A stretch of 64,000 nucleotides of DNA from an uncultured Holophagales bacterium (GTDB lineage: Bacteria; Acidobacteriota; Thermoanaerobaculia; Multivoradales; UBA5704): NCBI GenBank assembly GCA_963842525.1, contig CAWJGT010000012.1:1-64000 (forward strand), read 5' to 3'. A program made the translations under genes and the position numbers. How positions within the stretch are numbered: the stretch's first letter is position 1; each line of letters begins with the position of its first letter. Shown piece after piece: positions 1 through 64,000 of this stretch. The notes below the pieces were generated by a model. The model saw only the letters and a program-made list of their open reading frames with translations. It was not told where the DNA came from and made no database searches.

Positions 1-9
1 ATACCTAAG

Positions 10-1092
10 TCAAGGCATCAAGAGCTTGGCAACTGCTACAATGGCGGGCGCGAAGCGGATAGCGTTCACGACGGCTAGGGCCGGCTTTGCGTAGGGATAA
101 GTCTTAAGCCCAAGCAGATGGGTGCGCGCATGAATGAGGTCGGCAGAAAATTTTTTTCCTGTAGACAAACTATCCATTTCGGTTGTGAGCAGCTTGCTTA
201 TAGTCTCCAGAGACTCCCTTCTCTTTATGGCGGCAAATTTATGGACATGGTATACTGCACCGAAGCTTTGGACAAAAAAGAGGAGCGAGAGCCCGGACCA
301 AGGCGCCGTAACAAGAAGGTATGTTTTTGTTACATGTGTAATATGCAGCATATACAGAACAGCGAAAAAATTACCATAGATCAGCATGATCAGCATATTG
401 ATAGAGCCGAATATTGAAACTCCGCCGCAATTATCAGGATGAAAAAAGTCGATCCGCAGTAGATCATGCTGACGCATATATCTCAAAATGATAATGAGAG
501 ATGTAGTTACATGCACTGACACAAACAGAGCCGCAGGATAGACAAGAGTCCAGAGCGAGCAGAGATAGAACTTTGTCGCGTAGAAACCATAAGGATACTG
601 CATTGCGTCGAATACATCGTTTCCGTACGTCCCGACCGGGTCAATAGTCTGGATAATATTTGCGACACCGAAAAGAAATCCGATCAGGGAAAAGAAAAGA
701 AAAAGCCATGCGGACTTCCTGCGTAGCGACAGAGATCGCATGTGCCTCGCTACGAGTCGCTCTAGATCAGGCGGTACAGTGCCAAAAGGGGTATATTTAT
801 GCAATCCTTCCATGGCAGACAAAAATTTCTGGAGTAATACGATGGTGAGAACAATGATTGCAGGGGCGGTCAAAAATATAGTTAGCATCCCATAGTGCTG
901 AAATAATCCCTTGCCTGGAGTTTTCATCGACCATGTGCCATCGATGCGCGAGGCAATGAAGATTATTGAAGGGAGAGTGAGGTAAAGAGCAGTGGCCTTG
1001 ATGCAAGTCCGCCACTTAACAGAATCTTCGCATATCACGGAACTGAGCGCGATGTAGCGTCTGGTCAGAGACTTGAGAGGCATAACGTGCAT
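10..1092 (-). CDS. Multi-pass membrane protein of unknown function (HPDxCGG motif); start may be ATG at 1083
   Basis: 360-aa ORF with about 6 hydrophobic segments, motif DFFHPDNCGG, and lower GC than the core genes. Confidence 0.75.
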   Translation of the reverse strand: MHVMPLKSLTRRYIALSSVICEDSVKWRTCIKATALYLTLPSIIFIASRIDGTWSMKTPGKGLFQHYGMLTIFLTAPAIIVLTIVLLQKFLSAMEGLHKYTPFGTVPPDLERLVARHMRSLSLRRKSAWLFLFFSLIGFLFGVANIIQTIDPVGTYGNDVFDAMQYPYGFYATKFYLCSLWTLVYPAALFVSVHVTTSLIIILRYMRQHDLLRIDFFHPDNCGGVSIFGSINMLIMLIYGNFFAVLYMLHITHVTKTYLLVTAPWSGLSLLFFVQSFGAVYHVHKFAAIKRRESLETISKLLTTEMDSLSTGKKFSADLIHARTHLLGLKTYPYAKPALAVVNAIRFAPAIVAVAKLLMP

Positions 1093-1136
1093 AGGATAAT
1101 CTCTAGTTATCGCTCAAATCCTCACGATGCAGCGAG

Positions 1137-2360
1137 TTGGAGCTGGCTGTCGTGAGGTTCGCAGCAATAGTCCTCCACAGAGGAAGGCCTCCCCGCGGCG
1201 GCTCCATCGCGGCGGAGGAAATTAGCCTGCACGGCAAAGAGGTCATCTCCTATTCGATTGAAATCTTAAGCACTTACTGTGATGAGGTTGAGGTGGTGAA
1301 ACTCGCATCTGACGAGGATCTCGAAGACCGCATTTTTCGCACCTTGCAGGGAATGGTCAGTTCACAGAAGGGAGCTCCCGATTTTGTTGTACTGCATGAT
1401 GCTGCCCGTCCACTGATCACCCACAGCGTTGTACAGGAACTCATGTACCTACTCCTGAGTGGCCGGGAAATAGTTGCAGCTAGCGTACCAGCGCGTGAAC
1501 AGGCTTTAGTCAACCATACTATAGTAAGTGGAGTTCCTTCATTACAAACACCAGAGGGCTTTCCTTTCTTACTATTACTCAAAGCTCATGAGTGGAGAAT
1601 CAAGGAGCGAAGGTCCTTCGCAAGCGGCGTGGCTCTCGTATCATCTTGGCTCGGCGAGCCCCCTACTCTTGTACAGCAAGATATCTTTAATGGTCGAATC
1701 GAAACCTGCGAAGACATGGCCGCCGCGGAGGGAGTTCTCAAGTTTGGTCAGAAAGAAATCGCCGAAGACCCTCCCGATCTCCATGGCCTCCATGTCCTTG
1801 TATTGGGCGGGAGTGGTGGCATCGGCAATGCCTGCATGGATGCGCTTGAAAAGCTCGGGGCAACCTATAATGCGCCCACCCGCCAGCAACTCGACCTCAG
1901 CCGCGAACAGGGCTTTTCGGAGCTAACCACGTGCAATGCTGTGATCCACACAGCAGGCGAGTATAACGCGTCACCTGAAGATATTATGAGAGTTAATTTC
2001 TTTAGCTGCTTTAATATTCTATCTCAAGCGGAATCAAGAAGGTGGGAAGGCAACATTGTATTGATTTCCTCCACAGCGTCCGCATGGGGACGCCAGGGGA
2101 TACCGATCTATTCTGCCTCTAAGGCGGCCCTTAACGCACTTGTTGAATCTGACGCAGCACGCTTGGCATCTAAGGGAATTCTAGTGAACATCGTCGCACC
2201 TGGCAAGGTAAACACGCGTCTTCAAAAGACAATAAATCCTTCGGCAAGAACGGAGACGATGCTCTCGCCTGAGTACGTCGCTAGGATTGTTTGTCGCTAC
2301 CTCCACACAAACCAGTTCGGGAAATTAATCTTCCTCAGAAAAGGTTTTGACTGTGATTGA
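1137..2360 (+). CDS. Bifunctional IspD/TarI-like cytidylyltransferase + SDR oxidoreductase fusion (Bcs1-like architecture)
   Basis: N-half has VLHDAARP and LQTPEGF (IspD family); C-half has GGSGGIG, ISS and YSASK (SDR). Confidence 0.8.
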   Translation: MELAVVRFAAIVLHRGRPPRGGSIAAEEISLHGKEVISYSIEILSTYCDEVEVVKLASDEDLEDRIFRTLQGMVSSQKGAPDFVVLHDAARPLITHSVVQELMYLLLSGREIVAASVPAREQALVNHTIVSGVPSLQTPEGFPFLLLLKAHEWRIKERRSFASGVALVSSWLGEPPTLVQQDIFNGRIETCEDMAAAEGVLKFGQKEIAEDPPDLHGLHVLVLGGSGGIGNACMDALEKLGATYNAPTRQQLDLSREQGFSELTTCNAVIHTAGEYNASPEDIMRVNFFSCFNILSQAESRRWEGNIVLISSTASAWGRQGIPIYSASKAALNALVESDAARLASKGILVNIVAPGKVNTRLQKTINPSARTETMLSPEYVARIVCRYLHTNQFGKLIFLRKGFDCD

Positions 2361-2382
2361 AAATCTAAACGTGATTGATATA

Positions 2383-3504
2383 TCATAGCCAAGCTTCTAT
2401 TAACCAACAAAGCAGCTTTTTTGTTCTCGAAACGGTAGAAACGTTAGAAAGTGTTACAGGTAACGCCTTAGCCGCCTTCTCTTCAACTATCCTTCCCAGA
2501 TGCTGTCTGAGCCGGTTGTCATGCACCTCGAAGTTGACTTCTGAGTTTACAAATAGGCTCAAGGGGTCCCAATTTGCTGATCCTATTAGAGACCAATCTT
2601 CATCGATCGTCATCAGCTTCGAATGGTCAAAAGGCGGGGGGGTGGCCAAAATTATACACCCCTCCTTGAGAAGTAGTTCTAAATGCCTATTCGATGCCCA
2701 CTCGACTACAGCAAAATTGTATTGCGGTATTAGAAGACGCACCATGACTCTCCTTCTGACGGCATCAGCCAAGGCGCTCCTCAAGGCATCTGTGGGCAAG
2801 AAGTACGGAGTCACGACATCTATTCGCTGCTTGGCGGACGAAATCGCGCGGCAAAGAAAGGTCTCAAGCAGGGCCCTCGGATACCCAGGCCCGGTGACTA
2901 GAGGCCTCACAGTTGCGTCACCATGACGCTCCAAGAGTGGGTACCACTCCTCTCCCTCAAGAAGCTCACTTGAGACATCATGCCAATCCCTTGTGAACAA
3001 ACTTTGAAGGATAGAGATAATTGGACCCTCGATTCTGAAGTGCACATCCTGATTAACCTTCGGATCTCCACTATTAACCATCTGAGCGGCCCTGATGGTC
3101 ATGCCCCCACTAAAGCCGAGACGGCCATCTACTATGAGAATCCTCCTATGATATCGGGAGACAAATCTGCGAGTCCTACGGGGTGGCAATATTTGATGGC
3201 GAACCGTAATGCCGCACTTCCTGAGCTTGAGGAACATTCTGCGAAAGAGAGCTCGGCCGTCGATCAGCACTCGAACTTTAACTCCCCTCGCGACGGCTGC
3301 TGCAAGTGTACCGCAAAAGAGGTCTCCGACTTTGTCGTTGGCAAAATAGTATGTCGCGAGTGATATTGAGCAGCGCGCGTTCTCGATGGCAGCAAGCATC
3401 TGTGGGTACGCTGCCTCTCCATTTACCATAGGCGTGACCACATTCCCCGAGATAGGCTGCGTCTCATCGGGCCTTCGATGCGCGAGAAGATCAGATCCTC
3501 CCAT
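2383..3504 (-). CDS. Phospholipase D / cardiolipin synthase-like protein
   Basis: NGEAAYPQML, YHRRILIVDG (variant HKD1), TPYFLP, DHSKLMTID (HKD2), GSANWD. Confidence 0.85.
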   Translation of the reverse strand: MGGSDLLAHRRPDETQPISGNVVTPMVNGEAAYPQMLAAIENARCSISLATYYFANDKVGDLFCGTLAAAVARGVKVRVLIDGRALFRRMFLKLRKCGITVRHQILPPRRTRRFVSRYHRRILIVDGRLGFSGGMTIRAAQMVNSGDPKVNQDVHFRIEGPIISILQSLFTRDWHDVSSELLEGEEWYPLLERHGDATVRPLVTGPGYPRALLETFLCRAISSAKQRIDVVTPYFLPTDALRSALADAVRRRVMVRLLIPQYNFAVVEWASNRHLELLLKEGCIILATPPPFDHSKLMTIDEDWSLIGSANWDPLSLFVNSEVNFEVHDNRLRQHLGRIVEEKAAKALPVTLSNVSTVSRTKKLLCWLIEAWL

Positions 3505-3618
3505 AAGGGTTCCTCCCCATGTATCCTGGTGCAGATGTCTACTCTAAGCGAGATCTCGATGGGTGTCCATAGTCTCAGTGGACGTGAGGATGTGGTAGAC
3601 TCGTTGACTTGCTTGGGG

Positions 3619-5490
3619 ATGACAAAGATGACGACACCGGAGCGCGGGCAGAGAGTTGGCCATAGTAGCACCCACTATGAAGACTTCGCCCTCACCTTAG
3701 AGGCCGACGGGAGTGACTTTCGGGTGCGGTTGCTGCGCTCGCCTTATGGAGGGGGCGAGGCTCGCTTCAACTTGCCGCTTGCCGGCGACGAGATGCAGGA
3801 GCTACTTACGGAATTGGAGAACTCGGTGTGTCGGTGCGGCTCGACAGCCAGCGCGCAGGCTAGGCATCTAACGCTTGTAGAGGCGGAAACTCCCCTTAGT
3901 CCAGAGGGTGCTCCTAATCCGATAGCCCTGACCGTGGGAGAAGTCCTATTCGAAGCTCTCTTCACCGGCACGGTACGCGAGAGATACTTGTCGAGCCTTG
4001 GTTTGGTCGAGGCCCAGCCGGAGGCTGGCCTTCGCATAAGACTGGTCCTCGATCCCTCACGGCCCGAGATCGCCCCTCTCTGCGCTCTTCCCTGGGAGCT
4101 GCTCTATCGCCCTCAGACTCGCCATTTTCTTGCACGGGATGTGCGGACGCCGGTATGCCGCTTCCTCAACGTCCAGCAACCCAGCCGTGCGCTTCCGATC
4201 ATGGGACCTTTGCGTATTCTAGTTGCGATGGCGAGCCCCACCGATGCCCAGGCCCTCGATCTGCCAGCCGAGAGACGACGGATCGAGGCGGCCTGGGCTC
4301 GAACCTCTGGAGTCACTGTCGATTTCATAGAGCACGCCGGCATTGAAAATGTCTATCAGAAGCTGCGGGACGGTGCATATGAGGTGCTGCACTTCATGGG
4401 GCATGGAGACTTTGACGCGGACAAAGGGGTGCTGCTTTTCGAAGACGAGACCGGATGGAGTGCTCCAGTTGCAGGGGAAGTCTTGGGAGAGACCCTACGC
4501 GGTATTCGGTCCCTGCGCCTCGTTGTCCTCAATGCCTGCCAGAGCGCAGCATTCTCCCGCCGATCGGGCCAAGACCCCTATACAGGCGTCGCCAACGCTC
4601 TGGTTATGCGGGGTGTTCCTTCCGTGCTCGCCATGCAGTTTCCGATTTCCGACGAGGCCGCAATCTGCTTCAGTGGAGCGTTCTACTCAGCTCTAGCGGC
4701 CGGCGATCCGGTTGATAGGGCGGCGTCCGAGGGCCGCCTTGCGATCTATCGCGCGGCTCCCTACTCCTTTGAATGGGCGACGCCAGCTCTCTTCCTGAAC
4801 GTCCCTGACGGGCGGCTCTTTGCACCAAGCGCGCAAAACGCCGAAGCGCGGGGCCATGCCGACGGAGTGAATGAAGATTTTGTCTCAGTGGTCTGGGCGG
4901 ATATGCAGCCCCTGTTTATCGTTGACTTCACTCCTCCTACACGGCTTAAGGCGGCGCGCGAAACCACGCCAAGCAACTCACTTCTCACCGGCCGGCGGGG
5001 CGCATGGACAGGTGTATTTGTCGAAGGCGGCTATGTATTGATTAACGATGGCAAGCGCGAAGACATCAAGTACTTTTGTCTGAGCGATAACATGCTCAAT
5101 CTCTCTGAGGCGCCTGTTTCTGTCGAGGTCGCAATCGAAAGCGTGGCCCGGGAACCGGACTTAGCGGGAGCGGGGCTCCTCTATCGCTGCGACTCGCGAA
5201 CTGGATGCTACTACGCGTTTCTGCTGAAACCCGGGCAGAGCTTCGCCTTCTATCGCTTCGATGCCCAAGGCTTCGGCCTAGTCTATAGCGAACTCTCTAC
5301 GGCGATCCGCACCGGGGAACTCAACCGGCTGGCTATACTCGGAGCCGGGCATTCGATCCATCTGTACATCAACGAGCAGCGCGTCAAGACGATCGAGGAG
5401 CCTAACCCTCTCTGGGGGGATCAGGTGGGGATTGTGGCGGTCAGCCGTGGGCGATACCGCTTCGATAACTTCGCTGTCTTCCGGACCTAA
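3619..5490 (+). CDS. CHAT (caspase-like) protease with a C-terminal beta-sandwich, LamG/DUF1080-like domain
   Basis: LPWELL, VLHFMGHG (His) and VVLNACQS (Cys), AMQFPISD; beta-rich C-terminus ending in YRFDNFAV. The ORF is open from 3478; ATG 3619 or 3628 is more plausible. Confidence 0.85.
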   Translation: MTKMTTPERGQRVGHSSTHYEDFALTLEADGSDFRVRLLRSPYGGGEARFNLPLAGDEMQELLTELENSVCRCGSTASAQARHLTLVEAETPLSPEGAPNPIALTVGEVLFEALFTGTVRERYLSSLGLVEAQPEAGLRIRLVLDPSRPEIAPLCALPWELLYRPQTRHFLARDVRTPVCRFLNVQQPSRALPIMGPLRILVAMASPTDAQALDLPAERRRIEAAWARTSGVTVDFIEHAGIENVYQKLRDGAYEVLHFMGHGDFDADKGVLLFEDETGWSAPVAGEVLGETLRGIRSLRLVVLNACQSAAFSRRSGQDPYTGVANALVMRGVPSVLAMQFPISDEAAICFSGAFYSALAAGDPVDRAASEGRLAIYRAAPYSFEWATPALFLNVPDGRLFAPSAQNAEARGHADGVNEDFVSVVWADMQPLFIVDFTPPTRLKAARETTPSNSLLTGRRGAWTGVFVEGGYVLINDGKREDIKYFCLSDNMLNLSEAPVSVEVAIESVAREPDLAGAGLLYRCDSRTGCYYAFLLKPGQSFAFYRFDAQGFGLVYSELSTAIRTGELNRLAILGAGHSIHLYINEQRVKTIEEPNPLWGDQVGIVAVSRGRYRFDNFAVFRT

Positions 5491-5636
5491 CTAAATATAG
5501 AGCACAGAACGCTGGATTTCAACACCCTTGCAGATGCGCATTGGTGCCATCTATAGTATCTTTGGGTCGTCAGAAAGGATCCGCTGTGTGAGAGCTACGC
5601 TTGACCGAGACATCTATGGCCGAGCTCAAACGGCGG

Positions 5637-6443
5637 TCAATCACTCAGCAGCCGGACGATGTTCTCTCGGGTCAGCAGACTTAGCTCATGGGAGGATTCG
5701 AGGAACGGCTGAACGTCTACCTCAATCCGCTTCCAGCCGAGGAGCTGAACTCGTTCGGCCACTGTTGAATGCCAGGTCCGCTCGGTCAGCGATGGACCGG
5801 GCCAGCCGGTCTGCTCCAGGGCATTGTTGAGCAGGAGGAGATTGGGCGCGGGCCAGGTGGGGTCGCTCAGATACCAGATCAGGTCGTAGATGTCCCTGCC
5901 CTTTGGATAGGTACGCTGGAGGATCGCGTGAAGCTTTCCGGCTAAAAGAGAAGCCCGGTCGTGGTGCTGAAGCTGCAACGTCAGATGCCTGCGGATAATG
6001 GTGGTCTCCAGAACCGCTCCGGCCGGAGGGCGGGTGTCGACCTCCAGCTTGACGGAGAGCTTTTCGTTTCGGTGAGGTGAGACGCCCACCTCGAACAGAA
6101 GACCGGTGAAGCCGATGAAGGCGCTGTGGATGGTCCTGGCATCGTTGGCCTTGAGCTCGATTTCGTAACCCTCCTGCTGAAGATCGCTGCGGATATTCTT
6201 GAGGTAGCTCCGGAAGTCGTATCCGCGGTCCGGCCGCTCGAGAGCGAAGTCGAGGTCTTCCGAGTACCTTCGGATCGAGTAGAGAAAGCGCAGGGCCGTG
6301 CCCCCCTGAAACGCCAGGGGGATCATGGCGCCGGAGCGCTGGAGCGACCCGAGAATCCGAGCCTGGAGGTACTCGCGGATGCGGTTCCGGGCGTCCGTCG
6401 CACCCTTAGCCCCGCGGACCAGATTCCGCAGATCCTCTTTCAT
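5637..6443 (-). CDS. AbiEii/AbiGii nucleotidyltransferase toxin (type IV TA)
   Basis: FQGGTALR...RYSEDLDF, AGKLHA, RDIYDL; 4-bp overlap with the upstream antitoxin gene. Confidence 0.9.
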   Translation of the reverse strand: MKEDLRNLVRGAKGATDARNRIREYLQARILGSLQRSGAMIPLAFQGGTALRFLYSIRRYSEDLDFALERPDRGYDFRSYLKNIRSDLQQEGYEIELKANDARTIHSAFIGFTGLLFEVGVSPHRNEKLSVKLEVDTRPPAGAVLETTIIRRHLTLQLQHHDRASLLAGKLHAILQRTYPKGRDIYDLIWYLSDPTWPAPNLLLLNNALEQTGWPGPSLTERTWHSTVAERVQLLGWKRIEVDVQPFLESSHELSLLTRENIVRLLSD

Positions 6444-7081
6444 AGAGCCTCGTACTCCATGGCTTCGGTCTCCGCCAACCGGGCCACGTGCTCAGCGGCG
6501 CGCAGGATCTTGGGTTTCCCGAAAGCTTCCGCCTGTCTTCGGAGCTCGTCCAGGTCCAGAACCTCCATGTGCTGCAGACGAAGCTCGTTCAGGTAGGCGG
6601 GCGCATCAGCGCCCGGCTCCAGATAGATCAGGTCCAGGAGAGCCTTCTCGGGCGTGGCCAGGAACGCCTCCTGTTCGCCTCCCAGGTCCGTGCGCCTGTA
6701 ACCCCGCAGGTGCTCGCTCTGGATGTGCCGGAAGTCGTAGATCCCCAGGGGCGTATCCCAGCGGGCCGGACGAGAGGTGGTGACGCTGGTGGTCACCGGG
6801 ACGTACTCCGGAATCAGGCCGCAATGGGCCAGGGCCGACTGGAGGCTTACGTAGGAGCCCCGGACGAGGCGGTTGGCGACCAGGAACGGATGGGGCTTGA
6901 CCTTCTGGTACGGCGGCGCCAGGGCGTAGAGGCCGCGGCGGAGCTGGTAGAGGCGGCCGGCCTCGACCCAGCGCGAGAGTTGGCGGCGGACATCGGCAGG
7001 ATCGACGTCGCCTGCCAGGAGGAGCCCAGGCTCGAAGACCGGCTCGTCCCCTACGGTCTCCAGCAGCCGCTCGAACTTCAT
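6440..7081 (-). CDS. AbiEi-family antitoxin / transcriptional regulator (type IV TA)
   Basis: QLSRWVEAGRLYQLRRGLY wHTH, SYVSLQSALAHCGLIPE, ATPEKALLD. Confidence 0.9.
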   Translation of the reverse strand: MKFERLLETVGDEPVFEPGLLLAGDVDPADVRRQLSRWVEAGRLYQLRRGLYALAPPYQKVKPHPFLVANRLVRGSYVSLQSALAHCGLIPEYVPVTTSVTTSRPARWDTPLGIYDFRHIQSEHLRGYRRTDLGGEQEAFLATPEKALLDLIYLEPGADAPAYLNELRLQHMEVLDLDELRRQAEAFGKPKILRAAEHVARLAETEAMEYEAL

Positions 7082-7135
7082 GCGTCCAAGCTACCAAAGA
7101 TGGCAACTTGCTGCAACGGATTCCCGGCCCGGAAG

Positions 7136-7681
7136 CGGACAGTTCTCCTCGCAGTCCGAGCGGCTCTCCACAGGGAGCGGACGGTCTTTCCTGCGATGCG
7201 GGGCGCTCTGCACGCGAAGCGGACGGTTCTGAATCCATCGAGGGTCATCTGTTAGGCGTTCCGGACGGTTCTGAACGCGTTGAGGACGGTTCCGAGTGCG
7301 CAGCGGATGGTTCTGAATGCGTTCCGCACCATCCTCTTCGCGTTGCGGACGGTCCTGTGCCCCTTGAGGACCGTCCGATAGGCGTTCCGGATGGTCCTGA
7401 ACGCATCGAGGATCGTTCGATATGTGTTTCGGACGGTCCTGAATGCCTTGCGGACGGTTCTGAAGGCGCAACGGACGATCCGGAACGCGTTGCGAATCGT
7501 CCTTTTCGCCTTTCGCACCGTCCTTTATGCATATCGGACGGTTCTCAACGCGTTGAGGAACGTCCGCTGGGCGTTCCGGATGGTTCGAAATCCATCGAGG
7601 ACCGTCCGGACCGCGTCGAGGACCGTCCGTTACGCATCGAGAGCGGCCCTGAAGGGTCTCAGGACCGGCCGGAGCCCGCAG
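7136..7681. repeat. Degenerate tandem array of 26 x 21-bp units, consensus about CGGACGGTYCTGAACGCGTTG
   Basis: Units counted by eye; the register is kept without indels from 7136 to 7681; each unit is two abutting near-palindromes. Confidence 0.9.
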
Positions 7682-7811
7682 CGATTCGGCGAGGTCCCAG
7701 ACCCGTTCGCCGTCGCGATGAGCCCAGAGGCCCTTGAGACTATACTGGGCAAGAAGGAAGCGCGAAGGGTTCTCTGGAGCCGGAATCAGCTTGCATCTGA
7801 AGGAGGAGCTT

Positions 7812-8513
7812 ATGGTCCATGCGAGAGAAGCTGTGCGTTTGGCGGGGTCCGTCCTCGACCGCTCGCGGCACGTTTGCGCCTTTTTCAACAGCAAGGACGA
7901 GGAGTACCGCGTCCTCCTGCCCTTCATCCAGGAGGGCTTCGAGGTGGGGGACAAGGCCTTCCATATCGTCGACGGGAGGCGCCGCGCGGACCACCTGCGG
8001 CACCTGGCACAGGCTGGCATCGACGTCACAACGGCTCAGGACGCGGGCCAGTTGGAGGTCCTCCCGTGGGAGGAGGCGTATCTCCGGGAGGGGCACTTCG
8101 ACCAGGATGCCATGCTCGCGCTGATCGAGGTGGTCCTGAACGGCGGCAAGTCCCAGGGATTCCCCCTGACCCGCCTGGTGGCTAACATGGAGTGGGCGCT
8201 GGAGGACCGGCCGGGAGTGAACGATATCGTGGCGTACGAGGCCCGGCTCAATTACATCCTCCCCAAGTATGACGATGCCGTGGTCTGAACGTACGACTGC
8301 GCCAAGTTTGGCGCCGGGATCGTGCTCGACATCCTCCGCACCCATCCCATGGTCATCCTGGGAGGCATCCTGCAGGAGAACCCCTTCTTCGTCCCGCCGG
8401 ACGAGTTCCTGCGCGAGCTCCGCGAGCGGGAGGGCCCGGGCTCTCCTGCCAGTACGCCTCCCAGGTCGGAAGGGATGAGGGTCGCGCCCGATGCAGCCGG
8501 CGAAAGCGGATGA
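7812..8513 (+). CDS. MEDS-domain sensor protein with an in-frame TGA at 8286-8288 (putative selenocysteine)
   Basis: RBS AGGAGG at 7801; RHVCAFF, TRLVANMEW, YEARLN; after DAVV-TGA the frame continues TYDC..DILRTHPMVILGGILQENPFFVPPDEFL (the MEDS C-terminus). Confidence 0.8.
8289..8324 (+). promoter_or_regulatory. Candidate bacterial SECIS hairpin
   Basis: Upper stem GCGCCA(8299-8304)/TGGCGC(8309-8314), loop AGTT starting 16 nt after the TGA, lower stem TACGA/TCGTG. Confidence 0.6.
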
Positions 8514-10164
8514 GGTCCAGGGCTTCGCCGCTGCATCCGCGACCTGGTGGCCCTCTCGGCGCTGCCCGCGGTCTGGAGGCTCCTTTGACGCGCACGGCAT
8601 CGCCGAGCACCTGGCCGACGTCCTCCAGCGCACCCTGCACCTGGACCTGATCTTCATCCGGGTGGCGGGCTCGCCCGAAACGGCTCCGTTCGAGGTCGCC
8701 TACACCGGCCCCCGGCAGGCCACCCTCGAACAGGCACAAGACATCCGCAGTGCTCTGGCACCCTGGCTGGAGCCCGGACATTCCGGCCACCTCGTCGCCA
8801 TCCCCGATCCCTCGGCGGACGGGCCGCTGCAGACCGTCATCGTCCCGATCGGGATCGCGGGAGATTGCGGAGTCCTGGCCGTGGGCTCGCGGCGGCCGGA
8901 GTTCCCGGGCGAGACCGACCGCCTGCTGCTCGGCATCGCGGCCAACCAGGCGGCGATCGTGCTCCAGCGCAGGAGGGTGGAGGAGGAGCGCAACCGGAGG
9001 GTTGAGCAGTTGGCGGAGGCCGACCGTCGCAAGGACGAATTCCTGGCGATGCTGGCCCACGAGCTGCGCAATCCCCTGGCGCCGCTCAGCAACGCCCTGC
9101 AGATCCTGCGGATGACCGGCAGCAGCGAGCGGGTCCAAGAGATGATGGAGCGCCAGGTCCGGCACATGGTGCATCTCGTCGACGACCTGCTGGAGGTCTC
9201 CCGGATCACCCGCGGCAAGATCGATCTCCGCAAGGAGAGGATCGACCTCGCGGCCGTCGTGCAGAATGCGATCGAGACCAGCTCTCCGCTGATCGAGGCG
9301 TCGTGCCATGAGCTGACGGTCAATCTGTCCCCCGAGCCGCTGGTCCTCGACGCCGATCCCGTCCGTCTGGCCCAGGTGGTGGCAAACCTCCTCAACAACG
9401 CCGCCAAGTACACCGACCCCGGCGGCCGGATCTGGCTCACTGCCGAGCGCGACGGGATCGAGGCCGTCCTCCGCGTGCGGGACAGCGGCATCGGCATCCC
9501 CGCGGAGATGTTGCCCCGCATCTTCGAGATGTTCGCGCAGGCCGACCGCTCGCTCGGCCGCGCCCAGGGAGGGCTGGGGATCGGGCTGACCCTGGCCCGC
9601 AGCCTGGTCCAGATGCACGGCGGCACGATTCACGCCGATAGCGACGGCCCCGGGCAGGGCAGCGAGTTCGTCGTCCGCCTGCCGCTCGCTCCGGAGGTCC
9701 GTCCCAGCTCGGAGGAAGGACGGCGGGAGGACCGCTTGCACACCGCCGCGCCGGCCGCGCGCCGTATCCTGATCGTGGATGACAACCGGGACGCAGCCGA
9801 GAGCCTCGGCACGCTCCTGGAAATCCGCGGGAACGAAGTCCAGGTCGCCGGCGACGGCCCGTCCGCGCTCGCCGCGATCGGCGCCTGGCATCCGGCGGTG
9901 GTTCTGCTCGACATCGGCCTGCCGGGGATGGACGGCTACGAAGTCGCCCGCCGGGTGCGGGCGCAGCCTGGGCTGGAGGATACGGTGCTGATTGCCTTGA
10001 CGGGATGGGGGCAGGAGGACGACCGCCGCCGTTCGCGGGAGGCGGGTTTCGATCATCATCTGGTCAAGCCGGTGGACTTCCAGGTTCTCGAAGCTCTGCT
10101 CGCCGGAATCGCGGATTACGGCGCCAGCCGCGTCTCCCCCGTCTCGTCCGAATCCGGCATGTAG
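8491..10164 (+). CDS. Hybrid sensor histidine kinase (GAF-like - HisKA - HATPase - REC)
   Basis: FLAMLAHELRNPL, NLLNNAAKY, DSGIGI, GLGIGL, receiver ILIVDD..LLDIGLP..KP; apparent compensating frameshifts at about 8521-8578. Confidence 0.92.
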   Translation: MQPAKADEVQGFAAASATWWPSRRCPRSGGSFDAHGIAEHLADVLQRTLHLDLIFIRVAGSPETAPFEVAYTGPRQATLEQAQDIRSALAPWLEPGHSGHLVAIPDPSADGPLQTVIVPIGIAGDCGVLAVGSRRPEFPGETDRLLLGIAANQAAIVLQRRRVEEERNRRVEQLAEADRRKDEFLAMLAHELRNPLAPLSNALQILRMTGSSERVQEMMERQVRHMVHLVDDLLEVSRITRGKIDLRKERIDLAAVVQNAIETSSPLIEASCHELTVNLSPEPLVLDADPVRLAQVVANLLNNAAKYTDPGGRIWLTAERDGIEAVLRVRDSGIGIPAEMLPRIFEMFAQADRSLGRAQGGLGIGLTLARSLVQMHGGTIHADSDGPGQGSEFVVRLPLAPEVRPSSEEGRREDRLHTAAPAARRILIVDDNRDAAESLGTLLEIRGNEVQVAGDGPSALAAIGAWHPAVVLLDIGLPGMDGYEVARRVRAQPGLEDTVLIALTGWGQEDDRRRSREAGFDHHLVKPVDFQVLEALLAGIADYGASRVSPVSSESGM

Positions 10165-10354
10165 ATCCCTGCGCTCAGGATGACACGACAGGCCACGGAT
10201 CACCAGCCGGTCGATCGTGTTCGCTGGTAAAGACTTTCGCGCCACCCTCTACAGTAAGACAAGCATTGAGCCCTGATCGAGCACGAGAGCCTACCGCCCT
10301 GAAGCGCCCAGCGCGAGCTGACGCTGGGCTATGACACGCCGCGTCACATGCCCC

Positions 10355-11191
10355 TTACTTCAACGGTTGAACGGTGCCGTCGGCGATCGCCTGCTCGAGC
10401 AGGCGGAGCAGAGTTGCATCGAGCGTGCGGAGGCGATCGTCGCGCCGCGCATCGATCTGGCGCTGCACCATTTCGATCGCGTTTTCCTCGTGCTTGAGCT
10501 CCTTCTCTTCCAGGTAGAGCTCGTCCATCCGGCGGTCGAGCTCGTCGGCTTCTTTTTCTTTCCTGTCCTGGCGGGTTTCGACGTCCCGGAGCTGTGCGTC
10601 GATGTCGTCGATCTCCCGCCGCAGCATGCAGGCGACCTCTTCACTCTCGGTAAACGGCAACCGTATATCCAGATCGAACTTACGCCAGAACAGCGCGCTG
10701 TGCTCGTCGGAAAGGCGGCTCTCCTCGCTGGAGACCCGGTCTTGCTCCTGGCGGATCTCCTCCCGGCGCCGCGCGAGGTCTTTCTTTTCTTGCTCGAGGA
10801 GCGCGCCGCGGCCCTCGGCCAGCTCCTGCTCCTCGCGGACCAGGGGCTCGTTCCCTGTCGACCACAGCTCGTCGATCTGCCCCAGCAGGTCCGGGTTTTG
10901 AATGACGTACTCGCGGCCCTCATGGCGCATCCAGACGAAATCTCCGTCGAGCGAGTTGCGCAGGCTCTGGATCCGCGCCAGGTCTCCCAGGCGGCCGGAC
11001 ATCAGCATGTCGTCGTCCAGGCGCACGGCGAACGCCTCCGCGCGGCCGGGCTCGGGTGCGGCGGTGAAGCGCGCCCGGTCGAGCGCCGAGGCGGTCCATG
11101 GAAGAAGAAAAACCAGAGCGGCCAGCCCGAGCCGCCAGTGGAGGCGCGAGCGAGTCTGAGCAGCGTCGGTTTGGAAGCTTGGAGGTCTCAT
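10355..11191 (-). CDS. Secreted protein with a long coiled coil, function unknown
   Basis: Signal peptide ending in ASA; E/K/R-rich heptad region. Confidence 0.7.
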   Translation of the reverse strand: MRPPSFQTDAAQTRSRLHWRLGLAALVFLLPWTASALDRARFTAAPEPGRAEAFAVRLDDDMLMSGRLGDLARIQSLRNSLDGDFVWMRHEGREYVIQNPDLLGQIDELWSTGNEPLVREEQELAEGRGALLEQEKKDLARRREEIRQEQDRVSSEESRLSDEHSALFWRKFDLDIRLPFTESEEVACMLRREIDDIDAQLRDVETRQDRKEKEADELDRRMDELYLEEKELKHEENAIEMVQRQIDARRDDRLRTLDATLLRLLEQAIADGTVQPLK

Positions 11192-11256
11192 GCCTCTTCA
11201 GACACGCGAGCCCCCCACAAGATTACCTCGACCTTGCCTTGAACGCTCCGCATGCG

Positions 11257-11312
11257 TCCCCCCTCTCCCGGTTGGGGGGAGTGCGATGGGAGAGGGGGAC
11301 AGGGGGTGAGGA
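11257..11312. repeat. REP-like palindrome of the CCTCACCCCC..CCTCTCCC family
   Basis: Lies right after the phoR stop; same family as copies at 25591, 49669, 54723, 57030, 59874 and 61233. Confidence 0.75.
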
Positions 11313-13070
11313 TCAGACCGGCAGCCGCACGCGGAACGTCGTCCCCTTCCCCATCCGGCTTTCGACGTCGACCTGGCCGCCGTGGCCCTGGGCGACGTGC
11401 TTGACGATGGCGAGGCCGAGGCCGGTGCCGCCCTCTTCCCGCGCCCTGCCTTTGTCGACCCGATAGAAGCGCTCGAAGATGCGGGGGAGCGACTCGGCCG
11501 GGATGCCGATGCCGGTGTCGGTGACCTCCAGAAGGATCTCGCCGTCCTCTCTCCCGAGATGGACGTCGACCTGGCCTTCGGGGCGGTTGTACTTGATGGC
11601 GTTGTCGAGGAGGTTCAAGACGAGCCGCTCGAGGCCGTCGGCGTCGCCGCTGATCTGGGGTACGGGCTCGGTCCGGACCTCCAGATGGACCCGGCGATCG
11701 CGGGCCGCGGGTGTGAGGAGGTCGACCGCCCTGTGGACGACGGCGTGGAGGTCCACAGGCTCGCGCTCGACAGTATTGGAGACGGAGGAGACGGAAACGC
11801 TCTCCAGGCGGGACAGGGTCAGCAGGTCGTCGAGCAGCGCCTGGAGGCGCCGGCTCTGTTCGAGGATGCGCTCGGTGAAGCGGCGGGCGGTGGGCGGCTC
11901 GTCGAGCGCGCCGTCGCGCAAGGTCTCGGCGTAGCCGCGGATGGCCGCGAGCGGGGTCTTGAGCTCGTGCGAGACGTTGGCCACGAAATCCCGCCGCATG
12001 TCGGCCACCCGGGTGAGCTGGGTGGTGTCGCGGAAGACCACGACGGCGCCGCGCTCGCCGCCGGCCAGGGCTGCGCTGGCCAGGAGCAGGGTCCGCCGCT
12101 CGGGCGACTGCAGCTCGATCTGGCCGCCCTGGGACTCTCCCAGCCGCAGGGTGTCCTCGACGAGGCGCGCCAGCTCGGGGAGGCGCAGGAGCTCGAGGAC
12201 GGTGCGGCCGGCCACGTCGCCGCTCAGGTCGAAGAGCTCGTAGAAGGCCGGATTGGCGAGGCGGGCGCGGCGGTCGGCGCCAACTACGAGCACTCCCTCG
12301 CTCATGCTGGAGAGGATGGCCTTCAGATGGTCGCGCTCGTCGCGGACCGCCGCGAACTGCGCCTCGGCGGTCTCGGCCAGCCGGTTGAGCGCGAGGGCGA
12401 GGGCGGCGAGCTCCTCCTCTTCCGGCACGTCGACGCGCCGCACCCGGCCGCTCGCCAGCTCGCCGGCACCCCGGATCAGACCCGCGAGGGGTCCGAAGAG
12501 CCGGCGGTCGATCCACAGGGAGATGCCCAGGAGCACCGCGCTCGCGGCGAGCAGGGCGAGGCCCATGGCCGCCGCGATCTGGCCACGCAGGGCGCGGATC
12601 TCCGACAGGGGCTGCGCCAGGCGCACCACGAGGAGCCGACCCTGGTTGTCCGTCACCGTCCTGGCGGCATAGACGTAGGGATGGCCCGTGGTCTCGCTGT
12701 GGCGCACCACGGACCCCTGTCCGGTCTCCAGGGCAGACCGGATCTCAGGACGCGCGGCGTGGTTCTCCATGGCCACGAGTTGCTCGGGCGTGCGCTCGCT
12801 GTCGGCGATGACCGTGCCGTCGCTCTGCACGATCGTGATCCGCAGCGGGCTGTGGGACGCCACCTGGCGCACCCAGGCTTGGGCCTCCAGGCCTTCGTTG
12901 CGGGCGTCGAGGACCACCGGAGCGAGGATCTCGAGCATGTCGAGCAGCTCGGTCGAGGAGCTCTGCTCCAGTAACCCGGGGACGAGGAACCAGAGGAAAA
13001 CGGCGGCCACCAGCACCGCCGCCAGGGCGGGCCAGAGCGGCGCGAGACGCAGTTTGCGAGGGAAGCGCAA
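11313..13070 (-). CDS. phoR: Phosphate regulon sensor kinase
   Basis: ENHAARPEI periplasmic motif, HAMP, PAS, RRDFVANVSHELKTPL, ERFYRVDKGRAREEGGTGLGLAIVKH. Confidence 0.9.
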   Translation of the reverse strand: MRFPRKLRLAPLWPALAAVLVAAVFLWFLVPGLLEQSSSTELLDMLEILAPVVLDARNEGLEAQAWVRQVASHSPLRITIVQSDGTVIADSERTPEQLVAMENHAARPEIRSALETGQGSVVRHSETTGHPYVYAARTVTDNQGRLLVVRLAQPLSEIRALRGQIAAAMGLALLAASAVLLGISLWIDRRLFGPLAGLIRGAGELASGRVRRVDVPEEEELAALALALNRLAETAEAQFAAVRDERDHLKAILSSMSEGVLVVGADRRARLANPAFYELFDLSGDVAGRTVLELLRLPELARLVEDTLRLGESQGGQIELQSPERRTLLLASAALAGGERGAVVVFRDTTQLTRVADMRRDFVANVSHELKTPLAAIRGYAETLRDGALDEPPTARRFTERILEQSRRLQALLDDLLTLSRLESVSVSSVSNTVEREPVDLHAVVHRAVDLLTPAARDRRVHLEVRTEPVPQISGDADGLERLVLNLLDNAIKYNRPEGQVDVHLGREDGEILLEVTDTGIGIPAESLPRIFERFYRVDKGRAREEGGTGLGLAIVKHVAQGHGGQVDVESRMGKGTTFRVRLPV

Positions 13071-13080
13071 ATCGGGCCCG

Positions 13081-13764
13081 CTACGGTTTCAGGCGATATC
13101 CGACGCCGATCACGGTCTCGATGCGGTCGGCCTCGGGGCCCAGCTTGCGGCGCAGCCGCCGGATGTGGGTGTCGACCGTGCGGCTGTCGATATCCTCGGC
13201 ATAGCCCCAGACGTCGGAGAGGAGCTGACCGCGGGTCTGCACCCGGCCGGAGCGCTCCATGAGCAACCGCAAGAGCCGGAACTCGGTGGCGGTCAGGGGG
13301 ATCTCCTTGCCGCGGACGCGCATCTGGTGAGCGGCGACGTCGAGCTCGATCCCGCCGACGTCGAGGCGTTCGATCGGCCCCTCGTCGTGCTGCAGCCGCC
13401 GCAGCACCGCCTTGACCCGCAGGACCACCTCGCGCGGGCTGAACGGTTTGCTGATGTAGTCGTCCGCCCCCAGCTCCAGGCCGACGATGCGGTCGACCTC
13501 CTCGCCGCGGGCCGTGAGCATCACGATCGGCAGACGGGAGGTGGCGTTGTCCCTCTTCAGGATGCGGGTCAGCTCGAGACCGTCGATGCCCGGGAGCATG
13601 AGGTCGAGGAGGATCAGATCCGGCGCTTCCCGGCGGATTGCGTCCAGCCCCATGTCACCGCGGCGTGCCGTTTCCACCTGGAATCCCTCTTTTTCCAGGT
13701 TGTACTGTAACACCTCTGCAATGTCTGGTTCGTCTTCGATCAGCAGGATTCGTTCGCGTGTCAT
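13081..13764 (-). CDS. phoB: Phosphate regulon response regulator (OmpR/PhoB family)
   Basis: ILLIEDE..LDLMLPG..GADDYISKPF..RTVDTHIRRLR; directly upstream of phoR. Confidence 0.88.
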   Translation of the reverse strand: MTRERILLIEDEPDIAEVLQYNLEKEGFQVETARRGDMGLDAIRREAPDLILLDLMLPGIDGLELTRILKRDNATSRLPIVMLTARGEEVDRIVGLELGADDYISKPFSPREVVLRVKAVLRRLQHDEGPIERLDVGGIELDVAAHQMRVRGKEIPLTATEFRLLRLLMERSGRVQTRGQLLSDVWGYAEDIDSRTVDTHIRRLRRKLGPEADRIETVIGVGYRLKP

Positions 13765-13789
13765 CTTGGCACGAAAGGCTATCACGGAG

Positions 13790-14068
13790 TCTTCCACAGG
13801 TTGTGTGGAAAACCCTGTGGAAAAAGCCCCCGAAACGCTGTCCGGAAGGCCGTTCTACGGGCCTTTGTGCTCTTTGAACAAAAGCCTGTGCAACTCGCGC
13901 AAGCCCTTTGTTTCCAGCAATTACGTCCGCACGTTTCCTTTAGTGAAGAGAGGAGGGGGGAAGGCGTGAAGGGTTTTCCACAAAACGTCTTGTCACCACC
14001 CTGTGAGAGTCCTGTTAACTCTATGTGACAGCAGGGTTTAGCCCTGTCTATAGAAGTTCTTATACAGA
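13790..14068. promoter_or_regulatory. Cluster of DnaA boxes upstream of phoB
   Basis: TTTTCCACA matches at 13804-13812 (-), 13816-13824 (-) and 13974-13982 (+); one-mismatch boxes at 13790-13798 and 14060-14068. Confidence 0.6.
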
Positions 14069-14115
14069 AGCCTTTTGCCTGGAGTTCTTACAACAGTCGG
14101 AAGAGAGGCGTAGCT

Positions 14116-15726
14116 TCAAGCCGCCACCTCCAGGCCCTGGCGGAGGCGCAGCCGGCAGCCGAAGAGCTTCTCGAAGAAGCGTCCGCGCTCGCGGGCGGCT
14201 TCCAATTCGAGACTGACGTCATAGCGCGACATCACCTCCAAGGTGACGCGCCGCTTGCGCAGGGAGCCGTAGATCTCGTCGACACGCGAGGCGTGGGTGC
14301 GGTCGAGCGAGTCGGCGACGCGCAGCAGGGCCGCGAGCGCGCGGATGATGCGCTGTTGCCAGGGCTTGAGCGCAGACAGGGTGGGGTGGCGATCCGGCCG
14401 GGGCACGGGTCCGCGGTGGTAGCGGGCGACGTGGGCGATGATCTCGATCTCCCGCTGGTCGAAGGCATCCAGGTGGGCGTGGGTGATCAGGTAGTAGGCG
14501 TGCTTGTGGTGCCCCTTGTATTGGATCGAATAGCCGATGTCGTGCAGCAGGGCGGCGTATTCCAGCCACTCGCGCTCCCGCTCCCCCAGGCCGTGGATGG
14601 AGGCGGTGACGTCGAAGAGGCGGACGGCGAGACGGGCGCACTGGAGGCTGTGCCGGTAGACGCTCTCGGTGCGCTCGGCGAGCTGCAGCACCTGGCCCCT
14701 CCGCAGGTCCTCGGGCGCGCCGGCCTCGGGGACGGGCTGGCCGAGGGCCTCCAGCACGAGCCCTTCGCGGAGAGCCCGGTCGCTGACCTGAAAACGGTCC
14801 ACCCCGGCATGGCCGGCGAGCTCCTGGAGGAGGACCACGCCGGCGAGGAGGCTCTCCGACCGCGGCTCCCCCACCGGCGCCAGGTTGGCGATCTCGCGCC
14901 GCCGCATGCCGCGCAGGCGCTCGACGAGCGGTGCCAGATCCTTCAAGCGGACCTCCCGCGACCCGCCGGTCACCTCGCGCGGCCGGCGGTCGGCGAAGAG
15001 GTCGAGGAGGTCGGCCACGGCCGCGGCGGTGCCGGAGGTGCAGACCATGCGGTCGAATTTGGCCTGCGGCACGGACTCGGCGAGGCGCTTCTGGATCTGC
15101 CGCCGCAGCCGATCCAGGGAGGCGGTGCTCGGCGGATCGCCGCGCAGGCCCACTGCACAGCGCAGCGATCCCAAGGAGAGGCTCATCACGTGGTCGAGCT
15201 CGCCGGCCCGGGTGGTGATCCATTCCGTGCTGCCGCCGCCGACGTCCACGATCAGCGCGGTGCCCTGTCCCAGGTCCACGGCCTCACGCACGGCCCGGTA
15301 GATCAGCCGCCCCTCCTCGACGCCGGTCAGGAGCTGGACGTCCATGCCGGTCTGCGCCTTGACCCGGGCCAGGAAGTCCCGTCCGTTGCCGGCCTCGCGC
15401 ACGGCGCTGGTGGCCACGGACACGACCCGCTCGGCCCCCTTGAGCCGGGCGAGGGTGGTCATCTTGAACAGCGCCTCCAGGCCGTCGCGCATGGCCGCCT
15501 CGGAGAGGGCCCCGTCGCCGAAGCCCGTCTTGCCCAGGCGCACCATCTCCCGCTCGCGCCCCAGCACCCGGTAGCCGCCCTGGGGCTCGGGCGCGACCAC
15601 GATCATGTGGATCGAGTTCGAGCCTATGTCGATCGCCGCGAGGCGGGCCGGCGAGGCACCGGCCCCGGGCGTCTCGGGCTCGAAGGTGGGGAACGTCAGG
15701 GGCTGCACCACGACCGGAAGCGTCAC
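14116..15726 (-). CDS. ppx: Exopolyphosphatase Ppx/GppA family with a C-terminal HD domain
   Basis: IDIGSNS, VATSAVREA, EEG, DVGGGSTE, LREG, LLHDIG. Confidence 0.92.
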   Translation of the reverse strand: MTLPVVVQPLTFPTFEPETPGAGASPARLAAIDIGSNSIHMIVVAPEPQGGYRVLGREREMVRLGKTGFGDGALSEAAMRDGLEALFKMTTLARLKGAERVVSVATSAVREAGNGRDFLARVKAQTGMDVQLLTGVEEGRLIYRAVREAVDLGQGTALIVDVGGGSTEWITTRAGELDHVMSLSLGSLRCAVGLRGDPPSTASLDRLRRQIQKRLAESVPQAKFDRMVCTSGTAAAVADLLDLFADRRPREVTGGSREVRLKDLAPLVERLRGMRRREIANLAPVGEPRSESLLAGVVLLQELAGHAGVDRFQVSDRALREGLVLEALGQPVPEAGAPEDLRRGQVLQLAERTESVYRHSLQCARLAVRLFDVTASIHGLGEREREWLEYAALLHDIGYSIQYKGHHKHAYYLITHAHLDAFDQREIEIIAHVARYHRGPVPRPDRHPTLSALKPWQQRIIRALAALLRVADSLDRTHASRVDEIYGSLRKRRVTLEVMSRYDVSLELEAARERGRFFEKLFGCRLRLRQGLEVAA

Positions 15727-15908
15727 GCGGCCATTCTACGTCCGCTGGAAAGAAGGGCGGGCCGCGCCGGCGAGAAACCGCGCTCGCGGCAGCGGCGATA
15801 GACCTCCTTCGGCTCCGTGAAGCTCTCCGGCGCGCCGAGCCTGCGCAGGTACCACTCGCTCCGCTCGTTCGAGTGCTTGCTGTGGACGTGCAGGTCGGCC
15901 TTGGCCAT
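15723..15908 (-). pseudogene. Truncated N-terminus of a PHP-domain (glycosyltransferase-associated) protein
   Basis: MAKADLHVHSKHS..EW.LRRLGAPESFTEP.EVY..CRERG, then similarity ends before the expected V(T/S)xDHN motif. Confidence 0.7.
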
Positions 15909-16077
15909 GCGCCTCTCCCGAGGTTGCGCGGACGGACTCCCTGCTGTCCTTCCGACGGTTTTTCCAAGGGTAGGGGCGGTAAGCGATCGTAGAGTGGCGT
16001 GTAAGTGTCGATCGTGTAACGCTTTTTTGGCTCTGGAGCGGAACGGCTCCGGGCTGGCCCGGAGCCGTAGAGGCACT

Positions 16078-16404
16078 TCAGGGAGGGCAGGAGCCGATGG
16101 GCGGGCAGCTCGTCGTGACACCGTCGCAGACGACCGAACGCACCTTGACCTGGCAGCTCACCTCGCCCCAGCACTCGATCGTCACATAGCCGCCACCGCA
16201 AACGCATTCCTTGGACACGTAACACCCCGTTGCGGAAAACGCCTCGGGGGCCGCGGGCGCTTCGGGGGAGGGTGACGCCAACTCGGCGAGGAAGCTTTCC
16301 AGCGCCGGATCAGCCGGCGCCTTCACCGCTTCCGCCACCTCGGCAGCGTGCGCGGCAACGGCGGAGATACAGAGGAGCAGAACGACAAACAGCACTCTTT
16401 TCAT
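16078..16404 (-). CDS. Secreted Cys-rich peptide precursor (signal peptide + acidic pro-region + 8-Cys core)
   Basis: RBS AAGGAGG; signal peptide ending in AHA; core CYVSKECVC...C...C...VCDG..TSC....C. Confidence 0.8.
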   Translation of the reverse strand: MKRVLFVVLLLCISAVAAHAAEVAEAVKAPADPALESFLAELASPSPEAPAAPEAFSATGCYVSKECVCGGGYVTIECWGEVSCQVKVRSVVCDGVTTSCPPIGSCPP

Positions 16405-16585
16405 AGTTCCTCCTTGTTCCTTGTCGACCGAATAGACATGCCATCGTCTACTCGTCTGGGCTTGCAGCCCCTACTTCTTTACGGTGCGCTGCACGCTGGC
16501 GGCGGGACACCAGCCACCGCCGAGCGTGCAGGGAACTATTCCGCGGGCGAATGTGTCCAACTTCACAGGACTGGGAGATCGTGCT

Positions 16586-16939
16586 ATGAAACTGGCCCAA
16601 CGAACCGCCGTCGTCGTGATCACTCTGGCACTGGGCATCTATGGTGGTGGCTGTTCGAATACCCGGCAAGTCAGCCCCGTAAAGTTCGTGCGAAAGGCCC
16701 AGACTCCCGTCACGACCGTACATGACGTCAGCTTCGTCGGGGTACACCAGAACCGGGCCTATCTCAGCGAGTGGACGCTCTGGCCGGTGATCGGGCCAAG
16801 GAAGCGGCTGCTCTGGACCCCGGCCAGCCGTCTGTCTCCCGAGCTCCTTCGGGAGCTGGAGGCCACAAGGGTCCGCGAAGAGCTGGAGGCGAAGAAGTCC
16901 CGCGAAGCTCACGCAGCCGCGGCGAAACTGCGTCCGTAG
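16586..16939 (+). CDS. Putative lipoprotein
   Basis: MKLAQR + hydrophobic stretch + GGGC lipobox-like motif; GGAG upstream. Confidence 0.6.
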   Translation: MKLAQRTAVVVITLALGIYGGGCSNTRQVSPVKFVRKAQTPVTTVHDVSFVGVHQNRAYLSEWTLWPVIGPRKRLLWTPASRLSPELLRELEATRVREELEAKKSREAHAAAAKLRP

Positions 16940-17043
16940 AGACCTCAGCCTGCCGAATCGATATGCGGGCACCTTCGGGCATGGCCTGCACCGCGCTCTC
17001 CCAGCGCCAAGATGGCGGCCCAGTTAGTTCTAGAAAGAAACTT

Positions 17044-17101
17044 GCTGGGAGCACCGCCATCCTGGCGGCCAAGAAGCCGGCTGGAAGCCGGCGCTCCCAG
17101 C
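17044..17101. repeat. REP-like composite hairpin (GCTGGGAGC...GCTCCCAGC)
   Basis: Terminal inverted repeat enclosing CCGCCATCCTGGCGG and GCCGGCTGGAAGCCGGC hairpins. Confidence 0.65.
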
Positions 17102-17210
17102 GCCTAAGAGGGGCATCCGTTTCATTCTTCGGAGCCGCCACACGGCGGTGGGGAACTACTTTGTCAGACTGAGCCCGGCTTGCGACTGGCCCCGAAGGGG
17201 CAAAGGCGTA

Positions 17211-19051
17211 ATAGGGGTAGGGAGGGCCGGTTGAGTTCCCGGCTCCCCCTCCCTCCGAACCGGACATGCGGATCTCCCGCATCCGGCTCTCCAGTTGGTG
17301 GTTTTACCTGCTAGAGGATTGACGGGCCTGAGCATAGGCTGTGACGTAGGAGAACAACCCATGCTCAGCAAAGAAGGCGTTCGGCCAGCGATGATGGTCC
17401 TGACCCCGGCCACGTCCTCGTCTCCCTTGCCGGTGGCGAAGGATGCTCCTCAGGCGCATCCGCACCCACTGGTCGAGAGGCTTGAACGTGGTGCCGTGAC
17501 TGTGTTTGAAGTACTCAAACCAGCCCCGACGGACTGCGTTGACTCGGCGGATGATCTCTCGCAGGCTGATGCCGTGCGTGCGCTTGGTGTGGGAACGGAT
17601 CGTGTCCTTGTGCTTCTTCAGGCTCTTCTTGCTCGGCCAGCGATAGCCGCGCTCGAAGTGGTACCCAAGGAAGTCGAAGCCACCCGGCTGGGTGGCGTCC
17701 ACGATGCGCGTCTTGTCGGGATGAAGTTGCAGACCGGCGGCTGCCGTCCACTCCTCCACCTCCGCCAACGCTCGCTCGGCCTCTTCTCGGCTACGGCACA
17801 AAATCACGAAGTCATCAGCGTACCGCACCATCTCATAACCTTGTTCGGCCATTTGATGGTCGAGAGGGTCCAGGTAGATATTCGACAGCAGGGGACTGAT
17901 CACCGCTCCTTGTGGAGTTCCCTCCTCAGGAGTCCAGTGCTCCAGACCCACCATCACTTCCTGGTCGAGAAAGGCACGCACCAGGTCCAAGACCCGGCCG
18001 TCCGATACCTTCGCTTCGATTCTCGCCATCAAACCCTGGCGAGGGATCGTGTCGTAATAGCTGCGCAGGTCGGCGTCCACCACATGGGTATAGCCGGCCT
18101 CCAGCAGCTCCGAGACGCGACGCAGCGCAGCCTTGGTACTTCTCCCCGGACGGAATCCGTAGCTCTGGGCTGCAAACTCCCGTTCGAAGATCGGTTCCAA
18201 GACATTGCGCAGCGCTCCTTGCACCACCCGGTCTTGAACCGTCGGAATCCCCAGAGGGCGCTCCTCGGAGCTACCCGGCTTGGGTATCCACACCCGGCGA
18301 ATCGCCTGCGGACGATAACTGCCGTCTTTCAGACTAGCCGCCAGGTTCTCCAGGTTCTTGCCGAGGTGGGCGCTGAACTGCGCGACCGTCACGTGGTCAA
18401 CCCCAGCGCTTCCCTGGTTCCGCCTGACCCGCTGGTAGGAAGAGTCCAGGTTGCGCGAGTCATAGACCTTGTCGATCAGACTGAACCATTGGCCTCCTTG
18501 GACCCCAGCTTCGAGGGCCGTCAACATGCGATCCGTCCAGACATGCGGTTCCACCCAGGGCCACCGGCCCCGGACTTCTCCGGCTTGTTTAGCCCTTACA
18601 GGCACTGACGCGCGGTTGCTTTCCGCTTGTCCAGTCGTCACGCATCCACCTCCCTGTCCCCCTTTGCTCCACGCCCGTTACGGCGCTTCTCAGCTCCTAT
18701 GAGGACTCTGACTCCTCGGCAAGTCTCCTGCCCGACCGAGGTCTCCCCGCTTCACGTCACACGTCCTTTGAGACCATTCTGCATCCAATCACCCTACGCC
18801 CCCCCATCGCCGCTTTCGCACGCTACCCCTCAGCTCGATGGGTCTCCCTTGAGGGTCCAGACTTCGCCAGTGGCTTGCAGGCTCGTCGGGGTCACAAGGC
18901 CGAATCGATTTCGTCTCCTGCGGACTGGTCTCTCACCTCCGGTTGCTCTCCACCTCGCTTTGGGCGACGCAGTTACCTTCGGTTACAGGCCGGAGAGCGT
19001 ATGCCTGAAGAGGACTTTCACCTCTCTGAACGTGTGCGCTCACGGGCGCAC
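17211..19051 (-). mobile_element. Complete group II intron
   Basis: 5' end GTGCG at 19051; domain V GAGCCGGATGCGGGAGATCCGCATGTCCGGTTC; domain VI ending CCCTACCCCTAT at 17211; encodes an RT. Confidence 0.92.
17304..18641 (-). CDS. ltrA: Group II intron reverse transcriptase/maturase (no endonuclease domain)
   Basis: RPLGIPTVQDR, SYGFRP, GTPQGAVISPLL, RYADD, FDFLG. Confidence 0.95.
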   Translation of the reverse strand: MTTGQAESNRASVPVRAKQAGEVRGRWPWVEPHVWTDRMLTALEAGVQGGQWFSLIDKVYDSRNLDSSYQRVRRNQGSAGVDHVTVAQFSAHLGKNLENLAASLKDGSYRPQAIRRVWIPKPGSSEERPLGIPTVQDRVVQGALRNVLEPIFEREFAAQSYGFRPGRSTKAALRRVSELLEAGYTHVVDADLRSYYDTIPRQGLMARIEAKVSDGRVLDLVRAFLDQEVMVGLEHWTPEEGTPQGAVISPLLSNIYLDPLDHQMAEQGYEMVRYADDFVILCRSREEAERALAEVEEWTAAAGLQLHPDKTRIVDATQPGGFDFLGYHFERGYRWPSKKSLKKHKDTIRSHTKRTHGISLREIIRRVNAVRRGWFEYFKHSHGTTFKPLDQWVRMRLRSILRHRQGRRGRGRGQDHHRWPNAFFAEHGLFSYVTAYAQARQSSSR

Positions 19052-19241
19052 AAGCCTGGGGTTTCAACCCCAGGACCGCGACCCCATCCAATCCTCAGCC
19101 CCGAAGGGGCGACGGCATAAGCGAGGCGAGCCCCGCTGCGGGTGGATGGAATGCCTGCGCCCCTTCAGGGCTCCAGGAAATTGGGGGGACTCCAACCTGG
19201 CGCTGAAGCGCCAGGCTTTATGCCCAGGCACCTTCGGGGCC
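19052..19241. repeat. REP/BIME-like cluster (CCTGGGGTTTCAACCCCAGG, GCCCCGAAGGGGC, CCTGGCGCTGAAGCGCCAGG)
   Basis: Several GC-rich hairpins; related copies at 21551-21637 and 44345-44364. Confidence 0.8.
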
Positions 19242-19258
19242 TCTCATTCGGCGTCTGA

Positions 19259-19858
19259 TCACGAGCGGTCAGGACGCCGTCTGAAGAGCCACGCGCTCCA
19301 GTGCTGCAGCGAGCGGCGGCCTGGTTCGGCCTGCCAGCCCGTTTGCACGAGTCGGGTGGAGAGCTGCCGTCGAAACATCGCGTGGGTGACAGCTACGATC
19401 AGGGAGTGGCGCGCGGCGAGCTCTTCCAGCCAGGCCGCTGCGTCGTTGACGCGAGCCGCCTCTGCTGCAGATGGGTACTGCCGACGAAGAGTCAAGAGCA
19501 GGTTTCGCCCACCGACTGAGAGTGCCCACGCCGCGAGCGGGAGACGAAGCCCACCGAGAGTGGGGCTTTCGAGATCGAGCTCGCGTAACAGAGGAGAGAC
19601 GAAGATCTCGTGCCCAGGCGCCAGCAGACGCGCCGACGCGACGGCACGGGCGGCGTCGCTGGAGAGCACGAGGTCGGCACGTCCCACCAACTGCGCGAGA
19701 TGGGCAGGAACGCGCTCGTCTTCGTGGATACCTGCGGCTTCATAGGCCTCACGCCACGCTCGGAAGCCACTGGCCGTGATCCAGCCGGCGTGGACGTGCG
19801 AAGAGCGGGCATGACGAACAAGGGCGACGCGACCCTCTGTCTGAATGGAGCCTTGCAC
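19259..19858 (-). CDS. Histidine phosphatase family protein (probable gene cassette)
   Basis: LVRHARS, SSDAARA, LLRE, VTHA. Confidence 0.75.
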   Translation of the reverse strand: MQGSIQTEGRVALVRHARSSHVHAGWITASGFRAWREAYEAAGIHEDERVPAHLAQLVGRADLVLSSDAARAVASARLLAPGHEIFVSPLLRELDLESPTLGGLRLPLAAWALSVGGRNLLLTLRRQYPSAAEAARVNDAAAWLEELAARHSLIVAVTHAMFRRQLSTRLVQTGWQAEPGRRSLQHWSAWLFRRRPDRS

Positions 19859-19879
19859 ACCACAGAGGGTACTCCAGAC

Positions 19880-19957
19880 GCCTAACGCCCCCTGGGAGGT
19901 GAGCGGCGGGACCGCACGATAGTGCGGTATCGGTCTGCTCCACCGATGGGGTTAGGC
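19880..19957 (-). other. attC-like integron recombination site
   Basis: Minus strand reads GCCTAAC ... GGTGGAGC (extra G) ... GCTCACC ... GTTAGGC, with inner hairpin ACCGCAC/GTGCGGT. Confidence 0.7.
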
Positions 19958-20027
19958 GTCCGGCTTGGCGCCTGCCACACGTTAGGCGCGCCCGTGGCGC
20001 CAGGTCCTTGATTAAATGCCAAACATC

Positions 20028-20410
20028 TCATTTACCCAAAGTCGGGCCGGTGCAGATCCCAGTTACCACTTTACCACTTTGATCGGTCACCACGCCAACA
20101 AGAAATTCATTTCCCTTAAAATTTCCTTGTGCGTCTACTTCTGCCGATGGGCAGGTAAATATATTCGGTTCTCGCTTGACTGGCCGATTTCGGGAGTTAA
20201 TGGCCATGTAATTGATCTTTCGTGGGATCTCTGCCCTGAGAACATTAAGCTCCCTTTTTGTCTCGGCCACCGAGCAGATAGCTCTTGGACTTTTTTCTCC
20301 AGTTGCTCAATACGACCTTTATCGGACCCTGGTTGGCTCAGGAGGGTGAAGCTGCACAACAGAAGAAGAAGAAAGAGCGCACTAACCCACGGTTGCTTCG
20401 GCCGTTGCAT
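20028..20410 (-). CDS. Secreted protein with a short coiled coil, split by a 1-nt frameshift near 20272 (probable cassette)
   Basis: RBS GGAGG; signal peptide FLLLLLCSFTLL; RIEQLEKKVQELSAR continues in another frame as VAETKRELNVLRAE. Confidence 0.6.
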
Positions 20411-20474
20411 GGTCGTCCTCCTGCGGTATTCTGGTCAACCTTACGTGTTAGCCCAATTCCTCGATGACGCCAGA

Positions 20475-20560
20475 CGCCAACAGCTACGAGGAGCGACAGC
20501 CTTCAGGGCTTCTACGCGCCGCATAAGAGTTCCTGGCTCGTCGCTTCCTTGGCCGTAAAG
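20475..20560 (-). other. Degenerate attC-like hairpin
   Basis: Minus strand GGAAGCGACGAGCC...GGCTGTCGCTCC with two unpaired bases, then GTTGGCG; the R'' box is eroded. Confidence 0.35.
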
Positions 20561-20726
20561 TGTCTCCGGGACGGATACGATGCTCTTCCTCTCTCCTAGC
20601 GCGGACTCGCGCTTGCCTGCAACCCAAGCCATCCAAGCCGGCCCAACGGGCCGGGAGACTCCAGCCCAGGGCTTCTATGTGGGCCACCGGTGTCAAGCGT
20701 CTCGGGTGGTGGTTTCGTCGTTTTCC

Positions 20727-21460
20727 CTTAAGCCGAAGTTCTTCCGACGGTGAAGGCTTAAATTATAGCAAATAATGATGTTAAGGCTTATCGCGCTTGC
20801 GCGCTGCTGGCTACACGGGGAGGGTGACTTCCAGCAGAGAGAGGGCTCTCTGCTGGAGCGCTGAAGGCCGTGTCACGGCATCAAAGGCGGGAGAGGCTGG
20901 CGACAGCTTGGGTTGAATCCGATTCTTGACGATCGTGCTGAGGTTCTTGAGCAGGGTCTGGAAGCTCTGGACAGGAAGGCCGTCAGCGGTCAGCCGCGTG
21001 CTGGCCTTGCGCAGGGCCCCCGGCGACCTCTGGGCGGGCTGGACCACCGAGGCCCGCAGCTCCTCGGCCACCTCGGGCTCCTCATCGTCGAACAAAACAG
21101 GCGCCAACTTCTCGCGCATGTGCCATTCCACATAGTAGGCCAGCATGCACAAAAGAATGTGCGCCTGGACGCGCTCCGGCAACCGATGATAGATCGGCCG
21201 GACATGAAGATCGATCGTCTTGCAGCTCCGAAAAGCACGCTCTACCACCGACAAACCCTTGTAGGCTCGTACCGTCTCTTCAGCGGTCAGCTCTGACTTC
21301 GGCATGCTGGTACGAATCACATACAGACCGTCCAAAGAGGCTTCCTGCGTAATGCGTTCTTGGTCACGCCGGTAGGAGAAGGTTGTCTCTGTGAATTCCA
21401 AGACAAAGTGCTTGCCGACCTTATGCCGATTCAGGACTTTTCTTACACGCAGAGCGCTCG
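20727..21460 (-). mobile_element. IS1634-family transposase 3' remnant (ORF fragment 20811-21401)
   Basis: KVGKHF, LDGLYVIRT, YKGLSVVERAFRSCKT.DL.VRPIYH..ERV.AH..LCMLAYYV; 5' part missing; tentative end CTTAAGCCGAAGTTC at 20727. Confidence 0.85.
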
Positions 21461-21550
21461 GACTGATTCATGCGGACTCCCAGAACGCCCAACCTCTGCT
21501 TACATATTCGCCGACACCCCGCCCCCGCGGGGTTATCACCCCGCTGCCGT

Positions 21551-21637
21551 GCCGTCGCCCTTTCAGGGCTTGAGAAGAAAACGGGCCGCTGTCCTGGGGT
21601 TGAAACCCCAGGCTTTATGCCTGCGCCCGTTGGGGCT
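21551..21637. repeat. REP element (GCCCTTTCAGGGC...CCTGGGGTTGAAACCCCAGGCTTTATGCC), an unoccupied copy of the intron target
   Basis: Direct comparison with the rejoined intron exons. Confidence 0.8.
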
Positions 21638-21663
21638 TTTCCCCTCTTTCCGAGACGTCAAAG

Positions 21664-22971
21664 TTAGTAGCGAGATGCCCGATCGAAGGGAGAACTATGG
21701 GAGAGCGGGGTCAGCGAGGCGAGGACCAGCACCCCCGGGATCACGTGCAGCAGCAGCCGCGGCAGGCTGGTGAGGACGTAATAGCGGACGTCCACCGGCG
21801 CCGTGAAATAGATGTATAGGTAGAACAGGAGCTGGAGCGTCACCACGGCCGCGAAGGGGCGGGTGCGGCGGGGTAGGAGGAGGAGCGGCGCGAGGAGGAC
21901 GGTCCAGGCGACGCCGTGCCAGGACGGGCCGGCGAGGATCTCGTAGGCGGTCGAGAACAGGGCTCCGGCCCTGCCGATCTCGAACGGTCCGGCGTTGTCC
22001 TTTTGAAAGAGACCGTATTGGAGGACCCGCGCCAACCAGGGGAGGACCACGGCCGTGGCCGGGAGGGCGAGCCGCGCCAGGGCTCCCATCTCCTGACGCC
22101 TTCCGGCCAGCCTTCGGACGAGTTGGACCAGGATCAGGAAGCCGGCGAGGGGGACCCCTTCGATCTTCGAGGCGGCGGCGAAGGCGGCGGCGATGCCGAT
22201 CTGCCAGTCTCCGGCCGGGTCCGGCGGACGGAGGAGGGGCGGCAGGGCGGCTAGCAGCGCCAGAGCGATCATCCAGTCCGCCGCTCCCGCCATCTGCCAG
22301 CCGATCCCGAAGAGGCCCACGGCCAGAGCGGCCAGTGCCAGGCCGGCCTGGCGGACGAAGTGGTCGTCCGCCGCCCGGAGGGCCTCGCGCGCCGCGGCCA
22401 GCAGCCCGGCGAAGAAGAGCGCCGACCAGAGCATCAGCGCCGGCGGATCGAACCGTCCCGCGAGCAGCGCGGAGGCCGCGTGGAGCTCCGGCAGCAGGTG
22501 CGGATAGTCCGCATGGATCATGTCGTTGCGGGCGAGCCAGGCCTCGTCGATCCCCCGGGCCAGGAAGAACCGGTGCCCCTTGAGACCCCAGTGGAAGACG
22601 AAATCGGGCGTCATGATCCACAGAGTCAGGGCGAGCAGGGTGAAGACGATCAGGGCGCAGAGCGCCACGCCGTCTCCCCAGCCCAGGTCCGACGGCAGCC
22701 GCGTGTCGTCCCTTTCGTTCTTTTTCCTGGAGAGGTGCCCGATCCCGATCAGGACTGCAAGGCCTGCCAGGAGCACCACGGGGTGCCAGGGGATTCCCGC
22801 GAGGTCGAGCAGCGTCAGCAGGACGTGGAAGACGACCGCGCCCGCAAGTCCGTACACAACTCCGCGGTAGAGGGCTCCGTCGCCGGGCCGGGCGAGAAGG
22901 TGGGAGAACCGGCTGCCCAGGAGCACCAGGAGGACCGCCAGAGCGAGGACGGCGAGCGCGGGCTGGATCAA
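21664..22971 (-). CDS. Polytopic membrane protein, probable GT-C/PMT-like glycosyltransferase
   Basis: Many TM helices, PDFVFHWGLKG, HADYP, SKIEG; TTG start overlaps the upstream stop (TTGA). Confidence 0.7.
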   Translation of the reverse strand: MIQPALAVLALAVLLVLLGSRFSHLLARPGDGALYRGVVYGLAGAVVFHVLLTLLDLAGIPWHPVVLLAGLAVLIGIGHLSRKKNERDDTRLPSDLGWGDGVALCALIVFTLLALTLWIMTPDFVFHWGLKGHRFFLARGIDEAWLARNDMIHADYPHLLPELHAASALLAGRFDPPALMLWSALFFAGLLAAAREALRAADDHFVRQAGLALAALAVGLFGIGWQMAGAADWMIALALLAALPPLLRPPDPAGDWQIGIAAAFAAASKIEGVPLAGFLILVQLVRRLAGRRQEMGALARLALPATAVVLPWLARVLQYGLFQKDNAGPFEIGRAGALFSTAYEILAGPSWHGVAWTVLLAPLLLLPRRTRPFAAVVTLQLLFYLYIYFTAPVDVRYYVLTSLPRLLLHVIPGVLVLASLTPLSHSSPFDRASRY

Positions 22972-23399
22972 CGCGGTCGCATCCGGTAGAGGCGGCAGCC
23001 GCGGAGCTGCGCGAGGAGCTCGAGGCGGGGGTCCCGCACGCCGCGCCGGTAGTCGACCAGGTACTCGGCCTCGGGCAGGGAGGCGGGATTTTCGCCGAAG
23101 AGGGCGAAGAGGAGGTCGTGCTCCGGCAGGAAGTACGCGGCCCAGCGCCAGCGGAAGAAGTCGTCCCGTCCCTCTCCCGGCGGCGAGGCGAAGGCGATGC
23201 GGCTCCCGGCCGGGACCCGCTCGCGGACCTCGGCGAGGCACCCCTCCAGGCGGGCGAGCTGGGGCATGCCGGTCCGCCAGGTCAAGGGGCCGTTGCGGGC
23301 CTGCTGCCGGGCGTCGTAGCCGGCCAGGGCCTCCTGGGTCTCCCGCAGGAACCAGAAGCCGCACCAGGCCACGGCCAGCCCCAGGATCAGCTTGCGCAT
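22968..23399 (-). CDS. Membrane-anchored hypothetical protein
   Basis: N-terminal TM, WAAYFLP motif, translationally coupled to the next gene. Confidence 0.65.
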   Translation of the reverse strand: MRKLILGLAVAWCGFWFLRETQEALAGYDARQQARNGPLTWRTGMPQLARLEGCLAEVRERVPAGSRIAFASPPGEGRDDFFRWRWAAYFLPEHDLLFALFGENPASLPEAEYLVDYRRGVRDPRLELLAQLRGCRLYRMRPR

Positions 23400-23463
23400 G
23401 CCCGCGGATCTTACCCTGCTAAACTCCCCGTCCCGCGGAGACCACCCCCGCACCGGAGAGCCC

Positions 23464-24807
23464 ATGACCCTGGCCTTCAGCTCCGAAGAGACGAGCCCGT
23501 TCGTCCGCGCCCTGCTGGCGGACCAGGGCATCCCTCCGGGCGTCCTGCGGCTCGACGTCGACGACCGCGACGAGATGCTGGAGTTCCTGGTGCTGGTCTA
23601 CGAAGGGGATCGCGAGCGCGCCCTCTTCTCCTACTTCCGGACCGGCCAGAGCGTCGCCGACTCCATGCTGCAGGTCGTCCGCTGGCGCTTCGGCCCGATG
23701 GAGAACGTCGGGCGCCTGCTCGACTTCGCCAGCGGCTATGGCCGGGTGACCCGTTTCCTGCTGCGCGAGATCCCCGCGGACCACCTCTGGGTCTCCGACA
23801 TCTACGCCGACGGGGTGCGCTTCCAGGAGGAACGGCTCGGGGTCCACGGCGTGGTCTCGACGATCCTGCCCGAGGACTTCTCTCCCGGCGCGAGCTTCGA
23901 CGCGATCCTGGTCACCTCGCTCTTCACCCATCTGCCCGAAGAGCGGTTCGTAGGCTGGCTGCGCGTCCTGACCGGGCTGCTGCGGCCGGGCGGGCTGCTG
24001 CTCTTCAGCGTCCACGATCAGGCCGTGCTGGAGCCGGTCCATGGCGAGATGCCGGCGGAGGGCATCCTCTTCAAGGCGATCAGCGAGAGCCGGTCGCTCG
24101 ACACCCAGGATTATGGATCGACCTGGGTGACCGAGGCCTTCGTGCGCCGGGCGATCACGCGGGCCGCGGAGGTGGCTGTCTCGGCGCACCGGATCCCGCG
24201 CGGCATCTGCAACTACCAGGACCTCTACGCGGTGGTCCGCGAGGAGGGGGTGGATTTTTCCAGCCTGGCCTTCCAGACCGAGCCCTACCTGCTGACCGAC
24301 CGCTGCGACCTGGCGGCGCCGGACGTGCTGGAGCTGCGCGGTTGGGCGGCGGCCTGGTCGGGCGAGGTGCGGGAGGTGCAGGTCTCGATCGACGGCCGGG
24401 TCGTGGCCGCGGCGCCGGTCGACGGGCCGCGTCCGGACGTGGCGGCGCAGTTTGGCGCGCGGTTCGGGCGCTCGGGCTGGAGCTGCACCTGCCCGCTGCC
24501 GGCCGGGGTGACGCGCAACGGCTCGGTCCTGATCCTGCGCGCCGTGGACGGCCGCGGCATCGGATATCCGCTCTGGGCGAGCACGATCGAGACGCTCCGG
24601 CTCGCCTGCACCCGGGCGGAGGCGACGTACCTCCGCCACGGCCTGGCCCAGAGCGAGGCCCGGCTCGCGGAGGTGGAGGCCCGGTCGGCCGCCGAGATCG
24701 CCGGCCTGCGCGCCCGCATCGCCGCCATGGAAGCGAGCCGCTTCTGGAAGCTGCGCAACACCTGGTTCGGCATCAAGCGGACCCTCGGGTTGACCCAGGA
24801 AACATGA
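23464..24807 (+). CDS. Class I SAM-dependent methyltransferase with an Ig-like domain and C-terminal coiled coil
   Basis: LLDFASGYGR, FDAILVTSLFTHL, LRPGGLL; RGWA..V.IDG; MEASRFWKLR terminus. Confidence 0.85.
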   Translation: MTLAFSSEETSPFVRALLADQGIPPGVLRLDVDDRDEMLEFLVLVYEGDRERALFSYFRTGQSVADSMLQVVRWRFGPMENVGRLLDFASGYGRVTRFLLREIPADHLWVSDIYADGVRFQEERLGVHGVVSTILPEDFSPGASFDAILVTSLFTHLPEERFVGWLRVLTGLLRPGGLLLFSVHDQAVLEPVHGEMPAEGILFKAISESRSLDTQDYGSTWVTEAFVRRAITRAAEVAVSAHRIPRGICNYQDLYAVVREEGVDFSSLAFQTEPYLLTDRCDLAAPDVLELRGWAAAWSGEVREVQVSIDGRVVAAAPVDGPRPDVAAQFGARFGRSGWSCTCPLPAGVTRNGSVLILRAVDGRGIGYPLWASTIETLRLACTRAEATYLRHGLAQSEARLAEVEARSAAEIAGLRARIAAMEASRFWKLRNTWFGIKRTLGLTQET

Positions 24808-27365
24808 GCGGCGGCTGGGGTCTCCTCGACCTCCTCCCCGGGCTGTACGTCCTCCTCCTCGGCGCACTGCTGGCCGCGGCCCTGCGCCGGTGGTACGACC
24901 CGGTGCCACGGCACGTCCTGGCCTGTTTCGCGGTGCTCCTGCTGGTGCTCTTCGGTCCCTGTCTGTTCGGCGGGCGCATCCTCCTGCCGCTCTCCAACCT
25001 GATCGTGGCTGCTCCATTCCATCTGGAGGGGCCGGCGCCGGCTGGGAACTGGATGCAGGGGGACCTGGTCCACCAGATCACCCCCTGGCTGGCCGAGGTG
25101 CGGCGCGCGGTCCGGTCCGGGAGCTGGCCGCTGTGGAACCCGAGCGGCGGCGCCGGGATGCCGCTCCTCGGCGATCCGCAGTCGCAGGCCCTGCAGCCGC
25201 TGGTGATGGCGGCCTGGCCCTTCCCGGTGGTGCGGGCGGCGGTGGTCACGGCGTCGCTGCGCGTCCTTCTCGCCCTGGTCTTCACATTCCTCTTCCTGCG
25301 CCGGCAGGAGCTGGGGGAGAAGGCGGCGCTCTGTGGCAGCCTGGCCTACGGCCTCGGAGGGTTCCTGCTGATCTGGCTGGGATGGCCGATCGGCAACTGT
25401 GCGGCGCTGCTGCCGGTGGTCCTCTATGCGGTGGCACGCTGCGACGAGCCGGGAGAGCGGCGCGACTTCCTGTTGCTTTTCCTGGCCGCGGCAGCCCTGC
25501 TGGTCGGCGGGCACCCCGAGACGATGCTGTATGGGCTGGTGGCAGCGGGGCTGCTGGTGGTGGCGCGTGCGTGGGAACGGCGGCGTCAGGTCCTCACCCC
25601 CGGCCCCTCTCCCATCTCCCACCCTCCCCATCCCCGGGAGGGGGGAGAAATCCCGGAAGACGCGTCGCAGCTTTCTCCCCTCTCCCGGCGGGGGCTTGGA
25701 AGGGAGATGGGAGAGGGGCCGGGGGTGAGGATCTTTTTCGTCCGCACCGGCGCCGCCCTCCTCCTGGCCGGCCTCGCCGTAGCGCCGGCCCTCCTGCTCG
25801 CGCGGGAGTACCTGCCGCAGAGCCAGCGCGCGCGGGTCGTCGACCTCTACCTCGGCTCCCGATCGCTCGGCGAGGTCTGGGACGATGCCCGCCGGCCGGA
25901 GAGCCTGGAGCCCTGGCGGCAGCGGAGCGTCGACCGGCTGCTGCCCGTGGCCGCGCCACGGGCCTTCGGCGACTACACCCACTACTGGGGCGGCGTGAAC
26001 TACATCGAGGATGCCGGCGGCTTTGCCGGGACCGCGGCAGCGTTGGCGGCAATGGCGGCGCTGGCGGCTCTTCTGCCCTGGGGCGTGCGCCTGCGGTTCC
26101 GGCAGGAGCGGCTCGCCGCGGGCCTCCTGCTGGCCGGCCTGGCCCTCCAGGCTCAGCCCCCAGGGTTTGCCAATCTTTTCAGCCGGCTGCCGGTGATCGG
26201 CCTCACGGCCACCCATCACCACCACCGCGCGCTCGTCCTGGTGTGCCTGGGCCTGGCCTGGCTCGCGGCCTGCGAGGTGGAGCGCTGGCAGCGCGGCGCG
26301 ACGAGCCGGCGCCGCGTCCTGCTCGCGGCGGGGCTGCTGGCCGCGGTGGTCGTCGGTTCGTATCTCACGCATCCCTCGCCACGGGGGGAGACGCGTTGGG
26401 CCGATTTCTCGGTCCAGGCCGCGGCGCTCGTCCTGGCCGCGGGTCTGCTCCTCCTGCGGCCGGCGCCACGCTGGGCCCCCTGGGCCATGGCCGCCGTGGT
26501 GGCCGGGGAGCTCCTTTGGATGCACCTCCCGTCCAACCCGCCGATGCCGGCGCGGCTGGCCTTTCCCACCCCGCCGCCGGTGGGCTTCCTCCAGGACAAC
26601 GCCGGCTCTTCGCAGACATCGCGGATGTTCGGCCTGGGCAATGCCTTCCTGGCCAACATCCCGGCGATCTATGGCCTGCGGGACGTGCGCATCGACAACC
26701 CGTCCCTGCCCGCGGCCTTCGCCGATCTTGTCGAGCCGGTGAGCCGCAACCCCTTGACGCCGCGCTTCAACCGCCCCGGGCACCCGCTTTACGACCTCCT
26801 CGGCGCCCGCTGGCTCCTGGCGCGGCCCGGCACGCGGCTCCAGTTCCGGCTCGCCTTCCAGCACCCGGCGGGATGGGTCTACGAGCGGCCCCGTGCGCTG
26901 CCGCTGCTCTTCCTGCCGGCGCGGGCGCGCATGCACCGCGGAGGCCCCTGGAAGACCTGGGTCCACCGCAACACCGACTTTGCCGCACGGACGCTGGTCC
27001 TGCCGAGCGCCGAGCACTACCGGCCCTGGCGGTCCCGCCGGCCCGCGGCGTCGAGCGTGACGGTCACCTCCCTGGAGCCGGCGCGGGTGCGCGCCCGCGC
27101 CGCCCTGGTCGAGCCGCGCCTGCTGGCCTCCAGCCTCTACCAGGACGGCAACTGGCAGCTTCTCGTCGACGGCGAGCGGACGCCGACGGTCCTCTCGAAC
27201 GGCCCGCTGCTGGCCGGCTGGCTGCCGGAAGGCTCGCACGACATCGAGCTGCTCTATCGCCCCCGGGCTTTCGTTGCCGGGTGCGTCCTGGCAGCGCTGG
27301 CTTTGGCTGCTGCGGCTCTGTGGTGGGTGCCTCGGCCCCGATTTCCGCTATCCTGCTCTCGATGA
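24804..27365 (+). CDS. YfhO-family membrane glycosyltransferase
   Basis: PLWNP.GGAGMPLLGDPQ, GGHPE, many TMs, C-terminal W...VDG..LPEGSHDIELLYRP; ATGA overlap with the upstream gene. Confidence 0.85.
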   Translation: MSGGWGLLDLLPGLYVLLLGALLAAALRRWYDPVPRHVLACFAVLLLVLFGPCLFGGRILLPLSNLIVAAPFHLEGPAPAGNWMQGDLVHQITPWLAEVRRAVRSGSWPLWNPSGGAGMPLLGDPQSQALQPLVMAAWPFPVVRAAVVTASLRVLLALVFTFLFLRRQELGEKAALCGSLAYGLGGFLLIWLGWPIGNCAALLPVVLYAVARCDEPGERRDFLLLFLAAAALLVGGHPETMLYGLVAAGLLVVARAWERRRQVLTPGPSPISHPPHPREGGEIPEDASQLSPLSRRGLGREMGEGPGVRIFFVRTGAALLLAGLAVAPALLLAREYLPQSQRARVVDLYLGSRSLGEVWDDARRPESLEPWRQRSVDRLLPVAAPRAFGDYTHYWGGVNYIEDAGGFAGTAAALAAMAALAALLPWGVRLRFRQERLAAGLLLAGLALQAQPPGFANLFSRLPVIGLTATHHHHRALVLVCLGLAWLAACEVERWQRGATSRRRVLLAAGLLAAVVVGSYLTHPSPRGETRWADFSVQAAALVLAAGLLLLRPAPRWAPWAMAAVVAGELLWMHLPSNPPMPARLAFPTPPPVGFLQDNAGSSQTSRMFGLGNAFLANIPAIYGLRDVRIDNPSLPAAFADLVEPVSRNPLTPRFNRPGHPLYDLLGARWLLARPGTRLQFRLAFQHPAGWVYERPRALPLLFLPARARMHRGGPWKTWVHRNTDFAARTLVLPSAEHYRPWRSRRPAASSVTVTSLEPARVRARAALVEPRLLASSLYQDGNWQLLVDGERTPTVLSNGPLLAGWLPEGSHDIELLYRPRAFVAGCVLAALALAAAALWWVPRPRFPLSCSR
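25591..25731. repeat. 141-bp palindromic REP doublet inserted in frame in the YfhO-family gene
   Basis: Perfect 30-bp terminal IR TCCTCACCCCCGGCCCCTCTCCCATCTCCC; length is a multiple of 3. Confidence 0.85.
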
Positions 27366-28199
27366 CGGTCGCGCTCTCGATCCCGGGTCCGGCGGAGGTC
27401 CTGTCCGAAGCGGAACGCTCTTTGCAAATCGCAGGGGTGTGTCGTTCTGTGCCAGATCGTCCGCGCCGAGGGCTCGACCCCCGGCAAACCTGGATGGAAG
27501 CTTCTGGCACGGCCCGACGGATCGGCGTTCGGCAATCTGGGCGGTGGGGCCTTCGAAGCGTTGGTGAAGGCCGATGCGCTGGCGAAGCTGGGGGAGGACG
27601 GCGCCGTCTCCGAGGTGAAGAGGTACTACTTCACCGAGGACGCGGTGAAAGGGGAGCCCACAGGGATGGTCTGCGGCGGCATGGCCGAGGTCTTCCTGGA
27701 GGTGCTCGTGGCGGCGCCTGTGCTGGTCATCTGTGGTGCGGGGCCGGTGGGACAGGCGTTGGCCCGCGCCGCGGACCTGGCCGGCTTCGAGCTCGTGGTG
27801 GCGGACGACCGCCCGGAGCTCCGCCGGCCGGAGTTGTTCCCTCCGGGGACCCGGCTCGCCAACGTGGGGCGGGGCTACGAGGAGCCGTTCCTCGAATCCC
27901 TGGCCCGGCGCGATGTCTACGTTGCCGTGGTATCGCGCTGCTGGGAGACCGACAGCGCGGCGCTCGCGTCGATCCTGCGTCAGGATCCCCCCCGGCTCCG
28001 CTACCTGGGGCTGATGGGCAGCCGGCGCAAGATCGCGCGGGTGCGCGACGAGGTGGCGGCGCAGGGGGAGGACCCGGACCGGCACCGCCTGCATGCGCCG
28101 ATCGGATTGCCGGTCGGCGGCGACAGCCCGGGAGAGATCGCGATTTCGATTGTGGCGGAGATGCTCGAGACTCGATATGAACGAGGGAAGAAGTCCTAG
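27362..28199 (+). CDS. XdhC/CoxI-family molybdoenzyme maturation factor (frameshift near 27418)
   Basis: IVRAEGSTPGKPG, GNLGGG..E, GMVCGG, GAGPVG, YLGLMGSRRK, HAPIGL..GG.SPGEIAISI. Confidence 0.85.
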
Positions 28200-28200
28200 G

Positions 28201-29997
28201 ATGCTCAGGAAAACTGCTTTTCGCGCTCACCCTCCTCGCGGCCCTGGCCCTGCCGGCCGCCGCCGCTCCCTGCCGGCGAATGGCAGACCCTCCCGCTCTG
28301 GGGTGGTGACGTCCGTTCGCTCGCCTTCCATCCGGAGAACCCCGACGTGGTGTTCGCCGGTACCTCGTCCGGCCAGCTCTATCTGTCGCGCGACGGCGGC
28401 GGGACCTGGGGCAATCCCGGCGCGCCGCTGCCGTTCCCGGGCTGGGTGGTGAGCGCCCTGCGCTTCGACCCGAACCGGCCGTCCCGCCTCTGGGTGGGCC
28501 TGTGGGGGATCTGGGGAAGCGGCCATGTGGCGTTTTCCGACGACCTGGGCAAGACCTGGGCGGCGCGGGCCGGCGGCCTGCCGGACGAGCCGATCTACAC
28601 CCTGGCCCTCGTGCCTGGCCGCGAAGGGCGGCTCTACGCCGGCACCCTGTCGGGCGTCTGGGCGACCGAGGACGGCGGCCTGTCCTGGAGCCGTCTGACC
28701 GCCAGCATCCCCGACGCCCAGAAGGTGACCAGCCTGCTGGTCGATGCCGCGCAGCCGGACACCGTGATCGCCGGCACCTGGCGCCGCGCCTACCGCAGCG
28801 ACGACGGCGGGCACACCTGGGCCGGCATCTTCGAAGGCATGGTCCTCGACTCCGAGGTCTTCAGCCTGACCCCGGTCCCCAGCCGGCCGGGCGAGATCTG
28901 GGCGACGCACCTGCGGCTGGGTCTACCGCACGCTCGACCGCGGCGCCACCTGGGAGCGCTTCAAGGAGGGCTTCGCCGAGCGCCGCACGCCGAGCTTCGC
29001 CGCGCTGCCGGACGGGCGCTTCCTCGCCGGCACGGTCGGCGGCCTCCACGCCTCCGCCGACGGCAAGACGTGGAAGCCGGCCGGCGATCCCGCGCTGGCC
29101 ATCAACATCATCGCGTTCCATCCGCAGCGCCCCGAGCGGGTCCTCCTCGGCACCGAGGGCTCCGGGGTCTGGCTCTCCAGCGACGGCGCTGCGACCTTCC
29201 ATCCGTCGAGCGAGGGGATGAGCAACCTGCGGGTCTCCTCGCTGGCGATGATGGGCAACGACCTCTTCGCGGGCATCGTCCACGCCGGGCCGCGCTCGGG
29301 CGTCCACCTCTCGCGCGACCGCGGCGCCACCTTCGGAGACTTCACGGTCCTCCCCAACGTGCTCGACTTCGGCGTCCATCTCGGCCGCCTCTACGCGGCC
29401 ACCGAGCGCGGGCTCTACGAGCGTCGCGGCACCGGCTGGTTCCCCTTCAAGGAGTTGGGCGAGACCCGGGTCGAGCAGGTCGTGGCGGACGGCGAGAGCC
29501 TGACCGTGCGCACCCCGTCGGGGCTCTGGGACCTCGCGGGCGCGCGCTTCGTCCAGCGCCCCTACAAACACGGCGCGCCGCGCTCGGCCGCCTTCTTCGC
29601 CGGCGCCCTCTGGGTCACCGACGCCCAGGGCGTCTACCGTCTCAGCGCGCAGGCCAACGACACCATCGCGGCGCCGTTCGCGGGCGGCCGCCTGGGCCGC
29701 CTGCCGGACCAGCTCCTGCTCTGGGGACCCGGAGGCGCCTTCGTCCGCGCGGCCACCGATGCCTCATGGACCGAGCTGACCGGCGCGGCCTCGCGCGTGA
29801 TCCCCACCGGCAGCGCCCGCTGGTCCGCCCTGATGGTGAGCGGCGGCACGGTGCGGATCTACGATCGCGAGAGCAGCAAGTTCCAGGTCCTGGACGTCCC
29901 CGTCCCGGCGCGCGACATCTCCGCCGCCCTGGTGGTGGACGGCCGGCTGCTGCTCGGCACCTCGGGCTACGGGATCCTGGTGAAGATGCTGGAGTGA
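28201..29997 (+). CDS. Secreted BNR/Asp-box beta-propeller protein (frameshifts near 28213, 28270 and 28908)
   Basis: Signal peptide; repeated S.DGG.TW Asp-boxes spread across the joined frames. Confidence 0.8.
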
Positions 29998-30149
29998 GCG
30001 GGGTGGGACGGCTTTGTCCCGCTCCGCCCCGTCGCTGCACCTGTTAAATATAGATGCTTCGCTATTTGGCAACGAAGTATCTGTCGAGCTCGACCCCCAG
30101 GCCTGGACTCCTGCCAAGCCGCTGCTCCGCGGAGCAGAAAGGAGATGGT

Positions 30150-31025
30150 ATGGACAGAGCTCTTCGTCAGGTCCCCGCCGGGGTCTTCGCTCTCCTGGTC
30201 TTCCTCTTCCTCCCAGCGGGCGTTCTGGCCCAGTTGCCGACGCCGGCGGCCTTCGTGAGGTACCTCGACGTCCGGTGCTACAAGATCGCTGACGAGCCGC
30301 CGCTCGACGTCCTTCTGCACCTTGACCACCTCAATCCGGTCTTTTTGCAGTATGGGGCGCCGCCCGAAGACGTGAAGCTCCAGGAGCCTCAGGACCTCTG
30401 CGTGCCGGTCCAGAAAGAGAACCTGGTGCCGCCTCCGAACGTGAGGAATTTCCTCCAGTACCTGGACTGGAAGTGCTACCGCATCGAGGGCCCGTCCCTC
30501 GACCTGCCGATCCACCTGGATCAGCTCAACCCGGTCATCCAGGGGCTCTACGGCCCGGTCGACGTCATCGTCCGCGAGCCGCAGCAGCTCTGCGTGCCGG
30601 TGGCCAAGAACGACCACATCCCGCCGCCCGCCGTGCTGAACCTGATCCAGTGGCTCGACGTCAAGTGCTACCGCGTCGACGCGCCGCAGATCCCGCCCAG
30701 GCCGATCCTGTTGACCCATTTGAACCCGCTCTTCGCCGGCACCCCGGCGGAGCAGACCTGGATCGACGGACCGGCACCGGTCCAACTGTGCGTCCCGGTG
30801 GCCAAGAACGGCGCGTTTCCCCCGCCCGGGGTCGGCCAGATCGTCCGGTTCTCCGACGTCCTTTGCTACAACTCGGTCGGCCTTCCGCTCGACAAGGAGC
30901 TCAAGCTGGACCACCTCAACCCGGTGCTGCGCAACATGGGCCTGCCGCCGGAAACCGTGAAGGTGACGGACAGCCACAAGCTTTGCGTCCCGGTGGCCAA
31001 GAACGGCCAGTTCCCGCCCGGCTGA
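30150..31025 (+). CDS. Secreted protein with four tandem Cys-containing repeats of about 63 aa
   Basis: RBS AGGAG; signal peptide; 4 x DxxCY...L.(H/Q)LNP...LCVPV.K. Confidence 0.8.
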   Translation: MDRALRQVPAGVFALLVFLFLPAGVLAQLPTPAAFVRYLDVRCYKIADEPPLDVLLHLDHLNPVFLQYGAPPEDVKLQEPQDLCVPVQKENLVPPPNVRNFLQYLDWKCYRIEGPSLDLPIHLDQLNPVIQGLYGPVDVIVREPQQLCVPVAKNDHIPPPAVLNLIQWLDVKCYRVDAPQIPPRPILLTHLNPLFAGTPAEQTWIDGPAPVQLCVPVAKNGAFPPPGVGQIVRFSDVLCYNSVGLPLDKELKLDHLNPVLRNMGLPPETVKVTDSHKLCVPVAKNGQFPPG

Positions 31026-31179
31026 CCCCCGCCCGCAAGGAGATGCCGCAGCCCAGCGGCATCTCCTCCCTCCTTCGCCGCCGGCTCATCGTCCGCGTTG
31101 ACTCTCTCCGGACGGAGCGGTAAGGTTTTTCCGATACCGTCTGGACAGCCGTGGCGTGGCGCTCGGCAAGGAGGATCTG

Positions 31180-31713
31180 ATGCGGCGGGTTCGCTATTCG
31201 GTGGCCATGAGCCTTGACGGGTACATCGCAGGCCCGAACGGCGAGGCCGACTGGATTCTCATGGATCCGGACATCGACTTCGACGCTCTCTTCAAGGAGT
31301 TCGACACCATCCTGATGGGCCGCAAGACCTATGACTTCACGCGTCAGCAGGGTGGTGGTGGCGGCGGAATGCCCGGCATCCAGGTCTACGTCGCCTCGCG
31401 CACGCTGCGCCAGGACGATTGTCCCGGCGTGACCGTGACCGCCGGCCCCAAGGAGACGCTGGCCGCACTGAAGAAGGCCCCCGGCAAGGACATCTGGCTG
31501 TTCGGCGGCGGCTCCCTCTTCCGCAGCCTCCTCGACCTCGGGCTGGTGGATTCGGTCGAGGTCGCCGTGATCCCGGTGCTCCTCGGGGACGGGGTGCCGC
31601 TGCTGCCTCATCCGGCACAGTCGGCCAAGCTCAAGCTCACCAAGCACCGCGTCTACGAGAAGACGGGCACCGTATCGCTGGAGTACGCGATCCTCTCGAG
31701 GAAAAAAAGATGA
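31180..31713 (+). CDS. Dihydrofolate reductase / RibD C-terminal family protein
   Basis: AMSLDGYIAG, LMGRKTY, DIWLFGGG, PVLLG.G.PL. Confidence 0.9.
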   Translation: MRRVRYSVAMSLDGYIAGPNGEADWILMDPDIDFDALFKEFDTILMGRKTYDFTRQQGGGGGGMPGIQVYVASRTLRQDDCPGVTVTAGPKETLAALKKAPGKDIWLFGGGSLFRSLLDLGLVDSVEVAVIPVLLGDGVPLLPHPAQSAKLKLTKHRVYEKTGTVSLEYAILSRKKR

Positions 31714-32015
31714 TTCCCAGGCTTTGCAGGATGGGCCTCGCCGTGCTGCTGCTGGCCTCCCTGGCTTGCGTCTCGCTGTCCCTCGCGGGAGAGGGGGTCC
31801 GCATGACCAAGCACGAATCCGATGTCGAGGGTTGCCGGTTCCTCGGCGAGGTCGAAGCGCATCCGCCCTATCTGGGGCCCCACGATGCCGCGTACACCTT
31901 GCGCAACGAGGCGGCCAAGCTCGGAGGCGACGTCGTCGTCAGCAGCGACTGGGCCGGCACGATCAAAGGCAAGGTGTATGACTGTGGGGGCAAGTACTCC
32001 GGGGCTCCAGGCTGA
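31710..32015 (+). CDS. Small lipoprotein, DUF4156-like
   Basis: SLAC lipobox; C.FLGEV, LRNEAAKLGGD, G.VYDC. Confidence 0.7.
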   Translation: MIPRLCRMGLAVLLLASLACVSLSLAGEGVRMTKHESDVEGCRFLGEVEAHPPYLGPHDAAYTLRNEAAKLGGDVVVSSDWAGTIKGKVYDCGGKYSGAPG

Positions 32016-32030
32016 GGAAGGTCTCACGCG

Positions 32031-32300
32031 ATGCCTGAGCCGGTGAGTCTGCTCATGATCGAATTCCTTGTCTGGATCTCGAGTCACCGGCGGAGCTATG
32101 CCGAGGCGATGGAGGCCTGGCGGAGCACGTGCCCGCGTCATACCGTGTGGGAAGATGCTCTCGCAGAGGGTCTGATCCAGGTCGAGAGCGGAGGTACGCT
32201 ACGCCAAGCAGAAGTCATCCTGACGCCGCGAGGCAGAGCGGTGCTCGACGAGAAGAACCAGGCTAGTGAAGGTCTTGGTGCACGCCACTTGAGCCCGTGA
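32031..32300 (+). CDS. Small conserved hypothetical protein (possible wHTH)
   Basis: SYAEAMEAWRSTCPR.TVWEDAL, LTPRGRA; GAGG upstream. Confidence 0.7.
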   Translation: MPEPVSLLMIEFLVWISSHRRSYAEAMEAWRSTCPRHTVWEDALAEGLIQVESGGTLRQAEVILTPRGRAVLDEKNQASEGLGARHLSP

Positions 32301-32447
32301 GGAAAAGGGTCCCCAGAGACGGCGTATAGAGCCAGTCCTGCCATCAAGCCATCTCTGGGGAATCGAAGGTTAGTTTAGGCGGTCCAGATTACGAACAACA
32401 TTACGGCCGGTCCGGACGAAACACTGGATGACGGGGCCAGACGCAAC

Positions 32448-33601
32448 TCAGGGCAGAGGCTGTCCGGGAACCAGCCGGAGGAGGAAGTCTTCGCAAGGCA
32501 GGCATCGAATGCCGTCGATGTCGAGAGCCTCCTGGCCGCGGTAGAGGAGACGGAGCTTCCGCTTCGGGGTAGTCCTCGCGAAACGCCCGTAACCCGCGAA
32601 GGTCCGCCGGGCGGATCTCTCCGGTGTGCTTGACCTCCACGGCCCAGAAACCGTCCCGGCCATACACCACGAAGTCGACCTCGCTACCCGCTTTCGTCCT
32701 CCAGAAGCTCAACGAGAAGTCGCTGCCCGTGTAGTCGATCCAGGCGCGCAGGTGCTGGGCGATCAGCCCCTCCAGGGCAGCGCCGGCGATCTCCTCGGGC
32801 CGGTCGAGAGGGCCTGCGGGCCGGGTGGCAACGAAGACACCGGCGTCGAACCAGTAGAACTTGGGGTGGGAGACCAGGTGGCGTTGCGCCCGCTTGGTGA
32901 AGACCGGGACCTGGAACGAGAGAAGGAGGTCTTGGAGGATCCCGAGGTAACCTTCCACCGTCTTGCGGCTGACCTGGCATTCGCGCGCCACGGCGGCAAG
33001 ATTGAGCACCGCCGCCTGCGAGAAGCTGACCGCTTCGAGGAACCGGGCAAACTGGCCGACCTGCCGCACCAGCCCCTCCATCTGGACCTCTTCCCGGAGG
33101 TAGAGGCCCGTGTAGGCCTTGAGAGCTTCGCCAGGCTGGTCTGAGTCCCAGATCAGCGGCACGAGCCCCTGCGAGAGAGCCCTGTCCAGGTTGAACCGGG
33201 GTCCGAGCCTCCGCGGCCATGAAAGGGTGGAGGAACCGCAGGAGCGCCCGTCCGGCCAGGAGGTCGACCCCCTCGCGCTTGAGCTTGCGCGCGCTGGAGC
33301 CGGTCAGCACGAAGCGCGGTCCGGCGCGCCGCTCGATCAGGTCGTGGACGACATCGAGCAGAACAGGGGCCTTCTGGACCTCGTCGATGACGACAACCAG
33401 CTTGTCCGGGTTCCCGGCAACCACCTCCCGTAGCCTCTCCGGCCGGGCGAGGTACAGGCGATGAACCTCCGGTGCCAGCAGGTCGATCCAAAAGGCATCC
33501 GGATACGTCTCCCGCAGCCACGTCGATTTGCCCGTGCCGCGCGGCCCGAACAAGAAATAGTGTATCCCGGGGTCCTGGAGAAATCGCCCTACTGTCGCCA
33601 T
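32448..33601 (-). CDS. AAA_14 / DUF4143 ATP-binding protein (frameshifts near 33210 and 32560)
   Basis: GPRGTGKST, IDEVQK, LTGSSARKL, LAGRA, KFYWFDAG, EVDFV, AVEVK across three frames. Confidence 0.85.
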
Positions 33602-33695
33602 ATCTGCTTCCTTTTCGGCGAGAGTATAGCCGAATCTCCATCTGGGCGACAGGGCAGCGCGCGGTCGTGGGCGCGGCGATGCAGCCTTTTCCCTG

Positions 33696-33986
33696 TCAGC
33701 GGACCGTTTTCAGATCGCTGACCGTTTCGCGCGGCACAGGGGTCGTGTCGCGCACCGTGAGGCCAGCTTGGACGATCTGCGCCTCGAGAAGCTCCATCTC
33801 GCGGTGGCGCTTTTTTTCGAGAGTGCGGTCCGGGAGCGCCCCAACAAGACCAATTGTTACAAGCGGTTCAATGAGTAACGTAACAAATCCCCATAGGAGG
33901 GCCGAGTGGCCTATTTTACGAGATCGGTGGGCGACGAAGAAAATGAAGATGAAAAGCCAAAAGACTGCCGTACAGAATTGCTCCAT
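33696..33986 (-). CDS. Small membrane protein (2 TM), last gene of the TIR-FHA-kinase operon
   Basis: RBS GGAGG; two hydrophobic segments and a charged tail. Confidence 0.7.
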   Translation of the reverse strand: MEQFCTAVFWLFIFIFFVAHRSRKIGHSALLWGFVTLLIEPLVTIGLVGALPDRTLEKKRHREMELLEAQIVQAGLTVRDTTPVPRETVSDLKTVR

Positions 33987-34001
33987 CGATAGCCTCCTGC
34001 T

Positions 34002-34376
34002 TCACACAGGCAGCAGCGCCTTGGCCGCTACCATATATTCATGCAGCCTCGCTGCGAAAAGTGTGTTTTCCTTGCTGCCGCGCAGCTTGAAGGCCACTGT
34101 AGTCCGATGCCTACCTGAATCCTCGAAGACCACCTGGTGGTTGCGGCGTAAGATCTTCCCGGGTGGTCGGTAGCGGATGATTCGTGAATAGGGGATTGTC
34201 CGATACGTCTGCTCGGAGATGATTCGGTGATAGAAACGCAGAGCGAATGGGATGAGGAACTTCGGGAACTCCCCTTCGAGAATCAGCGCGGCATCCTGAA
34301 GATGGATTTTCCCTTTTCCATGGAACTGCAGGTTGCGTACTAAGGAGACCGCCTTGAATTTAGCGTCGAACCTCAT
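34002..34376 (-). CDS. Basic hypothetical protein (possibly PH-like fold)
   Basis: ATGA overlap with the kinase stop; beta-rich with a C-terminal helix. Confidence 0.7.
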   Translation of the reverse strand: MRFDAKFKAVSLVRNLQFHGKGKIHLQDAALILEGEFPKFLIPFALRFYHRIISEQTYRTIPYSRIIRYRPPGKILRRNHQVVFEDSGRHRTTVAFKLRGSKENTLFAARLHEYMVAAKALLPV

Positions 34377-35989
34377 GCGGCAGCCCTCCCCGGAATCTCG
34401 CACCGTGCAGCCAAATCAGCAAATTCAAAGCATTGACCGGAGAGTGCGAGATAGCCGTTGCATACCGCCAGGCATTCGCGCAGGAGCCCTAACTCGAAGT
34501 AGCCATGGGCTAGCAGAAGGCTGGCTGCGAAATTATAGGGATCCACTTCCAGAATCAGCTTTGCTTCAACGATCGCTTCTCTGGTCCGGCCAACCGCGAT
34601 CAACGCCTGCACGTACTTTTCCCGAACACTTAAGTCTCCCGTGCTCACGTCGACAAAGCGCCGAAAGCCTTCGATGAGTTGTTCGCGGTCCGTTCCGGCC
34701 AGCCGAACCGCTTCGAGAAGGAAGAGATCTCGCTGCAAGCGACGAGCCTTGACGACGAAGTGGAGAGCCACCAGGAGTAGTGGAGTCTCGTACAATAGAC
34801 CTAGAACCAAGTACAAACCCTGAATGGCCTCAGGCTCAATCCCTAGGATGGTTCCCAGTAAACCTACAAACAGCACGCTCGCTAAGAATCCCAGGATCAG
34901 CAACCCGACTCCCCCAGCCACCTTCCCCCTCGACGTCTTCCGTTCTACCCCCGTGTAGATCAGGGCCGCGCCACCTACGGTCAACAAGCCGGGAAAAATG
35001 CCGGAGGAGATAAGCCAGAAAGCAAGGAGCACGGCAACCCAGGTCCAACTTTTCCGGAGAGTCTCGCGAGCCCTCTTCTCCCAAGTGGTCGTCCGCAGTG
35101 TTCTTTCCTCATGCGGGGCCTGCTCCTTGTCCGATGCTGGCGTCGCGCGTGCGGCTTGGTCGGGCGCGAGCCGCTGCAGCTCCGTAAGGAGTTCTTCCGC
35201 GGAGCTGTAACGCTGGATCAGATCCTTTTCGAGCAGACGGAACAAGATCCGCTCCAAGTCGGGCGCCGGCTCGCCGGTGATCTGGCTCGGCGGTACGGGA
35301 GTCTTGAAGAAGATTTCCTTTGAAAGGCTTTCGAGACTGTCTCCCTCGAATGGGAGCTTTCCCGTGAGCAGCGCGTAGGCTGTTGCTCCCAGAGCCCAAA
35401 GGTCGGACTGGGTCGTGGGACGGCCCCGCAACTGCTCGGGCGCCATGAAGTGATAGGTGCCGCGGAGGCTCCTCTTCAATTGAAGTCCGCCTACGATCCG
35501 GCTCACTCCGAAGTCAACGAGGACGAACCTGCGGTCGTTACCGGTGCTGCTCACCCGGATATTGCTCAGCTTGAAATCGCCGTGGACGATGTCCTGTCGA
35601 TGAGCGTGCGCCAACGCGTCCGCCATCTGGACGAGGAACTGGATCACTTCCGTGGCCGGCAGTCTACCCCTGGTCGCAAGCTCTTCTTGGAGGTCGTGCC
35701 CAGGGACCAGCTCCATGACCAGCACCACTTGGCCGTTTTCCAGGAAGTAGTCCTCGAGGTGGACGATGTTCTTGTGCCGGAGTCGCGACAGCAGCTCTGG
35801 TTCCACGAGCACGGAGTCGAGGCTCAGTGTGTCTCCGATCACCTTGAGTGCCAGCTCTCTCCCGGGCTCACCTTGGCGGTGACCTCGGTATACTGCGCCG
35901 TGTGCCCCTCTTCCAATCTCGCCGGTGGCCACATAGCCGCCGAAGCGCGGCAGCATGTCGCCCCGTGCGCCCGCCACAGGCTCAATCAT
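34373..35989 (-). CDS. Hanks-type Ser/Thr kinase with a multi-TM segment and C-terminal TPR-like helices
   Basis: GRGAHG, ALK, HGDFKLSN, DFG, APE, SDLWALG; about 4 TMs; TPR-like tail. Confidence 0.9.
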   Translation of the reverse strand: MIEPVAGARGDMLPRFGGYVATGEIGRGAHGAVYRGHRQGEPGRELALKVIGDTLSLDSVLVEPELLSRLRHKNIVHLEDYFLENGQVVLVMELVPGHDLQEELATRGRLPATEVIQFLVQMADALAHAHRQDIVHGDFKLSNIRVSSTGNDRRFVLVDFGVSRIVGGLQLKRSLRGTYHFMAPEQLRGRPTTQSDLWALGATAYALLTGKLPFEGDSLESLSKEIFFKTPVPPSQITGEPAPDLERILFRLLEKDLIQRYSSAEELLTELQRLAPDQAARATPASDKEQAPHEERTLRTTTWEKRARETLRKSWTWVAVLLAFWLISSGIFPGLLTVGGAALIYTGVERKTSRGKVAGGVGLLILGFLASVLFVGLLGTILGIEPEAIQGLYLVLGLLYETPLLLVALHFVVKARRLQRDLFLLEAVRLAGTDREQLIEGFRRFVDVSTGDLSVREKYVQALIAVGRTREAIVEAKLILEVDPYNFAASLLLAHGYFELGLLRECLAVCNGYLALSGQCFEFADLAARCEIPGRAAA

Positions 35990-37445
35990 CGTGGACCTCC
36001 GTTACCATGTCGCCGATGGTAGCTTCCAAAGTGACAATCGGGCCGCTCTCTCCCTCTGCTGGCTGCACTTGGAGCGCGCTCTGTCCTTGCCCGCTGGCGA
36101 TCCGGGCTCGGAACAGGACTTCGAGGGTGATCACTCCACCCAAGATCAACCGGTCTCCCGAATGGATAGGGATGGGCATCTCTGGTTCGAGGATCTGACC
36201 GTTGAGGCGGGTCAAGCCTCGGCTTTGGTCCAGGACGAAGTAGTCCTTGTCGATCCGCTGGATCTCAAGGTGTCGACGGCTGATCCGCAGGCTCGCTTTG
36301 TCGGAGCCCGGGACGCGGATCACGAGATCGTTTCCAGAATCAGGGGCTTCGCCGGATTTTCGGCGCTGCCGGCCGAGTCGGAGGATCTCGGTTCCAACCG
36401 GAGCCAGGTAGGCGTAGGGTGTGCCAAGGACCCGCAAGTAAAGGGCAGGCTCGTTTTCCGCGGCAGCGTCATGGCGAAGCCCGAGGAGACCAGGGTTTCC
36501 CTGCGTCAGGGCCGGATCAGCTTGCAGCAGGCGTTTGAGCTGGGCGGCTTCGACATAACCGGGATTAGAGGCCAGAGCCCGATTCAGCCGCACCAGCGCC
36601 TGCGCGATCTGCCCTTGCTCGGCGAAGCGCCGAGCTTCGTCCAGATCCGATTTCTCTTGGAAGCGTCTCGCCGTGACCTCGCGCTGATAGATTTCGAAGT
36701 CCCGCCGACGGCGGGCGCGGTAGCGGGCGATGAGCCCGGTGCGGAGCGCTGCGGCGATGGCCAAGAGAAGGATCAGATGGAGGAGCCGACGTCCCCAGAG
36801 CCCGAGCGGGCCCGTTTTCTCGCGCCAGACGAAGGACGGCACGCTCGGCATTTCCGCTGCATAGAAGGAGGCTCCGAAGGAGACCGCGAGGGGCCCGTCT
36901 TCGGCGGTCAGGACAAGGAGCGGCCTGCGGGCTCCCTTCAGGTACTGCTTCGCCTCGTCCTGATCGAGTCGTAGCTCTTCGTGAGGGACTATCCCTACCC
37001 TGGCTAGCAAAGCATCTGCCTGCTGCTCGGCGGATCCCTTCGCCGGGAGGACGCGATGGACATCGATCTGCTGCTCCTGGGGAGGCCATGGCAGCCTCAT
37101 TCTGCGCTTCCAACCGTGTCCGGACCCCTTGGCTAGGAGCTCGGCGCAGATATCGGCGGACTTGGCCATGATCTCTTGCCGGTCGGGGCGGAAGGCCCGG
37201 AAGCTCCAGACGCCCAGCAGTGCGACGAAAACGAGCAGGGTGATGTTGAGCCGAAGAATCCAGGGAGGGCGCTCCTCTGGATCGACCGGTTCGACCTCCC
37301 GCAGCGCAGGAACAGTCTCCGGCATTCCCCGCGGGCTCTCGAGGATCGTCGGTCCGGCATCATCTTCCAGCTTCTGGCCGCAGGACGGGCATTCGACTGC
37401 TGTCGGCGCCACCGCCGTCCCACAACGCGGGCATCGATCCATCAC
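35982..37445 (-). CDS. Zinc-ribbon, 2-TM, TPR-like and FHA domain protein
   Basis: CPRCG..CPSCG; two TMs; LGR...ISRRH...D..S..GLTRLNG (FHA). Confidence 0.85.
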   Translation of the reverse strand: MMDRCPRCGTAVAPTAVECPSCGQKLEDDAGPTILESPRGMPETVPALREVEPVDPEERPPWILRLNITLLVFVALLGVWSFRAFRPDRQEIMAKSADICAELLAKGSGHGWKRRMRLPWPPQEQQIDVHRVLPAKGSAEQQADALLARVGIVPHEELRLDQDEAKQYLKGARRPLLVLTAEDGPLAVSFGASFYAAEMPSVPSFVWREKTGPLGLWGRRLLHLILLLAIAAALRTGLIARYRARRRRDFEIYQREVTARRFQEKSDLDEARRFAEQGQIAQALVRLNRALASNPGYVEAAQLKRLLQADPALTQGNPGLLGLRHDAAAENEPALYLRVLGTPYAYLAPVGTEILRLGRQRRKSGEAPDSGNDLVIRVPGSDKASLRISRRHLEIQRIDKDYFVLDQSRGLTRLNGQILEPEMPIPIHSGDRLILGGVITLEVLFRARIASGQGQSALQVQPAEGESGPIVTLEATIGDMVTEVHDD

Positions 37446-38467
37446 GTGAGCTCGAAGACCTCCGCTTGGAGAAAGAGTGACCCCATCTCAAGCTCGGTAC
37501 CTCGATCGAGCCGCGAGGCCAAGGCTGGATCATCGCCCGTGCGAAGGCAGTAGATCCCGTCTGCCTGGGAGAAAAGGCGGACCTCCCGCCCTTGGCCGAT
37601 CTCGACCGACTTGTCCGGTGCCAGCACGTAGCGCGAGAGCTCTTGCCCCGTCGGGCCGTAATAGATCAGCGTCCCGGCCGGTGAGTCTTCCCTCTCTTCG
37701 CGATGGAAGAGGAACCCGAGCGACGAGCCCAGGGACACGCGGTTGCCGCGGCCCAGAGGGGTGGCAGCAAGGATCTTGCGGCCGTCCACGTACGTGCCAT
37801 TGGCCGACTCCAGGTCTTCGAGAAAGAACTGTCGGCTTCCCGTGCGATAGGATAGCCGCGCGTGAAGATTGCTCACGCTCGCCGGGGCCCGCGTGAAGGA
37901 AAAGTCGCACTGTCGCGACCGGCCGAAGTCAGCTCTGGGGCCGAAGACGCAATGAACCTCCTCCGGCCGAGCTTTCGCGCGCAGCACGACCTTCCAGCGC
38001 CGCACAGCGGGTGCTGTGCCGCGCGAGATGTCTTCGGCGGCACGGCGGATTCCCTCCGCCACATTTTGCCACGCCTCGTCGGGGAGGCTCCACGCAACCA
38101 CGGCCTTACCGTCTTTCGGAAGGACCTGGAGCCTCGCGAACGGGGCTGACTTCCAGTCAGTCGGCCGGACAATGACCGGGATGACACGTGCTTCACCCCG
38201 CTCGTGGCGCTCGAGCGCCCGAGCCATTTCGATGTCATAAGAGTAGTCCGAAGCAATGAAATCGGCGCTGATCAGGAGCAGGATGATATCCGCCTGTTTG
38301 AGGTCCTCGTCAATCGCCCCCTTCCATTCCGATCCGGCCACGATCTTCCGATCGTGCCAGCTCTTAATGATGCCCTCCCGCTCCAACAGCTTGAGGTGGG
38401 TCTCGAGGGCGTCCCGAAGGAGCTCATCTTTGTGGGAATAGCTGTAGAAAAGCTTCAGAGCCTTCAT
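37442..38467 (-). CDS. TIR_2 domain + FHA domain fusion protein
   Basis: FYSYSHKD, WHDRKI.AG.EW, IILLLIS.DF.AS....DIE; FGR...VS..HA...DLESANGTYVDG. Confidence 0.9.
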   Translation of the reverse strand: MKALKLFYSYSHKDELLRDALETHLKLLEREGIIKSWHDRKIVAGSEWKGAIDEDLKQADIILLLISADFIASDYSYDIEMARALERHERGEARVIPVIVRPTDWKSAPFARLQVLPKDGKAVVAWSLPDEAWQNVAEGIRRAAEDISRGTAPAVRRWKVVLRAKARPEEVHCVFGPRADFGRSRQCDFSFTRAPASVSNLHARLSYRTGSRQFFLEDLESANGTYVDGRKILAATPLGRGNRVSLGSSLGFLFHREEREDSPAGTLIYYGPTGQELSRYVLAPDKSVEIGQGREVRLFSQADGIYCLRTGDDPALASRLDRGTELEMGSLFLQAEVFELT

Positions 38468-38586
38468 CGCCGCTCATCCAGGGCAGGGTTGACAAACTCT
38501 GCGTTTAGAGTTAGAGAATGTTACAACACAACCCAGCCCCTTGACAAGGCCCAACGAAAAGGTGAGGCCCAGAAGGCCGCAGCCTC

Positions 38587-39975
38587 CTACTCTCCCTTGA
38601 GCCCCGCCTTCTTCGCGTAGTACCGGAAGCTGCGGAAGCTCATCCGCAGCAGCTCGGCGGCCTGGGTCTGGACGCCGCCTGTGCGCTCCAGGGCCTGCTG
38701 CATGAGCTGGGCGCGGATGCCTTCGAGGTGGGCTTCGAGGTCCAGCCCCTCTTCGGGCAGCTCGATGAGGCTCGAATCGACCCTGCGGTGGGTGAGGAGA
38801 TGCACCGGGAGGTCGCGCGTGGTGACGGTCTCGGCGTGGGAGAGAGCCAGAGCGCGCTCGATCAGGTTCTCGAGCTCGCGGACGTTGCCCGGCCAGTCGT
38901 AGCTCTCCAGCATCTGCATGGCCTCGATCGAGATCTGCCGCGGCGGCAGGTCCATCTGCTTGCAGTACTTCTGCAGGAAGAAGTCGACCAGCAGCGGGAT
39001 GTCCTCCCGCCGCTGCCGCAACGGCGGCAGATGGATCGGCAGGACGTTGATCCGGTAGTAGAGGTCCTCGCGCAGCTCGCCGGTCTGGATGCGCGCTTCC
39101 AGGTCCTGGTTGGTGGCGGCGATGATCCGGACGTCGACCGGCTCCTCCTCGGTGCCGCCCACCTTGCGCACGACCTTCTCCTGGAGCGCGCGCAGGAGCT
39201 TCACCTGCATGGTGGGCGTCATCTCGCCGATCTCGTCCAGGAACAGGGTGCCGTGGTGCGCCTCCTGGAACAGCCCCTTCTTGTCGCGCACGGCGCCTGT
39301 GAAGGACCCCCGCTCGTGGCCGAACAGCTCGCTCTCCAACAGGTTTTCGGGCATCGCGCCGCAGTTGATGGAGAGGAACCGCCGGGCGGAGCGCGGGCTC
39401 GCGTAGTGGATCGCGCGGGCGATCAGCTCCTTGCCGGTGCCGCTCTCGCCGTGGATCAGCACCGTCGAGCTGGTGCGGGCGATCCGCTCGACGAGCGAGA
39501 AGATGGCCTGCATGCGCGAGCTCTTGCCGATGATGTTGTTGAACGTGTACTTCTGCTCCAGCTCGCGGCGCAGGTAGACGTTCTCGTGGGCGAGCTCCTC
39601 GCGCTCCAAGGCCTTCTGGACCACGATTTTCAGCTCGTCGACGTCGAACGGCTTCGAGATGTAGTCCGCCGCGCCCAGCTTCATCGCCTCGATCGCCGAC
39701 TTGGTCGAGGTGTAGGCGGTCATCATGACGACCGGCGGGCTCGGCTCGGCCGTCTTGATCTCGCGCAGCAGGTCGAGGCCGCTGCCGTCGGGCATCAGGA
39801 CGTCGCAGAGGATCAGGTCGTAGCCGTTGCGGCCCAGCGCGCGGCGGGCGTCGCCGACGCAGCGGGCGGTCTCCACCTCGTATCCCTCCTGCTGGAAGAG
39901 CAGCGAGAGGAAGTCGAGGATGCTCTCTTCGTCGTCGATGAGGAGCAGGCGTCCTTCCATGCGGGTCGGTTCCAT
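38587..39975 (-). CDS. pilR: Sigma-54-dependent response regulator, PilR-like
   Basis: [29 protein letters not shown]; follows pilS and pilC. Confidence 0.85.
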
Positions 39976-39988
39976 CAAGCCAAATCCA

Positions 39989-41803
39989 TCAGGGCAATTC
40001 CGAGGCGGCGAGCAGCGCCGGCTCCAGGGCGTTGCGGACCGCGGCGGCTTCATCCCGCGGCAGCTCGACGGTGATCGTGGTGCCGCTTCCGGGCCGGCTG
40101 TCGGCGTGCAGCCGGCCGCCGTGGTCCTGCACGATGCGGTAGACGATGGCCATGCCGATACCGGTGCCGCCATCGAAGAACGAGCGGAACGGATGGAAGA
40201 GGTTGGCCCGCTGCTCCTCGGACATGCCGCGGCCGGTGTCGATCACCTGGAACCGGTAGCAGCGCTCGGCGAGCCGGCCCACGACCCGCAGCCGGCCGCC
40301 GTCCGGCATGGCCCGCAGGGCGTTGCGCGCCAGGTTCCAGAAGATCTGGCTCACCTGGTCCGCATCTCCAAGCAGCGCGGCGGAGGGCGGGTCGAGGTCG
40401 AGATCCAGCCGGTGCCGGTCGGACACCTCGGCGCTGTTGCGGAGCAGCTCGAAGTTCTCGGCGAGGAGCTTCGCGATGTCGAACGGCGTGCTGGAGCGGT
40501 CGCGGGGGCGCGCGAAGCGGAGGAAGCCCTTGATGGTCCGGTCGAGGCGCTGGCTCTCCTTGAGCAGGATGTCGACCAGCCGGCGCTGCGCCGGATCGGT
40601 GGCCGCCGCGCTGGAGAGCATCTGCACCGAGCCGGAGATCGCGGCGAGCGGGTTGCCGATCTCGTGCGCCAGCCCGGCGGCGAGCTCGCCGACCGCGGCC
40701 ATGCGGTCCTTGACGCGCAGCTCGTCGCGCAGCCTCCGCCAGTGGGTCAGGTCCTGGAAGATCACGATGTAGCCGCTGTGCCGGCCGGCGGCCTCGGTGA
40801 GCTGCGAGATGGAGAAGCCGATGTAGGCCGTTTCGCCCTCGCCGCGTTCCAGCTCCACCTCGGAACGGAGCTTGCCGCGCTGCTCGCTGGCGGCGGTGAG
40901 CTCGCCCCACTGGCGGGAGGAGAAGAGGCCGGATTCCTGGATCGGCCGGCCCACCAGCTCCCCCTCGGGTTTGCTCAGGATGGCGAGCCCAGCCTGGTTG
41001 ACCAGCGCGACGACGCCGTCGAGGTCGGTCGTGATCAGGCCGCTGTTGATCGACTGGACGATGTCGCGGTGCATCACCTGAAGGTCGGCCAGGTGCTCGC
41101 TCTTCTCTTCCAGCGCCCGCTCGGCGCGGGCGACGTTGTGGGCCAGGTAGGAGGTCAGCAGCGCCACGGCGTAGAAGCCCGCGCAGTGCACCGCCAGGCT
41201 GTAGGCCACGCGCCAGCTCGCCACCTGGTCCGGAGCGCTCCCCACGGGTTGCAGCACTCCGAAGTAGAGCAGCAGGATCAGGCTGGCATAGAGGAAGTTG
41301 GCGGCGCTCGCCACGATCACGCCGGCGCGGCGGCGCAGCAGCGTCGAAGCCACCGCGATGACGATCAGGTAGAGCAGCGAGAACGGGCTCTCGACGCCAC
41401 CCAGGAAATAGACCAGCGCCGTGATCAGCAGCAGGTCGCCGAAGAACTGGAGATAGGCGTGGATCGCCGGGCGCTTCCGCAGGACCCGGAGCAGGACGAT
41501 GTAGAGCAGGGTGGCGAGGAAGGTGAGGCCGCCGAGCCGGAAGACGATCTCCGGCCGGATCGCCTCCTCCCCGAAAACCGGCCGGACCGGCTTCTCCACC
41601 GTGGCAGGCTCGGAAGGAGGCGGCGCCACGGCGGGCGGCACCGCCGGGGACGTGGGAGCCGCCGTCCCGGTCTCCTCCTCGGGCACCTCGGGCGGAGAGG
41701 CGGTCGGGCCGATCAGCAGCAGCCCATAGGGCAGCAGCACGCTGCCGATCGCCACCAGGCGGATGGCGATGTACCACTTGAGCTGCCTCTGGAGTGTCAA
41801 CAT
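39989..41803 (-). CDS. pilS: Two-component sensor kinase, PilS-like
   Basis: Multi-TM N-terminus (GGVESPFSLLY), PAS, LAHEIGNPL, GTGIGM; downstream of pilC. Confidence 0.85.
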   Translation of the reverse strand: MLTLQRQLKWYIAIRLVAIGSVLLPYGLLLIGPTASPPEVPEEETGTAAPTSPAVPPAVAPPPSEPATVEKPVRPVFGEEAIRPEIVFRLGGLTFLATLLYIVLLRVLRKRPAIHAYLQFFGDLLLITALVYFLGGVESPFSLLYLIVIAVASTLLRRRAGVIVASAANFLYASLILLLYFGVLQPVGSAPDQVASWRVAYSLAVHCAGFYAVALLTSYLAHNVARAERALEEKSEHLADLQVMHRDIVQSINSGLITTDLDGVVALVNQAGLAILSKPEGELVGRPIQESGLFSSRQWGELTAASEQRGKLRSEVELERGEGETAYIGFSISQLTEAAGRHSGYIVIFQDLTHWRRLRDELRVKDRMAAVGELAAGLAHEIGNPLAAISGSVQMLSSAAATDPAQRRLVDILLKESQRLDRTIKGFLRFARPRDRSSTPFDIAKLLAENFELLRNSAEVSDRHRLDLDLDPPSAALLGDADQVSQIFWNLARNALRAMPDGGRLRVVGRLAERCYRFQVIDTGRGMSEEQRANLFHPFRSFFDGGTGIGMAIVYRIVQDHGGRLHADSRPGSGTTITVELPRDEAAAVRNALEPALLAASELP

Positions 41804-41882
41804 GGGACGGGAGGAACGGCCGGGAGCGGCTTTGTGAGCCGCTCCCGGATCAATTGTATACGGTCTCCGCGAGTCGAGCGTC

Positions 41883-43088
41883 CTACCCGATCTTGGTGAG
41901 GATCGAGTAGAGCGGCAGGTACATGGCCGTCACGATGGTGCCGATGATGACGCCCAGGATCGTGATCATGAGCGGCTCGATCAGCTTCATGAGGCCTGCG
42001 ACCGCGGTGTCGACCTCCTCTTCGTAGAAGTCTGCGATCTTCGACAGCATCTGGTCGAGAGCGCCGGTCTGCTCGCCGACGTTGATCATCTGGACCACCA
42101 TGGGCGGGAAGACCTTGGTGTCGCCCAACGGCTCGCTGATGGTCTTGCCTTCTTCGACGCTCTTGCGCACCGCCATGACCGAGTCCTCGATGATGGCGTT
42201 GCCCGCGGTCTTGGCGGTGATCTCGAGGCCGTCGAGGATCGGCACGCCGGACGAGGTCAGGGTGGCGAGCGTACGGCAGAACCGGGCTACCGAGATCTTG
42301 CGCAGCAGCATGCCGAGCACGGGGATCTTGAGCATCGCGCCGTCGATCACCCGCCGCCCGCGGTAGGTCCGGTGGTACCGGCCGATCGCCACCACGCCGG
42401 CCGCGAGCACGGGCACGATCAGGAAGAAGTAGCGGGCGACGAAGTTGCTGGCCCCGATCACCATCCGGGTCAGGAACGGCATCTCGCCGCCCAGGCCGGA
42501 GAAGAGCTGGGCGAACACCGGGATGACCTTCCACAGGATGATGAAGACCACGCCGCAGGCGATGACGATGATGCTGACCGGGTAGATCAGCGCCGACTTG
42601 ACCTGATTGTTGAGCTTGACGACCTTCTCGATGTAGGTCGAGAGGCGCTGCAGGATGATGTCGAGGATACCGCCCGCCTCGCCGGCCGCCACCATGTTGG
42701 TGTACAGGTCGTCGAACGCCTTGGGGTGCTTGCGCATGGAGTCGGCGATCGAAGAGCCGGACTCCACGTCGGTGCGCACCTGGTCGATGATCGACGCGAA
42801 GGCGCGGTTCTCCTCCTGGCCGCCCAGGATCTCGAGGCATTGGACGAGCGGCAGGCCGGCGTCCAGCATCACCGAGAACTGGCGGGTGAAGATGGCGATC
42901 CGTTTGCGGTTGACCTTGCGCGAGAAGCGCGGCAGGAGCTTGACCTCCCGCCCCTTCTCGCGGATGTTCATCACCTGGATCTGCTGGCGGCGCAGGACGG
43001 CGACGGCGGCGTCGCGGTTGTCCGCGAGCAGCACACCGTCCTGGACCTGACCGCCGCGGGCGCGGCCTCTCCATTCAAAGCTTGGCAT
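41883..43088 (-). CDS. pilC: Type IV pilus platform protein (T2SS F family)
   Basis: FTRQFSVMLDAGLPL, AGEAGGILD, GEQTGALD, MYLP. Confidence 0.93.
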   Translation of the reverse strand: MPSFEWRGRARGGQVQDGVLLADNRDAAVAVLRRQQIQVMNIREKGREVKLLPRFSRKVNRKRIAIFTRQFSVMLDAGLPLVQCLEILGGQEENRAFASIIDQVRTDVESGSSIADSMRKHPKAFDDLYTNMVAAGEAGGILDIILQRLSTYIEKVVKLNNQVKSALIYPVSIIVIACGVVFIILWKVIPVFAQLFSGLGGEMPFLTRMVIGASNFVARYFFLIVPVLAAGVVAIGRYHRTYRGRRVIDGAMLKIPVLGMLLRKISVARFCRTLATLTSSGVPILDGLEITAKTAGNAIIEDSVMAVRKSVEEGKTISEPLGDTKVFPPMVVQMINVGEQTGALDQMLSKIADFYEEEVDTAVAGLMKLIEPLMITILGVIIGTIVTAMYLPLYSILTKIG

Positions 43089-43091
43089 GGC

Positions 43092-44216
43092 TCAACTCCT
43101 TGCCGAGGCCCCCGACTCCAACCCGACCGACGGGTTCAGAGAGGCGGGTCCTCGGGCGATGATCTCTTGCAGCTCGTCGGGCAGCGACGAGCGTGACAGT
43201 GCGGTCTCCAGGGTGATCAGGCGCTTGAAGTAGAGCGAGGCCAGCGACTGGTTGAAGGTCTGCATCCCGTGCTTGGCCTGGCCGGCCTGCATCATGCCGT
43301 AGATCTGGTGCACCTTGTCCTCGCGGATCAGGTTGCGGATGGCCGGGCTGGGGATGAGGATCTCCATCGCCATCACCCGCCCCTTGTTCCCGGTCTTGGG
43401 CAGCAGCGTCTGGCAAAGAATCCCCTCCAGCACCATCGAGAGCTGGGCCCGGATCTGCCCCTGCTGGTGCGCCGGAAAGACGTCGATGATGCGGTTGATC
43501 GACTGCGCCGCCGAGTTGGTGTGCAGGGTGGCGAAGGTCAGGTGGCCGGTCTCGGCGATACGCAGCGCCGACTCGACCGTCTCCAGGTCGCGCATCTCGC
43601 CGATCAGCACCACGTCGGGGTCCTGGCGCAGGGCCGAGCGCAACGCGGCGGCGAACCCGTGGGTGTCGGCGTGCACCTCGCGCTGGTTGACGATGCACTT
43701 CTTGTGCGAATGCAGGAACTCGACCGGGTCCTCGATCGTGATCATGTGCTCGTGGCGCTCGCGGTTGACCTTGTCGAGCATGGCCGCGAGCGTCGTCGAC
43801 TTGCCGGAGCCGGTCGGTCCGGTCACCAGGATCAGCCCGCGCGGCTTCTCGCACAGCTTCTCGACGATCCCCGGCAGGCCCAGCTCCTTGAAGCCCTTGA
43901 TCTCGAAGGGGATCTGCCGGAAGACGGCCGCGATCGCGCCGCGCTGGTGGAAGATGTTGGCGCGGAACCGGGCGAGCCCCTTGATGCCGAAGGAGAGGTC
44001 GATCTCCAGGTCCTCCTCCAGCCGGTGCTTCTGGTTGTCGGTCAGGATCGAGTAGGCGAGCTGCTTGGTCTCCGCCGGGGTCATCGGCGGGATGGCCTCC
44101 AGCGGTCGCAAATGGCCGTCCACCCGGATCTGCGGCGGCGAGTTGGTGGTGATATGCAGGTCGGAACCCCCTGCGGCGACCATGTCCTTGAGCAACTGAT
44201 TCAACGTCGGCGGCAT
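43092..44216 (-). CDS. pilT: Twitching motility retraction ATPase
   Basis: GSDLH, GPTGSGKSTT, TIEDPVE, LRQDPD, AETGHL..TLHT, AIRNLIRE. Confidence 0.95.
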   Translation of the reverse strand: MPPTLNQLLKDMVAAGGSDLHITTNSPPQIRVDGHLRPLEAIPPMTPAETKQLAYSILTDNQKHRLEEDLEIDLSFGIKGLARFRANIFHQRGAIAAVFRQIPFEIKGFKELGLPGIVEKLCEKPRGLILVTGPTGSGKSTTLAAMLDKVNRERHEHMITIEDPVEFLHSHKKCIVNQREVHADTHGFAAALRSALRQDPDVVLIGEMRDLETVESALRIAETGHLTFATLHTNSAAQSINRIIDVFPAHQQGQIRAQLSMVLEGILCQTLLPKTGNKGRVMAMEILIPSPAIRNLIREDKVHQIYGMMQAGQAKHGMQTFNQSLASLYFKRLITLETALSRSSLPDELQEIIARGPASLNPSVGLESGASARS

Positions 44217-44344
44217 GTCGACAGACTCCCGGCTGACAGACTTGTTGAGCCCTGATGGGCGAACAACTGGGTGCACTAAGGGCTGGCCGGGAGTCTAACA
44301 CCATTCATGCTATAGAGGAAAGGGCATAAGTGGACTCGCGGTCG

Positions 44345-44364
44345 CCTGGGGTTTCAACCCCAGG
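44345..44364. repeat. Isolated REP hairpin CCTGGGGTTTCAACCCCAGG
   Basis: Identical to the hairpin at 19055-19074. Confidence 0.75.
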
Positions 44365-44386
44365 CGGCGATTGATATCTTTGCCCC

Positions 44387-46306
44387 GTGACCGAGCCGAT
44401 CGCCAGCCATCACGAAGAGGAGGCCCTCGGCAAGGCCTACGACGCCCGCCTGATGCGGCGGCTCCTGGCCTATCTGCGCCCCTACCGGTGGATGACCGTC
44501 GGAGCGGTCGTCCTGATGTTCCTCTCCTCCCTGCTGCAGCTCATCGGGCCGCTCGCCATGGCCGTGACGATCGACCTGTTCGTCCAGCCCGTGGCGGGGA
44601 ATGGGAGCACCGGGGAGCTCTCGACCGTCAGCCTCTTCGTCCGCGACCAGCTCCTGGCCCGGGGGATCGACCCGGCACAGGCCCCGATGCAGGGCATCGC
44701 GGCGACGGCGGCCATCTACCTGGCCAGCCTGCTGCTGGCCTTCTTCGTGCTCTTCGCCGAAGGCTATGTGATGCAGCTCATGGGGCAGTACATCATGCGG
44801 GACATGCGCCAGCAGATCTTCGCCCATCTGCAGCGGCTGCCCGTCTCGTTCTACGACCGCAACCCCATCGGCCGGCTGCTCACCCGGGTGACGACCGACG
44901 TCGACGCCCTGAACGAGCTTCTCTCGGCCGGGATCGTCGCCATCATCGGCGACATCCTGGTCCTGGCCGGCATCGTCGGCGTCCTCTTCTGGCTCGACTG
45001 GCGGCTGGCCCTGGTGTCGTTCTCCATCCTGCCGCTCCTGATGCTCCTGACCGCGTGGTTCAAGGCGCGGGTGCGCGACCGCTTCCGCGACGTCCGCGTC
45101 AAGATCGCCCGCATCAACGCCTTCCTCCAGGAGCACATCACGGGCATGCCGGTGGTCCAGCTCTTCAACCGCGAGCCGGCCGCCTTCGACGAGTTCAACG
45201 GGATCAACGCCGCCCACCGCGACGCGAACATACGCGGTGTCTTCTACTACGCCGTCTTCTATCCCGGCGTCGAGCTGATCACCGCCCTCGGCGTCGGCCT
45301 GATCCTCTGGTACGGCGGCGGCCAGGTGATCGTCGGCGCCATGTCCATCGGCGGGCTGATCGCGTTCCTGCAGTATGCCCAGCGCTTCTATCAGCCGCTC
45401 GCCGACCTGTCGGAGAAGTACAACCTCCTGCAGGGCGCGATGGCGAGCTCGGAGCGGATCTTCCGGCTGCTCGACACCGAGCCGTCGATCCTGCCGCCGG
45501 AGCGGCCGTATCTCCCGGAGCAGGTCAACGGGGCGATCGACTTCGACCGCGTCTGGTTCAGCTACAAGGCCGAGGAGCCGGTCCTCAAAGGGATCTCGTT
45601 CCAGGTCCAGCCGGGCGAGACCCTGGCGGTGGTCGGGCACACCGGCGCGGGCAAGAGCACCCTGGCCAACCTCCTGTTGCGCTTCTATGACGTCGACGAC
45701 GGCGCCGTGCGGGTGGACGGCGTGGACGTCCGCGAGTGGGAGCCGGCGAAGCTGCGGCGCAGCATCGCCATGGTGCTCCAGGACGTGTTCCTCTTCTCGG
45801 GGACGATCGCGGCCAACATCCGGCTGGGCGAGGAAGAGATCGACGAGGAGCGCATCCGCTGGGCCGCCGCGGAGGTGCACGCCCTGCCCTTCATCGAGCG
45901 CCTGCCCGGCGGCCTCGACGCCCAGGTGCGCGAACGCGGCGCCGGCCTCTCGGTCGGCCAGAAGCAGCTCATCGCCTTCGCCCGCGCCCTGGCCTTCGAC
46001 CCGCGCATCCTGATCCTCGACGAGGCGACCTCCTCGATCGACACCGAGACCGAGCAGCTCATCCAGAAGGCGCTCGACCGGTTGCTCGTCGGGCGGACCA
46101 GCATCGTCATCGCCCACCGCCTCTCGACCATCCAGCAGGCCGACCGCATCCTGGTCATGCACAAGGGGGAGATCCGCGAGCAGGGCACCCACCAGGAGCT
46201 TCTCGCCCTGCGTGGCATCTATTACCGGCTCTACCTCCTCCAATACAAGGACCAGGAGCTGGAGCGGCGGACCACGCCGCACGAATCGCTGACGGTCAAC
46301 GCCTGA
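44387..46306 (+). CDS. ABC exporter, fused permease/ATPase (MdlB/MsbA-like)
   Basis: TM domain, GHTGAGKST, LSVGQKQ, ILDEATS, IAHRLST. Confidence 0.93.
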   Translation: MTEPIASHHEEEALGKAYDARLMRRLLAYLRPYRWMTVGAVVLMFLSSLLQLIGPLAMAVTIDLFVQPVAGNGSTGELSTVSLFVRDQLLARGIDPAQAPMQGIAATAAIYLASLLLAFFVLFAEGYVMQLMGQYIMRDMRQQIFAHLQRLPVSFYDRNPIGRLLTRVTTDVDALNELLSAGIVAIIGDILVLAGIVGVLFWLDWRLALVSFSILPLLMLLTAWFKARVRDRFRDVRVKIARINAFLQEHITGMPVVQLFNREPAAFDEFNGINAAHRDANIRGVFYYAVFYPGVELITALGVGLILWYGGGQVIVGAMSIGGLIAFLQYAQRFYQPLADLSEKYNLLQGAMASSERIFRLLDTEPSILPPERPYLPEQVNGAIDFDRVWFSYKAEEPVLKGISFQVQPGETLAVVGHTGAGKSTLANLLLRFYDVDDGAVRVDGVDVREWEPAKLRRSIAMVLQDVFLFSGTIAANIRLGEEEIDEERIRWAAAEVHALPFIERLPGGLDAQVRERGAGLSVGQKQLIAFARALAFDPRILILDEATSSIDTETEQLIQKALDRLLVGRTSIVIAHRLSTIQQADRILVMHKGEIREQGTHQELLALRGIYYRLYLLQYKDQELERRTTPHESLTVNA

Positions 46307-46392
46307 CCGCTTGACTCCCTCCCGCCGGTTCCCTAGCATCGCTGTAACGGATTCCCGCGACGCCGTCGCGATCCCTTGGAAGGAGATCTCTG

Positions 46393-46896
46393 GTGCGAGC
46401 CGTGGACGACGAGCCGATCGTTCCTGTGGAGAACGAATTCACCCGCGACTTCTTCGCTTGGGTTGGCGAGCAGAAAGAGCTGCCGAAGATGGCTGATACG
46501 GGCGGAGCATGGTCCGTCGCGGAGGTCCCGGGTCAGGGCTTTTGTGTCTTCCGGGAGGGCGAGAGCGAGCCGCTCGCCGTCTGCGAAAAGGAGTCCGGAG
46601 CCTTTCTGACCGCGGCCGTCCTCATTGCCCAGTCCATGCTCGAGGGCGCGGTCTACCGCTTGCTGCGAGAGCCCGACGCGTCCGGTCAGTACCCGATCGT
46701 CGATCAGGACGGCCAGGTGGTGGGGAGCTCCGAAACCCTGGATGAGGACGGCGAGAAGCTCGTCAAGGCCATGGGGCTCGTCGAGCGGCTGCAGAAGTCA
46801 CCGGAGGCCCTGGCTTTCCTCCTGCGAGCCGGTGGCAGCCGCGCTCTGGAGCACGCCGGAGCGGTCCTCGCCCGGCGCACCGAGCACCAGCCATGA
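46393..46896 (+). CDS. Hypothetical protein
   Basis: RBS AAGGAG; ATGA overlap with the downstream GNAT gene. Confidence 0.65.
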   Translation: MRAVDDEPIVPVENEFTRDFFAWVGEQKELPKMADTGGAWSVAEVPGQGFCVFREGESEPLAVCEKESGAFLTAAVLIAQSMLEGAVYRLLREPDASGQYPIVDQDGQVVGSSETLDEDGEKLVKAMGLVERLQKSPEALAFLLRAGGSRALEHAGAVLARRTEHQP

Positions 46897-47435
46897 TCCG
46901 CGGCCGGACCATCCATCTGCGCGTCATCCAGGAGAGCGATCTCGACGCCGTTCTCGCGTCCGAGAACGACCTCGCACGAAGAGGGGACTTCGTGATCAAC
47001 CGGCTGCGGGCGGAGCCGGCTTTTCGCAAGGAGTTCCAGGAAACCGGATTCCTGACCGAGGAGGCCGGCAAGCTGCTCGTCGTGGATGGAGAGGATCGGG
47101 TCCTGGGCAATGTGGGGTACTTCCGCCCGGAGCCCTACATGGACGGCTACGAGCTCGGCTTCTATGCCTTCGATCCCGCCCGGCGCGGCCAGGGAATCAC
47201 CACCGAGGCCGTCGGCCTGCTGGTGGACTGGCTCTTCTCGACGAAGAAGATCAACCGCCTGCAGCTCGGCATCCTCACCGAGAACACGGCCTCCAAAAGG
47301 GTGGCCGAGAAGAGCGGCTTCCGCTTCGAGGGAGTCCTGCGCGGCGCGATCTTCCTGCGGGGAGGGAACCACGATCTGGAGATGTGGTCGCTCCTGCGCA
47401 GCGAATGGGAGGCACGGAGGAAGTCCGAGGCTTGA
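46893..47435 (+). CDS. GNAT acetyltransferase (RimJ/RimL family)
   Basis: RGQGITTEAV, NTASKRVAEKSGF..EG. Confidence 0.88.
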   Translation: MIRGRTIHLRVIQESDLDAVLASENDLARRGDFVINRLRAEPAFRKEFQETGFLTEEAGKLLVVDGEDRVLGNVGYFRPEPYMDGYELGFYAFDPARRGQGITTEAVGLLVDWLFSTKKINRLQLGILTENTASKRVAEKSGFRFEGVLRGAIFLRGGNHDLEMWSLLRSEWEARRKSEA

Positions 47436-47468
47436 GGCAGGCGTTCACCCCCGCGATATCCTCTCCCC

Positions 47469-50400
47469 ATGCCGTTGCAGCTCAGTCTGTTTGACCGCCT
47501 CGAGCGTCCGCACGAGCCGGGCCAGGTGCTGGTGGCGCGGGGGCCTCGCGCGGCGGAGGCGATGCTGCTTGCCCGGATCGAGGCGCTGGTTGCCGCGGCG
47601 CGGAAGGACCCTTCTCTGCTCGCCCGGCCGGTGCGGATCGTTGTGCCCTCCCGCAGCCTCCGTGCTCATGTCGGAGCGGCGATCGTGCGCTCGCGTGGGC
47701 GATCGGTGGCGGGGCTCACAGTCCAGACCCTCTTCGGCCTCGCCTGCGAGGTGCTGGAACGGGGCGGCGAGCCGGCGCCTCGCGGCATGCCGCTCTTCGA
47801 CGTGCTTGCGCAGCGCTTGGCGCGGGCCGAGCCGGCTCTGCGCAAGGGGCTCGAAGGGCTGGTGGACGGCTATGCCGCCGTGATCGGTACGGTGCGCGAC
47901 CTCGTCGACGCCGGTCTGGAGCCGGAGCTTGCCGATGCGGTCGACGAGGCCCTCGCCACCGACGGACCGCGGGCCGCCGGACGGTCCGAGGTCGAGCGGG
48001 CCCGCGCTCTCGTGCGGGTGGCGGCCCACGCGGAAGATCTATTGCGCGGCCTCGGCCTCGGCCGCACCTCGACGCTCCTCCGCAAGGCCGCCGACCTTCT
48101 GACCACAGAGCCCGACCGCGCCCTGCCGGCCCGCGCGGTCCTGATCCACGGCTTCGCCGATGCCACGGGGGTGGCCAGCGATCTCCTCCAGGCCCTGCTC
48201 CGCAACGGCGCCACCCTGGTGCTCGACCAGCCGCCTGTCCACTCCCTGTCCCCCGATACGAGGGATGGGGGGAATGGGGTCGAACGCGCCTTCACCGAAC
48301 GCCTCTCCGAGCGGCTGGCCGGCGTCTCCCGGTTCGTGCCTCCGCCGCCGGAGCCGGCCGAGGCTCCTGTTCCCCGGATCGAGCGCTTCGAGGCGGCCGG
48401 CGTCGAGGCCGAGATGCGTGAGCTGGCCCGCCGTGTCCGCGCGGTCCTCGACGGCGGCGCTCGGCCCGAAGGCATCGGCGTCGTGGCGCGCGACCTGTCT
48501 CCTTATGCCCTGTCACTGCGCCGGGCCTTTCGCCGCCTCGGCATCCCGTTCTCGGGCGTGGGCGCGCGGGCGGCCCTCCAGCCGGCCGGCCGCGGTGTCC
48601 GGGCCTTCCTCGAGCTGCTGCGGCGTGGCGAGGAGGTGCCGTCCGACCGCTGGCTCGACGCCGTGGCCTCGCTCGCGCTCCCGGCCTCCGCGGGCACAGG
48701 CGGCCGGCCGACCCGGCGCAAGCTTGGCGGCCTGTTGGTCGACCTCCGGCTCGCCTTCTACGCCCTTGGCGCCGGGCGTCTCCGCGACGTCGCCGAGCTG
48801 CAGATCGATCCCTTTCTGAAAGAGGGCTTGTATCCGCTGCCGATCCGCCAGGGCCTGCGGTCGCCGGCCGGCAAGGACAAGGAAGAGGGAGAGGAGGGGG
48901 ACGACCGGGAGGCCTATGCGGCCCGGCGGCGGATCGACGGCGAGCTGATCCGTGCCGCGGTGCGCGCCGCCGGCCGCGTCCTGGAGCGGTTCGCCGGCTG
49001 GCCGGACGAGGCGAAGGCAAGCCAACACTTCCGGCGCCTGCGGGCGCTGCTCACCCAGGACCTGGGGTGGAGCCCGGGCTCGGAGCTGGGGGAGCCGATC
49101 CTGGCAGGCGTCGCGGAGCTGGAGCGCGAGATCCCCGGCCACATCCCCCTCAACCGCTGCGACCTCCGGCTCCTCCTCACCCGGGCGTTGGCCGGCGCGG
49201 GCCAGGACATGCTGGGCGGCGTGGGCGGCGGCGTCCAAGTGCTTACGGCGACCGAGGCGCGCGGCCGGACGTTCGAGCAGCTTTTCGTCGCCGGCCTCAA
49301 CCGCGACCTCTTCCCGCGCGTCGTGCGCGAAGACCCGCTGCTGCCGGACGAGCTGCGCCGGGTCCTCCGCCGGGTCCTGCCCGACGTGCCGGTCAAGAGC
49401 GCCGGGTTCGACGAGGAGCGCTACCTCTTCGCCCAGCTCCTGGCGGCGAGCCCCGCAGTCACCCTCTCCTGGCAGTCCGCGGACGCCGACGGCCGGCCGC
49501 TTTCCCCTTCGCCTCTGCTGCGCGGGGCGCGCGGAGCGGAGAAGGCGCCGCCGGTCTGGTCGCTGCGTGGCGGGACGCTCCGGCCGGCGGACGAGCACGC
49601 CGTGCTCGCCGCGCTCTATGGCCCGCGGCAGGGCTTCGGGCCAATCCTGGCGCTGGCGCTGGAGGAGGCCCTCTCCCCCCCGGCCCCCCTCTCCCGTGCG
49701 TCCTCCGGCCCCCACCCCGAACGGGAGAGGGGGGAGAAAGGCAAAGACCCGGTAGAGCTTGCTGCGGTGCGCCTTGCGGTGCTGGATGAGATGGATCCCG
49801 ACCTGCGGACACCTGAGGGGCGGGCGGCTCGGTCCCGGCTCGGCCCCTATTTCGGCTTCCTCGGCGCTCTTGGGCCTGGCCCGGACCCTCGGCACATGGA
49901 GATCCATGTGACCCATCTGGAGGCCCTGGCCGCCTGTCCGTGGCAGCTCTTCCTCGGCCGCCTGCTCCGCCTGGAGCCCACGCCCGACCCGCTCGCCTCC
50001 CTGCCGGGGGCCGATCCGCTGCTCCTCGGCAACCTGGTGCATTCGGTTCTCGAGAAGATCGTGCAGGAGCCTTTGCTGGCTCAGGGAGCTGGCGTGGGTG
50101 TCCCCTGGCCGCCGGAGGCCGACCTCGACCGCCTGCTCCGCGCGGAGGCCACACGCCTGCTCGCGGCCGAGGGGATCACGCTGCCCGGGCTCGCCCGCGC
50201 GCTGGCCGACCGCGTCCTCCCGATGCTGGTGGCCGCGCGCGATGCGGACTGGGGGCCGCTCGGCGCGGTCGTCCCGGTGCTGCGGGCCGAGGCGAGCGAG
50301 GCGCTCTCCCTGCGCGATGCCGCCGGCCGGCTGCGCACGGTCCGCTTCCGGGCCGACCGGGTCGACCTGGCCGCGGAGGGGCTGCGGTTCACCGATTACA

Positions 50401-50912
50401 AGACCGGCAAGCCGATCTCCACGGCGCGCAAGCCGGAGGCCCGCCGGAAGCACTTCCTGGACCGGGTGAAGGCCGGCACGCACCTCCAGGCCGTGGCCTA
50501 TCTGCTGGCGGCCCAGGGCGAGCCCGCGCTGGGCCGCTACCTTTATCTGAGACCGGACGTGGAGGACCGGGAGATTGGGGTGACCGACGGCGACCGCGAC
50601 TTCGCCGCGGCCTTCGAGGCCGCCGCGACCGCGGCGCTCGCGGCCTGGGACGCCGGCAGCTTCTTCCCCCGCGTAGTTGATCCCTCCGGCCGGGACGAGC
50701 CTCCCCGCTGCTCCTGGTGCGCGGTGGCCGAAGCATGCCTGCGCGGCGACTCCGGAGCGCGGCTGCGGCTGTTCGAGTGGAATGAGCGGAACGGGCAGAA
50801 CGGGCGGCCGGAGGCCCTCGGTTCCGCCGAAGAGGCCCTGCTGCGCGTCTGGCGCCTGCCTGCCAAACCGGGCCGCGCGGCAGGTGAGCCGGGAGAGGAG
50901 CCCGAAGCGTGA
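47469..50912 (+). CDS. AddB/RexB-like subunit: inactive helicase + PD-(D/E)XK nuclease with Fe-S Cys staple
   Basis: EERYLF, ACPWQ...CSWC...C, RADRVD, TDYKTG; GTGA overlap with the addA-like gene. Confidence 0.85.
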   Translation: MPLQLSLFDRLERPHEPGQVLVARGPRAAEAMLLARIEALVAAARKDPSLLARPVRIVVPSRSLRAHVGAAIVRSRGRSVAGLTVQTLFGLACEVLERGGEPAPRGMPLFDVLAQRLARAEPALRKGLEGLVDGYAAVIGTVRDLVDAGLEPELADAVDEALATDGPRAAGRSEVERARALVRVAAHAEDLLRGLGLGRTSTLLRKAADLLTTEPDRALPARAVLIHGFADATGVASDLLQALLRNGATLVLDQPPVHSLSPDTRDGGNGVERAFTERLSERLAGVSRFVPPPPEPAEAPVPRIERFEAAGVEAEMRELARRVRAVLDGGARPEGIGVVARDLSPYALSLRRAFRRLGIPFSGVGARAALQPAGRGVRAFLELLRRGEEVPSDRWLDAVASLALPASAGTGGRPTRRKLGGLLVDLRLAFYALGAGRLRDVAELQIDPFLKEGLYPLPIRQGLRSPAGKDKEEGEEGDDREAYAARRRIDGELIRAAVRAAGRVLERFAGWPDEAKASQHFRRLRALLTQDLGWSPGSELGEPILAGVAELEREIPGHIPLNRCDLRLLLTRALAGAGQDMLGGVGGGVQVLTATEARGRTFEQLFVAGLNRDLFPRVVREDPLLPDELRRVLRRVLPDVPVKSAGFDEERYLFAQLLAASPAVTLSWQSADADGRPLSPSPLLRGARGAEKAPPVWSLRGGTLRPADEHAVLAALYGPRQGFGPILALALEEALSPPAPLSRASSGPHPERERGEKGKDPVELAAVRLAVLDEMDPDLRTPEGRAARSRLGPYFGFLGALGPGPDPRHMEIHVTHLEALAACPWQLFLGRLLRLEPTPDPLASLPGADPLLLGNLVHSVLEKIVQEPLLAQGAGVGVPWPPEADLDRLLRAEATRLLAAEGITLPGLARALADRVLPMLVAARDADWGPLGAVVPVLRAEASEALSLRDAAGRLRTVRFRADRVDLAAEGLRFTDYKTGKPISTARKPEARRKHFLDRVKAGTHLQAVAYLLAAQGEPALGRYLYLRPDVEDREIGVTDGDRDFAAAFEAAATAALAAWDAGSFFPRVVDPSGRDEPPRCSWCAVAEACLRGDSGARLRLFEWNERNGQNGRPEALGSAEEALLRVWRLPAKPGRAAGEPGEEPEA

Positions 50913-53900
50913 GCGGCCGGGTCGTCCTCGGCCGCTTCGGCCCGCCGCGCGGAGAGTCGCTGCGGGTCATCGACCGGCAGGCGCGCCGGGAGGCGCAACG
51001 CCGGTTCGACCGGCCGCTGATCCTCCAGGCCGGCGCCGGCACGGGCAAGACCACCACCCTGGTGGCCCGGCTCCTCGCCTGGACCCTGGGCGCCGGCTGG
51101 AACCGGGTGCTGGAGCGCCGGGCCGCGCGGCCTGCCGCCCTTCCCGTGCTCCGTCCCGAGGGCGAGGCGAGCCCGGAGCGCACCGCCGCCGACGTGCTGC
51201 GCGGCGTGGTGGCCATCACCTTCACGGAGGCCGCCGCCGCCGAGATGGCGAGCCGGGCCGCGCGCGAGCTCGGCGTCCTCGCCCAGGAGCCGCCCGAGCG
51301 CTGGCCCGGCTGGCTCGACGTCGAGGTCCTGCCGCCGCCCGAGGAGACCGCCCGCCGCGCCCGCGCCCTCCTCGGCGCCCTCGACCATCTGGCCGTGCGC
51401 ACCATCCACGCCTTCTGCCTCGGCCTCCTCGCCGAGCATCCGCTGGAGGCCGGGGTCCATCCGAGCCTCATGGTCGACGCCGAAGGCCGCCTTCTCGAAG
51501 AGGTCGTCCGCGAGGTGGTCGAGGGCATGCTGCGCGAGGGTTACGGGACTCCGGGCGATCCGCACCTCCTGGGGCTCGCCACCCGCGGCTTCGGACCGCA
51601 GGAGGTCGCCGAGGCCCTGTTCGAGCTGGCCCGCGTGGGGCTGCCGCCCGCGGTGCTCGACGAGGATCCCTTCGGACCGGGGCCGATCGCGGACTTCCGC
51701 GAGCGCCTCACCCTGGCCGCCGGGCAGGTCTACGAGCGGATCGCGCCGCGCCTCGGCGGACCCGAGGGCAAGATCCGCAACGCCCGCGAGATCGAGCGCA
51801 GTCTTTCCACCTTGATCGAGCGGCTGACCCGCGAAGAGGACCAGGACGCAGGCCTTCAAACGCTCCGCGTCTGGGTGAGCGAGCTGCTCCCGGGCAATCT
51901 CGTGGGCCATCTCAAGAAATGGGGAAAATCGGATCTGAGCGCCACCGAGGCGAGCCTCCTGGGCGAGGTGCGCGACGAGCTGGCGGCCGGGTCCGCCGTC
52001 CTCTGCCGGCTGGTGGACCATCTGGGCAAGATCGACCCCGAGCTGCTGGAGCACGGTCGCCGCGCCCTCGGTCCGCTCCTCGCCGGCGTCGAGCGCGAGC
52101 TCCATGCCCGCGGCATCGCCACCTTCGACGCCCTGCTCACCGGTGCGGCCTCGCTCCTCGCCAGCCACCCCGAAGTCCGTTCGCGGGTGCGAAGAGGGAT
52201 CGACCAGCTCCTGGTCGACGAATTCCAGGACACCGACCGGGTGCAGTGCGACATCCTGCGCTGGATCGCCCTCGAAGGTCCGCGGGACGAGCGCCCCGGC
52301 CTCTTCCTCGTCGGCGATCCCAAGCAGTCGATCTATGGCTGGCGCAGTGCCGACCTGCGCGCTTACGACGGCTTCGTCGAGCTGGCGCGCAAGCACGGCG
52401 GCGAGGTGATGCCGCTGGTCGAGAACTTCCGCTCCGTGCCGGCCATCCTTGCCGAGGTGGCGCGTGTCGTCGAGCCGGTGATGCGCCACCAACCCGGCGT
52501 CCAGCCGCCCTTCGAGCCGCTCCTCCCCTGCGAGCGGCGGCAGGAAGATCCCGGTTTCGTCCGCGGCGGCCCCGCGATGCCCCGGGCCGCCGTGGAGCAC
52601 TGGGTCTCCTGGACCGCGGAAGACGGCGCGCCCGGGCCGGGGCGAGGCAGGGCGGTCGATCGGGTCGAGCTGGAAGCCGCGGCGCTCGCCGCCGACATCC
52701 GGGCCCTGCACGACGAGGAGCAGGTGCCCTGGAAGGACGTTGCCATCCTGCTGCGCGGCACCGGCGACCTCGACCTCTACCTCGAAGCTCTCCGCCGCGC
52801 CCACGTCCCCTTCGCCGTGGGCCGCGACAAGCAGTACTACCGCCGGCGCGAGGTCATCGAGGCCTCGGCCCTGGTGCGCGCAGTCCTCGACGCGGGCGAC
52901 CACCTGGCCCTGCTGACCGTCCTCCGCTCGGCCGTGGTCGGCGTTCCCGACGCGGCCCTGATCCCCCTCTGGCGGCGGGACTTCCCGAAGCACATGACCG
53001 AGCTGCGGGGCAGCGACGCCCGCCTGCCGGAGCGCCTGGCCAGGGTCCGCGAGGCGATCGAGGCGGCGGCGCGCGAGGTGCCGCAGGACGTGCCGGGCAT
53101 CGACCGGGTCCGCGGCTGGGAGAAGGGGCTGCTCGCGGCGGTCGAGCACCTGGCGATCCTGCGGCAATCATTTGAAACTGAGCCGGCGGACCTCTTCGTG
53201 GAACGGCTGCGCAGCCTTTTCCCGATCGAGGCCGTGGAAGCGGCCCGCTACCTCGGCCCATACCGGCTGGCCAACCTGGATCGCTTCTTCCGCCAGCTCC
53301 AGGGCGCCGTCGAAGAGGGCGGCGGCGACCTCACGGCGATCCTGCGCGCCCTGCGCCGCAGCGTGGCCGAGGCGCGCGAGGCCGAAGAGGGGCGTCCGCA
53401 GGAGGGAGCCGAGGACGCGGTCCAGGTGCTCACCATCCACGGCGCCAAGGGGCTGGACTTCGGCCACGTCTATCTGGCCCAGCTCCACAAGCCGCCGCGT
53501 CCCGAAGGCATCAACAAGACCGAGGCCGGCCGGCTCGCCGACGGCGGCATCGAGGTCCGCCTGTTCGGCGCGCCCACCCTAGGCTTCGACCGGGTCGAGG
53601 CCGAACGGCGAGAGGTCGAAGCCGCCGAGCGGGTGCGCACGCTCTATGTAGCCATGACCCGGGCCAAGGACCGTCTGGTCCTGGCCGCCGCCTGGCCGGA
53701 AGAGCCGGCCGCGCCGAGGTCCGTCGAGCACAGCCGCACCCATCTCGATCTCCTTCTCGCGCGGCAGGACCTCCCCGTCGAGCCGCTGGCCGTCCTGTGG
53801 GACAGGGGCCGGGCCGGGCAGGCCCCCGCGTTCGAGGACCCGGCCGGCGCCCTCTGGAAGTTCCCGGCGCACTGGCCCGCTCTACAGGATGGTGGAGGCC

Positions 53901-54685
53901 CGTTGCCCGAGAGGGACGGCGCCGGTCTTCCCGGTCCTGGCGAGGTCGCCCGCGCCTCGGCGCAGCTCGCCGGGCACCGAGCCGCGGCAGCGGCCCGCAT
54001 GGCGCGTCCCTGGGGAGCCGCCGCGTCCGAAGAGGCCCATGCACTTCTACGCGAAGAGCAGGCCGAGCGCCGCCTGGCCTCGGACGGCAAGGCCGCGCCC
54101 GCCGGAGAGCCCCCTGAGGAGCAGAGCGCCGAGCCCGCGGCATCGACTCCGATCGACCGGGAGACCGCCATGGCCGTGGGCAGCGCGATCCATCGTGTCC
54201 TGGAGACCTGGGACCTCGCCGCGGACCCGCGCCGCGAGCTGGCCCGCCAGCGTTCGCTCCTGCCCGCCTGGCTCGCCCCATTGGCCCGCGGCGAGGTCCT
54301 GGAGAAGGCCCTCCCGCACGCCGACCGTCTCCTCGACCACCTCGGAGGCAGCCGTCTCCTGGAGCGCCTGCGGACCCTGCGCGACCACGTCCTCGCCCGC
54401 GAGCTCGCGGTCCTCTTGCCCCCCTGGGAAGGCCCTCACGCTCCGGTCGGAGCCGTCACCGGAGCCGTCGACCTCCTCTACCGCGACCCCGACACCGGCC
54501 GCCTCGTCGTGGCCGACTACAAGACCGACGAGGTCACCGCCCCCGAAGACCTCCAGCGCCGCGCCCAGACCTATGCCCCGCAGGGAGCCACCTACGTCCG
54601 AGCCCTCCGCGAAGCCCTCGACCTCGCCGAGCCGCCTCGTTTCGAGCTCTGGTTCCTGCAGGCTGACCGGGTGGTGGAGGTTTAA
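50909..54685 (+). CDS. AddA/RecB-like UvrD helicase-nuclease
   Basis: AGAGTGKT, VDEFQDT, VGDPKQSIY, ENFRS, TIHGAKGL, LYVAMTRA, GAVDLL..DYKT. Confidence 0.9.
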   Translation: MSGRVVLGRFGPPRGESLRVIDRQARREAQRRFDRPLILQAGAGTGKTTTLVARLLAWTLGAGWNRVLERRAARPAALPVLRPEGEASPERTAADVLRGVVAITFTEAAAAEMASRAARELGVLAQEPPERWPGWLDVEVLPPPEETARRARALLGALDHLAVRTIHAFCLGLLAEHPLEAGVHPSLMVDAEGRLLEEVVREVVEGMLREGYGTPGDPHLLGLATRGFGPQEVAEALFELARVGLPPAVLDEDPFGPGPIADFRERLTLAAGQVYERIAPRLGGPEGKIRNAREIERSLSTLIERLTREEDQDAGLQTLRVWVSELLPGNLVGHLKKWGKSDLSATEASLLGEVRDELAAGSAVLCRLVDHLGKIDPELLEHGRRALGPLLAGVERELHARGIATFDALLTGAASLLASHPEVRSRVRRGIDQLLVDEFQDTDRVQCDILRWIALEGPRDERPGLFLVGDPKQSIYGWRSADLRAYDGFVELARKHGGEVMPLVENFRSVPAILAEVARVVEPVMRHQPGVQPPFEPLLPCERRQEDPGFVRGGPAMPRAAVEHWVSWTAEDGAPGPGRGRAVDRVELEAAALAADIRALHDEEQVPWKDVAILLRGTGDLDLYLEALRRAHVPFAVGRDKQYYRRREVIEASALVRAVLDAGDHLALLTVLRSAVVGVPDAALIPLWRRDFPKHMTELRGSDARLPERLARVREAIEAAAREVPQDVPGIDRVRGWEKGLLAAVEHLAILRQSFETEPADLFVERLRSLFPIEAVEAARYLGPYRLANLDRFFRQLQGAVEEGGGDLTAILRALRRSVAEAREAEEGRPQEGAEDAVQVLTIHGAKGLDFGHVYLAQLHKPPRPEGINKTEAGRLADGGIEVRLFGAPTLGFDRVEAERREVEAAERVRTLYVAMTRAKDRLVLAAAWPEEPAAPRSVEHSRTHLDLLLARQDLPVEPLAVLWDRGRAGQAPAFEDPAGALWKFPAHWPALQDGGGPLPERDGAGLPGPGEVARASAQLAGHRAAAAARMARPWGAAASEEAHALLREEQAERRLASDGKAAPAGEPPEEQSAEPAASTPIDRETAMAVGSAIHRVLETWDLAADPRRELARQRSLLPAWLAPLARGEVLEKALPHADRLLDHLGGSRLLERLRTLRDHVLARELAVLLPPWEGPHAPVGAVTGAVDLLYRDPDTGRLVVADYKTDEVTAPEDLQRRAQTYAPQGATYVRALREALDLAEPPRFELWFLQADRVVEV

Positions 54686-54722
54686 GAGGGTGTCTCAAAA
54701 GGTTTGCGGCGGCCCCGAAAGA

Positions 54723-54778
54723 CCCTCACCCCCGGCCCCTCTCCCATCCGCACTCACACCCGCCCGGGAGAGGGGGAG
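54723..54778. repeat. REP-like palindrome (CCTCACCCCC family)
   Basis: CCCTCACCCCCGGCCCCTCTCCC...GGGAGAGGGG. Confidence 0.75.
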
Positions 54779-54867
54779 CCCCCACCCAGGAGCGGTTGCC
54801 GTGTGGTATGCCCTCTCTGTGCACATCCACGTGCAGTAGAGGCGGTCACCGGCGATAGACTCCAGGC

Positions 54868-55389
54868 ATGCGGCTGGAAACGGAGCGGCTGGTCCTGCGG
54901 CCGTGGCAAACGGGCGATGAGAAGGCCATCATCCGCCATGCCAACAACTGGAACGTCTGGATCAACCTGCGGGACCTCTTCCCGTACCCGTACACGCTGG
55001 AGCACGCGCAGGAGTGGATCGTGCGGTGCTCGGTGACCGGCGACTTGCCGCACAACCTGGCTCTGGTGCACCAGGGGGAGCCGATCGGCAGCGTGGGGCT
55101 GAGCCCGATGACGGACGTGGCCCGTTTCACTGCGGAGATCGGCTACTGGCTCGGCGAGGCCTTCTGGGGGCGCGGCCTCGCCACCGAGGCGCTCCGCCGT
55201 TTCTCCGACTATGCGTTCGAGAGTTTCTCTTTCGAGCGCCTGGAGGCCTGGATCTTCGCGAGCAACCCGGCCTCGGGGCGGGTCCTCGAGAAAGCCGGCT
55301 ACGAGCTCGAGGCGACGCTGCGGCGCAGCTCGTTCAAGGACGGCCGGTTCCTCGACAGTCACGTCTATGCGCGGTTCCGGCCGCGCTAG
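54868..55389 (+). CDS. GNAT acetyltransferase (RimJ/RimL family)
   Basis: LETERLVLR, EIGYWL..WGRG.ATEA, NPASGRVLEKAG. Confidence 0.9.
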   Translation: MRLETERLVLRPWQTGDEKAIIRHANNWNVWINLRDLFPYPYTLEHAQEWIVRCSVTGDLPHNLALVHQGEPIGSVGLSPMTDVARFTAEIGYWLGEAFWGRGLATEALRRFSDYAFESFSFERLEAWIFASNPASGRVLEKAGYELEATLRRSSFKDGRFLDSHVYARFRPR

Positions 55390-55610
55390 GAACAGGGGGA
55401 AGCATGCCTGAGACGACCGAGCCCTCTGCCCCGCTCTCGACTACGACGGCGCGGGGAGCCGCATCCCGGGCATTCCCGTCTCCTTCGGAAAGTAGGGGGA
55501 TTCTATACGAGCCGTCTCTTGTCGCGCCTGGACGTCAACGGATATTTCAGTAGGCCCTCACGAAATCCAATTCTCGCGTGTGACACTCTTGGGTAGACCC
55601 GGAGGAGCCG

Positions 55611-57029
55611 ATGATCCTTCCTATCTCCCAAGAGCGAACGACCGTCCGCAAGCTTCCCTGGGTGTGCTTCGCGGTCATCGCTCTCTGCATCCTGGCCTAT
55701 TTCCTGACCCGGCCGGGGCTGTCGGCCGAGGCCGGCGCCGAGCAGGAGCTGAGTGCCGCGCTGGGCTACTACGTGGAGCGGCCCTATCTCCAGCTCGACG
55801 CGCGCCTGGCGCCGCCGGAGAGCCGGTCGATGCTGCGCGATCCCGAAGCCGCAGGGCGGAAGCCGGACGCCGCGACGATGCGCCAGCAGCAGGAGGAGCT
55901 GGACCGGCTCACCCGCGATTGGCTCGGCAAGGTCGAGAGGAACTCCATCTGGCGCTACGGGCTGGTCCCCGCGGAGATCCGGGTGATCAGCGTCCTCAGC
56001 CACATGTTTCTCCATGGCGGATGGCTCCACCTGTTCGGCAACCTCCTGTTCTTCTACGTGCTCGCGCCGTTCGTGGAGGACGCCTGGGGACGGAAGCGCT
56101 TCGCGCTCTTCTACATTGGAGCCGGGCTCTTCTCCGGCCTCGCGTTCGCGTTGCACTACCCGCACCTCTACCGGCCGCTGATCGGCGCCTCCGGAGCGGT
56201 GGCGGGGGTGATGGGTGCGTTCGTCGTGCTGTTCGGCCGCAGCCGTATCCGCTACTTCTACTTCCTCGGCCTGTTCTTCGGCACCTTCTACGCTCCGGCC
56301 TGGATCATGCTGCCGATGTGGTTTTTCGGCGAGCTCGCCTCGGCCACGATGGCGGACCGTCTCGCGCCCGGCGGCCTGCTGGGCGGAGTGGCCTACTGGG
56401 CACACGTCTGGGGCTTCCTCTTCGGGGCCGTGGTAGCGGCCGTGGCGCGCAAGATCGGTGGGGCGGGCGAGTGGGCGGGCGAGAAGGTCGATGCCGAGCT
56501 CGCGGCCGATCCGGCGGAGCTGACCATCCAGGAGGCCTGGCGGGCCGAGTCCGGCGGAGATTTCTCGGAAGCCTGGGGCCTTCTGGCCGAGGCGATGCGG
56601 CACGACCCCGGCAACCTGAAGCTCGCGGCGGCCTGGTGGGGGCTGGCCGTCCGCCAGGGCCGGGAGCGGGAGGTGGTGGCCGAGGGCGTCCGCCTGGTCC
56701 GCGTCGAGGTCCAGAGCGGCGAAGCCGAATCGGCGATCACCCACTGGCGCGAGCTGCGGCGCGCCGTCCCCGAGGTGAGGGATGCGGCCCTCACCACCCG
56801 CCTGAGCGAAGAGGCCTTGAAGAGGGGGTGGAAGGAGGACGGGCACGACCTCGTCCGGCAGGCCGTCGCCGACCTGAAACCCGAGACGCCGCTCGCGATC
56901 GCCATGAAGCTCGTGCGGATGTCCCCGGGCGTGGACCGGGCTCTGCACCAGGAAGCGGTCGAAAAGGCCCTGCAGAATCCCAACCTGACCCTCGACCTGC
57001 GCGAGCAGCTCGAGCGGCAGCGGATGTAG
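55611..57029 (+). CDS. Rhomboid-family intramembrane serine protease with a C-terminal helical extension
   Basis: MFLHGGWLHLFGN, GASGA, AHVWGF. Confidence 0.9.
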   Translation: MILPISQERTTVRKLPWVCFAVIALCILAYFLTRPGLSAEAGAEQELSAALGYYVERPYLQLDARLAPPESRSMLRDPEAAGRKPDAATMRQQQEELDRLTRDWLGKVERNSIWRYGLVPAEIRVISVLSHMFLHGGWLHLFGNLLFFYVLAPFVEDAWGRKRFALFYIGAGLFSGLAFALHYPHLYRPLIGASGAVAGVMGAFVVLFGRSRIRYFYFLGLFFGTFYAPAWIMLPMWFFGELASATMADRLAPGGLLGGVAYWAHVWGFLFGAVVAAVARKIGGAGEWAGEKVDAELAADPAELTIQEAWRAESGGDFSEAWGLLAEAMRHDPGNLKLAAAWWGLAVRQGREREVVAEGVRLVRVEVQSGEAESAITHWRELRRAVPEVRDAALTTRLSEEALKRGWKEDGHDLVRQAVADLKPETPLAIAMKLVRMSPGVDRALHQEAVEKALQNPNLTLDLREQLERQRM

Positions 57030-57084
57030 CCTCACCCCCTGTCCCCCTCTCCCATCGCCCCCCCTTCCACCGGGAGAGGGGGGA
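57030..57084. repeat. REP-like palindrome (CCTCACCCCC family)
   Basis: Immediately after the rhomboid stop codon. Confidence 0.7.
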
Positions 57085-57300
57085 CGTGGAGGATGCCGTC
57101 GTGCCGGAGCCGTAGCTCTTATTCCACAGGTATTTTGTTGAGAAACGGCTGCGCAGAACGATTGTACTCGAACGCCTGAAGCCTCCCGGCGCGTTGCGTC
57201 CCCGGAACCGGCGCGATAGCATGGCCCGGCCTGTTGCAGCCCGCCGGCGGCACCTTCCTAGGAAGAGCCCCCAGGAGAGGAAGACTGGAGGAGTGGACCC

Positions 57301-58450
57301 GTGGACTTTGCCCTGACCGAAGAGCAGCGCGCCATCCAGGAGACCGCGCGAGAGTTCGCCCGCCGCGAGATCGACCCGATCGTCGACGAGATCGACGAGT
57401 CTCAGAAGTTCCCGCGCGACGTGATGGCCAAGGCCGGCGAGCTCGGCTTCCTGGGCATCATCTTCCCCGAGGAATACGGCGGCGCCGGTCTGGGCTACAT
57501 CGAATATGTGATCGTCGTCACCGAGCTTCTCCGCGGTCGATCCGTCGGTGGGGATCAGCGTGGCCGCCCACAACTCCCTGGGCACGAACCACATCTTCAA
57601 GTTCGGCAATGAGGAGCAGCGCCAGCGCTGGGTGGTTCCCCTTGCCCGCGGCGAGAAGATCGCCGCCTGGAGCCTGACCGAGCCCGGCGCCGGCTCGGAC
57701 GCGGCCGGCACCCGCAGCCGCGCCGAGAAGGTCGACGGCGGCTGGATCCTGAACGGCTCGAAGACCTTTACCACCCACGGCAGCGTCGGCGACATCTGCG
57801 TGGTTTTCGCGGTCACCGACCCGAACGGGCCGCGCCACCACAACATCTCGGCCTTCGTCCTCGAAAAGGGGATGGAGGGGTTCCGCCCCGGCAAGAAGGA
57901 GAACAAGCTGGGGATCCGCGCCTCGGATACGGCCGAGGTGATCATGGAAGACTGCTTCGTCTCCGAGGACCGGCTGCTGGGCGACGTCGGCGAGGGCTTC
58001 ATCCAGGCGCTCCAGATCCTGGACGGCGGCCGCATCTCGATCGCCGCGCTCGGGCTCGGCACGGCGGTCGGCGCCTATGAAACGTCGCTCCGGTATTCGA
58101 AGGAGCGCGAGCAGTTCGGCCAGCCCATCGCCTCGTTCCAGGCCATCCAGTTCGCCCTTGCCGAGATGTCGACCCGCATCGCCGCGGCCGAGATCCTGAC
58201 CTACGCCGCGGCCGATGCCATGGACCGCGGCACCCGGGTGTCGCGCCTGGCCTCGGAGGCCAAGCTCTATGCCGGCGAGGCCGCCGTGTTCTGCTCCGAG
58301 CGGGGGGTCCAGATCCACGGCGGCTACGGCTTCATCAAGGACTACCGGGCCGAGAAGTATTACCGCGACGCCAAGATCTGCACCATCGGCGAAGGCACGA
58401 GCGAGATCCAGCGCCTGGTCATCGCCCGCCTGCTGTTCAAGGGGCAGTAA
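57301..58450 (+). CDS. Acyl-CoA dehydrogenase (frameshift near 57527)
   Basis: PEEYGGAG; then LTEPGAGSD, NGSK.F, REQFG.PI..FQ, QIHGGYG, IGEGTSEIQR. Confidence 0.9.
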
Positions 58451-59481
58451 TGACGCGAGGTAGCGTGGACGATCTCGTCCCACGGCTGCTGGAGCGGCAG
58501 CCGCGTGCGGTGGGGCGCGCCATCTCGCTGGTCGAGAACGGCGGCCCGGCGCAGCGCGAGCTCATCCGCCGCGTCTACGGGAAGACCGGCCGGGCGCGGG
58601 TGATCGGCATCACCGGCCCTCCCGGCGCCGGCAAGAGTACCCTGGTCGACCGCCTGGCCCGGCTCTGCCGCAAACGGGGAGAGACGGTCGGCATCCTGGC
58701 CGTCGACCCCACCAGCCCCTACTCGGGCGGCGCCCTGCTCGGCGACCGCATCCGCATGCAGACCCTCTATACCGACCCGGGCGTCTTCATCCGCTCGATG
58801 GCCACCCGCGGCGCCATGGGCGGGCTGGCCCGCGCCTCCAGCGACGCCGTGGACCTCCTCGACGCCGCCGGCTTCGACTGGGTCCTGGTCGAGACCGTGG
58901 GCGTCGGGCAGGACGAGGTGGACGTCGTGCGCACGGTCGACACGGTCGTGGTGGTGACCGTGCCGGGGATGGGCGACGACATCCAGGCGATCAAGGCCGG
59001 AATCCTGGAGATCGCCGACGTCTTCGTCATCAACAAGGCCGACCGTGACGGGGTGGACCGCACCGTGCGCGACCTGGAGATGATGCTCGGCCTCGGCGAG
59101 CATGGCGACTGGATCCCGCCGGTGCTCAAGACCGTGGCGAGCCGCGACGAGGGGATCGACCGGCTGCTCGCCGAGGTCGAGCGTCACCGCGAGCACCTGA
59201 TGACCACCGGCGGCCTGGAGAGCCGCCGGCTTTCGCACCTGCGGCTGCGGGTGGAGACCATCCTCAAGCAGCGGGTCGTGACCGCGGCCGACCGAGTCCT
59301 CGGTCTGGAGCGTGAGGTCGAGCGCGGCTTCGCGCAGCGGCTCGACCCCTACGAGGTGGCCGACCGGCTCTTCCTCGGCGTGGTGCGCGGCCAGGCGGTC
59401 GAGGAGGGTGACCTCGAATCTACGGCGGAGGCCCTGTCCGAGGACGGCGCCGCGGGAGCCTTGGAGGAGCGGGCGCCGTGA
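58450..59481 (+). CDS. meaB: Methylmalonyl-CoA mutase-associated GTPase
   Basis: GPPGAGKST, AVDPTSP.SGGALLGDR.RM, ETVGVGQ, NKAD. Confidence 0.93.
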   Translation: MTRGSVDDLVPRLLERQPRAVGRAISLVENGGPAQRELIRRVYGKTGRARVIGITGPPGAGKSTLVDRLARLCRKRGETVGILAVDPTSPYSGGALLGDRIRMQTLYTDPGVFIRSMATRGAMGGLARASSDAVDLLDAAGFDWVLVETVGVGQDEVDVVRTVDTVVVVTVPGMGDDIQAIKAGILEIADVFVINKADRDGVDRTVRDLEMMLGLGEHGDWIPPVLKTVASRDEGIDRLLAEVERHREHLMTTGGLESRRLSHLRLRVETILKQRVVTAADRVLGLEREVERGFAQRLDPYEVADRLFLGVVRGQAVEEGDLESTAEALSEDGAAGALEERAP

Positions 59482-59936
59482 TCGGCAGGATCGACCACAT
59501 CGGCATCGCGGTCCGCTCCATCGAGGAGGCCCGCAAGCTCTATGAGGCCCTAGGGCTCCACGTCGAGGAGATCGAGGAGGTCCCCGACGAGGGGGTCCGG
59601 GTCGCGATGATCCCCTGCGGGGAGACGCGCATCGAGCTGCTCGAGTCCATCGCGGACGACTCGCCCGTCGCGAAGTTCCTGGAGAAGCGCGGCCCCGGGA
59701 TTCACCACGTATGCCTGGCGAGCGACGACGTGCGGTCGGATGACGCGCGCCTGCGCGACGCCGGCTTCCAGGTCCTCCGCCCCGAGCCCACCCGGGGTGC
59801 CGGAGGCTGCTGGGTCCAGTTCGTCCATCCCAAGAGCACCGGGGGCGTGCTGCTCGAATTGGCGGAGGGAGCCCCTCACCCCCCAGCCCCCTCTCCCAAC
59901 CGCCCTCCCGCGCCTCCGGGAGAGGGGGAGCAGTAA
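59478..59936 (+). CDS. mce: Methylmalonyl-CoA epimerase
   Basis: IDHIGIAV, IELLE, GIHHVC, FVHPKSTGGVLLEL; C-terminal tail derived from a REP. Confidence 0.92.
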   Translation: MIGRIDHIGIAVRSIEEARKLYEALGLHVEEIEEVPDEGVRVAMIPCGETRIELLESIADDSPVAKFLEKRGPGIHHVCLASDDVRSDDARLRDAGFQVLRPEPTRGAGGCWVQFVHPKSTGGVLLELAEGAPHPPAPSPNRPPAPPGEGEQ

Positions 59937-59937
59937 A

Positions 59938-60280
59938 TTGATCAAGCCCGGCACCATCGTCATCGTCCATCTGATCAACCCGACGGAGAAAGTTCTGGGG
60001 AGTGCTCCAGGACCTCGCCGTGGCGGGGGTGATCCTGCGCGGGATCAACATCTCCAGCTTCGACGACTGGATGGCCCAGGCGGCCCGCCCGGGCGAGCAG
60101 ACGCTCGGCCTCACCACCATGTTCGTCCCCCTCTTCCGCGTGGAGCGCATCTTCCTCGACGAGTCGGTCGGCGAGGTCGAGAGCTACCAGCAGCGCTTCG
60201 CCAAGCGCGTCGGCATCTCGGTCGAGCAGTACCTTGGCCTCGGCGACGCCGGGGAAGACGCGGGCGAAGTGCCGTCGTAG
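59938..60280 (+). CDS. Conserved hypothetical protein (one extra A near 59990)
   Basis: VIVHLINPTEK joins FWGVL...G...RG...FVPLFRVERIFLDE after removing one A. Confidence 0.7.
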
Positions 60281-60313
60281 GCGCCGCACGCGGTGCCCGT
60301 CTCACGTACCCTC

Positions 60314-60343
60314 TTGACCGTAAACGAACGTTCGTGCTAGAAA
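60314..60343 (+). promoter_or_regulatory. Sigma70-like promoter with a palindromic operator in the spacer
   Basis: TTGACC (60314) ... TGC-TAGAAA (60335-60343); perfect palindrome ACGAACGTTCGT at 60324-60335. Confidence 0.55.
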
Positions 60344-60364
60344 TTTGGTCGAGGGGAGACGACG

Positions 60365-61231
60365 ATGCGGAACCCATGTCAGGTCTCGGCAGTGCGGCTC
60401 GGATTTGCGGTGTTGGGAAGTGTATGGCCCTGGCTGGCGGCGTGGCTGGCGCTGCGCCTGTTCTCGACGCCCCGGCGTCATCCGCGTCCCCCGCGGGAGG
60501 CCGAGACCCTGGCGAGCGGCACGCCCTTGCGGCTGAGCTCCGGGCTGGCGGCGACCGCCTGGGGTGAGGGCCCGACGGTGCTGCTGGTCCACGGCTGGGA
60601 GGGGCGCGGCTCGCAGCTCGGCGCCTTCGTGGCGCCGCTGGTGGCGGCCGGCCACCGGGTGATCGTTCTCGACGGTCCCGCCCACGGCGACTCTCCGGGT
60701 GAGCGGACCAACGCGGTGCTCTTCGCCAAGGCCTTGCTCGCGGTGGACCGCGAGGCCGGCCCGTTCGCAGCCATCGTGGCCCACTCGTTCGGCGCCGCCA
60801 CTTCGACCCTGGCGCTCACCCGCGGGCTGCGGGCCGCGCGCATGGTAGCCATCGCCTCGCCGTCCGCCCTGACCAAGGTCGTCCAGAGGTTCCATCAGAT
60901 GATCGGCTTGCCGGAGCGGGCCGCGCGGCAATTCCACGACCTGCTGAAGCGGCGCGCAGGCGTCTCCGTCGAAGAGCTCGACATCGCCCGCCTGAGCTCG
61001 CGGCTCACCATCCCCGCCCTGGTCTTCCACGATCCAGCCGACGCCGAGGTCCCCTTCACCGAAGGACGCGCCATCGCCGCCGCCTGGCCCGGCGCCCGCC
61101 TGCGCGTCGTCCAGGGCGCTGGCCATCGCCGCATCCTGAGGACGCCCGAGGTGATCGCGGAGACAGTGGATTTCGTGATGGGCGAGCGGGTGGTTGCCGA
61201 GGTCGAGGAGATGGTCGCAGCGGGTAGATAG
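60365..61231 (+). CDS. Alpha/beta hydrolase
   Basis: LLVHGWEG, D.PAHG.S, AHSFG, HDPAD.EVP, GHRRIL. Confidence 0.9.
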   Translation: MRNPCQVSAVRLGFAVLGSVWPWLAAWLALRLFSTPRRHPRPPREAETLASGTPLRLSSGLAATAWGEGPTVLLVHGWEGRGSQLGAFVAPLVAAGHRVIVLDGPAHGDSPGERTNAVLFAKALLAVDREAGPFAAIVAHSFGAATSTLALTRGLRAARMVAIASPSALTKVVQRFHQMIGLPERAARQFHDLLKRRAGVSVEELDIARLSSRLTIPALVFHDPADAEVPFTEGRAIAAAWPGARLRVVQGAGHRRILRTPEVIAETVDFVMGERVVAEVEEMVAAGR

Positions 61232-61398
61232 GTCCTCACCCCCTGGCCCCCTCTCCCATCTCCCTTCCGCCCCCCGCCGGGAGAGGGGGGACGCATCCGG
61301 AGCCGTTCCACGAGCTCGCCACACAGACTTCAGCGACGTTCCCCCTCTCCCGGGGATGGGTGGGTGGGAGATGGGAGAGGGGGCCAGGGGGTGAGGAC

Positions 61399-61410
<12 letters not shown>
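61220..61410. repeat. REP doublet with a perfect 45-bp inverted repeat between convergent genes
   Basis: 61220-61264 is the exact reverse complement of 61366-61410. Confidence 0.9.
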
Positions 61411-63585
<2,175 letters not shown>

Positions 63586-63640
63586 ACCCTCCGTATCTCT
63601 TTACCACAACTGTGTGACGAAGGCATGGCAGGGCGCCCGA

Positions 63641-63817
63641 TGAGCAGATTCCAGCGTCTGACGAATGTTCCGCATTGCGTGGCGATTGGACGAGATGGCG
63701 GCCTATTGGTCATGGTCCCGTATGATGAGGAGGGTGAGACGGTGACTCCCGTCACCGTGCATCTCGACGCGGCAGCAGATCACCCTTCGGCTGCGGACAG
63801 GGAGGTTCAGGGCATGA
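63641..63817 (+). pseudogene. Truncated, frameshifted toxin-like remnant paired with a DUF2283 gene
   Basis: VAIGR..LLVMVPY..EGETVTPVTVH, then a frameshift to STRQQITLRLRTGRF; ATGA overlap with the next gene. Confidence 0.5.
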
Positions 63818-64000
63818 AACCGAAGATGGCGTACTTCTCCCAAGAGGATGTTCTGCACCTCGTGATTTCTGAAGAAGACTAGGCGAGCAGCATCGAGCTG
63901 AGCCCCAACATCACGGCGGAGCTCAACGACAAAGGCGAGCTGATCGGGATCGAGATCCTCCAGGCCAGCACCTTCGTGAGGGACGCCATCCTGGAGGGGG
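63814..64000 (+). pseudogene. DUF2283-family protein with an internal TAG (63880-63882), running off the window
   Basis: AYFSQEDVLHLVI..*..SIELSPNITAELNDKGELIGIEILQAS. Confidence 0.7.

What the first reader, a model, noticed from the sequence alone, without database searches (positions are those of the whole stretch)
7812..8513. Putative selenoprotein: MEDS sensor with an in-frame UGA at a conserved Cys position plus a SECIS-like hairpin
Seen: the two predicted ORFs (ending 8288 and 8322-8513) are one frame broken only by TGA 8286-8288, reading YDDAVV-U-TYDCAKF...DILRTHP. Just downstream is a hairpin (GCGCCA-AGTT-TGGCGC, lower stem TACGA/TCGTG) whose apical loop starts 16 nt after the UGA and has G followed by U. 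Known: this fits the bacterial SECIS model, and from recall MEDS homologs have Cys here (D.V.CTYD). MEDS is not among the classical selenoprotein families I know. Inference: a 233-aa Sec-containing redox or electrophile sensor that annotation pipelines would split in two.
Basis: partly seen in the sequence, partly recalled or inferred. Interest (0 to 1): 0.88.

Follow-up and report, generated by a model that had tools for sequence, protein, structure and literature searches.

The report
Selenocysteine-containing MEDS sensor protein gene
The apparent stop codon in the middle of this bacterial sensor gene is very probably read as selenocysteine, which points to a widespread soil-bacterial selenoprotein family absent from the current catalogue and marks the residue the sensor probably works with.

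Summary
Window 7812-8513 (+) is one 233-codon frame for a stand-alone MEDS (PF14417) protein. It is broken only by TGA 8286-8288, at a Cys that is invariant in 21 of 21 full-length homologues.

The TGA is not an error or a pseudogene lesion. At this codon, 141 of 162 parsed related loci have TGA and 21 have TGC or TGT. The loci come from genomes of several phyla and from soil metagenomes. Every TGA locus stays open for at least 47 more codons.

A hairpin at 8291-8325 meets all four criteria of the published bacterial SECIS model. It is kept in all TGA forms with compensatory changes and frozen synonymous sites. It is mostly lost in Cys forms.

The genome has selA, selB, selD and tRNA-Sec. A hybrid histidine kinase follows, with a 23-nt overlap here, and a kinase lies downstream in 122 of 132 loci.

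The model has an inactive-KaiC/RecA-like fold, with Sec on the strand after the Walker-B-like strand.

MEDS is absent from the 119-family selenoprotein catalogue of a 2026 review, from NCBIfam and from my text searches.

The sensing chemistry (redox, electrophile or soft metal) is inferred, not shown.

The parts
7801..7806 (+). Shine-Dalgarno-like AGGAGG, 5 nt before the ATG
   Evidence: Read directly from the sequence.
7812..8513 (+). Gene for a 233-residue stand-alone MEDS-domain selenoprotein. Codon 159 is UGA read as Sec. The terminal stop is also TGA, at 8511-8513.
   Evidence: Translation. Pfam MEDS PF14417, E 5.3e-41, covers residues 19-179 and so spans the UGA. Homologues are 65-77% identical over the full length.
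8286..8288 (+). Sec codon (UGA) at the family's invariant Cys position
   Evidence: Cys is invariant in 21 of 21 homologues. The codon is TGA in 141 of 162 parsed loci and TGC/TGT in 21. All three copies in the own assembly keep TGA.
8291..8325 (+). Bacterial SECIS hairpin: lower stem 8291-8296/8320-8325, upper stem 8299-8304/8309-8314, apical loop AGUU 8305-8308
   Evidence: Folds. It meets the four bSECIS constraints quoted in PMC13188914. Compensatory pairs and frozen synonymous sites are seen across 114-134 unique TGA-form sequences. It is weak or absent in most Cys forms.
8491..10164 (+). Hybrid histidine kinase (GAF-like, HisKA, HATPase_c, REC). Its ATG overlaps the end of the MEDS gene by 23 nt.
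   Evidence: Pfam. A homologous kinase lies downstream on the same strand in 122 of 132 loci with enough flank.

Best explanation
Window 7812-8513 is a single gene for a 233-residue stand-alone MEDS (inactive-KaiC-like) sensor protein. Codon 159 (UGA 8286-8288) is decoded as selenocysteine by the organism's SelA/SelB/SelD/tRNA-Sec system. A bacterial SECIS hairpin immediately downstream (8291-8325) directs the decoding. Sec takes the place of the Cys that is invariant in the family.

What is shown here: the conserved UGA/Cys pair, the SECIS hairpin with covariation, the Sec machinery, the fold class, and the conserved kinase neighbour.

What is inferred:
- Sec159 sits on the strand that in RecA/KaiC-type folds lies between the P-loop strand and the Walker-B strand. 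That would put it next to the family's only other invariant Cys (C22, motif H-x-C) in the degenerate nucleotide pocket.
- Sec159 is the reactive sensing residue. It could be oxidised, alkylated by an electrophile, or bind a soft metal, possibly forming a Se-S bond with C22.
- The modified MEDS protein then switches the co-translated hybrid histidine kinase.
For: 1. Sec/Cys pair. The UGA aligns with a Cys invariant in 21 of 21 and 59 of 59 full-length homologues. Paralogues only 27-34% identical also keep both C22 and C159.

2. Conserved UGA.
- 6 of 6 close homologues in 60 related genomes carry TGA at the same codon.
- 68 of 80 genome-contig loci carry it.
- 66 of 76 parsed metagenome loci carry it, even though that scan was seeded with a Cys form.
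- All 141 TGA loci stay open for 47-74 more codons, and 133 of 141 keep the HP..Q.N.FF.P motif.

3. TGA is otherwise a stop. 87 of 141 of these genes, including this one, end in TGA.

4. SECIS.
- Loop 4 nt (AGUU), upper stem 6 bp, spacing 16 nt, MFE -18.6 kcal/mol. The published constraints are loop 3-9 nt, stem 4-16 bp, G in loop positions 1-2, spacing 16-37 nt, MFE <= -7.5.
- Five core pairs form in 86 of 86 sequences of the main class.
- Pair 14-29 is U-G in 53, G-C in 15 and C-G in 4. Pair 17-27 is A-U in 7, U-G in 1 and G-C in 1. Pair 20-24 is G-C in 8 and A-U in 8. These link nonsynonymous to synonymous sites.
- Ala+5 is GCC in 125 of 125 and Lys+6 is AAG in 103 of 103. Phe+7 is the rare TTT in 122 of 134, against 7 of 21 in Cys forms.

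5. Machinery.
- Own genome: selA, selB, selD, tRNA-Sec.
- All 11 other TGA-bearing genomes tested have SelA, or SelB plus tRNA-Sec.

6. Fold. The AF2 model has pLDDT 88.1 and pTM 0.82. U159 lies in strand 156-162 and C22 in strand 20-25. The best Foldseek hits are FlaH and KaiC CI (E 4.6e-6 to 1e-4, TM 0.5-0.57).

7. Only one other Cys. 82 of 141 Sec forms have no Cys besides C22.

8. Kinase neighbour.
Against: - No direct evidence of selenium in the protein. There is no labelling, no mass spectrometry, and no RNA or read data for this organism.
- The hairpin alone is not better than shuffles of this sequence.
- SelA was not found in 2 of the 6 related TGA-bearing genomes (G018 and G021, 94% and 91% complete). 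Both do have SelB and tRNA-Sec.
- Cys forms also occur in genomes with SelA (4 of 5 with a strong match), so machinery presence does not discriminate between forms.
- I could not read model coordinates, so the C22-U159 proximity rests on fold topology, not on a measured distance.
- The sensed signal is unknown.
- Binding of MEDS to the kinase was not tested.
- Sequences in the counts are related and partly redundant. That is why I also give unique-sequence counts.
Confidence: 0.88

Rival explanations
1. The UGA is a real stop. The cell makes a 158-residue truncated MEDS protein, and the downstream frame is untranslated or is made separately from GTG 8322.
For: Table 11 gives exactly these two ORFs. 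The protein collection holds the 158-residue product as a called protein (P0013). Sec insertion is generally inefficient (established knowledge), so some truncated product is likely in any case.
Against: - The Pfam domain spans the stop.
- The tail stays in frame, open and conserved in 141 of 141 TGA loci.
- The codon alternates only with Cys codons.
- The SECIS covariation and frozen synonymous sites have no explanation under simple termination.
Confidence: 0.04
2. The UGA is read through, but by a near-cognate or suppressor tRNA (Trp, Cys or Arg) rather than tRNA-Sec. The hairpin acts as a general read-through stimulator.
For: Sequence data alone cannot tell which residue is inserted. Downstream hairpins can stimulate read-through (general knowledge).
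Against: - The hairpin fits the SelB-type bSECIS model in loop sequence (G then U), size and spacing.
- The only alternative codons at the site are Cys codons (21 of 21 non-TGA loci). That is the signature of Sec/Cys exchange.
- All 12 TGA-bearing genomes examined, counting the window's own, have Sec machinery.
Confidence: 0.04
3. The gene is a pseudogene, or the TGA is a sequencing or assembly error in this genome.
For: The gene lies on an 11.3-kb segment assembled three times at contig ends. One copy (C26) has 99 substitutions and 56 one-base indels across the MEDS and kinase genes. Source reads could not be examined.
Against: The same TGA at the same codon is present in all three copies. 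It is also present in 119 distinct downstream sequences from other genomes and metagenomes.
Confidence: 0.01
4. This rival concerns function only. Sec159 is a ligand for a metal, metalloid or cofactor, together with H20, C22 and possibly H51 or H178. On this view the protein is a metal or metalloid sensor, not a redox or electrophile sensor.
For: - H20 and C22 (H-x-C) and U159 and Y161 (U-x-Y) sit two residues apart on two strands, so each pair points to one face.
- Several His residues are invariant or nearly so.
- 16 of 82 unique Sec contexts have a C-U dipeptide. The catalogue in PMC13188914 lists the CU motif for organometal- and metal-related selenoproteins such as SaoL, HgcA and MbdU.
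Against: - The C at -1 is not conserved: I, V, T or L in 66 of 82 contexts.
- No metal-handling genes are adjacent.
- The characterised Cys-type MEDS systems cited are linked to electrophilic small molecules: ethylene oxide for EtnR2 and dichloromethane for DcmR (passages of PMC11197473).
Confidence: 0.25

Closest known systems
Cys-type MEDS proteins (Pfam PF14417; DcmR of Methylobacterium, EtnR2 of Mycobacterium NBB4)
   Same: Same domain (140.6 bits against a cut-off of 29.8). EtnR2 is also a stand-alone MEDS-only protein that works with a separate regulator (passages of PMC11197473). The reactive-site Cys and the H-x-C Cys are conserved down to 27% identity.
   Different: Here the conserved Cys is encoded by UGA and read as Sec. 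The partner is a hybrid histidine kinase, not a PucR/GAF transcription factor. I did not have the DcmR or EtnR2 sequences, so I did not check that they keep this Cys.
KaiC CI domain, FlaH and archaeal RecA-superfamily ATPases ('iKaiC' in Galperin et al. 2018, PMC5847659)
   Same: Same alpha/beta fold (Foldseek E 4.6e-6 to 1e-4, TM 0.5-0.57). There is a weak profile match to SSO2452, PDB 2w0m. PMC5847659 labels MEDS as iKaiC.
   Different: There is no Walker A motif; the sequence after strand 1 is FFNSKDEEY. Identity is 11-19%. No ATPase function is expected. A Cys/Sec pair sits where these ATPases have their nucleotide site.
Catalogued bacterial selenoproteins with a coding-region bSECIS (for example FdhF of E. 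coli, Prx-like and AhpD-like families; Table 1 of PMC13188914)
   Same: In-frame UGA aligned with Cys in homologues. The hairpin starts a few nt after the UGA, has G-U in a small apical loop and 16-nt spacing. Dependence on selA/B/C/D is expected.
   Different: PF14417/MEDS is not among the 119 families or subfamilies listed. Per the review most of those are thiol-type oxidoreductases, whereas this is a non-enzymatic signalling domain tied to a two-component kinase.
RsbA-family anti-sigma regulators (NCBIfam NF041045)
   Same: They share a MEDS-like N-terminal region (57.8 bits over residues 19-205).
   Different: The score is far below the family cut-off of 210 bits. The match covers only profile positions 2-174 of 303, so the C-terminal part of RsbA is missing. 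This protein is not a member.

Membership tests
Bacterial selenoprotein gene (Sec-UGA plus bSECIS) | In-frame UGA aligned with Cys in homologues (Sec/Cys pair) | tested here: met
   Cys is invariant in 21 of 21 and 59 of 59 homologues at the UGA column. Non-TGA loci have only TGC or TGT (21 of 21).
Bacterial selenoprotein gene (Sec-UGA plus bSECIS) | UGA conserved at the same codon in independent orthologues, with the downstream frame open and conserved | tested here: met
   141 of 162 parsed loci have TGA, giving 119 distinct downstream sequences. The tail is at least 47 codons in 141 of 141.
Bacterial selenoprotein gene (Sec-UGA plus bSECIS) | bSECIS model: loop 3-9 nt, upper stem 4-16 bp, G in the first two loop positions, 16-37 nt from the UGA, MFE <= -7.5 kcal/mol (PMC13188914) | tested here: met
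   Loop AGUU, 6-bp upper stem, 16-nt spacing, -18.6 kcal/mol. Covariation.
Bacterial selenoprotein gene (Sec-UGA plus bSECIS) | Genome encodes SelA, SelB, SelD and tRNA-Sec | tested here: met
   selA 359.5 bits. selB 316.1 bits, or 361.6 with its neighbouring match in the frame. selD 265.6 bits. tRNA-Sec with anticodon tca by ARAGORN.
Bacterial selenoprotein gene (Sec-UGA plus bSECIS) | Selenium shown in the protein (75Se labelling or mass spectrometry) | not testable with these tools
No RNA or read data for this organism were listed.
MEDS domain (Pfam PF14417) | Match to the family profile above the gathering score | tested here: met
   140.6 bits against 29.8. Residues 19-179 match profile positions 1-161 of 161.
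MEDS domain (Pfam PF14417) | Inactive KaiC/RecA-like alpha/beta fold | tested here: met
   AF2 model with pLDDT 88.1. Foldseek hits to FlaH and KaiC CI. 'iKaiC' label in PMC5847659.
MEDS domain (Pfam PF14417) | Association with signal-transduction output modules | tested here: met
   A hybrid histidine kinase follows directly. One is found in 122 of 132 loci.
MEDS domain (Pfam PF14417) | Senses small hydrocarbon derivatives (the predicted role of the family) | not testable with these tools
   This is only a literature prediction (passages of PMC11197473). The original 2005 paper is not held.
RsbA anti-sigma family (NF041045) | Score above the curated cut-off | tested here: not met
   57.8 bits against a cut-off of 210.
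Already catalogued selenoprotein families | Listed in a current catalogue or model library | tested here: not met
   Not in Table 1 of PMC13188914 (section 7, parts 1-2 read). No NCBIfam model is specific to it. No co-occurrence in text searches.

The most novel reading that the evidence does not exclude
MEDS sensors work by covalent chemistry at one nucleophilic Cys/Sec. The Sec form found here would then be the first selenoprotein known to act as the input module of a bacterial two-component system: a selenium-dependent redox or electrophile switch.

It would also be one of the commonest selenoproteins of soil bacteria (Acidobacteriota, Planctomycetota and others). It may help keep the Sec machinery in genomes such as this one, where no Sec-type formate dehydrogenase was found.

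The kinase start overlaps the end of the MEDS gene. Kinase synthesis could therefore itself be gated by Sec decoding, and so by selenium supply.
Probability: 0.35. Interest if true: 0.88.

Novelty: new member of a known kind. Interest (0 to 1): 0.78.

Why it matters
It adds a selenoprotein family that current catalogues and annotation models miss. The gene is routinely split into a 158-residue fragment plus an orphan ORF.

In the loci sampled here, the Sec form outnumbers the Cys form: 141 to 21 among the relatives closest to the queries. These loci carry labels of at least eight phyla and come from soil metagenomes. Selenium use in soil bacteria may therefore be underestimated.

Most known bacterial selenoproteins are oxidoreductases. 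This one is a signalling domain tied to a histidine kinase.

A Sec/Cys pair is a strong marker of a chemically active residue. It therefore points to the working residue of the MEDS domain, whose sensing mechanism remains only a prediction in the papers I read. That gives a direct handle for mutagenesis and reactivity tests.

Tried and rejected
- Raw-read confirmation. The look-up of sequencing runs listed one soil-metagenome run holding only 0.05 of the sampled words, and no RNA holder was listed. Laying it gave four short contigs of relatives at under 95% likeness. One of them starts at 8285 and shows no listed difference at 8286-8288. This says nothing about the source reads or about expression.
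- Sequence search of PDB chains gave only a marginal match to SSO2452, E 0.17.
- The Rfam scan of 7000-8800 gave no match.
- The promoter and terminator scan of 7000-10400 gave nothing above shuffles.
- A Sec-type formate dehydrogenase in the own genome was not found with TIGR01553 at E <= 1e-20. PF00384 gave two hits, neither with an internal stop. I therefore could not compare this SECIS with another from the same organism.
- SelA co-occurrence is uninformative among relatives. SelA is found in 57 of 61 genomes whether or not they carry the gene, and in Cys-form genomes too.
- The distance between C22 and U159 could not be measured, because model coordinates are not exposed to the script box.
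- The 2005 paper defining MEDS is not held. What I say about it comes from citations in other papers.
- Supplements are closed. Table S2 of PMC12013277 and the supplementary lists behind the review's Table 1 could name further families that I did not see.
- I did not run a phylum-wide tally of TGA against Cys forms. The 141:21 ratio holds only for the best 80 loci of each of two scans plus 8 loci from the search of related genomes, and it includes some duplicates.
- The FastTree count of at least 8 Sec/Cys changes has no support values and is only indicative.
Full report
WHAT IS IN THE SEQUENCE

- The + strand from ATG 7812 to TGA 8511-8513 is one reading frame of 233 sense codons. AGGAGG lies at 7801-7806.
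- The frame is interrupted only by TGA 8286-8288.
- Under table 11 it falls apart into an ORF ending at 8288 and a 63-codon ORF at 8322-8513. The protein collection indeed holds the 158-residue fragment as a called protein (P0013).
- Read through, the protein matches Pfam MEDS (PF14417) at E 5.3e-41. The match covers residues 19-179 and the whole profile, so the domain spans the TGA.
  - lower stem 8291-8296 / 8320-8325;
  - upper stem GCGCCA / TGGCGC at 8299-8304 / 8309-8314;
  - loop AGUU at 8305-8308, 16 nt after the UGA.
- Taken alone the fold is no better than shuffles of this GC-rich stretch (z -0.85). The case therefore rests on comparison.

THE TGA IS CONSERVED AND ALTERNATES ONLY WITH CYS

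- Thousands of full-length homologues of about 206-240 residues exist, 65-77% identical among the best 120.
- In alignments of 21 and of 59 of them the column of the TGA is an invariant Cys.
- In 60 related genomes, 6 have a close homologue (71-84% identity) and all 6 have TGA at exactly this codon. A seventh genome, at 59% identity, has Cys.
- A scan of species-representative genomes kept 80 loci. Of these, 68 have TGA and 12 have TGC or TGT.
- A scan of metagenome contigs was deliberately seeded with a Cys-form alignment. It still gave 66 TGA, 9 TGC and 1 TGT among the 76 of 80 loci that I could parse.
- Overall 162 of 168 loci were parsed: 141 TGA, 17 TGC, 4 TGT. Some loci are the same genomes, so the unique counts matter: 119 distinct 51-nt downstream sequences for TGA forms and 21 for Cys forms.
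- In all 141 TGA loci the frame stays open for 47-74 further codons, and 133 keep the HP..Q.N.FF.P motif.
- 87 of 141 of these genes, this one included, end in TGA. TGA is therefore an ordinary stop in these organisms, and a reassigned code is excluded.
- By the record titles, the TGA forms among the 80 genome loci are labelled as follows:

| Phylum label | TGA-form loci |
|---|---|
| Acidobacteriota | 47 |
| Planctomycetota | 7 |
| Rokuibacteriota | 3 |
| Pseudomonadota | 3 |
| Armatimonadota | 2 |
| Gemmatimonadota | 2 |
| Dormiibacterota | 1 |
| Chloroflexota | 1 |
| Unplaced | 2 |

- These are almost all metagenome bins, so individual labels may be wrong.
- A quick tree needs at least 8 Sec/Cys changes (FastTree, no support values).

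THE HAIRPIN IS A SECIS ELEMENT

The consensus bacterial SECIS model, as quoted in the 2026 review PMC13188914 (section 5 read), asks for four things:
- an apical loop of 3-9 nt on an upper stem of 4-16 bp;
- a G in the first two loop positions, mostly followed by G or U;
- 16-37 nt between the UGA and the loop;
- MFE <= -7.5 kcal/mol.

The window gives AGUU on a 6-bp stem, 16 nt from the UGA, at -18.6 kcal/mol. All four constraints are met.

Pair counts across 114 unique TGA-form sequences show three structural solutions with the loop in the same place.
- Main class (86 sequences):
  - five core pairs form in 86 of 86;
  - pair 14-29 is U-G in 53, G-C in 15, C-G in 4, and unpaired in 14.
- Second class (9 sequences): pair 17-27 is A-U in 7, U-G in 1 and G-C in 1. 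It links the second base of a His/Leu/Arg codon to the third base of a Gly codon.
- Third class (19 sequences, with a bulged U): pair 20-24 is G-C in 8 and A-U in 8. It links Arg/Gln codon position 2 to the Phe codon's third base.

A nonsynonymous site covarying with a synonymous site has no protein-level explanation.

Synonymous sites are frozen exactly over the hairpin.
- Ala+5 is GCC in 125 of 125.
- Lys+6 is AAG in 103 of 103.
- Phe+7 is the rare TTT in 122 of 134.
- By contrast, Lys at -5 is AAA in 34 and AAG in 24.
- Gly at +25 and +26 have codon entropies of 1.6 and 1.45, against 0.72 at Gly+8.

Cys forms differ.
- Phe+7 is TTT in only 7 of 21.
- The mean MFE of the 27-nt core is -4.7 kcal/mol, against -10.4 in TGA forms (125 against 21 unique sequences; Mann-Whitney p 5e-11, not corrected for relatedness).
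- All seven model pairs form in 1 of 21, against 65 of 114 in TGA forms.
- The one Cys form with an intact hairpin (L179) looks like a recent Sec-to-Cys change.

SEC MACHINERY

- The window's genome has 9.95 Mb in 34 contigs and is 96% complete.
- It has selA (359.5 bits), selB (over cut-off), selD (265.6 bits, no internal stop) and one tRNA-Sec.
- Of the 6 related TGA-bearing genomes, 4 have SelA. The other two (94% and 91% complete) have SelB and tRNA-Sec.
- Five TGA-bearing genomes labelled as five other phyla all have SelA at E <= 2e-131.
- Co-occurrence is not discriminating. SelA is in 57 of 61 genomes of this order sample. It gives a strong match in 4 of 5 Cys-form genomes and only a weak partial match in the fifth.

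WHAT THE PROTEIN IS

- AlphaFold2 with a 60-row alignment, with C in place of U, gives pLDDT 88.1 and pTM 0.82.
- Foldseek places the model with FlaH, the KaiC CI domain and archaeal RecA-superfamily ATPases (E 4.6e-6 to 1e-4, TM 0.5-0.57, 11-19% identity). This agrees with the 'iKaiC' label given to MEDS in PMC5847659 (passages).
- There is no Walker A motif.
- C22 (motif H-V-C-A-F-F) lies in the first core strand (20-25). The Walker-B-like strand is 120-125. U159 lies in the next strand, 156-162.
- In ASCE/RecA-type folds the strand after Walker B sits between the P-loop strand and the Walker-B strand (established knowledge). C22 and U159 should then be on neighbouring strands at the degenerate nucleotide pocket. 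I could not measure this, so it is an inference.
- C22 and C/U159 are both kept in paralogues only 27-34% identical.
- In 82 of 141 Sec forms C22 is the only Cys in the protein. If Sec has a thiol partner, it is C22.
- The residue before Sec is Cys in 16 of 82 unique contexts (a CU dipeptide). The window instead has a Cys four residues after Sec.

CONTEXT

- A hybrid histidine kinase (GAF-like, HisKA, HATPase_c, REC) starts at 8491, 23 nt before the MEDS stop codon.
- No other in-frame start precedes the conserved part of the kinase (read), so translational coupling is plausible.
- A homologous kinase lies downstream on the same strand in 122 of 132 loci with at least 900 nt of flank: 107 of 117 TGA forms and 15 of 15 Cys forms.

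MECHANISM

- Shown: a conserved Sec/Cys site, a SECIS element, the Sec machinery, the fold class, and the kinase partner.
- Inferred: Sec159 is the sensing residue of the MEDS domain.
- Sec is costly and is retained where a more reactive nucleophile or a more easily reversed oxidation is useful (general knowledge; the review notes that most selenoproteins are redox proteins).
- The characterised Cys-type MEDS systems are tied to electrophilic small molecules: ethylene oxide for EtnR2 and dichloromethane for DcmR (passages of PMC11197473).
- My preferred reading is that an oxidant or electrophile modifies Sec159, possibly with a Se-S bond to C22, and that this changes how MEDS controls the kinase. 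I give this about 0.4.
- A metal or metalloid ligand role is the main functional rival, at about 0.25.

NOVELTY

- Table 1 of the 2026 review lists 119 prokaryotic selenoprotein families and subfamilies with their domain ids. PF14417/MEDS is not among them (section 7, parts 1 and 2 read).
- The review text has no occurrence of MEDS, sensor, DcmR, histidine kinase or Acidobacteri-.
- The deep-Sep paper PMC12013277 and the preprint 10.1101/2022.07.06.499078 have no occurrence of MEDS, sensor or DcmR (find mode).
- NCBIfam release 20 gives only a sub-threshold RsbA match.
- Full-text searches found no paper joining the two subjects:
  - 'MEDS domain' with selenoprotein;
  - MEDS / selenocysteine / DcmR;
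  - PF14417;
  - selenocysteine with sensor or two-component terms;
  - selenoprotein with soil metagenome;
  - selenocysteine with KaiC-like / RsbA / EtnR2.
- Supplements, subscription journals and NCBI's own record annotations were not visible to me.

VERDICT

This is a genuine selenoprotein gene with high confidence, and a new family within the known kind 'bacterial selenoprotein with coding-region SECIS'. It is unusual in being a signalling domain and in how common the Sec form is among soil bacteria. Direct proof of selenium and the sensed signal are still missing.

Noticed in passing
window 1-11310 (also G000 contig ends C22:93599-103155 and C26:1-11257): The first 11.3 kb of the window is assembled three times at contig ends, at 99.4% and 98.4% identity. 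It carries SDR/IspD-like, PLD, CHAT and AbiEii/AbiEi genes, the MEDS gene, the kinase and a 303-aa unknown ORF. All copies end at about 11310, where an 85-bp repeat also found on C4, C34 and C22 begins.
   Followed up: partly
G000 C26 copy, matching window 7096-10330: In the C26 copy the differences cluster on the repeat array, the MEDS gene and the kinase: 99 substitutions and 56 one-base indels, 53 of them bases missing in C26. The flanks have 0-4 differences per kb. A smaller cluster in the C22 copy lies at window 2000-4000. This is probably long-read consensus error in a repeat, but a decaying duplicate is not excluded.
   Followed up: partly
window 7220-7641: A degenerate tandem array with a 21-nt unit (also scored at periods 42 and 84), about 20 units long, lies just upstream of the MEDS gene. 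Long ORFs on both strands there have no Pfam match. Its nature, whether a 7-residue repeat protein or a non-coding array, is unknown.
   Followed up: partly
window 17042-19245, minus strand (ORF 17304-18641): A group II intron reverse transcriptase/maturase (RVT_1 plus GIIM). The roughly 2.1-kb element recurs at 97-99% identity on contigs C1, C6, C9 and C19 of the genome.
   Followed up: partly
window 5637-7081, minus strand: An AbiEii nucleotidyltransferase toxin and an AbiEi-like antitoxin pair lie directly upstream of the repeat array.
   Followed up: no
whole genome G000: No Sec-type formate dehydrogenase was found. TIGR01553 gave no match at E <= 1e-20, and the two PF00384 matches have no internal stop. 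selD also has no internal stop. Which other selenoproteins sustain the Sec machinery in this genome is open.
   Followed up: partly
codon before the Sec codon in related loci (window 8283-8285 is GTC): Where the residue before Sec is Ile, it is encoded by the rare ATA in 73 of 78 unique sequences. The base after UGA is A in 115 of 119. This may be a context effect on Sec decoding.
   Followed up: no
window 11313-13070, minus strand: A second, PAS-containing histidine kinase lies just outside the repeated segment.
   Followed up: no
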